Source: Lytechinus pictus
Taxonomy: Eukaryota
Length of the DNA stretch: 64,000 nt
Direction: 5' to 3'
NCBI RefSeq assembly: GCF_037042905.1
Contig: NC_087255.1
Coordinates: 31,992,001-32,056,000 of the forward strand
In this document: positions 1 to 64,000 of the stretch, one piece after another
How the letters are laid out: the number at the start of each line of letters is the position of its first letter
Numbering within the stretch: position 1 is the first letter of the stretch
Translations under genes and position numbers: made by a program
The notes under the pieces: generated by a model
The model's input: only the letters and a program-made list of their open reading frames with translations
Database searches by the model: none
What the model was told of the DNA's origin: nothing

Positions 1-268
1 GGCGGATCCAGGGAGGAGGTCAATTCGCCCCGTGCCCCCCCCCCCCTTGAGAGCCATAATCATAATTTTTAATGTAGATATATGCCGTTTTTACCCAAGT
101 GTGTCCCCACTTTTGAAAGTAAGGATTTTTTTTTGCTAGTCAAATTTTTCGCAGACGAATGACCTTCAATTAAGGTGAAAACGTTTTTTTTTCTTTTTGG
201 GCTTGTCAAATTTACATCGGGAAAACGAATGTGCCCCCACCCGTTGGAAAATCCTGGATCCACCCCTG
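1..268. mobile_element. hAT-like MITE, truncated by the window start
   Basis: GGCGGATCCAGG at 1-12 is the inverted match of CCTGGATCCACCCCTG ending at 268; TSD cannot be checked. Confidence 0.55.
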
Positions 269-3200
269 AACTGTATTAGTACATGTTTCACAGTCATGTT
301 AGCGGAGAACATCAAAGTAGCCGATTTCACTACCTACGCAAGGACTCAAAACTGGGACCTGGAGTTCCGGTCCTAGAGCTCCCCCACCTTTTTCAATAAA
401 CGTGTACAAAAATACAAAAAAGATACCATCTGATTTTATTATTTGTTTTTACATTAGACCCGACATTAGCCCCCCCCCCCCCCCCGGCCCCCCCTCCCAC
501 TGTAAGATCCGCTCCACTAGCCATTAGGGTATCAAATTAGGGGTTTCTCTTTTCATGTCCCTTTGGTCGCAGAATTAGAGCATAATTATCCTTCATATTA
601 CTTAGGGCTAAGAGTGGCTTATCTTGTATGTTACGCAATTTAGGGTTGCAAATTTGGTTATGCAGATTGCGCCGTTTTATTTCGGGTAGATCTCTAATGT
701 TTTTGGACACGGGTGGGTTGCCCGGTGCAGCCAATGTGGCGAGTGACCCCCGCCCCTCTCTCGCGGGGGTGGGGCACTTGTGCCGCAATGTTAAATTGGT
801 GATTATCCCTTTGAAAAATCACATCCCCTTGTCATTTTAGTACTAAAGTTAAATAATTCAAATCAAATTAGATGAATGTTCGAGTTTTACTCAGGTGTTC
901 ATAATGTGACATGCATGGACACGAAAATAAAGACATGATCTTAGCTTCATAGAAACGGTGATCATCATGTATTGATTGAAACGAATGGGCATGTTCAAGG
1001 ATATCATTTATCATCAAGGTGCATTTTCAATTGTTACGAAATAGTAAATAAATACCACAGTGTCCACAGGGTTGAGCCTCTTATGTTTACTCGAGACAAA
1101 GTACAGTCTTGAATAAAGTATACTCCCGTCCTCGTTCTGATCATAAAATCATAAAAAATATTTGAGTTAGCAGTTGGAAGAAATAGATATGCAAAGAGGT
1201 ATCCTCCCCTATTGAGTCAATATTTGATCCATCATAAAGAAAACGTGACATGTTTATGAAATACATATGGTTTACCTATAGCTGCTGGAGAGAAGAAGAA
1301 AATGAAAAGAGAAGTAAGAAAAAAAAAACGGAAACAAAAAAATATCTAGCAAAGGATTAGGAACAGCGACGAAATTTGGTGAATATCAGAAATGTAACTA
1401 GGGAGTAAAGAGATGATTGATCGGTTGCCAACAGCATATAAAGGATCACCCTCACAACTAAGGTGATGATGTTGGTGATAATAATAATAATTATTATTAT
1501 TATAAAAATTAATAACAATAATAATAATAGTGATAATAAAAACGATGATAGTGATAAAATAGAGAAGCAATTATTAGGCTTTTGCTCAATGTGGAAAACT
1601 TCCCCAACGACAAACGCGACTATTGAACGAAGTCAAAAGAAAGTAATCATTGTTAATAGTCTTGCTCGGCAAAACAAAGCGTACATAGAGTTACACATTA
1701 CACCCAAAAGTATCAGTTACCTAATGCCTCTGAATGACATGCAATACAGCATGAGCTTCTACCATGAAATAACTCGAAAAAAAAATTATTCCAAGCGACT
1801 GGGTCATGGTCTACCAGCCTTTCTACTCCATGGTTATTAGCACAATCTAGATTTCTTTATTGAAATATGATCAGCAGATCAGGGTCTCATTCCCTTTCAC
1901 CGATATATTAAAAAAAGGTATTTCTTTTCTACGTTCCATTGTGCCCTGCACTCTCTCGCTCCACTGCGAGTATGTGCTGGTTAATATTATACAGCATTTG
2001 ATATCAACAAAAACCTATTGTGTGGTTATGCAAAAAACATGTTTAGAAAGCGCAATTGCACTTTGGTCATATTTGAATTCGTTCATTGTCAGTGTGGAAA
2101 GTAGAAGGCGTGCAAATACTGGCCTCTCAAAAACGAGGGTCGCCAAGTCTTTATATATTTTCTTAATTCTTCCTCAGAACATGCCGCGAAATCGTGCAAG
2201 AAAGGGACTTTGGCCTTTGATCTTTCTTCTCTGTACCAAACACAATACTTCTGACGATCACAAATTAGTCAAGATCTGCTTTATAGGGCGTCACTGTCAC
2301 CTACAACCCCCCTTCCCTCTGAATAACTATCCTTTTTCGTCTTCTCTTCCTATCTCTGTGTCAGGCCACAACCGTTTCATCTCCTTACACAGTAAAAAAA
2401 ATAAAAATCACGCTGTTTAACCCGTCACTCTAACAACAATTTTTTTTACTTTTACACAATTGTTTAAGCTTTACGTTTTCAACATCTTGTTAAAAAAATC
2501 AAACATTGCACAATTAGAGTGACGGGCTTAAACAACCTGCTTGAAATATAAAACAGCGATTTTACGGTGTACATCGCTCATTGCTTTATTTCTCTGTTCA
2601 AATTAATAATAATTTAATTCATTTAATGCCCCGCCCCCTCTCTCTCTCTCTCCTTCCCTCTCAATTTCACCATTCTCCCCTCCCTCCTAACTCATTATCT
2701 TTGATCTTTTATCTTTAATCTGCTATAAGCATGGACGACCATTTCCTGATTTTTTGTGTCCATCTATATAGAGGGAAGGGAAAGAGATGACTCTCTTCAA
2801 CAGGCTCCTGTGAAAAAATTAAAAATCAAGGGAGCTACGTATGTCTCCCCCTCCCGTCTCTGGAATCGCCGCCAATGGTTATAATTATGTACTTCCATTG
2901 AGAAATAACCTTAATTGTTAACAAAAGACCTTGCCCCCCTCGATCGGTTTCTAGTCTGAATGCCTTCTGCATCTCCCAATTTTTTTTTTGTTTCCCCACA
3001 ATCGATTTTGCCGCAATAACTCAAATATTGACACGTTCTGGTGAAATGCTACCTAAAACAAAGAGAAAAAAAAAAGAGAATGCAAAGCTAATAATCGTAA
3101 AGAACCTGCGAGTAATTGTGGTTCTCTATCCTTCTGCACCCCTCCGGGGGTCACACCCCTATACAGTCACAGAAGGAAGTTATATCCGAACGATTCTAAA

Positions 3201-3396
3201 TCTTGTTTCATTAATTCGATTGATGACTGTCATATCAAGTCATATTCACCACCAACAATAAGCTGGTTTGGGTAGAAATAAACGTAAACAAAATGCACTG
3301 CAAGATATGAAGGGTCTACCATTTTTCATTTCACTTTCATAATAAAGAAGTAACCTTGTGGGCCGTACAAATGAGGGATTCGTGGAACTGAAAGAG

Positions 3397-4861
3397 CAAC
3401 CGCGTAGCCAGGATTTCATTTTGGAGGGGGCGGTAATCGCACGCGAAGCGTGCCAACACTTACAGAGCGCGCGAAGCGCGCTCCCTAGGGGGTGGGTGCA
3501 GGGAGGGGGAGTTTCCCGCGCGAAGCGCGAAGCTTTTGGTGTTTCATAAATTAAAATGAAAAGGAGCCGTCTCTCTTGTCTCTAGTACCTATATCACCCC
3601 CAGTTCAGTTGACAATATTGTGATTTTGAACCTTTTTTTCATGAACCTTATTTTCAAAAGTGATTGTGAGCGAACGCATAAAAGAGGAATACAATGGAGG
3701 AAATTAAAATAATAACCCCGCGCGAAGCGCGGAAGCTAAAGCGTTTTTTCAATTTTTTTCTGCCATGAAAAGGGTCCCGATAAAAGGGTATTTTCAAAGA
3801 TATATTGAATACTTCCCTTGGAAAGATCATATTTGATTACAAACAATTTAGCGACAGTGCATAACTCGCAAAACAGAGGAGAAGAAGTGTATATGCCGGG
3901 AGGAAGATATTCCTCCCCGCGCAGAGCAATGAAACTCTGAAGTTTCAAAGGGCGGACGTTTCATCAAATTCAGATATCTCTAATACCCCATCGGGTCTAA
4001 TTCGATTGATTTTCTAAGATTATTGAACTTCATTACAAGGAAAATAGTGCGCAAAAAGTTGAAACTTCTGTGATTCATTGAAATTATATAAAAAGGATGC
4101 CTAATTTCTTTGACTTATCCTGAAGCGCTTCATTTTGAATTATAAAGAACCCTAAGTGTCATTCAAAATTTCAAACTGAGTGCGCAAAACAGGACAAGAG
4201 ATGAATGTGCAGGGAAATGACATGTAGTTTAATAGAATATGATAATAAATATTGTACTTTTTTATCTAATACGACACGAATTTTATACCTTCCTTTTTTT
4301 AAATTAGGAACCTGTTTGCCCCAAAATTATGGTTGATTAGTAATGAGCTGAAAAGCAGGAGAAGTTGACTTTATGGAGGTGACGGCAGAAATTGATATAA
4401 AGATTTTACCCGCCCATGGCCGACCCGTCCAGAAGTTGCGCAATCAATTAAAAAAAAAAAGATAACTTCATATACTTCGGCCTAACCTTACTCTAATTCC
4501 ATGCCCTAATCTATACATTTGAACTTTAACTGGCAAGAAACACATATAGCTGAGGTGGAAAAGCAGAGTTAGAGAAAGGGTGGGGAAACAATGGAGAACT
4601 TCAATATTATCATTTAACCGCGCGCCGCGCGGTAGCAAAATTCATATATAAATTTAGAGCAAGAGAGAAGGAGTTTCTCTTTTGAGAAAAAAAATAAAGA
4701 ATAAAAAGAAAAAAAAACACAAAGCTACCTTTCTTCCCTTTCCTCCCTTCCCTTTTCCTTTTCTCCCCTCTTTTTTCCCTTCTTTTTTTTTTCTTTTTGG
4801 GGACGTTTTTTTTTGGGGGGGCGACCGCCCCCACCGCCCCCCCCCCCTGGCTACGCGCCTG
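3397..4861. mobile_element. Non-autonomous hAT-like DNA transposon, copy 1
   Basis: TIRs CAACCGCGTAGCCAGG / CCTGGCTACGCGCCTG; perfect 8-bp TSD TGAAAGAG (3389-3396, 4862-4869); second copy at 52221-53690. Confidence 0.9.
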
Positions 4862-5403
4862 TGAAAGAGGGATGTATTTCAACTCATAATAGATTTGAAA
4901 TAAAAAAAAACATTTTCACCATTAATATAACAACAGAGGAAATTATGATTTTATATAAAATCAATTACATTCTTGGAGGAATAGATAAAATATTCTTGAC
5001 GCATCAGTGCCTTCATTAGCCGTCCAAAAAATAGGGCCTCCATCAAAATAATGAAATCATGATGATCATAAACATAATCTCTGTACCGGGCTCTATACAC
5101 GCGGTGTTGTACTAAAAGAAATAAATCCATCAAAACTTGTAATTATCATTACCCTGGTGCAAATAAAAATATGCTCAAAGTAAAGATTACAAAGCAACAC
5201 CGGCGTATCTAGTTGGAGGGGTGGGGGCTTGGGGCAAAGAAACCGACGAAATTTACAGCACGACTCAAGAAAAAAGGAACAGAAAAAAAGGAGGAAAATT
5301 GTGAAATGTGATGTTTCTTTCTAAATATTTCCCCTATGATATACATGCAAAAATACATGTATGTCCTAAAATGTTTCAAATGTTCGCTCGCTTGTGAACT
5401 TAA

Positions 5404-5997
5404 AGGGGAATCCAACCCAAATAAAAACTTGTTTTTATAAGAAAAAGAAAAATCAGACAAGTTGATAGGTGAAAGTTTGAACAATATTGGACAAACACCA
5501 AGAAAGTTATGAATTTTTAAAAGTTGTAAATATTGGTAATCACTATACTCATGGAGACTTCAAATTGGCCGCATATGGTATGTCATAGTGATGTAAGGCA
5601 AGGACTACTCTTCCATGTACTCCAATACATATTATGGCTAAAATGTCATTTTCCCAAAAGTTTTACTTCAAATTATATTTTTCTTTCATGAGGACACTAA
5701 ACAATATACTACCTGGGTTATATTTATATTACTGCCCCAGGGGAATGGGTACCTAGGAGAAAACCACAAATCCCTGATAATAAAGTACATGGCCTATGGG
5801 AAAGTTGTCCTTGCCCCTTGTCATAATTTACTTACCCAGTTGCCAATTTGAAATGTACATACTATTAGTGATCTCAATTTTAAAGCAGCTATAACTTTCT
5901 TATTGCTTGTCCGATTTCTTTCAAACTTTCACCATTCTGTTTGATTTATTTTTCTCCTTCCCAACAAACCATTTTATGGCCAAGGTTGGATTCCCCT
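5404..5997. mobile_element. TTAA-targeting MITE (Kolobok-like)
   Basis: TIRs AGGGGAATCCAACC / GGTTGGATTCCCCT with TTAA on both sides. Confidence 0.75.
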
Positions 5998-6304
5998 TTA
6001 AAGAAATCTTGCCCTATATTCCATATTATATCCCCTCATGTTTTCTTTGCCTGAATACGTGACATAAAGAGACTGCATAATCATAACAGGAAGTATGTGG
6101 TTCCAACTCTATATCGCATCTCTTGATTTGAAGTACGGTTCAGAAAGTAAACGCGATGACCAATTAAGTTCATTGTTGCATCCTGCTTTAATATTGTCTA
6201 ACATAGACATTCGACCAATCAGAATGGTTGTTTTTCATTTGTATTTGATTATAATTCTTATAATCTGCCTATTGATTTTTATTCATTTTTTTGTTACATA
6301 ACAG

Positions 6305-6348
6305 CTGTGCCTACCTGTGATGTTTCTACAGGCATTTCCAAAACGGAA
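6305..6348 (+). CDS. Collectrin-like protein exon (xVPTCDVSTGISKTE)
   Basis: T-rich tract plus CAG acceptor, GTGAGT donor; phase 1 in, phase 0 out. Confidence 0.6.
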
Positions 6349-6982
6349 GTGAGTATAGAATTTTCTTGGTTTAATTTTTATCATGTGCACATGTTCCTAT
6401 CTAGCATAGCATTTTTCATTTATTTCATATTAAATCCATGCAAAAATAAATAAATGGAATACTCTAAACTGTAAAGGCTTTGTTTGAAATTTTAAGCGCG
6501 TTTTTTGTAAGCCCGTATTTTGTTTAAACTCTATTAAAAATATTTGATCATTGTTTAAATGGTTAAAGTTTGTAAACAACTTGTTAAATACTATAAACAA
6601 TAGTTGTTAGAGTGACGGGCTTAAACGATGTGCTTAAATTATGGAATACACTCTAAAAAAAAAGGATTGGTCAAATTACCATTATCTTAGTTAATAATGT
6701 GTCTGACCGAGTTTCTAAACAATAATTTGGTCAATTTTTGGCATTTTTCTTGGTCGGATTAACCAAGAGAATTGTGATTTTGACCAATCTCTTTTAAGAG
6801 TGACTCCGTTCTCCCAGTGGGCCGGCCCTACATAACCGCATTATCATCAGTTCTTCTTACAGCAATTGCTGAGCCTGGTCTACGAACATAATTATGACGA
6901 ATTGTATTTTCTAATACTAGGGTAATATTAAGATCATTCATAAATAATTCCTGTTATTTTATTCCTTGTCCTATCTATACAG

Positions 6983-7039
6983 TGTGATGAATACGTCGCT
7001 GCTGGTGCCATAACTGTGACATTCGACGGCAAATCCGAC
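6983..7039 (+). CDS. Collectrin-like protein exon (CDEYVAAGAITVTFDGKSD)
   Basis: TACAG acceptor, GTAAGT donor; 57 nt, phase 0-0; GC-richer than flanks. Confidence 0.75.
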
Positions 7040-7559
7040 GTAAGTATAAACATTTATATTCTTTTTGGTTATGATATTTTATCAAACAATGAAAGAAAGA
7101 AGGTATATACAAAAGCGATACGTCCATAACGAGTAAAAAACATGGGTTTTATGCACGTGGTATAAATATTTTTTTTAAATTAAGTCGTATCGTCTTCGTT
7201 ACATGGGTTTCACGGTTATTAATCACAAGATATTATATTTTATATCAGATTTTTAAAATGACTTTAACATATCAAAAAAATAACGTTCATAAGAATGATA
7301 ATTTTTCTCCTCCCAAACTACAAGGAAACTTGCTCAGAACTCCGATGTGATTCAGATGTTGAATATCAAATGGTTTTATTGTGAATTGATCCATATTTCG
7401 TTCGCAAATTATATATATAGTACATTTCAAAGGCTGTTTTAAACTGCCAACTATGGATGACATTATACTCAAGGATTTTCCCGTAATGAAGGACAATTAT
7501 CTCTCATTCGATAATTCATTGAAATCTTTATCTTTCGTCTATATTGGGTTTTTTTTTAG

Positions 7560-7639
7560 GCTTTAACTGATGTGGAAACGGAACTCTTCAAAGAAGTCAT
7601 CGCTAACGTGACCAACGACTATGTTTTCCTTCCAGTTTT
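7560..7639 (+). CDS. Collectrin-like protein exon (ALTDVETELFKEVIANVTNDYVFLPV)
   Basis: Poly-T TAG acceptor, GTAAGT donor; phase 0-2; NVT sequon. Confidence 0.8.
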
Positions 7640-8032
7640 GTAAGTAAAATTCTGGTTGGTATTTCATAAAGCTGTTCGTAAAGTTACGCACGACTGGAAC
7701 ATGTTCTTAGGTCATAAATCAACTTCATAGGGATATCACATAGCACAAAAAAGGATCACCAGTCGTGCGTAAAGTCATTCGTATCTTACGAACAGCTGTT
7801 ATGAAACACCCTCTGGGCTACAGGGCCTATAGGGTACACAACTGAGCAAGAAATAGCTAGGTCATGCTTCTTGATATGGGGAAAGGGGCAAAAGTTTACA
7901 TAAGTACAAGATAAGAAAAAGGTAGAAAAGGGTCAAACGTCAGAACTATATATGGAAGCACTTTCCCGTTAAAAAAATGCGCCAGTGCACCTCCCCCCCC
8001 CCAAAAAAAAAAAAAATATACATATATATATA

Positions 8033-10069
8033 CACAACAAAAAAAGTAAGTCCCCCTTAAACAAACATCAATAATTTCCGAACCAATGCGAGTTTTTAAT
8101 ATATTTTTACATGAGCGTGTAGGTAATTTTATAAGCTATCTTCTGAGTAAATGTTATGGACATATTTTACGTCATGCTTCAGTGAGCACCGTCAGAAGGC
8201 AAAAATGTCACTTTTCAAAAGTCACAAGCCAAATATCATTACTTTGATTCCATTTTATTGGAACTAATTCCACATTCTCATCATGAAAAATAGTCAGAAG
8301 GCTTGAAAAAAGGTACTTTCTAAAAGACGATACAACTTTTTTTGGATAAATTTCACGGTTGAATAAACACAAGTCCAAATTTGCTATAATTAGATTTTTC
8401 ACACATTTCTATAAATAAAAATGATAGAATATGATGACAGTTATTTTTTAGAAGAGTATCTTCAGCAATATTCATCGATTCACGGTTCAATAAACATTTA
8501 TTAAATACAAAAATAAGATTTTCAAATATCATAGGCATATATTGTTTCATTTTGGTAACTGAAAATGACCTTTTCTCAACTGTTTCGTTATGTTCATGAC
8601 CAATTAACATGCTTCAATGATTCAAAGGCGTTTAATTAAACATTCACGCTTGAATGAACATGTGGAATGTGATTAGCTCTTTTTTACGTTATTGGAAAAA
8701 ATGCAATTTGTAACTATGGATATCTGTCACAAACCTCCATGCATAGTTCATTTGATTTGATTTTTATGAAAATCCCGATGTTTAATGCATCAGTGAGCAC
8801 ACAATATTCGAAAATTATGCAAATAAGAAGAAAGTTCAAGGCCTTGGCGGCTTGGTTATTTGGAATGGTTATTTTGGTGTGCGCGCCTTTTGGATATAGT
8901 GTTACTCTGAAGCCATGTGCGAAGTTTCATGAAATAACTGTTGGCAGAAGTAACAAAAACCGTCCATGAAACAAACCCTCATTTCATATTTGTTAAAATT
9001 TTGAATTCCTCTCTCATAGACTTGTGTACATTATCATTTATGGGTGCATATGTTTAAGAATAAGTAACCCCTTTTTTCAAGGCTGTCTTTAGCAATGTCA
9101 TTTGGCAGTAATGTTTATCAACCCATGGGCAGAATTCTGTGCAAAAATGAAATCGATTTGTTTATTTATGGATGAGTGAGCACGCATCAAAGTGGGAAAA
9201 TTGGTATTTTCAATCATTTTAAAGGGTAATAAAGTGAATATTGGGGGCAAATTCGGTTTGAAATGTGACTTTAATTGCTGTGTTTTTATCATCCATCATT
9301 TCTATCATCACACAATTTCCGAACTTTAACAGTTTTCATGGTTGAGCGAGCACATTCGAAAACTTAGGAATGAATACTCTTTACACTGCATAAATGTATT
9401 CTTTTTCTAACAATTTCTCATGATCAGTTTAATTTATGGACAAATCAGTGGTGGATCCAGAATTTTAAAATGGGGGAGGGGTCTATAATCGGGGGAGACA
9501 CCAACATTTTCAAATTTTAACATGATCTAACAAGTTGTAGAGGATACTACCATAAACTCGGCCCTATGATAATACCTCACAATACAGGGGCCGCGGAACG
9601 GTTTTCAAAGTGGGAGAGGGGGGGCTGACCATGCAAAAAATCACAATCGTATGGTCATTTTTACATTTTTGTACATGCTTTTGGAAAAAAGTGGGGGGCT
9701 GAGCCCCCCCCCCCTTCCGCGGCCCCTGCAATACATTCAATCACTCAACCATGAACATACGATATTAAAATTGTGTGAAGTGGCTAAATGATGGATAGTA
9801 AAACAGCATAACACCATAAAATTCACCTAAAAACAACTTTTGCCCAACTTTGTATTTGCACAATCTGAAAAACGACTCTTGTGACTTTAAAAAATGGTCA
9901 TTTTCAATTCAATCTTTAATCACTCATGCATGACTCAACCGATCAATCTCATTTTTCACCAGGAGTTGCTTAATGAGTGTAGAAAACCACCTACGAAATA
10001 TATCTCAAAATAATTCCGTTCAAAAATTACAGCAATTTGATTTAGGGGGGAATGACTTTTTTTGTTGTG
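8033..10069. mobile_element. Non-autonomous TA-flanked TIR element (Tc1/mariner-like)
   Basis: TA-CACAACAAAAAAAGT ... ACTTTTTTTGTTGTG-TA; no transposase ORF. Confidence 0.6.
9585..9728. mobile_element. MITE with 5-bp TSD (hAT5-like), copy 1
   Basis: TIR CAGGGGCCGCGGAA; TSD CAATA; inverted sister copy at 39135-39286. Confidence 0.8.
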
Positions 10070-10462
10070 TATATATTACATTTTTAAAATTCTCTTTCTT
10101 TTTCTAATTTGCTCTGAGGCAATGTGAGCATCTAATTATAGTTCATTTCAACGGCATTAAGGCAAAACTTTATGCGGTAAACAAGATTACATCCATACAA
10201 ATAAAATTCAATTAATATCAGATTCAGATTATCTTATTTAAATGGTGAGCGGGAAAAAATCATTAAAATTTTCAATTTTTAATATAACATAACATCTAAC
10301 ATTTTATCTAACATCTTTTTAATGATATTTTCAATTTTGACTTTCACATTTCAGAATGTGTTTCTTGCATGTTTATCATCCCCTCCCCCCTCCCCCCCCC
10401 CCAAAAAAAAAATATTAATAAATATAAATATCGTTACTACCCTTTTTACTTATTCAAATTAG

Positions 10463-10777
10463 CCCAGAGCATGTGATCATCGTGCAGCGTGTTCGTAACA
10501 CCGCAACCGATGAATTCGGCCTTGTGTTCTTCGTGCGTAACCCATCCCTTTCCGAGTTCATGCCCGTAGCACTCCGCAGGCAGGAGCTATACCTGATGGT
10601 GAAGCTAAACAACGGTATGATCAACGAATATCTTGGTCCCGGTTTGGCCATCACTGCCCAGGAGCCCCCATCTTCGTACCCATTGGCTATTCCAGCTTGG
10701 GCGATAGCTATCATTGGCTATGTCGGGCTGATTATCTTCATCTACTGCATCATGGTGTTGACTAGTGATTGGAGAAG
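10463..10777 (+). CDS. Collectrin-like protein exon containing the transmembrane helix
   Basis: PEHVIIVQ...FFVRNPS...IPAWAIAIIGYVGLIIFIYCIMVLTSDWRR; TTAG acceptor, GTATGT donor; phase 2-2; overlaps ORF 10473-10796. Confidence 0.9.
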
Positions 10778-11370
10778 GTATGTGGGCGAGGTTTAGATGG
10801 AATGCAAGGGATGGCCCCTCCCCCCCCCCCCCACCACTTCCTGAAAAAAAATCCCCAAATCACTTGATGGTGGTCATGATGATGACAGAAATCATAATTA
10901 TTATTATAATAATGTTCGATATAAATAGAAAATCATTACTTCCACTACTACCAATAGATATAACAATAATGATGATCATGATCATAATAATAACAATAAA
11001 TATAATGATAATAATGATAAAGTGCTTAGAGAAATTCTAATAGATGCTATATAAATATATTGAATCATTATCATTATAAATCATAATACATATGATAATA
11101 ATAATGGAGATGATACTAATGCTTGGAGTAATAAAATGGCAATGATGATGAGCCCAGTGAAAATATTGTTATTAAGACATCACACATGAACTATTCCCCA
11201 ATACAAGTCATAGGTATTCCCTATTTGGGGTGAAACACAAATTTGTCTAAAGTCACGTTATGTGCCTATTTACGAATCAAGCAGGAAATGTCCAGAACAA
11301 AAATATTTTTATCATCAGCCTACTTTATTCAATTCTGTTTAGTACTATGTACTCTATTTCATCCCGATAG

Positions 11371-11572
11371 GAAAAAGTCTGAAGAGTTTGAGGCAAGTCT
11401 AGAGAAGGAGTACTATAACAATACAAATGGAGTGACTGCAGCAGGTGATGAGATACCAATGAAGAAGATACCAGCTAACAATGACTACCAGGAGATTACA
11501 GAGACCAAGAAGAATGATGGACTGTCCAAGATATCCATAGGAGTACAAACGCCTCGTCATGTCGCTGTTCAG
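11371..11572 (+). CDS. Collectrin-like protein, cytoplasmic exon (KKSEEF...HVAVQ)
   Basis: ATAG acceptor, CAG|GTAAGG donor; phase 2-0; basic stop-transfer RRKK spans the junction. Confidence 0.85.
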
Positions 11573-11719
11573 GTAAGGGAAGACCATCAAGCTACCATTC
11601 ATTCTAACATGGGGGGCATTTTATGAAACAAATTGTCAATGACTTTTAAAGCTAACAAGGAAAAAATATATCAGTGGAAAATCACTGACTGTTTATTTCA
11701 TAAAACACTCCCCAGTTGG

Positions 11720-13250
11720 CTATAAATAATAGGTTTCTTGGCAATCCACGTCAAACCACTAGTGATGAATATCTTATGGGTAATAGGTTTCTTGACAATC
11801 CAAGTCAAACCACTGGTGAGCAATATCTTATGGGTAATAGGTTTCTTGGCAATCCACGTCAAACCACTAGTGATGAATATCTTATGGGTAATAGGTTTCT
11901 TGACAATCCAAGTCAAACCATTGGTGAGCAATATCTTATGGGTAATAGGTTTCTTGACAATCCAAGTCAAACCACTGGTGAGCAATATCTTATGGGTAAT
12001 AGGTTTCTTGACAATCCAAGTCAAACCACTGGTGAGCAATATCTTATGGGTAATAGGTTTCTTGACAATTCAAGTTAAATTATATGTCATCAATATCTTA
12101 TGGGTAATAGGTTTCTTGGCAATCCACGTCAAATCATAGGTGAGCAATATCTTACGGGTAATAGGTTTCTTGACAATCCAAGTCAAACCACTGGTGAGCA
12201 ATATCTTATGGGTAATAGGTTTCTTGAGAATCACAGTTAAACAACAGGTGATCAATATCTTATGGGTAATAGGTTTCTTGACAATACAAGTTAAACCATA
12301 TGTGATCACTTTCTTATGGGTAATAGGTTTCTTGACGATACAAGTTAAACCAAATGTGATCAATATCTTATTGGCAATAGGTTTCTTGACAATCCAAGTT
12401 AAACCATATGTGATCAAAATCTTATGGGTAATAGGTGTCTTGACAATCCAAGTTAAACCATATGTGATCAATATCTTATGGGTAATAAGTTTCTTGACAA
12501 TCCAAGTTAAACCATACATGTGATCAATATCTTATGGGTATTAGGTTTCTTGACAATCCAAATTAAACCACAGGTGATCAATATCTTATGGGTAATAGGT
12601 TTCTTGACAATACAAGTTAAACAATATGTGATCAATGTCTTATGGGTAATAGGTTTCTTGGCAATCCAAGTCAAACCACAGGTGATCAATATCTTATGGG
12701 TAATAGGTTTTTTGACAATCCAAATTAAACAATGGGTGATCAATATCCTATCAGTGATAGGTTTCTTGACAGTCTATGTCAAACCACAGGTGATCAAAAT
12801 CTTATGGGTAATAGGTTTCTTGACAATCCAAGTTAAACCACAGGTGATCAATATCTTATGGGTAATAGGTTTCTTGACAATACAAGTTAAACCATATGTG
12901 ATCAATATCTTATGGGTAATAGGTTTCTTGACAATCCAAGTTTAACCACAGGTGATCAATATCTTATGGCTAATAGGTTTCTTGACAATACAAGTTAAAC
13001 CAAATTTGATCAATATCTTATTGGCAATAGGTTTCTTGATAATCCAAGTTAAACCATATGTGATCAAAATCTTATGGGTATTGGGTTTCTTGACAATCCA
13101 AATTAAACAACGGGTGATCAATATCCTATCAGTGATAGGTTTCTTGACAGTCCATGTCAAACCACAGGTGATCAATATCTTATGTGTAATAGGCTTCTTA
13201 ATGAATGAGATCAATGCCATAATGGACAATTCAAGCCAACAATAGGTGAA
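11720..13250. repeat. Intronic 54-bp minisatellite, about 28 copies
   Basis: Unit about ATGGGTAATAGGTTTCTTGACAATCCAAGTTAAACCACAGGTGATCAATATCTT; period 54 (e.g. 11776, 11830). Confidence 0.95.
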
Positions 13251-13760
13251 CAGGTGAAGTTACTCAATAATCCAAATAATATCAAATAAGATTCTGGAGC
13301 ACAAGGTTTGTGAAACAATTACGTGACCTCATGGCAATGAGGTTTCTTTGCGAGCATTTCAATTAATTCCATATGTAATCAATGTCTCACAGGCATATGT
13401 TTTCAGTTGTGACAGTTCAATAATTTATACTTCAAAACTCTATCTTTTAAAGATATTGTATCAAGACAATTGACCAGTCAAAAAATTCAGATCTTATATT
13501 TTGAGGGATTTTAGGTTTGATTAAACATGTATATCATCCATTAATTTGAACAATCCATACTCCAAGAGTCATTTTTAGACACAAATGGCATTCATATATG
13601 CCAGAAGGGAATTTCTGTAACTCCATTAAACACCTATAATCAAAATGTATGGAATTGGGTTTTTTTTTTAAAATGTCATTCCAGGGCAACCATAAGTGAT
13701 CGAAGACCTATTTTTAGATATATCTAACCCACCCTTGTTTTCCACATCTATCCCTTCTAG

Positions 13761-14036
13761 GTTGACCCAGATGATATAGTAGGTGGTCAGTCTTCGCCCG
13801 CTCCGAGTCAGACAAGCACCACAGAAGTGGTGATCGAAAATGGCCATTCCACGATCGATGACGAACCTGCATACGACTCCCCAGATATTCCAGACACTGC
13901 CCCCATCGTTACTCATACAAATGAAGGCGACGCCGATAAAGAAGCCGATGATGCAGCGGCGGCTATAGAGGGCGCTTTAAATGAAGGTTTTGCAGAGGAT
14001 GAAACGGACGTTGCTCAACCTTCCACGAACCTCTAG
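13761..14036 (+). CDS. Collectrin-like protein, terminal exon (VDPDD...GALNEGFAEDETDVAQPSTNL*)
   Basis: CTTCTAG acceptor, phase 0, in frame with ORF 13827-14036; TAG stop. Confidence 0.85.
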   Translation, partial: VDPDDIVGGQSSPAPSQTSTTEVVIENGHSTIDDEPAYDSPDIPDTAPIVTHTNEGDADKEADDAAAAIEGALNEGFAEDETDVAQPSTNL

Positions 14037-17000
14037 CTTTAGCTCAAAAACAGAGAAAGATCTCTCGTGTGATGTGACGGAAGGTGACCTGACCTCAGAT
14101 CGACTTGACCTTGGAATCTCACATAGTCTTTGCACTTTAAATTTTTTTTTCTTATCTCTGTCTTGTTAGAATGACGATTTGATAGTTATGATATTATAAT
14201 CAGCCTTGTAGCAGTTTGATGCACATGACACAAAGTCACTCTTTTTTTTTTAAAGAGAATTTTTTCCCTATATACAGCATGAATTATTTGATAATAGGAA
14301 ATCAACAAGATTAATATTAATTATATGGATAAAGAATGCTTAGCAACATAAAAAATATCAATTTGTAACATCTCATTCCTATTTCTTTATCTCGCTCTCT
14401 CTCTCCCTTTCTCTTTATATGAACTCTCTGAATTCCTGTTGTCTATGTACTAGGTGTATTCAGTTTCAGTAGGCGAATCCCCCCCCCCTCTCTCTCTCTT
14501 TCTCTCTCTCTGATTATTCTCTGTCTCTTTCTCTCTCTTTCATTTAATTTTTACTCTCTCTTTGATATGCAAATCTTGATGTTTTCATGTCTGATGAGGG
14601 GAAAGATTATCATAACAGAATGACAGGGAAGGAAAATCAATTATATGCAGCATAGATGATCCTGAATTTTTCTTTATGATTTTGTCCCAAAACTCTTGCC
14701 AGCTATTATGAACTGTGGAAAAGGCGAAGATGATATACACATACCACAGGAACATTCAAGCATTGATTAGTGAATAACCATCACATTTGGCTTGTATCAA
14801 CAATGAAAATTTAAAAGTAGTACAGAAAGCTCTGTCGTAGATAGAGAATCAAACATTTTTGGTGAATATGTGTGTTTCATAATACGGTTCCATGTCATTG
14901 CTCCGAAGAAAAATCTGCAAGTTAAGCCAAACTTAAAACCCAACGTCCAAAACGAAATAAACCCCAATCCTAATCTTTACATGATTCTTAACCAAAAACT
15001 TCAATCGTAACGCTACCCATGTACCCTCTGAGATACTTAGACCAGAGCAAATGTCACATGTCGTGTCACCCATAATACCTCATTTTGCCATCACTCCAAC
15101 TTTGTACTCGGCACCATGCATTAATTGGTATTTCTCCTTCAAATCCATTGCAACCAGTTTTCCTGGAATCTCATTTATAAGTTCTACCAATCAATTCTTG
15201 TTCTTCCCTGCAGTGACATCCATCTTATCAGAGCCCCATTGAATAAGTCACTAGTATCGTAACTTTCATAAAATCCTTGATTTTGATTGGCTGTTGGGTC
15301 ATGTTACCATAGTAATTACCATTGGAAGGCAAAGTTACCAAAATCTGATAATAGTAACTTTTGTGCAACGGGCCCAGTTCTCATTCACACCCCATGCTAT
15401 TTTGTACATCTCGGGGAAAGTTTCAAGCAGCCTCTTGTGATGTTGTTGGTGCATGAATTATGAAACACACAAATGGTATTTATAAACACATGTAGACAAA
15501 GGGAAATATCTCAAATGAAACTATGGTCCCACAGTGTAATAATAGACATGCTGATTAATACCCCTGAAAATGATCAAATAAATTGCATTAAATTAAGCTT
15601 AATTGTCATTACGTGTGTTTTGTGAATATTGTAATTTGTTGTGTCATAAATATGGTACATTCTAGATATAATACAAACTATGAAACAACCGCATCCTGAA
15701 GTTGTTTTGTTTTAACAGAAATGTTAAATATTTTGTACATTATACAAAAGACTCTGCTTAAGTCGACCTTGCATAAATTGGACAATCAGGTCTATGACAT
15801 TTGCTCTGACGACAATTGCTCCGATGGAAAATCTCCATGTTTAGCCAAACATAAAACCTGACCTCCAAAACTAAACCCTAATCCTTATCTTTACACTATT
15901 CTGAACCAAAATCTCTATTACAACCCTAACAAATCAATTTGTATGCCTTAACTCTAATGTCTTCTGACAAATGTCGCAGGAGCATATGTTGTGTCACTGA
16001 ATAATCACCAAAGTCAAAACATGTTTCCAGACCAAAATATGCAAACATATATTATTTGGCTCTTCTAAGACAAATTTTACCGATAGAAGTTGGAAAGATT
16101 CTTGTGTCCACAACATATCCTACTGAGGTAGATCAACCAGTACATAGCCAGTAACGGATCTGTTTGTTTTATCTTAATCAAAAGCGTAAAGATGAACTTT
16201 ATGTCAACTGGATAACAAAGATGGCACATGATGATGGTGATGATGATGATGGACATTATGGCTATGAAGATGATGATGATAAACAATAATAATAATGATG
16301 TTCATACTAAATAATAATGATACAATTATGAAGATTACGATGACGATGAAGTTGATGATGATGATGATAATAAAAAGACATAATCCTCACAAAAGTCACC
16401 AAGCCACAGAGAGCTCAAGATGTTATCAATAAACACAACACTAACTTTTTATAGGTACAGACATAATCTTTCTTCGATTTCTCTGTCTCTCACACTGTCT
16501 ATCCATCTCTCTATTTTGGCTCTGTCTCTCTCTCCCTCTCTCCCCCTCTATCTCTCTCTATTTTGTTTCTTTGCTCTCTCCTCTTTCTGAGCCTCTTTCT
16601 CCCTTACATTTCACTCTCGTCCCCCCTCATTTTCTTTTATGAATATCTCCGTTTGTCAATTTTGTCCTTCAATGAAATATGTCAATATGCAACCAATGAA
16701 TCAAATTTGTATGCCTTATCCGCGACTGAAATAATTTAATATCTGATCTTACATAGATGAGTATAGATATATCACAACAGCTAAAATCGAAGGGTCCAGT
16801 AGTTTTCTTAACATGAATTTAACATGAAAAGTGCAGATTAAACTATCATCTACCATCAAACTTGGCGAATTAATTCTGAAATTGGTAAGACTAGAATTCA
16901 TAGTGTTGTGTAGTCACAATCGAACCACCATGAATGTGCATCATTTACATTCTATGAAATATTCAAAGCAATTATAAAAGAAATGTTCATAGTTCTTAAT

Positions 17001-17311
17001 AGAATATTTAATAGCAAGCCCATTTAAGGGCATTTGTTATCTAACCTAGAGATGATACACACAGAATAGTAAGGATCAAATCAAAATAATAACATTTGAT
17101 AATTATCATCAGAACAGATCTCTAGATCAATTATAACATTAAGTCATTTATTGCCTCCTATTATCAGACCAGATATCGAGATCAATAATAACATTATTAC
17201 ATCATTTATTGTCCCTCTACTTATGGGTAGTTTCAAAATTCATGATAACCTTAACATGTCTCTTCTGGTACTGGCGCCACTCCCATGAAATATATACCTG
17301 GTATTCACATA

Positions 17312-17414
17312 TTACTTGTTTAAATGGTGGCGTTTTACGCCACATTGGACCTCACGAAGCCCATTGTTATCGTTGACATAGAAGACAGCGTTGCAGCTAT
17401 TGCAGAAGTTGGAC
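17312..17414 (-). CDS. Multi-TIL protein, last exon (SNFCNSCNAVFY...CGVKRHHLNK*)
   Basis: CATAG acceptor; phase 2 matches the preceding exon; TAA at 17314-17312; AATAAA on - near 17205 and 17147. Confidence 0.8.
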
Positions 17415-18103
17415 CTATGATGGGAAAGAGAAGATTGAGAGAAAGATCATCACACCTGTATCACAAGAATTTAAAGGGAGAAACCATCCCTTAGGAAAAG
17501 TTGTGTTGCAAAAATAGCAGAAAAATAATAAAAAATATTGGTGAAGGTTTGAGGAAAATCGTTCAAAGATTAAAGAAGTTATTAGCATTTAAACTTTGTG
17601 ACTTCTGACATCATATCCAAGCAGCTGCCCCATAATGTTATATAATATAAAATGCATAAAATTCATATTTTGAATGGTTCCTGATGACTCGATAATTCAT
17701 AGCTTTCAGAAATAATCTTTTATTGATACACTGAAGGTATAATAAAAACCATTTTCACTATTTTGAGAAAAAGACATTTTGTAGATTTTTTTACCATAAG
17801 ATATGTGGGAAAGCTGCTCGTACATGACATCATAAATAAAATTCTGATAACTTTTTTTTTTCGATGGATTTTCCTCAAACCTTCACAAATATATTTATCA
17901 TTTTTCTGCTATTTTTACAATAAACTATTTGTTTATTCATACTTTTCACCTAAACAAATTTGACTTAAAAAACAATATGATATATGCATTATAGATAGGC
18001 ATGAGATAAAAATCTGAAGTTTAAAGAATGCCACATGCAAAGAATGATCTTCCTTCAAGAATAAAAAGGACAATAAGAATGTTAGTCAAATGTGAATACT
18101 TAC

Positions 18104-18359
18104 ACACACTGCGCATCTGGAAAGTCAGGACATGTTGCAGATAGACATGGATCTGCGAAGCAATTAGCCACCGTACAAGATGGACATTCACTAGGCTCAA
18201 TACACCTGCCGTTTTGGCGAAGATAACCCTCCTCACAAAAACATCCAACATCCTCTGGTCCACCAAAGACAGTAGAGAGTAGTGTGAAAAAGGGACACAC
18301 CGGGTCGGAATTGGGAACCGCGATCTGATAGACTTCATTTTCCGTGCACTGCGCTGCCT
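18104..18359 (-). CDS. Multi-TIL protein exon: 6-Cys TIL17 plus start of C-terminal module
   Basis: CTENEVYQ...[34 protein letters not shown]...; TTCCAG acceptor, GTAAGT donor; phase 1-2. Confidence 0.85.
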
Positions 18360-19689
18360 CTGGAAAGACAAAACATATTGGGGGTGATCTTTTTCACCTG
18401 ATTGCTATTAAAGAAAGCATGAATGCAGTTATAAAAATTTGGCAATATTTTGTAAGTGTATGTCAGACCCAAAAGTGCTATAAAAAAAACCCATGAATTT
18501 GTTTACAAATCCAATGCATATTGTGCTTTAGCCAAAATTCCATTTTATCCGACTCTAGACATTCAGTAAAAAAAACTGTGATGTACAAGCATGTATCTAT
18601 TTCTGACAGGGGTTGCAGAATCAGCAAACACTATCATGATGTGTCACTGTTACCTATGTAGCTTCTGTTTGTTGAATGCATGTAGTCAGAATATACAGCA
18701 TATGGAATATATTGCACATTTAACTTTTGAATAAAATTTTCAAATTCTTTGATAATCTAATCACATCTTCATTCTTCCTATGCGTACATAGGCCAAATTT
18801 AAACATGTGTTTTTTATATCCTTATGTGCCATTTCTATGCATGAATTCATAACTCTCATATGCATACACATGAGGGCATTTTCACGGTAACTGACATTAC
18901 ACGGCACAATGTTTTCACACCTTTCATTGTGTGTATCTCTAAAACAACAAATGATGGGAGTTTGCTTTTGATAGAGTTAATAAAGTGAACCTTGCTGTAT
19001 ACTCTGATACTAAGTTTTCCTATGTAACCACATTTTTTTACGCATCAGCAAGCAAATATGTGTGCAAATATGTGTCGGTAACTGACATTACGCAAAAGGA
19101 CATGCAATTTCAGGGTGTTCATTAAAATTGAAATATCTCATGTCCCTGAGTAGATAAAGTAATAATTTGAATATGTAAATATACCTTCGTTACTAGGTTA
19201 ACATGTGTCAAAATATTAAACATTTTGTTTTTGTACTTTGGGGGCTATGATAATTTTTCCACAACCATGCTGGTAACTGACATTACGGTAACTGACATTA
19301 CACTTAATTTGCCATAGAGATAACACATGGAAGTCAAATGTGTGGAATCATTGCATGCAGGGCTTCACATGAAAGTGAGCTTGATGTGGAAGTATACCCA
19401 AGTTTCTAGGAACATTTCAATGAAAAACTTTTTTTTTTCTTAATTCCTTTCTTTGATTTGAACATTTTTATAATTACTTGTCGGTAAATTATGAGGCGCC
19501 GAATGTACCAATATTATATAGAACAATTATTTGTTATATAATCATTATTTATTAAATAATAACTATTATTTATATATAATTTACATTTTATTTGTAAATA
19601 ACTACTATTATATAAAATATCATTTCTAATTATTTATATATAATTCCAAGTAATACTTCATTATTTGTAAATAATAATAGTTCGACATT

Positions 19690-20400
19690 CCATTATTTAT
19701 AAATAATGATTATTTGTTTTTCATTATTTATAAATAATGATTATTTGTTTTTCATTATTTATAAATAATGATTATTTGTTTTTCATTATTTACAAATAAT
19801 GATTATTTGTTTTTCATTATTTATAAATAATGATTATTTGTTTTTCATTATTTATAAATAATGATTATTTGTTTTTCATTATTTACAAATAATGATTATT
19901 TGTTTTTCATTATTTATAAATAATGATTATTTGTTTTTCATTATTTATAAATAATGATTATTTGTTTTTCATTATTTACAAATAATGATTATTTGTTTTT
20001 CATTATTTATAAATAATTTGTTGAGTTTTCCATTATTTATAAATAATGATTATTTGTTAAATAATGAAAACGTCTACTTCATTATTTATAAATAATTTTT
20101 TCGAGTGCACCATTATTCTCATTATTTATAAATAATCATTATTTAATGTTCGAGTTTTCCATTATTTATAAATAAAGATTATTTGTTAAATAATGAAATA
20201 TCTACTTCATTATTTATAAATAATAATTTTGTTTCAATATCCCATTAATCATTATTTATAAACAATTTTTACAGTTTGCCATTATATACAAATAATCATT
20301 ATTTATATACAAATAACCATTATTTATTAAATAATGCCATTATTTATTAAATAATGCCATTATTTATTAAATAATGCCATTATTTATTAAATAATGGAAA
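19690..20400. repeat. 31-bp AT-rich tandem array with internal palindrome; mirrored at 23110-23736 and 31022-31115
   Basis: Period 31 (19711, 19742, 19773); unit contains the palindrome TCATTATTTATAAATAATGA. Confidence 0.9.
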
Positions 20401-20427
20401 ACTCGCTATAACATGCAAATGTGGGAC

Positions 20428-20875
20428 TAGACAGCTGGCAGCCGTCTGTTTCGAGGAGTTTTTTAACATTTTTTTATTTTTTAAATTTCTCCTCATACAC
20501 AGACGGCTCGCTAGCGTGCAGCCACCATTAGGGGACTTACAATGCAAAATCCCCCCGTCGGGGCTCTTCAATTTTTGTCTTTAATGAATAAAACTTTTGA
20601 AAATTAATGCGACCAAAATGCAAATTAATATTCCCTCTTGGCATTAATTGCCAAAAAACGGGGAAAATCAAGTTAAAAGGAACAAAAACAGTGACTTACC
20701 TCGGCTGTCGCCCAACTTCACTGCCCTGTTTTATCCGAACTTAATACACATAAACATATGGCCATTGAGTCCCCTGTACAGATCGCGCTAGAACTTCGGT
20801 CTCTGTATTTGGTGAGTGAAGCCAACGGAGTTCAGCTGAACAACCAACATAACAGAGACCGAAGCTTTTGGTCTA
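20428..20875. mobile_element. 448-bp insertion with TAGAC...GTCTA ends and 9-bp TSD
   Basis: TSD ATGTGGGAC at 20419-20427 and 20876-20884; empty site in the mirror arm near 23081-23089. Confidence 0.85.
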
Positions 20876-23736
20876 ATGTGGGACCGCCCATGATATGAAT
20901 ATTCATGATGCGATTTCCTTTTTCGTGATTTTTCTTCACAAATTTTTGTCCATTTCCTCTTCATAATGACATTTCTTGAAGCAATTTTCTAGGGATATGG
21001 TCTGATTGTAATATTCTTCATTTTCTATATAACTTCGTCTTCGTAGAAATATCAAAAAGTGTAATTTTATACGATTTTTCCTACAGTTCACAATCCCCAT
21101 AGGCGCGCGTGTACGGTAGGGACAACCGGTGAATCGACGGAGTGCTCTTCATCGAAATACTACGTTGGTTGGTCCCCGGAAGTGGCGGGCGGAATTTAGC
21201 CCGAATCCTCGATGGAAGTCGATCAAGTGCATATGAGCTGAGAGAGTGAAATATCAGTGTACTTGTACAGACCCTTCTACTTTTTATAAATATTTCTTGT
21301 TGCTTTTTTTGTTAAGTTAATTTTTCCTGGTGTAGAGATAAGTTTCAGTTCTAATAATGCACTTCAAATACATTTTGGAGTGTCTGTTTGAGGCGTTTGG
21401 GGCGATTTCACCCTGGCCCCAAAATGCTCGCAACGACAATAAGGGGGCATGATGACCCCTAAATTTTTAAAAACTTATTTTTCTATTGAAAATTATCTCA
21501 AAATTCACCAAAAGTGTGCACGAAAGCCTCCGTATTTCACTTTTAAAACTCCAAAAAGTGCCCAAATGACAAGCTTGGTCGCTTCGCTGTGTCGCATTCA
21601 ACTTGAGAACGTTTACGCGTCTGCTTCGATATATCCCCCCCCCCCCCCTCCTCCGAAAGAAATTCTGTATACGGCCATGCTCTAAAGAGCCTGGCACATT
21701 GATTTATGTATACTTTCATTTTCATTATTTTTATCTCATTATCAACATGGCCTTACGTAGAATTTTTTCCAGGGGGGCCGGAGCATGACGCGCGCGTAAA
21801 CTTTCTCAAAAAAATCTTGAAAGCCACGGGACCAATGAAGCCCAAATGACAAGCTTGGTCGCTTCGCTGTCTCGCTTTCAACTTGAGAACGTTTACGCGC
21901 GTCTGCCCCCACCCCCCGAAAGAAATTCTGTGAACGGCCATGCTCAAAAGAGCATATGGCACATTGATTTATATGTACTTTTCATTTTCATTATTTTTAT
22001 CACATTATCATCATGGCCTTACACAGAATTTTTACCGGGGGGGGGGGGGGGGGAGCAGCTAGGACGCGCGTAAAGTTTCTCAAAAAAATCTTGAAAGCGA
22101 GACAGCGACGCGACCAAGCTCAAATGACAAGCTTGGTCGCTTCGCTTTTTCAAGATTTTTATGAGAAAGTTTACGCGCGTCCTGCTCCCCCCACCCCCCC
22201 CCCCCGGAAAAAATTCTGCGTAAGGCCATGATGATAATGAGATAAAAATAATGAAAATGAAGGTATACATAAATCAATGTGCCAGGCTCTTTAGAGCATG
22301 GCCGTATACATAATTTCTTTCGGAGGAGGGGGGGGGGGAAGCAGACGCGTAAACGTTCTCAAGTTGAAAGCGACACAGCGAAGCGACCAAGCTTGTCATT
22401 TGGGCACTTTTTGGAGTTTTAAAAGTGAAATACGAAGGCTTTCGTGCACACTTTTGGTGAATTTTGTGATAATTTTCAATAGAAAAATAAGTTTTTAAAA
22501 ATTTAGGGGTCATCATGCCCCCGTATTGTCGTTGCGAGCATTTTGGGGCCAGGGTGAAATCGCCCCAAACGCCTCAAACAGACACTCCAAAATGTATTTG
22601 AAGTGCATTATTAGAACTGAAACTTATCTCTACACCAGGAAAAATTAACTTAACAAAAAAAGCAACAAGAAATATTTATAAAAAGTAGAAGGGCCTGTAC
22701 AAGTACACTGATATTTCACTCTCTCAGCTCATATGCACTTGATCGACTTCCATTGAGGATTCGGGCTAAATTCCGCCCGCCACTTCCGGGGACCAACCAA
22801 CGTAGTATTTCGATGAAGAGCACTCCGTCGATTCACCGGTTGTCCCTACCGTACACGCGCGCCTATGGGGATTGTGAACTGTAGGAAAAATCGTATAAAA
22901 TTACACTTTTTGATATTTCTACGAAGACGAAGTTATATAGAAAATGAAGAATATTACAATCAGACCATATCCCTAGAAAATTGCTTCAAGAAATGTCATT
23001 ATGAAGAGGAAATGGACAAAAATTTGTGAAGAAAAATCACGAAAAAGGAAATCGCATCATAAATATTCATATCATGGGCGGTCCCACATTTGCATGTTAT
23101 AGCGAGTTTTCCATTATTTAATAAATAATGGCATTATTTAATAAATAATGGCATTATTTAATAAATAATGGTTATTTGTATATAAATAATGATTATTTGT
23201 ATATAATGGCAAACTGTAAAAATTGTTTATAAATAATGATTAATGGGATATTGAAACAAAATTATTATTTATAAATAATGAAGTAGATATTTCATTATTT
23301 AACAAATAATCTTTATTTATAAATAATGGAAAACTCGAACATTAAATAATGATTATTTATAAATAATGAGAATAATGGTGCACTCGAAAAAATTATTTAT
23401 AAATAATGAAGTAGACGTTTTCATTATTTAACAAATAATCATTATTTATAAATAATGGAAAACTCAACAAATTATTTATAAATAATGAAAAACCAATTAT
23501 CATTATTTATAAATAGTGAAAAACAAATAATCATTATTTATAAATAATGAAAAACAAATAATCATTATTTATAAATAATGAAAAACCAATTATCATTATT
23601 TATAAATAGTGAAAAACAAATAATCATTATTTATAAATAATGAAAAACAAATAATCATTATTTGTAAATAATGAAAAACAAATAATCATTATTTATAAAT
23701 AATGAAAAACAAATAATCATTATTTATAAATAATGA

Positions 23737-26700
23737 AATAAGATTATTCGAATAAGCGAAGAAGATAGTTTGCGAGAGAAGACAGGTCTTCTCAAAAAAC
23801 CAATTATTGGCAAGCCATACACGGCCCGCGAAAACAAAGCGCGCCCCTGCGATTCCGCGGGAATTATTGCTCATCCCAGGTCACAGGGATGTCAGGATAA
23901 AATGGATCCCGGGAAAATTAATTCTCAGCGTTTTTATCAACATTATGAATGGCTAGCCGTCCAGATCTCGCTGACGACACGCTGGTGGCACAGCTGCAGA
24001 GTGCAGTGAAGGGATGGACGGATACAACGCTGAATTACCGAACCCCTACAGGGACTTTCTCAGTTAGGCCGGGATCACCATTCTCGTTAGAGGTCTAACG
24101 TTAGATCGACCGCTATTTTGCCACGGTCTATCGGTGAGACTGCAGAGTTGGAATATACATCAGCTTCCACAGGAATAATAAGTACTTTCAGTCAAACGGA
24201 AGCTCTGACCAATGCCGTAAATGAGGATATTTGCCGGAGTTGTTCTCCTATGAGTACAACTAGGCCGATTGTCTTTTGAGGCTGTGCCTGTGATAAAACT
24301 GCCAGCGATGCTTCGAGTTCGATGGAGCTGGATCTAATTGATTGTTGATGCGAATGGAGTGGAGTTAGGGCCCGGACTACAGTGTATATATCTTGACCCG
24401 GTGAGTGTTTGGATCCATGTTTGTACTTGTAGTTGCACATCTTGACCTAGACCTTAAATGAATTTGGCCTGAACCGGCCGCTTTAGTATAGGCTTTAGCT
24501 ATTACTTAACTTGGGGCCCGGAACTCTAACGTTATAACTTGTGATACTACTAGATCTAGGCCTATATCTATTGACCAAATTCAAAGTTCCAACTCAGACT
24601 AAATATGTTCTCTGGGCCTGGATCTATCCCTATAACCCCTTTGGCTTTGGTTCTAGGGCCAACTATGATATACGATATCGATCTAATAGGACCGAACATT
24701 TTTCAATATATTTCTAATGTGGTTGCGGGAATGCAGGATAAATGGAAATTGAAGGACCTAGGCTAGCTTCGACTCGGCTTGGTTTGCGACTGGAGTTGAG
24801 TTGCTCCATGAGTTAAGTTGATTCAATATGACTTTATGAGAGCGTTGGTAAGGGTCGAATCTGAGGGCTTGGCGTCGCGCCCCACTCGGAAAGGCAGCGT
24901 TGAACAGTGGACTGAGTTGAATTATCAAATATTAGGCCTAGGTCAAAACCTATCACAATATGAGTTTTTTGTATTGGATCTAATTAAAGGATCAACATTC
25001 TGTTTCGCCAGCTGAGTCCCGGCTCATGCTACAAAATAAACAAAAAAGAAATAAACGATGCTCCATACACCAAGCTGGATCCCACGATAATTTGAGCCCA
25101 TTGATCAGCTGGCATTTTGTAACCAAATTCCCCAAAATGAACAGGATAGGGGCTATAAATGAAACTGGGGTGGCTGCCTTCGGTGTGAACAGGGATACGA
25201 TAAATATGATGAAATAAACTGCATTCGCCTACCGGTACTAAAACGATATTATTCATTGAGATAGATGGTAGAGGTATAGGTCGATGTACCGTAATCCGTA
25301 TTTTGCTGTCCATTGGGCGTGTGTAATAATAGTTATTTGCTTGGTCAACTTCATCCTGTTCTGGACCTACATGAATTAACTGGCAGCTTAGTTGCTTGAT
25401 GAGGTTGGGGAATGCTAAGATACGTCATTTTTATAGACCTCTATTACCAAATTTTAGTTCGGAAATGTAGTCAATGTATGCCCAGTGTCCGTACCACTTA
25501 TCCCTTCTCGCCGGCCTCGAGTTTATAAGATGGCGTAAAGATAAAACATAACCACAATAAAATATACGTCGATTGTATCATTCCGGGTGAGGAGGGGAAG
25601 TTGAGGGCGTTTGTGCCCCCCCCCCCCCCGAAATGCTCAAAAGAGCCCTGGAAAACCCCATTTATTGCCATGTTAAAGCTTATCCAACGCTGTAGGTTCG
25701 GCCCCTAGTTGTGAAAAGTGAAGGGAACGAGTGCGGGATTCACAAATTCATTGGCATACTTTTTAAAAGGGCGCCTTGGAAAATCCCCTTTTATTGCAAT
25801 TCTGGAGCGAGGCAAGTTAAGGCGATTAGTTGTGGAAAGTATAAGGGAACATGTATGGAATTCCTTGCACACATTCTTGTCACGTTGTGTTGAACAATAC
25901 TCTGCCGGAAGATTTGTTTGTTTTTTACCTCTCCAGGGACGTGGAGTCTGAAGTTAATTGGACAGGGCACAAATGATCAAGCCTAGACCCAGACTGATGT
26001 ACGAGGAGACTTAGCTAAGCTTGACCTGGACTGGTGTACGAAGGGACAGGGCTTAGACTTGGCTTACTATGGTTCACATTGGATGACAGTGGTTGCAAAG
26101 GTTTTCACATTGCAAGATGAGAAATCCGGATTTATTTGAAAATGCCGGATTTATGGTTTAACGTAATGCTCTAAATAGACGAGAGGTTGAGAAATGCAGT
26201 GATCAAGATCCTTAAGTCCAGACTTGAAGAGGAAACATGAATAATCTCGAAGTTGTTGAGAAGTATAACCCTTTCGGAGAAAACTAAAAAACCTTGGAAA
26301 AAAGGGGCATTATGGGAACACCTTCAGTTCGTATCTATTTGCAATTCTGGGCAGCCAGCAAAGTCGGTTGAAGCATCGATAACCAAGAATATAAACAAAA
26401 ACTGTGAGGCATGTCCCTCTGGTGCATTTATGTGCTTATATATGTCTCTTCCTTTAAGACATAACCTCACCTGTTGTAAGAGGCGATCTCATATATGAAG
26501 CCAACTTGAATGTGGGAATGCACGCCTTGATTTTTATGCCCCCATTCAACTTCATTAATCGATGTGGAATGGATATTATTTGTTTCGATTCACACTGGTG
26601 ACCAAAAACGAAAAAAAAAAAAAAAAGAGAGAGAAAAAAAAGAAGAAAACAAAAAAAATCCCGGTTCTTAGCTTGAAGGAAGGCATTCCTACATAAACAT

Positions 26701-28023
26701 TACACATGAGAAAATCATGCAAAATTTCCTAATGCATGATGAAATTGAATGGTCTTATTTAACGGTTATGGAGGCCACAGTTTGTTCACTTGAAAAGAAA
26801 TACACATTTATCAAATAATTGTGGAGATTGATTTTGTATGGCATTTCATCAAACAGTTGAGTTGTACAATAATGATAGAATTACTAGCATGGTTTGGCTA
26901 TACATTAATTTGATATATTCTTTGGCCTCAAATTATTTCATGTTAGAGTCACTTCGATGACCCCCTAATTGACATTAAGTTGAAATTAGTTGAAAGAAGG
27001 GTACTCCTTTTTAAGGTGTGCCAAGACATTTGTTGATTTGTTGTTTCACATTTCCGCAAAAGTGGATCCGAATGTTTTCCAGAGTTTCTTCTCACCGAGT
27101 TTTATCTCTGGTTTTTTACCCTGGACCTACTTGACGTGGAATTGGTTTCAGCTCTCGTTGCATGAGTTATGTTTAGTGCAACGAGGGCTTACACTTGCGA
27201 ACAACATTAACTCGCAGGGGGAATGAAATAAGCAAGGATGCGATGTTGTCAAGCTTGTTAATGGTTTAGAGTGAGAACGTTGGCCAATGTCCAATTGATG
27301 TAGAGATATTTATAACAACTTGGAGGTGTAGACGAAGAGTATGGTATATGATGCGTCCATTCGTTGATCGCATGAGATTGCTTTGTATGGAATAATTTTT
27401 TGATTGTTGACTATCCATTCCGATGGCTGGCATGGTTTATTGATCATTAACTTAGTTGTTGTTGTCCTTGATTATTGAATTGGCTGGGTTGTCGAGCGTG
27501 AAAACTCACTTTTGAACTTATGGCTTGGTTGGGCTTGGTTACAGAATTACCGACTGATTATTATCGGTAGCTTTGACATCAGCTTTCCAGGGGAGGCAAT
27601 GGTTTGATAATTTAAACTAAAGTCGACGGCACCGATGCACGGCCCTCTATTCTACCATTTAGGGTCGCCGCCGAGGAGGCAGAATATGGGACCAAATCCT
27701 ACCTTAGTCATGATATCGGGGGTGCTTTGGAAGAGTGGCCCTTATTTTATCGAGTATTATTATACGATAAAATGCACAAAATAGAATTCTCATACTAGTA
27801 TAATGGCGACATTATTGAAGTACGAGTATAATTACATGACAAAAGAAGATGACGCTCATAGTATATATTTTGGTCCTAGTGCAGAGGACAAGGGAGAGAG
27901 AGCATAATTTATGGGTTTCCGAAACCATGAGTTGCAACCAGGAAACCAGACGCGATGGTTTGGGAGGGATGGCCTTGACATGAAGGGACTCCCAAAATCC
28001 AAAAGTGTTTGCCAAGTGTCACG

Positions 28024-28058
<35 letters not shown>

Positions 28059-31021
28059 ATTATTTGGGGCTTTCGCTTTTTTGTGGGTATTTTTTCTTAT
28101 ATCGGTCAAATTTCAACACCAGGGGGAGGCACTGTATACTAATTATGTCAAGAAAATCGGGACAGGGGAACCCAACTTTCCAAAGTCTCCTGGTTTGGAA
28201 GTCCGGCTGGATGTCTTCCGGCAGGTTCCCCTTCCAAGAATTCACGTTCTGGTCTTGAAGCCTCTCCCCCAATTTTATTTCACACATGAGATAATCTTGT
28301 ATTGAATAGATGATAAATGTAAAGAGGGGAATCCGCACCCCAGGAAATACCTGTCCTGGGATCCCGTTGGATCTCTTCCTTCTGGGAGGTCACGTGACCC
28401 GGTTTCCCCCTTAAAATCTGGTTGATTGTGGCTTGATGAATATTGTTTAGAAACTGTGTACTTGTTAAAATATTGTAAATGTCGTTTGAATGATTCTGGT
28501 AAAATCCCCCAGAGGCAATAAAGTTGAGAAACGGCAATTTCATGTTCGATCTGTATTTATTCTCGCAATAAGATTATTCGAATAAGCGAAGAAGATAGTT
28601 TGCGAGAGAAGACAGGTCTTCTCAAAAAACCAATTATTGGCAAGCCATACACGGCCCGCGAAAACAAAGCGCGCCCCTGCGATTCCGCGGGAATTCTCCA
28701 AGGACACGCCCCCAGCAACATGTCTGTGATTGGCTGGGCATGTCATGGATGGCGCCGTTACACAGCGCCCTTGGTGACAGCCAGGCAACGGCAACGGGGG
28801 CACAGCCTCTACGCTAAAAAGAACCAATGAAATGCATTGAAAGAATTCAGGGACGTGCGCAATACGCGACAGATTTGGAAGCACATGTTCATTCTCAACT
28901 AAGCTCTGGGGGATGCAAGACGTTAATTTGCCCTCCCTCCCGCCCATTTAATAATGGTTGTGAGTGGTTGGTTATAATATTGTCAGGGTCGGAGGGTATT
29001 GTTTCTGCCTCCAAAAATGTGGTACACATGTTATGAAAAAAGATTGGATGATATAATACATGGTTGTTAATAATTCTGTCGTGATTTTTGTTTATACTCA
29101 AATCTGTCAAAGGCGATTGTGCTAATTAATCTAAATGTGGTAATAGCGAATTTTAAAGACGGGGCTCGAGATTGCTCAATGAGCCTGTTTAAGTGCAAGT
29201 TGTGCCGGTTACAGTTGATTGAAATAACCTTATATTTTGGTTGGTTATACTGTTGATAGATAACATGGATTTATTTTGGTTGGTTGGCTGGGCATGTGTT
29301 TGGATAGAATTGCATTGGTTGCATAGGCTTGTATTAGTTGACTGGATGGGCTTGATTGGCTTGTTGGTCGGATAGACTTGCATTGGTTGGTTGGGCGATA
29401 TGTTTGGTTGTTTATTATCATAAGGATCCACGCTCTACAAGCAAGGCTTTTAGTGGATCCCCTCATTTCCAAACAAGTTCTTGTTAATACAATTGCCCAA
29501 ATTTTCATAATTTGTCTATAGTTGATTTGTAATTACAATTGTTGTGTATTTGTGTTTATGCATTTAGTGCATATTTGATTTGTACCGTGATTTTTTATGA
29601 TGTACATGACGGAAGTTCAAAATGAACTCGTTTTTATTCGGTTGGATGTGCTTGCGCTGGTTGGGTGGATGGGCTTGCTATGATTGGTTGGTTGGTTATA
29701 ATGATCATAGGGATTCACGCTCTCCAAGTAGTTATTTTAGTGGATCCCCTCATTTCCAACCAAGCTATTAATGTACAAATTTTAAAATTTTGTCTGTAGT
29801 GGACCGGCAATTACAATTTATATGTATTTGCAAATTGTTTATGCGCACTATGATGCATATTTAATTCGTGTTTGTATTTGGTAATGATGTACAAGATGAA
29901 CTGAAATTTGTTTGGTGGCTTTATATGGTTGGTTGGCTGGGCTTGTTCTGGTTGACTACAATTGCACAAATTTTCATAATTTGCAGTTGATTTGGAATTA
30001 TAATTGATGTGTATTTGTGTTAATGCATTTGATGCATATTGATTGGTACCGTATTTTTTTGTGATGTACATGACGGAAGTTCCAAAGGAACTTGTTTTGT
30101 TTGGTTGGATGGGCTAACATTGGTTGGATTTTTGGGCCTGTTATGATTAGTTGATTGGTTATGATCATATCGATCCACGCTCTATCAGCAGATCCTTTAG
30201 AAAGATCCCCTCAGTTTCAACCAAGCTGATAATACTATTGTACAAATATTGAAATTGTGTCCGTAGTTGACTTGTAATTACAATTGATATGTATTGTCAT
30301 TGTTTATGCATCATATAATTTATAATTGATTTATGTTTGTATGTGGTAATGATGTACAAGGTGAACTTAAACTCGTTTGGCTAGTTAGATTGGCTTTACA
30401 TGGTTGGATGGTTGGATGGGCTTGTTATGGTTGGTTGGTCGGGCTTGTTATGGTTGGTTGGTCGGGCTTGATATGGTTGGTTGGATGGGCTTGTTTTGGC
30501 TGGTAGGATGGGCTTGTTTTGGTGTTTGGCCTGATTACTGAGTATTTTTTCTTATATCGGTCAAATTTCAACACCAGGGGGAGGCACTGTATACTAATTA
30601 TGTCAAGAAAATCGGGACAGGGGAACCCAACTTTCCAAAGTCTCCTGGTTTGGAAGTCCGGCTGGATGTCTTCCGGCAGGTTCCCCTTCCAAGAATTCAC
30701 GTTCTGGTCTTGAAGCCTCTCCCCCAATTTTATTTCACACATGAGATAATCTTGTATTGAATAGATGATAAATGTAAAGAGGGGAATCCGCACCCCAGGA
30801 AATACCTGTCCTGGGATCCCGTTGGATCTCTTCCTTCTGGGAGGTCACGTGACCCGGTTTCCCCCTTAAAATCTGGTTGATTGTGGCTTGATGAATATTG
30901 TTTAGAAACTGTGTACTTGTTAAAATATTGTAAATGTCGTTTGAATGATTCTGGTAAAATCCCCCAGAGGCAATAAAGTTGAGAAACGGCAATTTCATGT
31001 TCGATCTGTATTTATTCTCGC
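23737..31021 (-). mobile_element. TSD-less 7.3-kb composite element A1-X-B1-A2-Y-B2 (Helentron/Helitron2-like head-to-tail dimer; alternatively DIRS/Ngaro-type split repeats)
   Basis: A = 23737-23865 and 28567-28695 (129 bp); B = 28087-28566 and 30542-31021 (480 bp); removal restores the 31-bp array unit; asymmetric IR TTTGCGAGA (23769) / TCTCGCAAA (31016); palindrome TTATTCGAATAA at 23744-23755. Confidence 0.7.
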
Positions 31022-33360
31022 AAAACAAATAATCATTATTTGTAAATAATGAAAAACAAATAATCATTATTTATAAATAATGAAAAACAAATAATCATTA
31101 TTTATAAATAATGGAATGTCGAACTATTATTATTTACAAATAATGAAGTATTACTTGGAATTATATATAAATAATTAGAAATGATATTTTATATAATAGT
31201 AGTTATTTACAAATAAAATGTAAATTATATATAAATAATAGTTATTATTTAATAAATAATGATTATATAACAAATAATTGTTCTATATAATATTGGTACA
31301 TTCGGCGCCTCATAGTAACTGACAATACACATTAACATAATTTACCAGTGCTATATGATTTTCAAAGGCATAATTTTCTTGGTACTTATATGTAAGGCTT
31401 TTTAAAATCATAAAAGTTTCATAATACTTCACATTCTTAATTATCAAAAGATAAGAAATGTATGTTTTACTTACTCGCGGGGTGGGGTTGGTGGGGTCAT
31501 AGCAGCTACATGTTTTCCTATTAGTAATTTAATATTGCATTGACTGTACACATGTATTTTTCTGACTATATACCCATAATATATTCATCAGTTTTATATT
31601 GACTTTTTAAACCTTTTCCTTCTCCAACCTCCCCCTCCCCTCAAAAAAGGCAAAATGAATAAGGGTCTCCTCCCCTAGGCTACACATACCCCTCCCCCGA
31701 ATCTCATGCAGCCATGTAGTTTTATTGATTTCTATTCTGGTCAGTGCAAGCAATGCTTGTTCATATCTGTTGGATTTCAATTCTCATCATAATTTGTTTA
31801 ATCATTTTCTTTGCTAATTTCTTTTTTAAGCTGTCAACAAAAAATAAACTCCAGCTTCTAAACTGAAACTTAACTATTTGTAAATAAAAGAAAAAAAAAC
31901 ACAGTTTTAGTAGATCCATGCAACATTGATCAGAACTGTCAAATTTCACTTTCCATCTATACTTGTAAACCAAAAACAAAATTGTATCACACATCCACAC
32001 TACTAACAGGTATAAAAACCAGGAATTTACTTTTAGCGAGGCAATGCTCAAAAGAATCCTAGAAACTAAAAAAGGGACCCTGGAAATCCCCTTCATCACA
32101 ATGTTAAGCTTTAAAAATGTTGCAGATTTAGGCAATAGGTTGGGAAAAGTACCCCCTACCCCCCCCCCCCCCCCCGAAAACCAAACAAAAAATTGTCTGA
32201 TACAAACAATTAGGTACTTGGTAAGTGCATGTACAAAACAATTTCATAGTAATTTTTTTTTGCACGATGGGAATGCAACTTCCTTCACAATTTCATTAAT
32301 TTCATATAGTATTCCTTGTGAACTATACCTTTTAAAAGTCAATAGCAAGCTCCTTCTGGTGTGACTTTTAAAGTGAAAGACTTAAATAACAAGTATACAA
32401 TATTTCTTCACCATAAAATTGACCACATATTTGCATTTCAATATTGGTAACCAATGTTTTATCATGGTAACTGACATTACATCTCGGTAACTGACATTAC
32501 ATTTTCCACTTGGTAACTGACATTACATATATTTAATGGTACCCTATGGCTTCATTGTTAATTGGTAATCTTTAATTTTGGTGTAGAAGGGAGGGGTGTT
32601 ACCTAGAGAGGAAATCTACCAAGTTTCATATAATATATCCTCTTTTCCAGGAAATGAGAAAAAAAAGTTCATGTTTTCGGTAACTGACATTACATACCAT
32701 ATCACATACTTCATCAATGTTTTTTTATCAGATGAATGAATTACTGGTGTTTCTTTCTGTGGGATTTTAAAGAGTGTTATAATAGCAAGCTAAATCACAG
32801 GCGAAAACATCATGATCAAACCTGTTCTTTTAAAATCTGTCAAAACAAAATATGTATCAATATACTATTTTCAACACTAATTTGTATCCATACTTTGGCA
32901 GCCATTTTGAAACAAAAAATGGCTGCCAGAGTCGGAAAAAAATTTTGTCTCAGAAACTTCAGGCCTTGTTTTATTAAAAAACATAAAGCATTTGACATGA
33001 ATATCAACTTGATTTTTTTGCCTCTGTGTCCATCTGTGGTGAAAATGCCCATGAGCGAAATTTAAATTCGTACAACGATTTGTACAACGTCTATGATTTA
33101 TGCCCTTTGACCATCTGATATCCACAAAACTAATCTGGAGACGATAACACAAAGGTTAGTGATTGATCACATGATTGATTTTCACAATTTATTGTACATT
33201 GTAGTCAAAGTTCTTTGATGATTGCTAAGCTTTGTGTTCAGAGGCCCCAGATCATTATTTTTTCTTTATGATTACATGACAAAAGTTTGAAACTGATCCA
33301 TGAAACAAGTTTTGGTAATACTGAGAAAGGGCCAATTTTCTATACTCAATTACTGTTGTG

Positions 33361-33627
33361 CACTGGTGTACCTAGGATTTTCCAGAAGGGGGGCAAATTT
33401 TTTGGAGGATATTTCATCCGCGGAAAAATTTGACAAGCAAAAAAAAAAAAGGTCTTCAACCAAAAAATAAAAGAATCCTTACCAGAAAAAAAAAATGACA
33501 AGCCCCATAAAAAAAAGGTCCCCTGTATCAGTTGTGACTCGTCAGGGGGGGGGGGGCAGGGATACGTCCTCTGCATGAGTTGTGACTCGTCAGGGGGGTA
33601 GTCTGCCCCCCCTTAGGTACACTAGTG
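33361..33627. mobile_element. hAT-like MITE
   Basis: TIRs CACTGGTGTACCTAGG / CTTAGGTACACTAGTG; 8-bp TSD CTGTTGTG. Confidence 0.8.
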
Positions 33628-35149
33628 CTGTTGTGACCTTTCACTTTGACCTTGTGATCCATAAAGCTAACAAGGGGCCAGTAACACAAAACTTAACAAT
33701 CGTTGAAGAATATCTTTACGATTTATTGCATTGACTACAATGTACAATCAATCGTGAAAATTAAGCGTATGATCAATCGTTAATCTTTGTGTTATGCTCC
33801 CAAAATCATTCTTACTGGGATAGGCATGCACACCAAATGTGACACTGAACAATAACAAATTATTAACTTAATACAAGCTCAAGTCAATTTCAGCTATGTA
33901 ATGACTTCTGTTAATGTCATCTTCCAAACCCTAAGAGGTAAAGACACGATCCCTACACAGATTCGATTTGCCAAATAAATGACATAGTACCTAGAAACGG
34001 TCTCCTAGTTCATGTAGAAAACTCTTTACAGGCAAATGGAGCTTCTTATATGTCCTACCACAAAACCTAGTTTCTTCTGAGCTATTCTCAAAATTTTAAG
34101 ATTTTGAAGGGGCTTTAAATCTCATGATAGAAAAAATGACAGAGTATTTACGTGGGCAGTCGGTGAGATGAACACAGCCACCATCTGGCCCTCTGACGTA
34201 ACCATTAGCATTGTCACACAGACACACTTTGGTTGGACAATCGCTGGCACAGCGAACTCTGGGACCTATATTTTCAGCACATGTCGGTTCCCCACAAGGG
34301 CATCCTTCACGTAACTCCCCTTTGCCGCCACATTGCCTGTCAGCATTATCGTCATCATCATCGTCATCATCCTCGTCATCATCATCATCAGGGTTATCTA
34401 GAAAAAATTATATTCACAGTGAGAACTACACATTGCGACATGGAAAGTGTTTCATGAAACAGTCAGTGATTTTCCCTGACACATTTGCTATGAGGCCAAT
34501 CAGATGCCAGGATTTCAGTAGCCTAAAACAGTTGTCAGTGAAAATAACCATTTGTTTTGTGAAATACTCTCAAGGTAGGAGGACTATATTCTTGTAGATA
34601 ATGTCAACTTTATAAAAGATTCAAGTATATTTATTTGTGTATCATACAACAAAAACCAAACTTGATTAACCCCTTATATTATGCTAAAGTTTGATGAGCC
34701 GGTGGTGTATTATTATAGAGTGGGTAAATGTATATTTAGCTAAATGCATTCATTCACTTAAAGAAGGTGCTTTTCAACCCACACAAAAACAAAATCATTG
34801 TCCAATAAATATTTTACATTATACATGTAAATGCAAGTAAAGATCACACAGCACAGTGAAGCTGTATAAATATTAAAATTCCAAATTTTTCACAGTTTGT
34901 AGTTTTAAGATTATATAATTCCATTCAATTGTAAGCGCTTTGGGCCTAATGGAAAAAAACGCAGTATAAGTAATAATAACAAAGATGACCAAATGGTGAT
35001 AAGAAAATGGTTGTTGTGAGCAGGTGGTCATTATGGACAGGTTCCTGTAATACTATAACAATAGGGATGTTTCTTGAAGGCAAACTACATGTGAATTTGT
35101 GGTCTTATAGACAGGTGCATAGACAAATCAATGACAATTTGCAGACAAT

Positions 35150-35660
35150 CCACTTTAAAAGATACTGAGTAGCCTGGGCTCCTCAATTAGCACCCTTTCC
35201 CCTCTAATATAGACAAAACAATGGCAAATACAGGAAATTAGCTGTAAAAGATGCTGAGTGGAAATCACACTCAGCATATTTTCCTCTTTAATCCTCCCAT
35301 TTCAACATAGACCAAGCAATGGGAGGTGTAGAAAAAGCATGACTGTGAAATGTAGTGAGTGGGCTTCCTCCTGAGTGTCTTTTTCGTTCTTATCCTCCGT
35401 TTTAACAAAGCAATGGGAATGCAGGAAAGCCGATGGGAAAGATATTGAGAAGGAATCCTGCTCAGTATATTTCCCTCTCTGATACTCTTATTTCAACACA
35501 AAAAGGGCAATGTGAAATGCAGGAAAGTCACTGTGAGATATACTATGTGGGCTTCTTACGCAGCATCTTTTTCTCTCTAATCCTCCTATTTAAACATAGA
35601 CCAAGCAATTAGATATGGAGGAAAGGGGGCTATGAAATATGCTGAAAAGGATACTAAGAG
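35150..35660. repeat. Degenerate ~95-100-bp tandem repeat with a stem-loop per unit
   Basis: Recurring AAAGATGCTGAG...CTCAGCATATTTT...AACATAGACCAAGCAATGG; 5-6 units. Confidence 0.65.
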
Positions 35661-35694
35661 GAGATGCGGACGGAACAGACTAAAGGAGCCTTAC

Positions 35695-35865
35695 CTGGTG
35701 GGCATTCCGTTCTGCTGATACATGGACCACCTACTAACTCACGGACAAAGCCATCCTCACAGAAACATCCTATCACACATTGTTCAGTGCAAAAGAGCGG
35801 CTTGTCATCACATGTTTCAGGGCATGCAGTTCCGCACTGATCATAGACCTCATTTGCCTGACATT
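35695..35865 (-). CDS. TIL16 exon (loop CTEQC)
   Basis: 10-Cys TIL pattern; TACAG / GTAAGG; 171 nt, phase 1-1. Confidence 0.9.
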
Positions 35866-36109
35866 CTGTAAAAAAAGATACAGAAACTACCGTCTTTATG
35901 AATCTACAAAATGATATGTCAAACATTTTTTTTTTATATGACAGGTAAAAACAATTTTGAAGTCAATATGATTTATAAGGCACCACGAGCTGGGTGGCAG
36001 AGACATAAAAATAAATATTTTTCATCAAAGGGAAATGAAACAAAGCAAGCAATTTTTACACTAGCATTTTTTGTGTAAATGAATACAACTGATAAAGAGA
36101 TGGTACAAT

Positions 36110-36653
36110 GGTAAATTGCCAATTCGTCTACTGCCAACTCGTCCACTCAGCACATGGTCTACTTTCATTTAGTCTAATGCCATTCCGTCCATCAACATTT
36201 AGTCTAACAACAATTTTGTCTATGACCATTTTGTCTCAAAACCACGGGGCCGTTTCATAAAGCTGTTCGTAAGTTAAGAGCGACTTTAAGAACGACTGGT
36301 GATCCTTTATTGTGGTAAATGGTATATTCATTGGCGATGGTAACGCGCGTAAGAAAGGTTCACCAGTCGTTCTTAAAGTCGCTCTTAACTTATGAACAGC
36401 TTTATGAAACACCCACCAGTTGGTCTAATATCCATTTCATTTTCATTCATTTGGCACAATTAACACTTAGTCCAATAAGACCAAATGGTATATGGACTAG
36501 ATGGCTATTAGATCAACTGATTATTAGAAAAATGTTGAGTTGATGAATTGGCAACTAGACCATGTGGATAGGGAACGAACTGATGGTAGATCAAATGATA
36601 GTAGACAAGTTGGCCATTGGACGAATTGGCATAAGACGAATTGGAAATAAACC
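36110..36653. mobile_element. TIR element with GTCTA/GTCCA subrepeats; carries a nested MITE at about 36247-36413
   Basis: GGTAAATTGCCAATTCGTC ... GACGAATTGGAAATAAACC; related copy starts at 61705. Confidence 0.65.
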
Positions 36654-37009
36654 AAACAAAATTTACATGCTACTTTTTTCAATCAAAAAGTCCATTTCAT
36701 TCTCATTTTCCTGTAACAAAAACAACATTGCATAAAAAGAAAGTCACATCATCGCTGCAGGACTAGCTGTTTAAACCTTTATTTTCAAAATGTTAACTTT
36801 GTAGTTTAAGTCAGAGAAAGCTTGATTTTAGAGCTATAAGTTGGAACCTTCTTTTCCCAAAAAATTCTCTACAGGAAATAGGAGATGGTTTTCAGATACT
36901 AGTACGAGGTTCTCACCATTGCCACACCGGTATTTCTAAAATAAAGTTTTTTTTCTGAGCTACCCACAATTCTCATCATTTTGAGATAACAATAATGATA
37001 ATAATAATA

Positions 37010-37265
37010 TGCAACATTTATATAGCACTACAATGTTTCTAAGCAGTGCACTGCATACTATTACCCCGGCTTTAGCATGGCTACTCTTATCAAGTACTCA
37101 AGTGTTCTAGGAATTTCTTCCTACCGGGTACCCATTTATTACACCTGGGTGAAGAGTAGCAAACGTAGATAAATGCACTGCCAAAGGCAGCCAGAGCTGC
37201 AGTGGGATTCGAACTCTGGACCTTGTGATTCAAAGTCTGAAGACTTATTCACCCAGCCACAACAC
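37010..37265 (-). mobile_element. tRNA-derived SINE, diverged
   Basis: B-box GTTCGAATCCC on -; body similar to 61987-62170; (TTA)n-like tail. Confidence 0.65.
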
Positions 37266-37372
37266 CTCTACAAGAATACAAGATACAAGGTTTTAACAGT
37301 CCAGGGATGACTTAATACATGAAAAGTGTTGCTATACTGTAAGAAAAATCAAAGCAGGAAATCTTGGCTTAC

Positions 37373-37549
37373 CAGATGTGCACTCTGTTTCTGGAATACA
37401 TGGCCCATTTACTGATTCACGAACATAACCTTCTTCACAGAAACAACCTACTACACAATTTTTAGTGCAGGGGATCAATTCATTTCGGTTGTCACATGTT
37501 TTCGGGCAGGCTGTCCCGCAATTGTCAAAGACTTCATTTGCTCCACAAC
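37373..37549 (-). CDS. TIL15 exon (loop CTKNC)
   Basis: 10-Cys TIL; CAGCAGCAG acceptor (start could be 37549, 37552 or 37555); GTAAGC donor; phase 1-1. Confidence 0.9.
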
Positions 37550-38728
37550 CTGCTGCTGAATGGATGAGAAACAAATTCAAATGGGGGATTTTATGATTAC
37601 ATTGCCTTCAAATAAAATAAACACCAAAAAAAAAAACATGACAAAATAGTATCATAATAAAGATTTAGAAGAATGCAGTCAAACCTGTATGAGTGGCAAT
37701 CTGTCTATAGCATTGACCTGTCTTTAGTGAAAACTAAATCTGCTTCTCATGGAGGCAGATTTCATGTTTAAGAACCTGTGTATAGCAGCCACCTGTCTAT
37801 TAAGGTCAAATTTTGTGTTGACCATGGGTGGTCACTATACACAGGTTTCACTGTAATCAAAGTAATACCATTATAGATTGAATTTTACATCAGTCAACTG
37901 CAAAGGGTGTTTGGGACATGATTTATAAATAGATTTGTAAAAGGTGAGAAATGGGTCTAAAGAGTGAATTACTTTGTTTAATTTTTAAAAGAGTAGAGAT
38001 ATGTGGGTTACAATCAGCAAAGGAATTATATAATCAACCTCAAAACCAACAATGTATCTGGCAAAATTAATAATTAGATCTTAAAGTTTGAAAACAAGAA
38101 AAGGTATAAGTTCTCTTTTTGACATAATAATGCACAAAAACTTGACAAAATTTGTCAACAATAATGGACACACATATTTGATTTTACAAGTATGTAGAAG
38201 AATGACAGTAAGAGTTTCAAAATATAAGGAGAAAACAAGTTCAGGAAGGGGCCGCCTTTAAGATAAATGCATACTCAAACAGGGTAGAAAATTGGCTCCT
38301 AGAACTCTTGTACCCCGTTTTTAATTGAATATAAGACTCTTGATTTTGTCCTTTCAATTTTCTTGAAAGGATAACAAAAAATCCTTCTCAGGACTACTCA
38401 CATTGGCTAACATTCATAGAGGTGGTTTTGAAACCAAGGTTTGAACCATTTTAGTTTGTGCATATTTCATGCATTAATTATGCTTCATACATTACATACT
38501 GAGAAAGTCTCCAAGACTGAATATGGGCCTTTGCCAGATGGCAATAAATTCATGCCTGTAACTATTAATGGTGATTGCATTCATGAGCCAACTGTTTATA
38601 TAAATTAATTAACATTAATAATTGCCTTATTAATACAAAACTGCTGGCTTATCAATGCTGTAACCTTAGTCACAAGCATCAGTTTAGCTTGTTGTGATAA
38701 AGCATAATTAACACATGATATTCTACAT

Positions 38729-39663
38729 CAGGGGTTCTCAAACTTTTTCTTTGAAGGGCCAGATGAGACTCCGAGTAAACCTGAAAGGGCCAGGGTGAAG
38801 TGGATACTTAGAAAACAAATGTGCGCGAAGCGCAAAGACCTTTGCAGTCGGGGTCCGAGATGCTCTCTTGTGCAATCTGGTCCTTATTTTGGGAGCATTT
38901 AATCCAACAAATTTATAACAGTTTCATATGGAACGCAGGCAAAATTAGAAAAGATTTCAAAAAACATCGAGAGTCAATATTAATGATAACAAATTGTAGT
39001 ACTTTGTAAAGAGGAATCTAGATTGTACCTTTATATACCTGGTATATGGGAAACGTGACAGTCTGTCAGCAACAAAAGGCACAAAAGGTGTAATTGCCAG
39101 ACGAAGGCACTGGTGCAAATGTTCACTAGTCAAGCAGGGGCCGCGGAAGCGGGGGGGTGTTCAGCCCCCCCCCCCCACTTTTTTCCAAAACCATGTACAA
39201 AAACGTAAAAATGACCATATGATTGTGATTTTTTGCATGGTGCAGCCACCCCGGCCCCCACTTTGAAAACCGTTCCGCGGCCCCTGTCAAGGTACTTCGA
39301 TATGAGTTAGTTCTTTTAAATGTTCATAGTGGAAAATACACTTTCGCACCTGTATGTAGATCCAAACATGGTGAGAACAGCGCTGGTCATCTAATATAGA
39401 TCGAACAGACAGAAAAAACTCCACTAAACTTTGTTTAAAAGTCAAATTAATTTGACTGCCATTACTTTTATTACGGTTAGGTCTACATGGATACACAATG
39501 ATTATATTGATTATATTGATTACATTGATTATATGATTATATTGAGCTTTGTTTCATATTGTGACTTAAAGTTATTTTTAAAAAACCAGCAGAGTCTCGC
39601 GGGCCGGATTGAGAAGCTCCACGGGCCGGATCCGGCCCGCGGGCCGTAGTTTGAGAACCCCTG
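38729..39663. mobile_element. Non-autonomous hAT (Charlie-like) element
   Basis: TIR CAGGGGTTCTCAAACT; 8-bp TSD TTCTACAT; subterminal GGGCCG motifs. Confidence 0.9.
39135..39286. mobile_element. MITE with 5-bp TSD (hAT5-like), copy 2, nested in the hAT element
   Basis: TIR CAGGGGCCGCGGAA; TSD TCAAG. Confidence 0.8.
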
Positions 39664-39954
39664 TTCTACATAAACCAACATAAACATCCTCTATAAATTT
39701 GGACCACTGTGGTCCCGCAAGCAATAGTGACGAACGTGAGAAGAAAATTGGGGAAAAACAGGAAGAACAATAATAATAATAATAATAATAGCTGTATTTA
39801 TAAAGCGCCTTTTGCCCGAGGATACAAAGCGCTGCTATTATTACCCCGGCTTTAGCTCGAGCTACCATCACCGGCGCAATAATACATATAAGAGGGAAAG
39901 AGAGGGTGAAATATAAAGAAGATGGGAACTGTGTGGGAGATGCGAGGTAATTAC

Positions 39955-40131
39955 TTGAAGGACATTGACTTTCTTGAATACAACGACCATTAACACGATC
40001 CCGGATGAATCCCTTGGCGTGATCACAGATGCATCTTGGTTTTATTTCTTGGTCCGCACCACCGCATACAGGCTCGGCACAGTCTAATCCGCAAGATCCT
40101 GTATCCAGGATCATCCCTGGACCACACGGAT
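39955..40131 (-). CDS. TIL14 exon (8 Cys, no C5-C6 loop)
   Basis: PCGPGMILDTGSCGLDCAEPVCGGADQEIKPRCICD...CIQESQCPS; TTCTAG / GTAATT; 177 nt, phase 1-1. Confidence 0.85.
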
Positions 40132-41013
40132 CTAGAAGGAAGAAGCAGGGATTAAATGGTGTGTAAGGGATGAAAAGAGCAAGATACAAGGAACAAGAAA
40201 TTTGATGGAATTCATGAACATACAAATTCAACTTGGATGTCTAACCTGTGCTCCATGCAGGAAAAATAAGAAGTAACCATAGGAACATTATGCTGACCGA
40301 TCTGTGGCATTTTAATGCAGATGCTCGTAAGTCAGGCATGACTTTACAAACAGGTGACCTCTTTCTTGTGCTAAATGAGATTCCCCAGGGATTCTTTCTT
40401 TAAACACAATGAGAGTAAATGGAACCAAATATTGATAAACAACAAATACTGCATACTAATGCTGATTAACAAGAATTCGCATCTAAAAAGGTCAAATTTT
40501 AAACTTTAGCTGATAGGAATAGAAGTATTGATAATTGATCTGGTACAAGAAAAGTTTTTCAGAGTTCCATAAAGTCCCGTGTATCTTACAAACAGCTTTA
40601 TGAAACATCACCCTACATGTAGTATTGAAATCTGTGCAAGTGATCTGTGTTTACATATAGACCTAGATGTAGCCTGCACAGATAGTTCCACGGAAGCAAC
40701 AACAAAATCAGCAGACTTTGAGTTGTACATTCACAACACCCCTCATTCATTTCTCAGTGCATTGTTGTTTTCGTTCTAAAAATTGCAGAGTGAATAAAAA
40801 TTGTGTTTTTTTTTTTAAGAATGACATAGAGAAAGTTGGCTTGAATGGTATTCAAAAAAGGAGAAATGACAGGAGGAAAAGCAAGATGGAGAATAAATGT
40901 TGCAAAGAAAACACAAGAAAAAATTGACAAAATGAAGAAGAAAAGACCCCCAGGAGAGGGGGTAGAAGAAATAAACAGAAACACTGAGGTCATAGGAAGT
41001 TGGAGTCACTTAC

Positions 41014-41190
41014 TTGTTGATGGACATTCACTTTCCAGAACACATCGACCATTTTCATCGCGTAAGAACCCATCGTCACAGAAACATCCTTCAACACAAA
41101 GAGTAATGCAGAACTGTTCCTCATCTTTATTCTCACAAGTTTTTGGACAGGCTGATCCACAGGATGTGTAGGATTCATTCTCCCCACAGC
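41014..41190 (-). CDS. TIL13 exon (tandem copy 9)
   Basis: 177-nt CGENESYTSC...CPST; TAG / GTAAGT. Confidence 0.85.
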
Positions 41191-41353
41191 CTACAGTGGG
41201 AATATAACAGATGTAGAAAGAACATTGGTGAATATCCTGAGAGACAGATGGGATGACAAAAGACAGCCAAGATAGGTATGAAAGGAGGAGAAAAGGGAAG
41301 TCAAAGAGATAAAAACAGAAACACAGAGGCCATGGGAAGTCAGAGTCACTTAC

Positions 41354-41530
41354 TTGTTGATGGACATTCACTTTCCAGAACACATCGACCGTTTTCATCG
41401 CGTAAGAAACCATCATCACAGAAACATCCTTCAACACAAAGAGTAATGCAGAACTGTTCCTCATCTTTATTCTCACAAGTTTTTGGACAAGCTGAGCCAC
41501 AGGATGTGTAGGATTCATTCTCCCCACAAT
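41354..41530 (-). CDS. TIL12 exon (tandem copy 8)
   Basis: 177-nt repeat exon, intact splice sites. Confidence 0.85.
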
Positions 41531-41693
41531 CTACAGAGGGAATATAACAGATGTAGAAAGAACATTGGTGAATATCCTGAGAGACAGATGGGATGACAAA
41601 AGACAGCCAAGATAGGTATGAAAGGAGGAGAAAAGGGAAGTCAAAGAGATAAAAACAGAAACACAGAGGCCATGGGAAGTCAGAGTCACTTAC

Positions 41694-41870
41694 TTGTTGA
41701 TGGACATTCACTTTCCAGAACACATCGACCGTTTTCATCGCGTAAGAAACCATCGTCACAGAAACATCCTTCAACACAAAGAGTAATGCAGAACTGTTCC
41801 TCATCTTTATTCTCACAAGTTTTTGGACAGGCTGATCCACAGGATGTGTAGGATTCATTCTCCCCACAGC
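41694..41870 (-). CDS. TIL11 exon (tandem copy 7)
   Basis: 177-nt repeat exon, intact splice sites. Confidence 0.85.
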
Positions 41871-42033
41871 CTACAGTGGGAATATAACAGATGTAGAAAG
41901 AACATTGGTGAATATCCTGAGAGACAGATGGGATGACAAAAGACAGCCAAGATAGGTATGAAAGGAGGAGAAAAGGGAAGTCAAAGAGATAAAAACAGAA
42001 ACACAGAGGCCATGGGAAGTCAGAGTCACTTAC

Positions 42034-42210
42034 TTGTTGATGGACATTCACTTTCCAGAACACATCGACCGTTTTCATCGCGTAAGAAACCATCATCACA
42101 GAAACATCCTTGAACACAAAGAGTAATGCAGAACTGTTCCTCATCTTTATTCTCACAAGTTTTTGGACAGGCTGATCCACAGGATGTGTAGGATTCATTC
42201 TCCCCACAGC
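42034..42210 (-). CDS. TIL10 exon (tandem copy 6)
   Basis: 177-nt repeat exon, VQG variant. Confidence 0.85.
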
Positions 42211-42373
42211 CTACAGTGGGAATATAACAGATGTAGAAAGAACATTGGTGAATATCCTGAGAGACAGATGGGATGACAAAAGACAGCCAAGATAGGTATG
42301 AAAGGAGGAGAAAAGGGAAGTCAAAGAGATAAAAACAGAAACACAGAGGCCATAGGAAGGTGGAGTCACTTAC

Positions 42374-42550
42374 TTGTTGATGGGCATTCACTTTCCAGAA
42401 CACATTGACCGTTTTCATCACGTAAGAAACCATTGTCACAGAAACATCCTTTAACACAAAGAGTAATGCAGAACTGTTCATTATCTTTATTCTCACAAGT
42501 TTTTGGACATGCTGATCCACATGATGTGAAGGATTCGTTCTCCCCACAGC
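42374..42550 (-). CDS. TIL9 exon (tandem copy 5, most diverged)
   Basis: 177-nt repeat exon, CAG acceptor; several amino-acid variants. Confidence 0.85.
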
Positions 42551-42903
42551 CTGCAGAGAGCGAATAAAACAAATGAAGAAAAGACATTGGTGAATCTTAG
42601 AAAACAGTGGAGGACAGGAAACAGCCAAGATCTGTAGAAAGGGAGGAGAAAGACAGACAATTTTTTTTTTTTTTTAAGGCTAATTTTCACAACTTACTGC
42701 ATAATTATGCTACATTGGATAAGCTTTAACATTGCAGTAAACGGGGATTTTCCACGGTTCCTTTTGTAAGTTTCCATAGCTTTTTAAAGCATTTCTGGGG
42801 CTAAATTGCCCCAGCCCATGTGTAATTTTTTTCCCTGGAGAAAAAGAAAGTCCAGGCGAAATGAACAGAAACAATGAGGCCATAGGCAGGTGGAGTCACT
42901 TAC

Positions 42904-43080
42904 TTGTTGATGGACATTCACTTTCCAGAACACATCGACCGTTTTCATCGCGTAAGAAACCATCATCACAGAAACATCCTTCAACACAAAGAGTAATGCA
43001 GAACTGTTCCTCATCTTTATTCTCACAAGATTTTGGACATGCTGATCCACAGGATGTGTAGGATTCATTCTCCCCACAGC
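42904..43080 (-). CDS. TIL8 exon (tandem copy 4)
   Basis: 177-nt repeat exon, PKSC variant. Confidence 0.85.
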
Positions 43081-43242
43081 CTACAGTGGGAATACAACAA
43101 ATGAAGAAGACATTGTTGAATATCCTTATAGAAGATGGGATGACAGAAGACAGCCAAGATAGGTATGAAAGGAGGAGAAAGAGGAAAAGTCGAAGAGATA
43201 AAAACAGAAACACAGAGGCCATGGGAAGGTGGAGTCACTTAC

Positions 43243-43419
43243 TTGTCGATGGACATTCACTTTCCAGAACACATCGACCGTTTTCATCGCGTAAGAAACC
43301 ATCGTCACAGAAACATCCTTCAACACAAAGAGTAATGCAGAACTGTTCCTCATCTTTATTCTCACAAGATTTTGGACAGGCTGAGCCACAGGATGTGAAG
43401 GATTCGTTCTCCCCACAAT
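43243..43419 (-). CDS. TIL7 exon (tandem copy 3)
   Basis: 177-nt repeat exon, ESFT and PKSC variants. Confidence 0.85.
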
Positions 43420-43584
43420 CTACAGAAGGAATAAAACAAATGAAGAAAAGACATTGGTGAATATCCTTAGAGACAGATGGGATGACAGAAGACAGCCAAG
43501 ATAGGTATGAAAGGAGGAGAAAGAGGAAAAGTCAAAGAGATAAAAACAGAAACACAGAGGCCATGGGAAGTCAGAGTCACTTAC

Positions 43585-43761
43585 TTGTCGATGGGCATTC
43601 ACTTTCCAGAACACATCGACCGTTTTCATCGCGTAAGAACCCATCGTCACAGAAACATCCTTCAACACAAAGAGTAATGCAGAACTGTTCCTCTTCTTTA
43701 TTCTCACAAGTTTTTGGACAGGCTGAGCCACAGGATGTGTAGGATTCATTCTCCCCACAAT
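43585..43761 (-). CDS. TIL6 exon (tandem copy 2)
   Basis: 177-nt repeat exon, KEEEQ variant. Confidence 0.85.
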
Positions 43762-43924
43762 CTACAGAGGGAATACAACAAATGAAGAAGACATTGTTGA
43801 ATATCCTTATAGACAGATGGGATGACAGAAGACAGCCAAGATAGGTATGAAAGGAGGAGAAAGAGGAAAAGTCGAAGAGATAAAAACAGAAACACAGAGG
43901 CCATGGGAAGGTGGAGTCACTTAC

Positions 43925-44101
43925 TTGTTGATGGACATTCACTTTCCAGAACACATCGACCGTTTTCATCGCGTAAGAACCCATCGTCACAGAAACATCC
44001 TTCAACACAAAGAGTAATGCAGAACTGTTCCTCATCTTTATTCTCACAAGTTTTTGGACAAGCTGAGCCACAGGATGTGTAGGATTCATTCTCCCCACAA
44101 T
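43925..44101 (-). CDS. TIL5 exon (tandem copy 1)
   Basis: 177-nt repeat exon, intact splice sites. Confidence 0.85.
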
Positions 44102-44901
44102 CTACAGAGGGAATACAACAAATGAAGAAAAGACATTGGTGAATATCCTTATAGAAAGATGGGATGACAGGAGACAGCCAAGATTGGCAGAAAGGGAGAA
44201 GGTGGAGAAGTCCAAAAGACATAAAAACAAGACATCACATTACCTAATTTCTCCAGGATGCCATGTCAAAATCTCTGCTCACGCTTCTGTTGTTAATCAG
44301 AATTGAAAACTAAGTTTAAATGGAAAAACGCAATTCAAAACTTCATTTTTTCATTTTTTTTTTTCATTTTTATGTGCCATTTTGAGAAATTAACCAGCAA
44401 TTATTAATTCTTTATTCCCTTCAGCAGGTCTATTCAAATCGCTGACAATTTCACCAATTTTGGTGCATAGAACTCATAAGCAAACCCTAAATAGCTGCAT
44501 GCATGGGCGCACATAATATGAAAGATAGTCTCAATCGAGGGGGGGAGGGGATAACTTTTACACTTGATGGCTTGTTATGTCTGGAGAGAGACATAAAAAT
44601 AGATAAATGAATAAATGTGAAGTCAATGGTATATATTCCATGCACCTTCAGAATGTATTAAACAAACCAAGGTCCTATTTCAGAAAAACTTGTTATAATA
44701 ACAAATTTGCGATAACAGTTACAAGCTTACTGAAATCATTCAGTTTGATTGGCTGATACTATTTAAACTTATTAAAAAGAAATTGGGCAATTTTTATTAC
44801 AACAAATCTTTATTCAACGGGACCAAATACAATGACACCTTTAAGTGTTCTTTGAGGTCATTAGCACTACTGAGGAAAATAATTTGCTTTCACGAACTTG
44901 C

Positions 44902-45003
44902 GCTTGGACATTCCTCTGGTGGAACGCATGGTCCGTCTTCAACCAAACGGACAAATCCTTCTTCACAGAAGCATCCAGCCACACATTGGAGAGTGCAGAT
45001 GAC
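44902..45003 (-). pseudogene. Relic half TIL exon ([34 protein letters not shown])
   Basis: Only C5-C10 present; N-terminal half missing; followed by GCAAGT rather than a phase-1 GT donor. Confidence 0.7.
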
Positions 45004-45314
45004 ACTCTGCTTAAATTTGGCCAAGATTAACTAATAGATAAGTATCAATTAAATGTGTAAATGAAAGGAGAGAGGAGGTGAGAAGACTATTAAGATGAAA
45101 GACACTGAAAATGGTGAAATTAAAATAAACAATGAGAAAAATGATAAACAAAATTATATGGATGTAGGGGGGGGGAGTGTTTCATGAAACATCAGTGATT
45201 TTCATTGACAAATTTGATCTAAGCCAATGAGAAACAAGTATTTCAGTAGTTTATAAGTTATTTAGTGAAAATCAATGACTATTGTTTCTTAAAATGAATC
45301 CCTGATCTGCTTAC

Positions 45315-45485
45315 CTGGATCTGGACATTCTGCTTCCAGAACACATCGACCGTTTCCATCGCGGACATATCCGTCATCACAAACACATGATTCTTCACAA
45401 TTCAGAGGACATGGGAGTTTTTGGTTCTTATTTTCACACGTCTTCTGACAGGCTTCGCATCCAGGAGACTCGTTCTCTCCACAAA
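45315..45485 (-). CDS. TIL4 exon (loop CPLNC)
   Basis: 10-Cys TIL; TGTAG / GTAAGC; 171 nt, phase 1-1. Confidence 0.9.
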
Positions 45486-46403
45486 CTACAAGGTGAGAAA
45501 GATGGTTAAGAATACCAGTGGGGCAGGGGAGGGGCGTCAAATCTGGGTGGACACCATGCTTGTCCACAAAAGTGGGTGTAAAGCGGGTGTTTTTCACAAT
45601 CATATATGCACGGACAGTGAAAAGGGTATCAAACTTGCCAAAATCAGGAAAAAGGGTATACTTTTCAACAGCCATGCAAGAATCAGAAAGGGGAAAGGGT
45701 ATATTTTTTGTCCTATCATAAACATAGAATATTTGAGACATTATTCAGTGTTGGGAAAAAATGAATGGGGTACTCTGACATCTTGAAAATTCATGGACGA
45801 GCATGGCGTCCACCAAGAAACAAGAGTTGTCTCCCATGAGACTTTATAACAGAGAAAGCAATGAAGGTAAGGTGCCCATGCAAAGTCTGTACAGTGTCCC
45901 TTGTCTGTGCATACGCGTATCTGCGCAATTCTAATAAAAGAAGACATGCAATGACCTCATATTTTACAATTGTAATACATAGACAAATATTCAATGAAAA
46001 CTTGACTCAAAATAAGGAAAATATTGAATTCCAGGCATTCAATGTGAGGGCCTCGATATGCAGCTTTTCTCATCAAAATATCTGAATCATGTGTAAAGTG
46101 AGAGGATGCACAGACATGGGGTACAATTTTTTTTTTTTTCAATCTGACAATGATTGGCCAAGATTTTCACAAGATTTTGGCACCCTTACTCATAATAATA
46201 TAAGGAACATTATCCACTGACATTTTTTATGGAATAAAAGGAAATTCCTGTTCAATCTCAAGTTAAATTTCTAGGTGCACAGACATGGGGCTGCCCTTCA
46301 TACAATTATTATAAGCTGGTTAGGAAGGAGATTAGAATAATTCTTAAAGAGTCTGGTCACCCTAGTCCCACCCTCCCTTTGCCGAGGATCAATTGCTACT
46401 TAC

Positions 46404-46589
46404 CAGGTGGACATTGTGATTCTAGAATGCATTGGCCGTTTTCATTGCGATCGCGGATAAACCCTCTGGCTTCGTCACAGACACATCCAGGAGAACAAGG
46501 AGCTTTGCAGGCTAAGTTTAAATTTTTATTTTCACAGGTTCTCCGACAAATGGAATCACAGTTAGAGAAGACCTCGTTCTCGCCACAAC
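46404..46589 (-). CDS. TIL3 exon (loop CKAPC)
   Basis: CGENEVFSNCDSICRRTC...CILESQCPP, hand-translated and absent from the ORF track; TGCAG / GTAAGT; 186 nt. Confidence 0.9.
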
Positions 46590-47196
46590 CTGCATGGAGG
46601 AAAGATGAGTGGATACTCTATAGTGTGTCCCAGAAAAGAGGCAACTTTTTTTAGGCATAGATATCTCAATCATCAAGTGTATTTTGATTTCATATTTGAC
46701 ACTTATAGAATGAGTAATCATGCTCATGGACGCCCTCTCAATCGACGAGACTGCACATTGAATATTGTGCATGTTGGCACACTCTCTGAATTAAGAGACC
46801 AAGTTTTAACAGTTTATATTCACTTGGCCAACAAACAGCTGGTTTTCTTCTCAGATAGTCTAATAACATATGAGCTAAACACATTTGATCTTGTTGCCGT
46901 TTGGTCTACATTACACTTGGTTTTATACTCACTTTTTCTAATGCCTAGTTGATCAACTTTCCATTTTTTCTACTCATTTCTTTTTTTTTTCATTTATCAA
47001 ATAAAAATTTGATTAATAACTTCACTTTTTGCAACCATACTAAGACCAAGCAGTCTTATACCAAGTTATAGTATACAAATTGGGTATAGACCAAATGGTA
47101 ATTAGATGTAATAGTAAAATACACGTAGTTCAAGTGGTAAATTGACCAAAAGGTTATTAGACAAAGTGGTTGTAGACAGAATGGGAAAAGACCATG

Positions 47197-47266
47197 TAAG
47201 ATGAGATGCATGTTGGCTTTGGACAAGGTACACCAAAAGTATCAAGGACCATACTGTCAGAACATT
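47197..47266 (-). pseudogene. Truncated third copy of the TIL1/2 exon
   Basis: ECSDSMVLDTFGVPCPKPTC followed by unrelated repeat; Cys2 codon TGT>TTT; upstream intron homologous to that of TIL2. Confidence 0.75.
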
Positions 47267-47415
47267 CTGAAGAACAAGAAAATAGACTATTACCATGGCA
47301 ACAAATACAAGAAGAGTAAAACAATATTTCAGGAAAATGTGAAGGAGATAAGGAAGAAATATCATGACATAAAAGAATATCTCTGGAAATGAGAAGAGGA
47401 CCCTTCAAAACTTAC

Positions 47416-47601
47416 TTGGTGGACATTGTTCTACTTGAATACAGTCACCGTTCTCATCCCGGACATATCCATTTTTTCGATCACAGATGCATTTTGGTAT
47501 GTTCTGACAAGCCGCTCTACAAAATATTGGCTGTGGGTTGCTGCATGATGGCTCAGGACAAGGTGCACCACAAGTATCAAGAACCATGCCTTCAGCACAT
47601 T
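47416..47601 (-). CDS. TIL2 exon (loop CRAAC)
   Basis: 10-Cys TIL, near-duplicate of TIL1; TTCAG / GTAAGT; 186 nt. Confidence 0.9.
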
Positions 47602-47744
47602 CTGAAGATCAAGAAAATAGAATATTACCATGGCAACAAATACAAGAAGAGTGAGACAATACAGGAAAACATGCAGGAAATAAGGAAGTTCATCAAGACA
47701 TAACAGATTATCACTTGAATTAATAAGAGTTATTTCAAACTTAC

Positions 47745-47951
47745 TTGGTGGACATTGTTCTACTTGAATACAGTCACCGTTCTCATCCCGGACATATCCA
47801 TTATTTCGATCACAGATGCATTTTGGTATGTTCAGACAAGCCGCTCTGCAAAATATTGGCTGTGGGTTGCTGCATGATGGCTCAGGGCAAGGTGCGCCAC
47901 AAGTATCAAGGAGCATGCCTTCGGCACATTCTGGCTCTGGAGCTGCCGCTA
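47745..47951 (-). CDS. TIL1 exon (loop CRAAC)
   Basis: AAAPEPECAEGMLLDTC...CPP; TTGCAG / GTAAGT; 207 nt, phase 1-1. Confidence 0.9.
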
Positions 47952-48159
47952 CTGCAAAAGTCAAAGCAACACAACAAGTTACTTAGCAATAATTTCCCCT
48001 TAATTAATTTTACGTATGTAAGACTTGCATATTAAAGGGGAAGCCCACCTTAACAAAAAGTTGATTTGAAAGATGATAAAATCTAACAACTCTTTCATTT
48101 CATCAAAATCAGAAGTAAAATAGGAAATTCACAACAAATTAAACTTTTGGTCAATTAAA

Positions 48160-49030
48160 CATGTACTTATCTTCTATTCACTGCCTCTCAACTCATCTAC
48201 TGTCTTCTACTTGCTGCCAGCAGGATTTCTCAACTCCTCTCAACTCATCTACTTATCTTCTGCTCACCATTAGCAGCACTCTCTCATCTCAACTCATCTA
48301 CTTATCTTCTACTCACTGCAGCAGGACTTCTCATCTCAACTCATCCACTAATCTTCTACTCACCACTGGCAGGATTTCTCATCTCAACTCATCCACTAAT
48401 CTTCTACTCACAACTCCTCTACACATCAACTTAACTTATCTTCTACTCACCGCAGCAGGACTTCTCATCTCATCTCAACTCATCCACTAATCTTCTACTC
48501 ATCACTGGCAGGTTTTCTCAACTCCTCTCAACTCATCTACTTATCTTCTGCTCACCATTAGCAGCACTCTCTCATCTCAACTCATCTACTTATCTTCTAC
48601 TCACTGCAGCAGGACTTCTCATCTCAACTCATCCACTAATCTTCTACTCACCACTGGCAGGATTTCTCATCTCAACTCATCCACTAATCTTCTACTCACC
48701 ACTGGCAGGATTTCTCATCTCAACTCATCCACTAATCTTCTACTCACCACTGGCAGGATTTCTCATCTCAACTCATCCACTAATCTTCTACTCACCTCAG
48801 CAGGACTTCTCATCTCATCTCAACTCATCCACTAATCTTCTACTCATCACTGGCAGGTTTTCTCAACTCCTCTCAACTCATCTACTAATCTTCTGCTCAC
48901 CATTAGCAGCACTTTCTCATCTCAACTCATCTACTTATCTTCTGCTCACCATTAGCAGGACTTCTCATCTCATCTCAACTCATCCACTAATCTTCTACTC
49001 ACCACTGGCAGGATTTCTCATCATCAATTC
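48160..49030. repeat. Intronic ~48-bp minisatellite
   Basis: Unit about GATTTCTCATCTCAACTCATCCACTAATCTTCTACTCACCACTGGCAG; period 48 at 48661/48709. Confidence 0.9.
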
Positions 49031-49249
49031 CATCTAGTTTACAGTCCTCCTTAGGAAAAAGATACTTTCCCTCTCATCTTTCTCTTTCGCATCTTTCATT
49101 TTTCTTCATCTCTATCAATCCACCATCCAGTAGTTCTTCTCTTGCCCAATAAAATGGTGAAACATAAGCCTCTTCTATGATATATGTACAACCATGCAAA
49201 CATACAAAGATCTCCTGAGAAAAGAAATATAATTTGAAAATAAACTTAC

Positions 49250-49313
49250 AGTTTGCTTCTGTTGATGCAGCAAGTAGCCCGACCAACAATGGGATGAACA
49301 TTCTTGAAAACAT
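49250..49313 (-). CDS. Signal-peptide exon of the multi-TIL protein
   Basis: ATG 49313, MFSRMFIPLLVGLLAASTEAN, phase-1 GTAAGT donor; TTTCAG acceptor at 49327-49328 implies an upstream non-coding exon. Confidence 0.85.
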
Positions 49314-51882
49314 CTTGAAAACACAACTGAAATAAACAAAACAAAGGTATTTCAAAATCTTAATGAAAACACTCCTGTAAGTTCAGGGGCCCGTTGCAGA
49401 AAGAGTTGCAATTAATAGAAACTCTACAAATCAATCGCAACTTGATTTTCAACCAATCAACAGCACGCATTTGGGACTTGCCATTGATTTTTTTACTTGC
49501 GTTTAAACGCAACTATTTCTGCAACGGGCCCCTAGGGCTAGATATTATAAGTATTTCAAAGGTTATTAAGTTCTATAACCCTTTGACAATGGAAATATGT
49601 AATTGCCATTATGTTTAATACAGCAGTCACAAAAATCCAATATCCTGAAAGAATGTATAATGATATTGATAAAAAAGATAAGGATAAGGCCTGCTCTCCC
49701 TGAGCTAAGGTAAATAGACCTACACTCTGAGAAATGCTAGCGAAAATCATTGATAAGTTCGGTTTGAACATTCATCTCATAACATTTTTTAATAAAAAAT
49801 CTTATTGACCAACTTTTATCATACATGTAGCTGTAATTAATGATAGTATTCTTTTAGAATCGGTAGGTTCTAGGTTATAAAGTCTCTCCTATCGTTTCTT
49901 CAATTCTGATGACAAATTTTAAAAAAATATGTGTATTTGACTTCAAAACAAAGTACTTAAAGTTATATTAAACCCAACATATCATTTTCATTATCTATTT
50001 ACGCTTCAGAAAAGGACTACTCAATGTACAGGGTTGTGTGATGAAAAAGTTTGTTCTACCTTTCTTTTTGGTAAGATAAGGGTTGACAAGTGTCAGCTCT
50101 TTAAAAAATATGATGACTCTTTAGATTGCTTAAAATCTGAGAATGAAAACCATGACTGAATATTCAAGAGAATTATATGAATTCTCACAATCACCTCATC
50201 AATCTTTCCAAAAGAGGTACAAGCCAGGATTTTTTTTCTAAATTCCTAGCAATATGAATGTTCAACTTGAGCACAAAAATAAAACTTGCCTTACCTCGAT
50301 GGTTGTTACCTCTGATCTATGAGAATATATTTCCAAAGTGAGAATACATATTTTCAAATAAATAACAAAACCCAGATTATTGATCCATGGCATCTGGTCC
50401 CACACCAGGTACAGGTGCTGAAATGGAGTAGACCCGTGGGGTTGCACCCCCCCCCCTTTTATGAACAGAATAAATACAGATAAGATTATTATTGAAAAAT
50501 AACACAATCTGATAGATACAATGTGCATAACTGATATATATAGCTTTGTAAAAAAATACCCCCCCAAAAAAAATACAAAAAATACATTTATCATTTGGTT
50601 GAAGCTATCTTTCCTCAGCTTTGCTTTGGAAAGATACAATTGACATCTCATTCACTGAAACCATATTTTTTCCTTTGTACTGTATAACATTGGAAATGAT
50701 CTAATCATAGAAAGAAAAGGAAGGCATTTTCTTCAAAAATAATGTCAACTGAACGATTGAACATTGCTTAATTACTGACAAAGCAACAAAGTTCAATCTC
50801 TCTTGTATGCACATGCCAATTGCTTTTGGTGCGCACAATAGTTTGTTTTGATCATGCACAAGGATAATGCTTTTTTTGGGGGGGGTAATTTAATTAAGTG
50901 CACGCACTGTGCACCTATGAGTTAAGAAAAAAATAAACATTGAAGTGCAATGAACCTTAATTAAAGATAGTACACAATCCAGCAAACTCAGATAGTACAC
51001 ACTGTACAGCATTTATTTAAATAGCAGATAGCACACAGTGCAATGCACCTCTACCAATGTTAGTATACAGTGCAATAACTTTCATTATGAGCTCACTCCA
51101 GATAAAGAAAATGTGTGTTGAAACTGTATTGTATAGAAGACTGAAGAAACTCGGAAGATAAGTGAAGATCAAGAGTACTACTTGGGTCCCGTTTCATAGA
51201 TACTCGTTATGATAACAAATGCATAATTTCTAAATTTCTAGAACAAGTTCACTATCACCAAATGAAACTGCATGATTTCAGTAGCTTTAAACTGTAATCG
51301 TAAATTTGGTGTTATAAGAAGTTTTATAAGAACAGACCCTAGGTGTTTGATGTGCAAATTACAATTGATCATGTGATTTAGTTTAAACCAATCAGATTGC
51401 AACATATTAGACAAATAACCCCTCCCTATAATATCACCGTTGACAATACCCCCAATATTTGGTTTATGTTCGTGACAATAGTGTGCACAGATGGAATAAT
51501 CCCAACCCTCGACTCTAATTTGATTCACACTTTGTTAACAAAAATATTAATCCTTGCTTACCCCATGGACCTATTACAACCCATGCTTATCCCAATTACA
51601 TTCAAAACATGAAACGAAAATCCATGATTATATCGTTTGATATTTGACAATAATCAATATTTAGTTGTAAACATGAAGGTTAACATCAGGCTTAAAGGCT
51701 ACGTTCTAAGAAAAATATAACGCCCTTTGGATTACAAAAGAAATTTTGAAGGACCACAGTACCATCGTGTGACAGTAACGTGAACAGATGGAGTTGTCAC
51801 ATCTCTTGATTTGCAAAAACAAACCCTTGACCATCCCATAATTCTATCACTTTGATTTACAATATACACAATTGACACTTAC

Positions 51883-51969
51883 TCAAGGTTTGGTATTCTT
51901 GTATGCAGTTATTAACAATAGGATTACTCTAATATGGGAATAGAATGCATTTTGCAATAACCTTATATA
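51883..51969 (-). promoter_or_regulatory. Candidate TATA box and non-coding first exon of the TIL gene
   Basis: CTATATAAGG on - at about 51961-51970; GA|GTAAGT donor at 51882-51877, about 80 nt downstream. Confidence 0.45.
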
Positions 51970-52220
51970 GGAGTACTAGTTTGGAACAAACAAAACTTAG
52001 ATTTTCTAATGAAGAAGAGTTATGATATTGATTTGTTTTGGAAACAAGTGTCTTCTCAAGTGTAGGCCTACAATTGCTTGTTTTTCTCCTCAAACATTAT
52101 TTTCAAATTTCTCAACCTTATCAATCATACTTTGGTTTATTTTCCTTCTTCAGAGGTTTTTCTAACAAATGCATATGTATATATATATATAGAAGACATT
52201 TCTCTTCTCCTGTCTCCAAC

Positions 52221-53690
52221 CAACCGCGTAGCCAGGATTTCATTTTGGAGGGGGCGGTAAATGCACGCGAAGCGTGCCAACACTTACAGAGCACGCAAAG
52301 CGCGCTCCCTAGGGGGTGGGTGCAGGGAGGGGGAGTTCCCCCCCCCCCCGCGCGAAGCACGAAGCTTTTGGGGTTTCATAAATTAAAATGAAAAGGAGCC
52401 GTCTCTCTTGTCTCTAGTACCTATATCAGCTCCAATTCAGTTGACTATATTGTGCTTTTGAACCTCGTTTTCATGAACCTTGCTTTCAAAAGTGATTGTG
52501 AACGCACAAAAAAGGCAATGGAGGAAATTAAAATAATAATAACCCTGCGCAAAGCGCTGAAGCTAAAGCGTTTTATCAATTTTTTTGCCATGAAAAGGGT
52601 CCCGAGAAACGGGTATTCTCAAAGATATATTGATTACTTCCCTTGGAAAGATCAGATTTGATTACAAACAATTTAGCGACAGTGCATATCTTTAACTCGC
52701 AAAACAGAAGAGAAGAAGTGTATATACCAGGAGGAAAATATTCCTCCCCGAGCAATGAAACTCTGAAATTTCAAAGGGCGGATGTTTCATGAAATGCAGA
52801 TAGGCCTATCTCTAATACCCCATCGGCTCTAATTCAATTGATTTTCTAAGATTATTGAACTTCATTACAAAGAAAATAATGCTCAAAAAGTTGAAACTTC
52901 TGTGATTTATTGAAATTATATAAAAAAGGATGCCTAATTTCTTTGACTAATCCTGAAGCGCTTCATTTTGAATTATAAAGAAACTTAGGTGTCATTCAAA
53001 ATTTCAAACTGAGGGCGCAAAACATGACAGGAGATGAATGTGCAGGGAAATGACATGAAGTTTAATAGAATTTGATAAAAAATATTGTACTTTTTTATTT
53101 AGTATATACGACACAAATTTTATACCTTCCTCTTTTTAAATCAGGAAACTGTTTGCCCCAAAATTATGGTTGTTTAGTAATGAGCTGAAAAGCGGGAGAA
53201 GTTGACTTTATGGAGGTGACGGCAGAAATTGATATAAAGATTTTACCCGCCCGGAACCGACCCGGCCAGAAGTTGCGCGATCAATCAAAAAAAGATAACT
53301 TCATATACTTCGATATAACTTTACTCTAATTCCATGCCCTAATGTATACATTTGAACTTTAACTGGCAAGAAACACATATAGCTGAGGTGGAAAAACAGG
53401 GTTAGAGAAAGGGTGGGGGAAACAAAGGAGAACTTCAATATTGTCATTTAACCGCGCACAGCGCGGAAGCAAAATTCATATTTAGAGCAAGAGTGAAGGA
53501 GTTTAATTCTCTTTTGAGAAAAAATTTTAAAAAAAAATAAAAAAAAAAACACAAAGCTACCTTTCTTCCCTTTCCTCCCTTCCCTTTTCCTTTTCTCCTC
53601 TCTTTTTTCCCTTCTTTTTTTTCTTTTTGGGGACGTTTTGGGGGGGTGGCGACCGCCCCCACCGCCCCCCCCCCCCTGGCTACGCGCCTG
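52221..53690. mobile_element. Non-autonomous hAT-like DNA transposon, copy 2
   Basis: Same TIRs and interior as 3397-4861; 8-bp TSD TCTCCAAC. Confidence 0.9.
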
Positions 53691-53863
53691 TCTCCAACCC
53701 CAACCTCACTACCCTCACTTTCTTTCTTCCTCTCATGATCATCAATCATCAAAATCATCACATACCAAAGAATAAATCTAACACTGTTGGGATCATTATC
53801 TACAGTATCATCATCATCATCAAAATCATCACCATTATCATCATCTTAATCAACATCATCACC

Positions 53864-53895
<32 letters not shown>

Positions 53896-54610
53896 TACAA
53901 CATTTTACATAAAAATCCACCATTCACAGTACTAATGAATTATGTCTTTATCATCAGAACCAAAATCAAATGGAATGATCTCGTCTATTATTAGGAGAGT
54001 TGACTAACTAAGCATTGCTGGAGTAGTCTGCAAACACAGACTCAAAATTGACATTTTAACCCATTATACCAGGTCTAGAGTGAAGACTAGATTCCAAACT
54101 CTCTATGTCTTCGGTAGCAGCAGCCACAGTACATATAATATTAAACAATAATAATACCAATGATAATAGTATTCCACTTTTGTACATGTAGAGCATTTAA
54201 TGTACTCAGAATAGCATCTCCAAGTGCTTTTACATGTATATAACTACTAAAGGTCATTTGATTCCGATGTGCTCGCAAACATGACGGCACTAAAATACAA
54301 TAATATAATTCATCACTCGACTCACATTTAATCTACCAGACAAGGACATTCTTCTTTTACAAAGGAAAAATTCATACATTAACGAATTTCTATAATTACA
54401 TGAGGCTGGTATTGCACAATTCGGATACTAAATTTATTTCATTGCTACACAAAGAGATGCTATGATACTTTTACCTATACATGTTTTACTTCGAAGAGTC
54501 ATATCTATTTTTTCTTCATAACATTCAAACCAGCCACACACACAAAATTTGTCTGTGCATGTAGGTCTTTTTACAAAACAAGTCTACAAATTACCTATTA
54601 AAGCCACTAA

Positions 54611-54849
54611 GGGACGCACCATTAGAACTCCGGGGGGGGGGGGGGGGGGCTGGAAGTTTTTTCCCCCCAAAAAAAACTTGACTCACCATCAGAATAAAAA
54701 AAAAACTTGGTCCACTGACAAATCATCTGAAAGGTGCCAAAAAATGGACTATTAAAAAAAAATTACTCAAAGAAAAAGGAAAAAAAATGCATCAACCCAA
54801 ACTTCCAGCAACCTCCCCCCCCCCCCCCGGGTATCTAATTGTGCGTCAC
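54611..54849. mobile_element. PIF/Harbinger-like MITE
   Basis: TAA-GGGACGCACCATTAGA ... TCTAATTGTGCGTCAC-TAA. Confidence 0.6.
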
Positions 54850-57581
54850 TAAGGGGTAAAAAATGTGCATTATACTTGAGTATCGTCTAACTTTCCAATC
54901 TTAAAAATTCGTAGAAGATGTTCGATATTATTTCAACTGCCAATTCTCCATGATTATCTAGATATTCAAATCAAATTACATGTATCTAACGCCCTCTCTT
55001 AACACTATTTTCATTTTCCATTATAAGTCTTTTTGGGCAATGAGGTGTGATAAATGGGTATCCGGTAGGAACAAAATCCTTGAATGCTCAAGCGTCTGCT
55101 CAGAGTAGCCATGCTAAAGCCAAGGTAATAGTATGCAGCGCTTTATATTAAGCCCTATATAAATGTTGCATATTATTATTATTTATCTTAAAAAATTAGA
55201 AATTGGATAATTAGAGGCTACAGGCAAAGTAATATATCCTGAAACTTTCAGCCAAGTTAACAGTTTGGAATGGGTTTCTAATAAATAGAAAAACCATTAC
55301 ATTTTGATCGAGTACCCGATCAAAATACATATTCATGTACAATCACAAAATGTATCCTGTAAAACACTGTTTTAGGGCATCATACACATTCATATAATCT
55401 TGTAATGATTTGGAATAGTGATAGCCACATTTTGGGGAATTTACCAAAGCTAAAAGAGGCTTTAATTCTTTGCTATTTTGACATCATAATGGCTTAGTAT
55501 ACGTCTCCAATTGCTTTAGCTAAAGGTTATTTTCAAAGAAGTGTCATTAATTTAGGCTTCTTTCAACAAAATCTCTCAGTATGTTGAAAGGTAGATTTGG
55601 GGGTTGTTTCATGAAGGACTTTCAATCATGCTAACTGTCCCATTATGTTAAAGTAGCATCGTAGTAAAGGCTCAGCAGCCAATCAATCATAAAATATATA
55701 AATTTATATTCAGCGACACGATTGGTCGAATCTAATTTATCTAATTCATAATAATAGATGAATAAGTACATGTCCCTACATGTACAAGTATAGGGGCTGA
55801 CACACCACTTTAGCCAGCATATGCTGATGGACACAAACTACATAAAAAGTATGTTTATTTGATTCTAAATTCATTTTTTTTTTATCAACACAAATGATCC
55901 TTCACATCAGATAAAAGGAGAAAAAACACTTGCCACACATACAGTACATTGGCACAAGCTGGCTAAAACATCTAGGGGAGTATTTCACATGAAAGGACTT
56001 GTTAGACATTTCATCTGACAAAGTATATTTTATCTAACAGTTACCATAGGTACTGTGCTCCTAAGCTTATCAAAATAAAGGAAAGTTCCAAAGATATGAC
56101 AACTTGTGGATAAAAAATGTCGACAAAATGCTTTCCAGACGCAACATCCCCTTTTAAAAAGGCCAAATGATTGTCTCTCCCATAGGCCTCTCACAATGTG
56201 CTCCTCCAAATATCTAGTTTTGGTCCAATATTCAATGAGTATAGCAGTACAAGACATGTTCCTGGCTCCTAATAATTCAAACCATCATCATACATCACTG
56301 GTAAATGTAAATAATATTTTTTTAAATCTTAAGTCCTTCCAACAGATCATTCTAATGGCATCTTCAGTGTCACCAAGAAGTGGAAGAGTTGTCAGTTGCC
56401 ATGAAGTCAGGTACATGATCTTCACTTTGTGCAATGCCACTGGAATATTTTGAGATGGCAAATGGTATATATTAAGACCACATTTACTTCTTTCTCATGA
56501 ATAGTAGTTCTCCTTAGACCATGTAATAAAAGAAAGAGGATCATCCTAGAGAGACACCGTCCTGTCCATCCCAAATGGTCCTAAGACAGCAACCTGCCAA
56601 TTAAGTCCTTCTTTCTTGTCATCCTTGAGCGGTATTTATACACAGGTTGTACAGTAAACGCTTTTCTGAAAGACTAGCGTTGTTCCAGAGATTTGTCTCT
56701 AGCAATAACAGAGTCTTCAAATTTGATCATGTATGTGGTTCCTTTGTGCCAATGAGCAGTTACCTTAGCCGGCTGTGTGTGAGGGGGGGGGGGGGAAGGG
56801 AGATGACAGAAGAATGGGAGAATGAGGAAAGAAAAGGAAGAGAAAAGGCGATGTAATTATTATACCATTTTCCTATAAAATAAACAGATATTGACTAAGA
56901 TATTAAAAGGTTTTTTTTAACATATATCTCATAACACTAGTTTTGAATCTCCATAATATCACCAAAACGGTCTATGGTACCTAGCAATAGTTGTTCTATA
57001 TTGTACATTTCCACAGGTAAATGTCAGAGAAATCAATAAAATAAGTGCAGCACCTTGACATTTGGCATTGTTACTTTGTAAAACAATTATGTATTATAGA
57101 ATGTTTTATAGGTTTATCACACTATAGAAAATTAGTAAGCTAATGAAACTATAGGTCTCACTTTTTTCAAACAATTTCATGAAATGAGATTACCAATACT
57201 TATTTTTTCTTCAAGATTATCAATAAATAAGTTATCAATCAAAACATTTATATCATTTGTTGAGTGTAATAACCAATACAAAGAATATATTTATAATATA
57301 AATAGAATCACAATGTAGATTGTGAAATTGATTTCTTATTTTGTGATAAAATGCTCCAATCTAGGGAAAGGCATGATTACAATAGCGCCATCATGCAATC
57401 AAGTAACAAAAAGCCTATCTCAAGCTTTGGAAATGGGTCAGTGATATTAGTTAAGTATGATGAATTTTTCAGCAATTAGAATTCAAATTTGGCATATTTT
57501 CCAGCCATCACAAATTGAATTTGGCATTACCTCCCCATCTCAGCAATGGTCTTTTTTTTTAAAGCCCTTTGAGCCCATTAA

Positions 57582-57978
57582 AGCTAAATGAAAGTAGTTG
57601 CAGTAAAACACTGATTTCGTGAGAAAGTCTGTAAAACCAAGGTTAAGTATTACTATACATCATGGATCTCGATCTGGTACAGTTACATAAACTGAACTTT
57701 GTGAAATCATAAAATCTAAGCTGAAAAACGATCACACTGAAGATCGCCAACACAGATAGGCATGCGTGGGACAGTGTATATTATTATTGCTGGAATACAG
57801 GCCAGACGGAAGTGCCTGAATCCGCACTTATTTTGCATTTTTCTCAGCAATTACACAATTTCTTCCAGAATCCCTTGGCACATATTTTTTATTCATACAA
57901 AACAGACACTTGGGTGGTCAAGATATTGGATTCTGTAAAAAGTCATTTTGAGATCGTTACCACAACTGGCATTTATCT
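57582..57978. mobile_element. TTAA-flanked MITE (Kolobok-like)
   Basis: TTAA-AGCTAAATG ... CATTTATCT-TTAA; imperfect TIR. Confidence 0.6.
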
Positions 57979-59654
57979 TTAAAGCTTTAGCAAATGGAAA
58001 TTAGCTCCTGACAAAGATTATGTCCTGAAAGTTTCAGCTCATTCTGTAGTTTAAAAGGGGTTTTACAAGACATAAAAATGCAAACATTTTATTTTGATTG
58101 AACACGATTGACCATTGACCAGTCTTTAAAAACTACCCCTTTTTATATTATTTTAAAATAAATTCTGTAAATCTATCCAACTGTGAACCTTGCTCATTTG
58201 TTGTTTTTACTGCTATTTCATCTAAAATGTTCACATAGACACTACAAAAAATTATATAGGCATACATGTCAATCCATTTGCAAAGCAAATTGTTCTGCTT
58301 TTGTTAATGTCAAGTCATCCTTCTTAAAACATGTGCTGGAAATACATCTCAGCAGAACACTCTGTTTTTTAGTTTATCCTATCTTGACATAAAATAGAAA
58401 ATATATACAGTTCCCTATTCATGCTTGCTATCAGTGAGCCATTTTTTTTTGTTAATGCTAATTTACCCCTTCAAAAACAGCTGGAAATAAATGTAGGCTG
58501 AACACTTTGCAGGATTTTTCTTTTTAATTTATATTCAGAGACAGGAAGAGAGAAACAATGTGTCTAATCCACAGGTGCTAATTTATGCCTCCCAATTTCA
58601 GTCCTTCAAATTCAATCATAAATGTCAAAATAAAATTATTTGGTAATGTTTCAAACCGCCAATTCTATACAGTTTCAGGAAGTTTTCAGTGTTGGTTAAT
58701 AAAATGTAAGAATGTTCACATACAGCTTAACAACTCCCATGATGGCCCTACAAGTTGGTAGATTATGAGGCAAAAAAGATTTGAGAAACAGAGGGAATTT
58801 TACTTTTTAACAAAGAATATTCTCTCTTTTCAAGGACTTTCTCATTTTTGATTCCATATTTCATAGTAATAATGTTAAATTCATTAAATGTATAATAATC
58901 AATAAAGTTTCTCTACATGCTTTTAACTATTCCAAACTAATTAAGAACATGAATTAATGATTTAGGAGGGAAAAGTTTGTCTCCTTTCAAAAGGTGATCA
59001 TGCAAACACTGTTTAATCTCTGAAATAAGACATCATATTTGATGTTTCCAATAATTTTTTAAAAGACATTCTAGACTTAGTAAAGAAAGTTACTTTGTAA
59101 AGGTGAACGCAAATGAATTTATCATTTCCCTAGCTACAGACATGAACTTAGATATTGGTATTCCAAATTGGTTGCAACCTGGAAATAAGAAAAAAATTAT
59201 TTATGACAAAAAGAATTGCACTTTTCTGGCACTGCATTTTATTAGCTCTGTGGGTGACAAGATATAAATCAACTTTGATCATTCTTGGTGAGAATTGATG
59301 ACTAGGATTAACTGAAGCCTTGTTCACGTCTTGAGTTGAAATTGATATGGAAAAAAAATTGCATAACTTTGTTCTTGATTGTGGATACTGCAAATATCAT
59401 TGATTGAAGGTGCTTGGTGCAAGATATCCTTCTTATCATATGTTTTTCAACACAGAAATTGTTCACTTGTTTTCTCTATAAATTACCAGTAATCTTAAAC
59501 TTTTCAAAGAAAAATAAATTGTCAATGAAAACTCACCGCCCCTCCATCCCCCTCAGTTTTACAAAATATTTATAATTCTTTTTACACTGGTAAATGGTGG
59601 TGATTTTTTTACCTGGTTGCTATTAAGCATGTATGCTTGTAAGCAAGCAACCAA

Positions 59655-59800
59655 AGGAGCGATGGCTTAAGGTCCTCTCCAAGGGACCTGGTAGTGAGGA
59701 TTAATGCCTTACCAAAGGGCACTAGCGCATCAAGTGGGAATCGAACCCGGGTCACTGGAATCTGAAACCCCCGCTCTAGCGACTGAGCTATTGCACCCCC
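59655..59800 (-). mobile_element. tRNA-headed SINE fragment; related fragment at about 60750-60890
   Basis: A-box-like TAGCTCAGTCG and B-box GGTTCGATTCC on -. Confidence 0.55.
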
Positions 59801-61303
59801 ACACTAAGCTCCAATTGTGTTAAACTTGGCTGGTAGTTTTTTCTTCAATTTATTCATACTTCATTTTAATTGGCTCTAAACCCTGCTACCATGGAAATTT
59901 GCTGAGTTATTACTACACTAAGTATTTTTTATGCAACATTATCAAGATCATCTTCCCTTATATTTACATATTCTTCCTTTTTTTTACTTACAAAGTTACA
60001 TCCATTTAGTATAGCCTCAATGATACCAGCGGTGAAAGCTGCACAGTTCAAACTACCTGTAGGGTGAGATACAAGTGAATATATAACCATTAATCAATGT
60101 ACAGGGCAAAAATGTATAGGAATACAAAGAATGGGTTTTCTCTAATATTTAAATCATTTCTTACTGGGGTAGACTTGACCTTTACTATTCAATATTCATA
60201 TTGGAGCCAACTGTATAAGGGGGGAAAAGGATGCAATTCACAAAATATCTTGAAATGTTTCATTGACAATTTTCTCTGGGGAAGAAAACATATTAAAGAC
60301 AGCAATTGGGTTGAAGAAATCATACAAGTATGGAGTATCAAGGAATAATGGAGCATATAACTGGGACATCACTTACAGGGGTGTGTAAAAGGGGAAAGAA
60401 CAAGGGGGAGCAGTACTATATTACAACCCATCATCCCCTTCATCTGTTTGATTCACTTCTCTATTCCTCCTCTCTCAATCCTTGCTCGTTCCTCCCTATC
60501 CTCTCTCATCAATTAGACATTATGACTGAATGATTTCTTGTTCTTAGAGAACAGAGACAATGCACAAATATCTGCAAGCAATTGTACATTTTTAACATGA
60601 CCTCTAGCAAAAATGTTGAGTTAAAGTTCTCCTGTGACGGCATTCATCTCTTGAGACATGACATTAAACTTTTATGTCAACATCTCAACTTCTCTGACAA
60701 CATTCAATGTGGTGGTGATTTGATATCTGATGGCTATTAAACCAGAGGACCAAAGGCTTAAGGTCCTCTCCATGGGACATAAATGCCTTAAATACCAAAA
60801 TGCACTAGTGCTAGCTCACCAACTGGGATTCAAACCAGGGAAAGCGGAATCAGAAACAACAACTCTACTGACTGAACTTTAACACCTATCAACATCACAA
60901 GGAAATATATTGAGCCAATATGACAGAATTCAGGCTTTAACAGATTCTACTGAATTTGATCAGATTGAGCTTTCAACGATCACACAGAGCATATGAAAAA
61001 ATATTTCAAAACTATAACATTTTGTAATAATCTCTATACAGAGCACACATTAGATTTTTCACTTATATTAAGAGTCAGATTTTTCCGAGCAATTTGGAAA
61101 TATTTGGGACAATGCATATACATGATAAATTTAGGGTGCCCATAAATCATATGGGACCAAAGAAATCTATCACTCTGCAAACAAGAATCACATTTTTCAG
61201 ATGTTTTAATTATCTCATATTACCATTATAGTGATGTAAAAAAGCATGTTTATGGTGCTCTGATACTTTGTGAGGTGAACAATGTTACTCCAAGATGTCT
61301 TAT

Positions 61304-61698
61304 ACCCCTTTCATAAACCCAATAAAACCCAATTATGCGGCTAATAGCAGCATAATTTGGTCGTAAAATCAGAGGACAAGAGTTATCCGCATTATTCTGA
61401 TGCTGCTATTATCCGCATAATAGCGGCATCGGGACAAGATTTTGAGTTTATGAACGTATTTCCAAATAATGCGGATAATTGCCATGGTGCGGTCACAAGG
61501 TCACCCTTTTCCAACACAACCGCATCGGAGGGGGCGTGTCCAGTTGTCATGACGATTATCCGCCTTTTTCAAGACGGGCGCTCGTAAAAATAATGCGGAT
61601 AATTTTCGGAGTTTGTGAACGCAATTTTTATTGAATTATCCGCATTACTCTTAGGCGGCTAATTGGAGGATAGGTTTTATTGGGTTTATGAAAGGGGT
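61304..61698. mobile_element. MITE with long perfect TIR
   Basis: ACCCCTTTCATAAACCCAATAAAACC / GGTTTTATTGGGTTTATGAAAGGGGT; internal TTATCCGC motifs. Confidence 0.75.
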
Positions 61699-61986
61699 AT
61701 AAAAGGTTTATTTCCAATTCTTCTATTGCCAATTCGTCCAATTGCCAACTCGTCTACTATCATTTGGTCTACCATCAGTTCGTCCACTCACCACATGGTC
61801 TACTTTCATTTAGTCTAATGCCATTCCGTCTAATAACCAGTTGGTCCAACAGCCATTTAGTCCATATACCATGTGGTCTAATTAAACTAAAGTGCTAATT
61901 GTGCAAAATGAATGAAAAGAAAATGGGTATCAGACCAACTGGTTATTAGACGAAATGGTAATAGACGAACTGGAGATTAGACGCAT

Positions 61987-62170
61987 GGACGCGTCATGGT
62001 CTAGTGGTTCTGACTCTCGCCTTTCAAACAGAGGTTCGTGGGTTCGAATCCTAGCCATGGCATGTTTTCCTTCAGCAAGAAATCTTTCCACACTGTGCTG
62101 CACTCGACCCAGGTGAGGTAAATGGGAACCGGCAGGAAGTAATTCCTCAAAAAGCTGTGCGCACCAATAT
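61987..62170 (+). mobile_element. tRNA-derived SINE, 5' part, cut by another element at about 62180
   Basis: A-box TGGTCTAGTGG, CTTTCAA loop, B-box GGTTCGAATCC, then body ...GACCCAGGTGAGGTAAATGGG. Confidence 0.75.
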
Positions 62171-64000
62171 GGGTAGAATAAGACCCCTGTTACACATACG
62201 TTTGCAAGTGGACTGAGGCCGGCCCCGGAGGCGGCTCGACGTATGTGTAACATCAACTTTTTTTGAAAAGCCGGACTGAGGCCGGACTGAGGCCAGGTGG
62301 ACTCAGTCCACCTCTGGATGTGGTTTGAGGCCGGCCCGAGTCCGGACTCAGTCCCGCAATCGGTAGGTGTAACACCAAAGTGGACTCGGCGCCGGCTTAT
62401 AAGCGGAAGTGACGCGACCTGTCATCATCAACAATGCATCGGCCGGGCGCGCTTTTGCCATTTGGACCAGGCATGCAGTATATATTATAGGTAAGCCTCG
62501 CCCCGAGCGTAAAATTACATTGTTTTTCATCATTTATTGCTTTAAATTTTAATTTCCTCATATCCAGCAGCCTGCACTAAGACACGACATATTCTGTACT
62601 GGTGGGCTAAAAGTTTAAACCGTTTATTCCTGGTATTTTCTCCGAACAGAACTGATGAGTGATGGTGACTTGTAATTCAGTCCCATCCCTATATTTCTGT
62701 GGGTTTGGGAATTATGATTTTCGATCGTCTGATCATTTCCTGTTTATTTCGATGTTTTTAAATACATCGCTACTGTGATTGCACCATCTGAAGAATGATC
62801 ATTATTTTTTTGTTGGCGATGATAATTTATCAATACTAATAGACAGACTAAAAACAATAGCCTGGACAGGAGTGCCATACATCATGAGCCGTCATAATTT
62901 TTCTCATATGATTATGAAATTATGACTCATCATCATCAGACTCGGAGTCAGACTGTCAGAGTTAATACATCATCTTATGCCTCAAACAAAGTCATCATGA
63001 TCATGAGGCATGAACTTGATGAAGTATTTAACTTTGATTTTGAAGGCATGGCCAGGGGCAGGCCAGGCCATGAGACATGAAACTAGACAATTGCCATTAA
63101 TTATTTCAAATGCCAATAATCCACTCAGTCGGAGTCGCACATAGTCAGAAATTGGACATGAAATATGTCGCTAGACATTGAAACAAATGAGTAGGGTCTA
63201 GATCTACATATAAAATAGTGTCTGCCTGTAAAATCCCCACAAAAAAGAAGTAGACTAAAATAAGTAGATTCTAGCGGTGAGTGCATAAAACAATGTTAAT
63301 ACAGATTACAGTACAATAATATACACAACTCTAACTTCGAAGTCCTATCCCTAACCAACCAAAGTCATCAGGAGGCCGCGTACTCTAGGATGGACGCCGG
63401 GGTCTGCGAACCCTAACCCTAGCTGTAACAGACTCTGCGTACCTTACTATTATAGTATTAACTGTCTCTATAATTAACACTCTAGGCCTACCATCTCTAA
63501 ATGATCATTAAACCGTCTCTAAAATTATCACTAGAAGCAAATTGTATTAAAAATTGTATACATTAACAGATTAACACGTGATATGATAACAAAAGAAACT
63601 TGTAAATAAAGTATGAATAAGTTCTTCTTCCACCGGTATTCAGAGATCAGCGGCTGGCCACGTGTTAGTTGCCGAGCTGTAGGAGTTTATCTTGATGGAC
63701 TTGATAGATTTTTAGAATATTATTTCCCATATTTTGTATACTATATGGATTTCTAGATAGTTATTTTAGAAAGTGATTTCCCATATTTTGTATACTTTAT
63801 TTATATTAGTTATGTCATTCTAAGTCATACCCATATTTTTCAATTGTTTTATTCAATTTTAGTGATGGGTACATATGGAACTTTAGCGGAATAATTTGTC
63901 CATCGATCATCAAATGTTACATAGCAGGGGGAGAAGGGCCTTCATATATCTAGGTGGTCGATCAATCTGAATCATTAAATTTGAATTTTTGATGATATTC

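What the first reader, a model, noticed from the sequence alone, without database searches (positions are those of the whole stretch)
6305..14036. Candidate invertebrate collectrin / ACE2 collectrin-like-domain homologue
Seen: the spliced product is ...TDVETELFKEVIA...FPEHVIIV...LVFFVRNPS...QELYLMVKLNNGMINEYL...PLAIPAWAIAIIG[TM]VLTSDWRRKK...VVIENG...GALNEGFAEDE...STNL*. Recalled from memory of human collectrin (needs verification): DTNEEYLFKAMVA, SHVLL, FWFVVTDPS, VEVQSAIRMNKNRINNAF, PSVPIWIIIFG, LILSGIWQRRRK, MITIENG, GHINDAFMTEDE. All eight blocks match in the same order. Established: collectrin and the ACE2 C-terminal domain chaperone SLC6 amino-acid transporters such as B0AT1/SLC6A19 and are mostly described from vertebrates. 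Inference: this is an invertebrate family member, suggesting that the module which fused with ACE to give ACE2 predates vertebrates.
Basis: partly seen in the sequence, partly recalled or inferred. Interest (0 to 1): 0.85.

Follow-up and report, generated by a model that had tools for sequence, protein, structure and literature searches.

The report
Sea urchin collectrin-like membrane protein gene
This sea urchin gene is real, is copied into RNA and is conserved across echinoderms. It encodes a small single-pass membrane protein whose predicted shape most resembles collectrin and the collectrin-like part of ACE2, but every sequence-profile test for that family was negative.

Summary
Exons 2-7 of a seven-exon + strand gene lie at 6305-14036. 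All junctions laid (2/3 to 5/6) appear in RNA contigs from two studies; 6/7 lay outside the stretch laid and rests on GT..AG plus the orthologue. The product is 90.7% identical to Lytechinus variegatus LOC121424351. Exon 1 (signal peptide) lies upstream of the window.

Orthologues, all named "uncharacterized" with no Pfam domain, occur in sea urchins, a sea star, a sea cucumber and crinoids.

The collectrin reading is partly supported:
- **For:** AlphaFold models (pLDDT 84 and 88) show a ferredoxin-like domain, a linker and a TM helix. Foldseek ranks ACE2 chains first in the PDB. In Swiss-Prot it ranks collectrin and ACE2 residues 614-770 first (E about 1e-5). A shape search of the ESM Atlas and a language-model feature search also put collectrin clusters first.

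Verdict: probably a remote homologue of collectrin (about 0.55). A transporter-chaperone role is inference only. This scan had noted the same stretch once before (s1-325033).

The parts
6305..6348 (+). Coding exon 2. It follows a phase-1 intron, and exon 1 lies off the window. It encodes the mature N-terminus, AVPTCDVSTGISKTE, with the first conserved Cys.
   Evidence: tblastn with P0001. RNA contig joint 6348>6983, GT..AG. Sequence read directly.
6983..7039 (+). Coding exon 3. It holds the second conserved Cys, the N-terminal helix and the first strand of the domain.
   Evidence: joints 6348>6983 and 7039>7560. Model secondary structure.
7560..7639 (+). Coding exon 4. It holds the long helix (LTDVETELFKEVIANVTNDY) and the conserved N-x-S/T sequon (NVT). 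It ends in phase 2.
   Evidence: The sequon column (A-N-x-S/T) is near-invariant in the family.
10463..10777 (+). Coding exon 5. It holds the rest of the ferredoxin-like domain, the linker and the transmembrane helix, and ends in phase 2 inside the juxtamembrane WRR-K.
   Evidence: Exon 5 and its junctions stand in RNA contigs of X1 and X15 laid here; its 31-mers are also indexed in further RNA-labelled runs.
10695..10766 (+). Transmembrane helix, AWAIAIIGYVGLIIFIYCIMVL. The outer-leaflet half is nearly invariant across echinoderm classes (L155, P158, W160, I164 and Y167 in P0001 numbering). The inner half is variable.
   Evidence: Model helix 139-167. Column conservation.
11371..11572 (+). 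Coding exon 6. Cytoplasmic tail, part 1, including a YxxPhi motif (YQEI) and the conserved VQTPRHVAVQ stretch.
13761..14036 (+). Coding exon 7 with the stop codon. Acidic tail carrying VVIENG, the conserved AAAxEGAxNEGF-acidic block and the C-terminal STNL.
14022..14033 (+). C-terminal S-T-N-L. It fits the class I PDZ-ligand pattern x[ST]x-hydrophobic-COOH. The T and the L are invariant in the seven full-length tails aligned.
   Evidence: Alignment A4. Motif definition from bioRxiv 10.1101/2020.10.06.327742.

Best explanation
The window holds exons 2-7 of an expressed, echinoderm-wide gene for a type I single-pass membrane glycoprotein.

Shown here:
- The mature protein starts with a two-cysteine N-terminal helix.
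- A membrane-adjacent ferredoxin-like domain of about 105 residues follows, carrying one conserved N-glycosylation sequon.
- A short linker and a TM helix come next. The outer half of the helix is almost invariant.
- The cytoplasmic tail is about 155 residues, acidic and poorly conserved outside a few motifs (so probably disordered). In order it carries a YxxPhi motif, an NxxF/Y-acidic block and a class I PDZ-ligand C-terminus.

Inferred:
- It is a remote homologue of that family, too diverged for profile HMMs.
- It works the same way. The neck domain and the conserved face of the TM helix would pack against a multi-pass partner, most plausibly an SLC6 nutrient amino-acid transporter, or against a second copy of itself.
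- The tail motifs would tie the complex to apical PDZ scaffolds and to endocytic adaptors.
For: - **Gene and product:**
- **Conservation:** sea urchins, Acanthaster, Apostichopus and two crinoids. The TM outer half and the C-terminal block are invariant or nearly so.
- **Models:** pLDDT 84 and 88, with a four-helix ferredoxin-like fold, a linker and a TM helix. This matches the ACE2 collectrin-like domain as described in PMC7164635.
- **Foldseek, PDB:** ranks 1-11 are ACE2, E 2.6e-5 to 3.7e-3.
- **Foldseek, Swiss-Prot:** ranks 1-11 are collectrin (Q9HBJ8, 1.1e-5) and ACE2 residues 614-770. The next named family is about 100-fold weaker.
- **Crinoid replicate:** ACE2 at ranks 1-5.
- **ESM Atlas, shape:** ACE2 and collectrin clusters first for the urchin model, and second and third for the crinoid model.
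- **Language-model features:** collectrin clusters at ranks 1-2, score 0.91.
- **Architecture:** among the named matches only collectrin has the same stand-alone layout. The others are large multidomain proteins.
- **Tail:** it has the same three kinds of motif, in the same order, as tested in ACE2.
Against: - Pfam Collectrin gives no hit at E<=10 for any member.
- phmmer and hmmsearch against PDB sequences never recover ACE2.
- For the crinoid model CELSR1 is only about 6-fold behind the best ACE2 chain.
- In AFDB clusters a nematode protein and two cnidarian proteins outrank collectrin.
- The feature search shares 167-169 features, just under the 170 that the tool says is typical of same-family hits.
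- The ACE2 tail 19-mer aligns to the urchin C-terminus with p about 0.15, and not at all in other members.
- The tail is about 155 aa, against about 40 aa in ACE2.
- No ACE-like gene lies next to it, here or in S. purpuratus.
- There is no functional or interaction evidence at all.
Confidence: 0.55

Rival explanations
1. A lineage-specific echinoderm membrane protein that simply uses the widespread membrane-adjacent ferredoxin-like (MAD/SEA-like) fold next to a TM helix. It would have no specific common ancestry with collectrin and no transporter-chaperone role. It could be an adhesion, signalling or mucin-like surface protein.
For: - There is no HMM-level similarity to any family.
- FAT4, KIAA0319 and PTPRN domains are among the close shape matches.
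- Identity in the structural alignments is 18-24% for ACE2 and collectrin, but 20% for CELSR1 and 21% for PTPRR.
- The Foldseek margins are only one to two orders of magnitude.
Against: - Four different rankings place collectrin or ACE2 first, ahead of every other named family: Foldseek on PDB, Foldseek on Swiss-Prot, Atlas shape and Atlas features.
- This holds for two models 43% identical to each other.
- The stand-alone architecture with a PDZ-ligand tail is that of collectrin, not of cadherins or phosphatases.
Confidence: 0.33
2. A member of an older, metazoan-wide family of small proteins built as one membrane-adjacent domain plus a TM helix. This family would also include nematode F13C5.5-like and cnidarian 'mucin-like' proteins. 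Vertebrate collectrin would be only one branch, so the echinoderm gene need not be the direct counterpart of collectrin.
For: - The top AFDB-cluster matches are a 192-aa nematode protein (E 2.3e-6) and cnidarian proteins of 270 aa (E 1.6e-5) and 416 aa (E 2.1e-5), ahead of collectrin (E 3.4e-5).
- C. elegans F13C5.5 (219 aa) follows directly after the collectrin/ACE2 block in Swiss-Prot.
- Cnidarian clusters score 0.90-0.92 in the feature search.
Against: - These proteins share only 13-20% identity in the structural alignments.
- No sequence search linked them to the echinoderm family.
- They were not examined further here.
Confidence: 0.1
3. Not a functional gene: a pseudogene, or a chance assembly of open frames.
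For: Two rRNA-depleted RNA runs of the same species show no reads over the exons, with about 6% of each run read.
Against: - The spliced frame is intact at 324 aa.
- Spliced RNA contigs appear in two studies.
- Orthologues exist in four echinoderm classes, with invariant positions.
Confidence: 0.02

Closest known systems
Collectrin (TMEM27; Pfam PF16959), 222 aa, vertebrates
   Same: - It is a stand-alone type I protein: one ferredoxin-like ectodomain next to the membrane, one TM helix and a cytoplasmic tail.
- It is the best Swiss-Prot structural match (Q9HBJ8, E 1.1e-5, residues 23-170 aligned to 145 residues (23-167) of the 168-residue model, 20% identity).
- It is the top language-model feature hit.
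   Different: - The Pfam Collectrin model gives no match.
- The echinoderm protein is about 345 aa, with a tail of about 155 aa.
- It has an N-terminal cysteine pair and a differently placed glycosylation sequon.
- Its function is untested.
- The collectrin sequence itself could not be fetched, so no residue-level comparison was verified.
Collectrin-like domain of ACE2 (residues 616-768: neck domain, linker, TM helix; PMC7164635)
   Same: - It has a four-helix ferredoxin-like neck followed by a linker and a TM helix.
- The tail carries YxxPhi, NxxF and class I PDZ-ligand motifs in the same order.
   Different: - There is no peptidase M2 domain in the gene or nearby.
- Tail similarity is at motif level only, and not significant (p about 0.15).
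- No HMM hit was found.
Membrane-adjacent domains (MAD) of PCDH15, CDH23, CELSR and FAT cadherins
   Different: - Those domains follow long cadherin arrays, whereas this protein has nothing else outside the cell.
- Identity is 12-14% for PCDH15.
- Foldseek E-values are weaker than the best ACE2 chain: about 160-fold (CELSR1, 4.2e-3) to about 2,500-fold (PCDH15, 6.5e-2) for the urchin model, and about 6-fold for CELSR1 with the crinoid model.
- There is no PF23206 hit.
C. elegans F13C5.5 and similar small nematode and cnidarian type I proteins (uncharacterised)
   Same: They have a similar size and layout. Foldseek E runs from 2.3e-6 to 1.3e-4.
   Different: Identity is 13-20%. They have no known function. 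No sequence link was found.

Membership tests
Collectrin family (Pfam PF16959: TMEM27 and the ACE2 collectrin-like domain) | Significant match to the Pfam Collectrin profile | tested here: not met
   There was no Collectrin hit at E<=10 for the window exons, for five representatives or for all 10 aligned members.
Collectrin family (Pfam PF16959: TMEM27 and the ACE2 collectrin-like domain) | Type I topology: signal peptide, one TM helix, cytoplasmic C-terminus | tested here: met
   The orthologues start with a hydrophobic leader, MKTLL...VNGQ; this exon lies off the window. A single hydrophobic helix is modelled at residues 139-167. It is followed by basic juxtamembrane residues and an acidic tail. 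No dedicated signal-peptide predictor was available.
Collectrin family (Pfam PF16959: TMEM27 and the ACE2 collectrin-like domain) | Ferredoxin-like neck domain, then a linker, then the TM helix (ACE2 616-768; PMC7164635) | tested here: met
   Two models (pLDDT 84 and 88) show this arrangement. ACE2 residues 614-770 and collectrin residues 23-170 align over the whole model.
Collectrin family (Pfam PF16959: TMEM27 and the ACE2 collectrin-like domain) | Closer to collectrin/ACE2 than to other membrane-adjacent ferredoxin-like domains | tested here: inconclusive
   [not shown]
Collectrin family (Pfam PF16959: TMEM27 and the ACE2 collectrin-like domain) | Binds SLC6 transporters (B0AT1, B0AT3, SIT1) and brings them to the cell surface | not testable with these tools
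   This needs co-expression or binding assays, or at least a complex prediction.
Cadherin membrane-adjacent domain (PCDH15_12th, PF23206) | Profile match, and a position after cadherin repeats | tested here: not met
   There was no Pfam hit. The mature ectodomain holds only this one domain.
SEA domain (PF01390) | Profile match, and a G/S-V-V-V type autoproteolysis site | tested here: not met
   [not shown]

The most novel reading that the evidence does not exclude
A stand-alone collectrin existed in the deuterostome ancestor, or earlier if the nematode and cnidarian look-alikes belong with it. It would already have served as the membrane partner of SLC6 nutrient amino-acid transporters. The fusion that made ACE2 in vertebrates would then have captured a working transporter-chaperone module. 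Echinoderms would keep the ancestral unfused form, which could be tested directly.
Probability: 0.25. Interest if true: 0.7.

Novelty: new variant of a known kind. Interest (0 to 1): 0.45.

Why it matters
Collectrin and the ACE2 collectrin-like domain control the surface expression of B0AT1-type amino-acid transporters. They are described essentially from vertebrates. In the literature searched here, invertebrate transporters of this group are said to reach the membrane without such partners (PMC8310414).

An echinoderm counterpart would:
- date the module before the vertebrate ACE2 fusion;
- give "uncharacterized" genes in at least seven echinoderm species a testable function;
- offer a simple system for asking what the unfused module does.

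The evidence so far is structural resemblance, not proof of ancestry or function. The general idea that the domain predates vertebrates is already implied by a 2024 domain-shuffling survey (PMC11788884).

Tried and rejected
- **Pfam scans** of single exons, five representatives and all ten members found no Collectrin, SEA, KIAA1549 or PCDH15_12th hit.
- **PDB sequence searches** found only noise. Queries were exon 5, the ectodomain + TM profile and the C-terminal tail profile.
- **Protein searches.** One phmmer scan of 1.84 billion representatives and three word-indexed searches found only echinoderm proteins. One call failed because max_evalue is capped at 10. They gave no bridging sequence and no collectrin id, so hhalign against a collectrin profile could not be run.
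- **Literature searches for collectrin or ACE2 sequence strings.** Two found nothing useful. A third gave only two ACE2 tail peptides.
- **ACE2 tail 19-mer against echinoderm tails:** not significant.
It gave z 7.3 for the window and 2.7-6.2 for other members, with a control at 0.8. I do not count it as a test. The blocks are unverified and were chosen because they match. A first version timed out.
- **Exon 1:** not in the window, by ORF and splice scanning or by similarity to S. purpuratus exon 1.
- **An ACE-like neighbour:** none found. The downstream neighbours are TIL-domain genes, both here and in S. purpuratus. Nothing else was called within 10 kb in Apostichopus.
- **PMC4591816** (collectrin-transporter interaction) is not held.
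- **One literature query** was badly designed and returned nothing relevant.
Full report
**1. What is in the sequence**

The region 6305-14036 holds six coding exons on the + strand: 6305-6348, 6983-7039, 7560-7639, 10463-10777, 11371-11572 and 13761-14036. With the one base carried over from an upstream exon, they join into an uninterrupted 324-aa frame.

The product is 90.7% identical to residues 21-344 of Lytechinus variegatus LOC121424351 (P0001). tblastn with that protein finds exactly these exons.

Residues 1-20 of the orthologue, the signal peptide MKTLL...VNGQ, have no counterpart in window 1-6300. This holds both by ORF and donor-site scanning and by similarity to exon 1 of S. purpuratus. 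In S. purpuratus intron 1 is 5.4 kb. Exon 1 therefore lies upstream of the window.

**2. Transcription**

Exon 5 is held by contigs of many RNA-labelled runs of the same species, and partly by a related species. I laid two such runs from different studies on 6200-11690. In each, one long contig carries four joints:
- 6348>6983 (GT..AG)
- 7039>7560 (GT..AG)
- 7640>10464
- 10775>11369 (GT..AG with the cut shifted by 2)

The 7640>10464 joint means the RNA reads ...TTTTG|CCAGAG. The assembly, spliced GT-AG, would give ...TTTT|CCCAGAG. This is most simply a C/G polymorphism at 10463.

Two deep rRNA-depleted runs had no reads over the exons in the 6% sampled, so expression is not ubiquitous.

**3. 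The family**

A phmmer scan of 1.84 billion representatives with exon 5 found five related clusters and nothing else convincing. Word-indexed searches named the sources:
- Sea urchins: Lytechinus variegatus, Strongylocentrotus purpuratus, Diadema antillarum
- Sea star: Acanthaster planci
- Sea cucumber: Apostichopus japonicus
- Crinoids: Antedon mediterranea, Anneissia japonica

All are called "uncharacterized" or "hypothetical" and have no precomputed Pfam domain.

The alignment shows these conserved features:
- two N-terminal cysteines;
- an A-N-x-S/T sequon;
- an NPSGS...PVAFR..ELYL core;
- an almost invariant outer half of the TM helix (L155, P158, W160, I164, Y167; positions 160, 164 and 167 fall on one helical face);
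- a variable inner half of the TM helix;
- a long acidic tail with a YxxPhi motif;
- a conserved block AAAxEGAVNEAF-acidic;
- a C-terminal [ST]-T-x-L.

**4. Sequence-level tests of the collectrin idea**

All were negative.
- Pfam Collectrin (PF16959) gives no hit at E<=10 for the exons, for five representatives or for all ten members.
- Exon 5, the ectodomain + TM profile and the tail profile do not find ACE2 among PDB sequences.
- No tool returned a collectrin sequence, so no profile-profile comparison could be run.
- Two ACE2 tail peptides printed in bioRxiv 10.1101/2020.10.06.327742 were joined into a 19-mer. It aligns to the very C-terminus of the window protein, but with p about 0.15, and it does not align there in most other members.
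They are unverified and were selected because they match, so I treat this as a lead only.

**5. Structure-level tests**

AlphaFold2 models were built on the 10-sequence alignment for the L. variegatus orthologue (residues 21-188, pLDDT 84) and the crinoid Anneissia (residues 22-183, pLDDT 88). Both give a four-helix ferredoxin-like domain, a linker of about 12 residues and a long TM helix. This is how Yan et al. describe the ACE2 collectrin-like domain: a ferredoxin-like neck domain (616-726), a linker and a TM helix (PMC7164635).

| Search | Result |
|---|---|
| Foldseek, PDB, urchin model | Ranks 1-11 are ACE2 chains, E 2.6e-5 to 3.7e-3 |
| Foldseek, PDB, crinoid model | Ranks 1-5 are ACE2 (6.9e-5 to 3.7e-4); CELSR1 at 4.0e-4 |
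| Foldseek, Swiss-Prot models | Ranks 1-11 are collectrin (human Q9HBJ8, 1.1e-5) and ACE2 residues 614-770; then C. elegans F13C5.5 (1.3e-4), a coral mucin-like protein and KIAA1549 (about 1e-3) |
| ESM Atlas, shape | ACE2 and collectrin clusters first (urchin) or second and third (crinoid) |
| Atlas, language-model features (no structure used) | Two collectrin clusters at ranks 1-2, score 0.91, 167-169 shared features |

The limits are as follows.
- Against AFDB fold clusters a nematode protein (2.3e-6) and two cnidarian proteins outrank collectrin (3.4e-5).
- For ACE2 structures lacking the TM helix, the E-values (1.7e-3 to 3.7e-3) are about the same as for CELSR1 (4.2e-3).

**6. Reading**

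The fold is the membrane-adjacent ferredoxin-like domain shared by collectrin/ACE2, the cadherin MADs, IA-2 and, more distantly, SEA domains. Within that class, every method that uses sequence information together with structure, or learned sequence features, puts collectrin/ACE2 first. The margin is small. Among the named matches only collectrin shares the stand-alone architecture.

I therefore regard remote homology to collectrin as the best single explanation (about 0.55). A generic, unrelated use of the fold comes next (about 0.33). Membership of a broader, older family of small proteins comes third (about 0.1). It fails the formal Pfam membership test, so I do not file it as a member of PF16959.

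**7. Mechanism (inferred)**

By analogy, the neck domain and the conserved outer TM face would form an interface with a multi-pass partner or a second copy. The tail would supply, in order, a YxxPhi endocytic signal, an NxxF/Y-acidic block and a class I PDZ ligand. These are the kinds of motifs, in the same order, that were tested in the ACE2 tail. Nothing here tests binding to SLC6 transporters. SLC6 genes exist in this genome according to earlier notes.

**8. Context and novelty**

There is no peptidase M2 exon in the 6 kb upstream of exon 2 or the 50 kb downstream of the stop codon that the window holds. The neighbours at 39-48 kb on the minus strand are TIL-domain genes, and the same neighbour is seen in S. 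purpuratus.

Only one paper in the library mentions both collectrin and sea urchin or amphioxus. It lists the ACE2 Peptidase_M2 + Collectrin pair among vertebrate pairs formed by shuffling domains that are also present in invertebrate outgroups. A pre-vertebrate origin of the domain is thus implied there, but without naming a gene. The echinoderm family itself appears unannotated.

Noticed in passing
window 10463 (exon 4/5 junction; also 7640): RNA contigs from two studies read G where the assembly, spliced GT-AG, has C. The codon is Leu (TTG) in RNA and Phe (TTC) from the assembly, and the orthologues have Leu. This is probably a polymorphism or an assembly base. The alternative is a non-canonical TA..GC intron.
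   Followed up: partly
window 11727-13199 (intron 6): A tandem array of a 54-bp unit, 27 copies, 87% matches. It creates long spurious ORFs on both strands (ILWVIGFLTIQVKP-type repeats).
   Followed up: partly
window 7650-7800 and 9500-9700 (intron 4): Very high depth in all four runs laid (X1, X15, X19, X20), with many 'opposite strands' joints and loose ends. These are probably transcribed dispersed repeats or a small foldback element, not part of this gene's mRNA.
   Followed up: no
window 39578-47964, minus strand: Exons for TIL (trypsin-inhibitor-like cysteine-rich) domains. Near-identical units of about 340 bp repeat between 41006 and 44098. A TIL gene is also the downstream neighbour of the S. 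purpuratus orthologue.
   Followed up: partly
window 10380-10405 and 10815-10830: Poly-C/poly-A tracts lie upstream of exon 5 and a poly-C tract lies about 40 bp downstream. RNA contigs and reads appear cut at 10374-10436.
   Followed up: no
Swiss-Prot O76565 (C. elegans F13C5.5); AFDB clusters A0A0M3K8U1 and A0A6P8HHF1: Small uncharacterised nematode and cnidarian type I proteins resemble the model as closely as collectrin does. They may be further stand-alone proteins with a collectrin-like domain.
   Followed up: no
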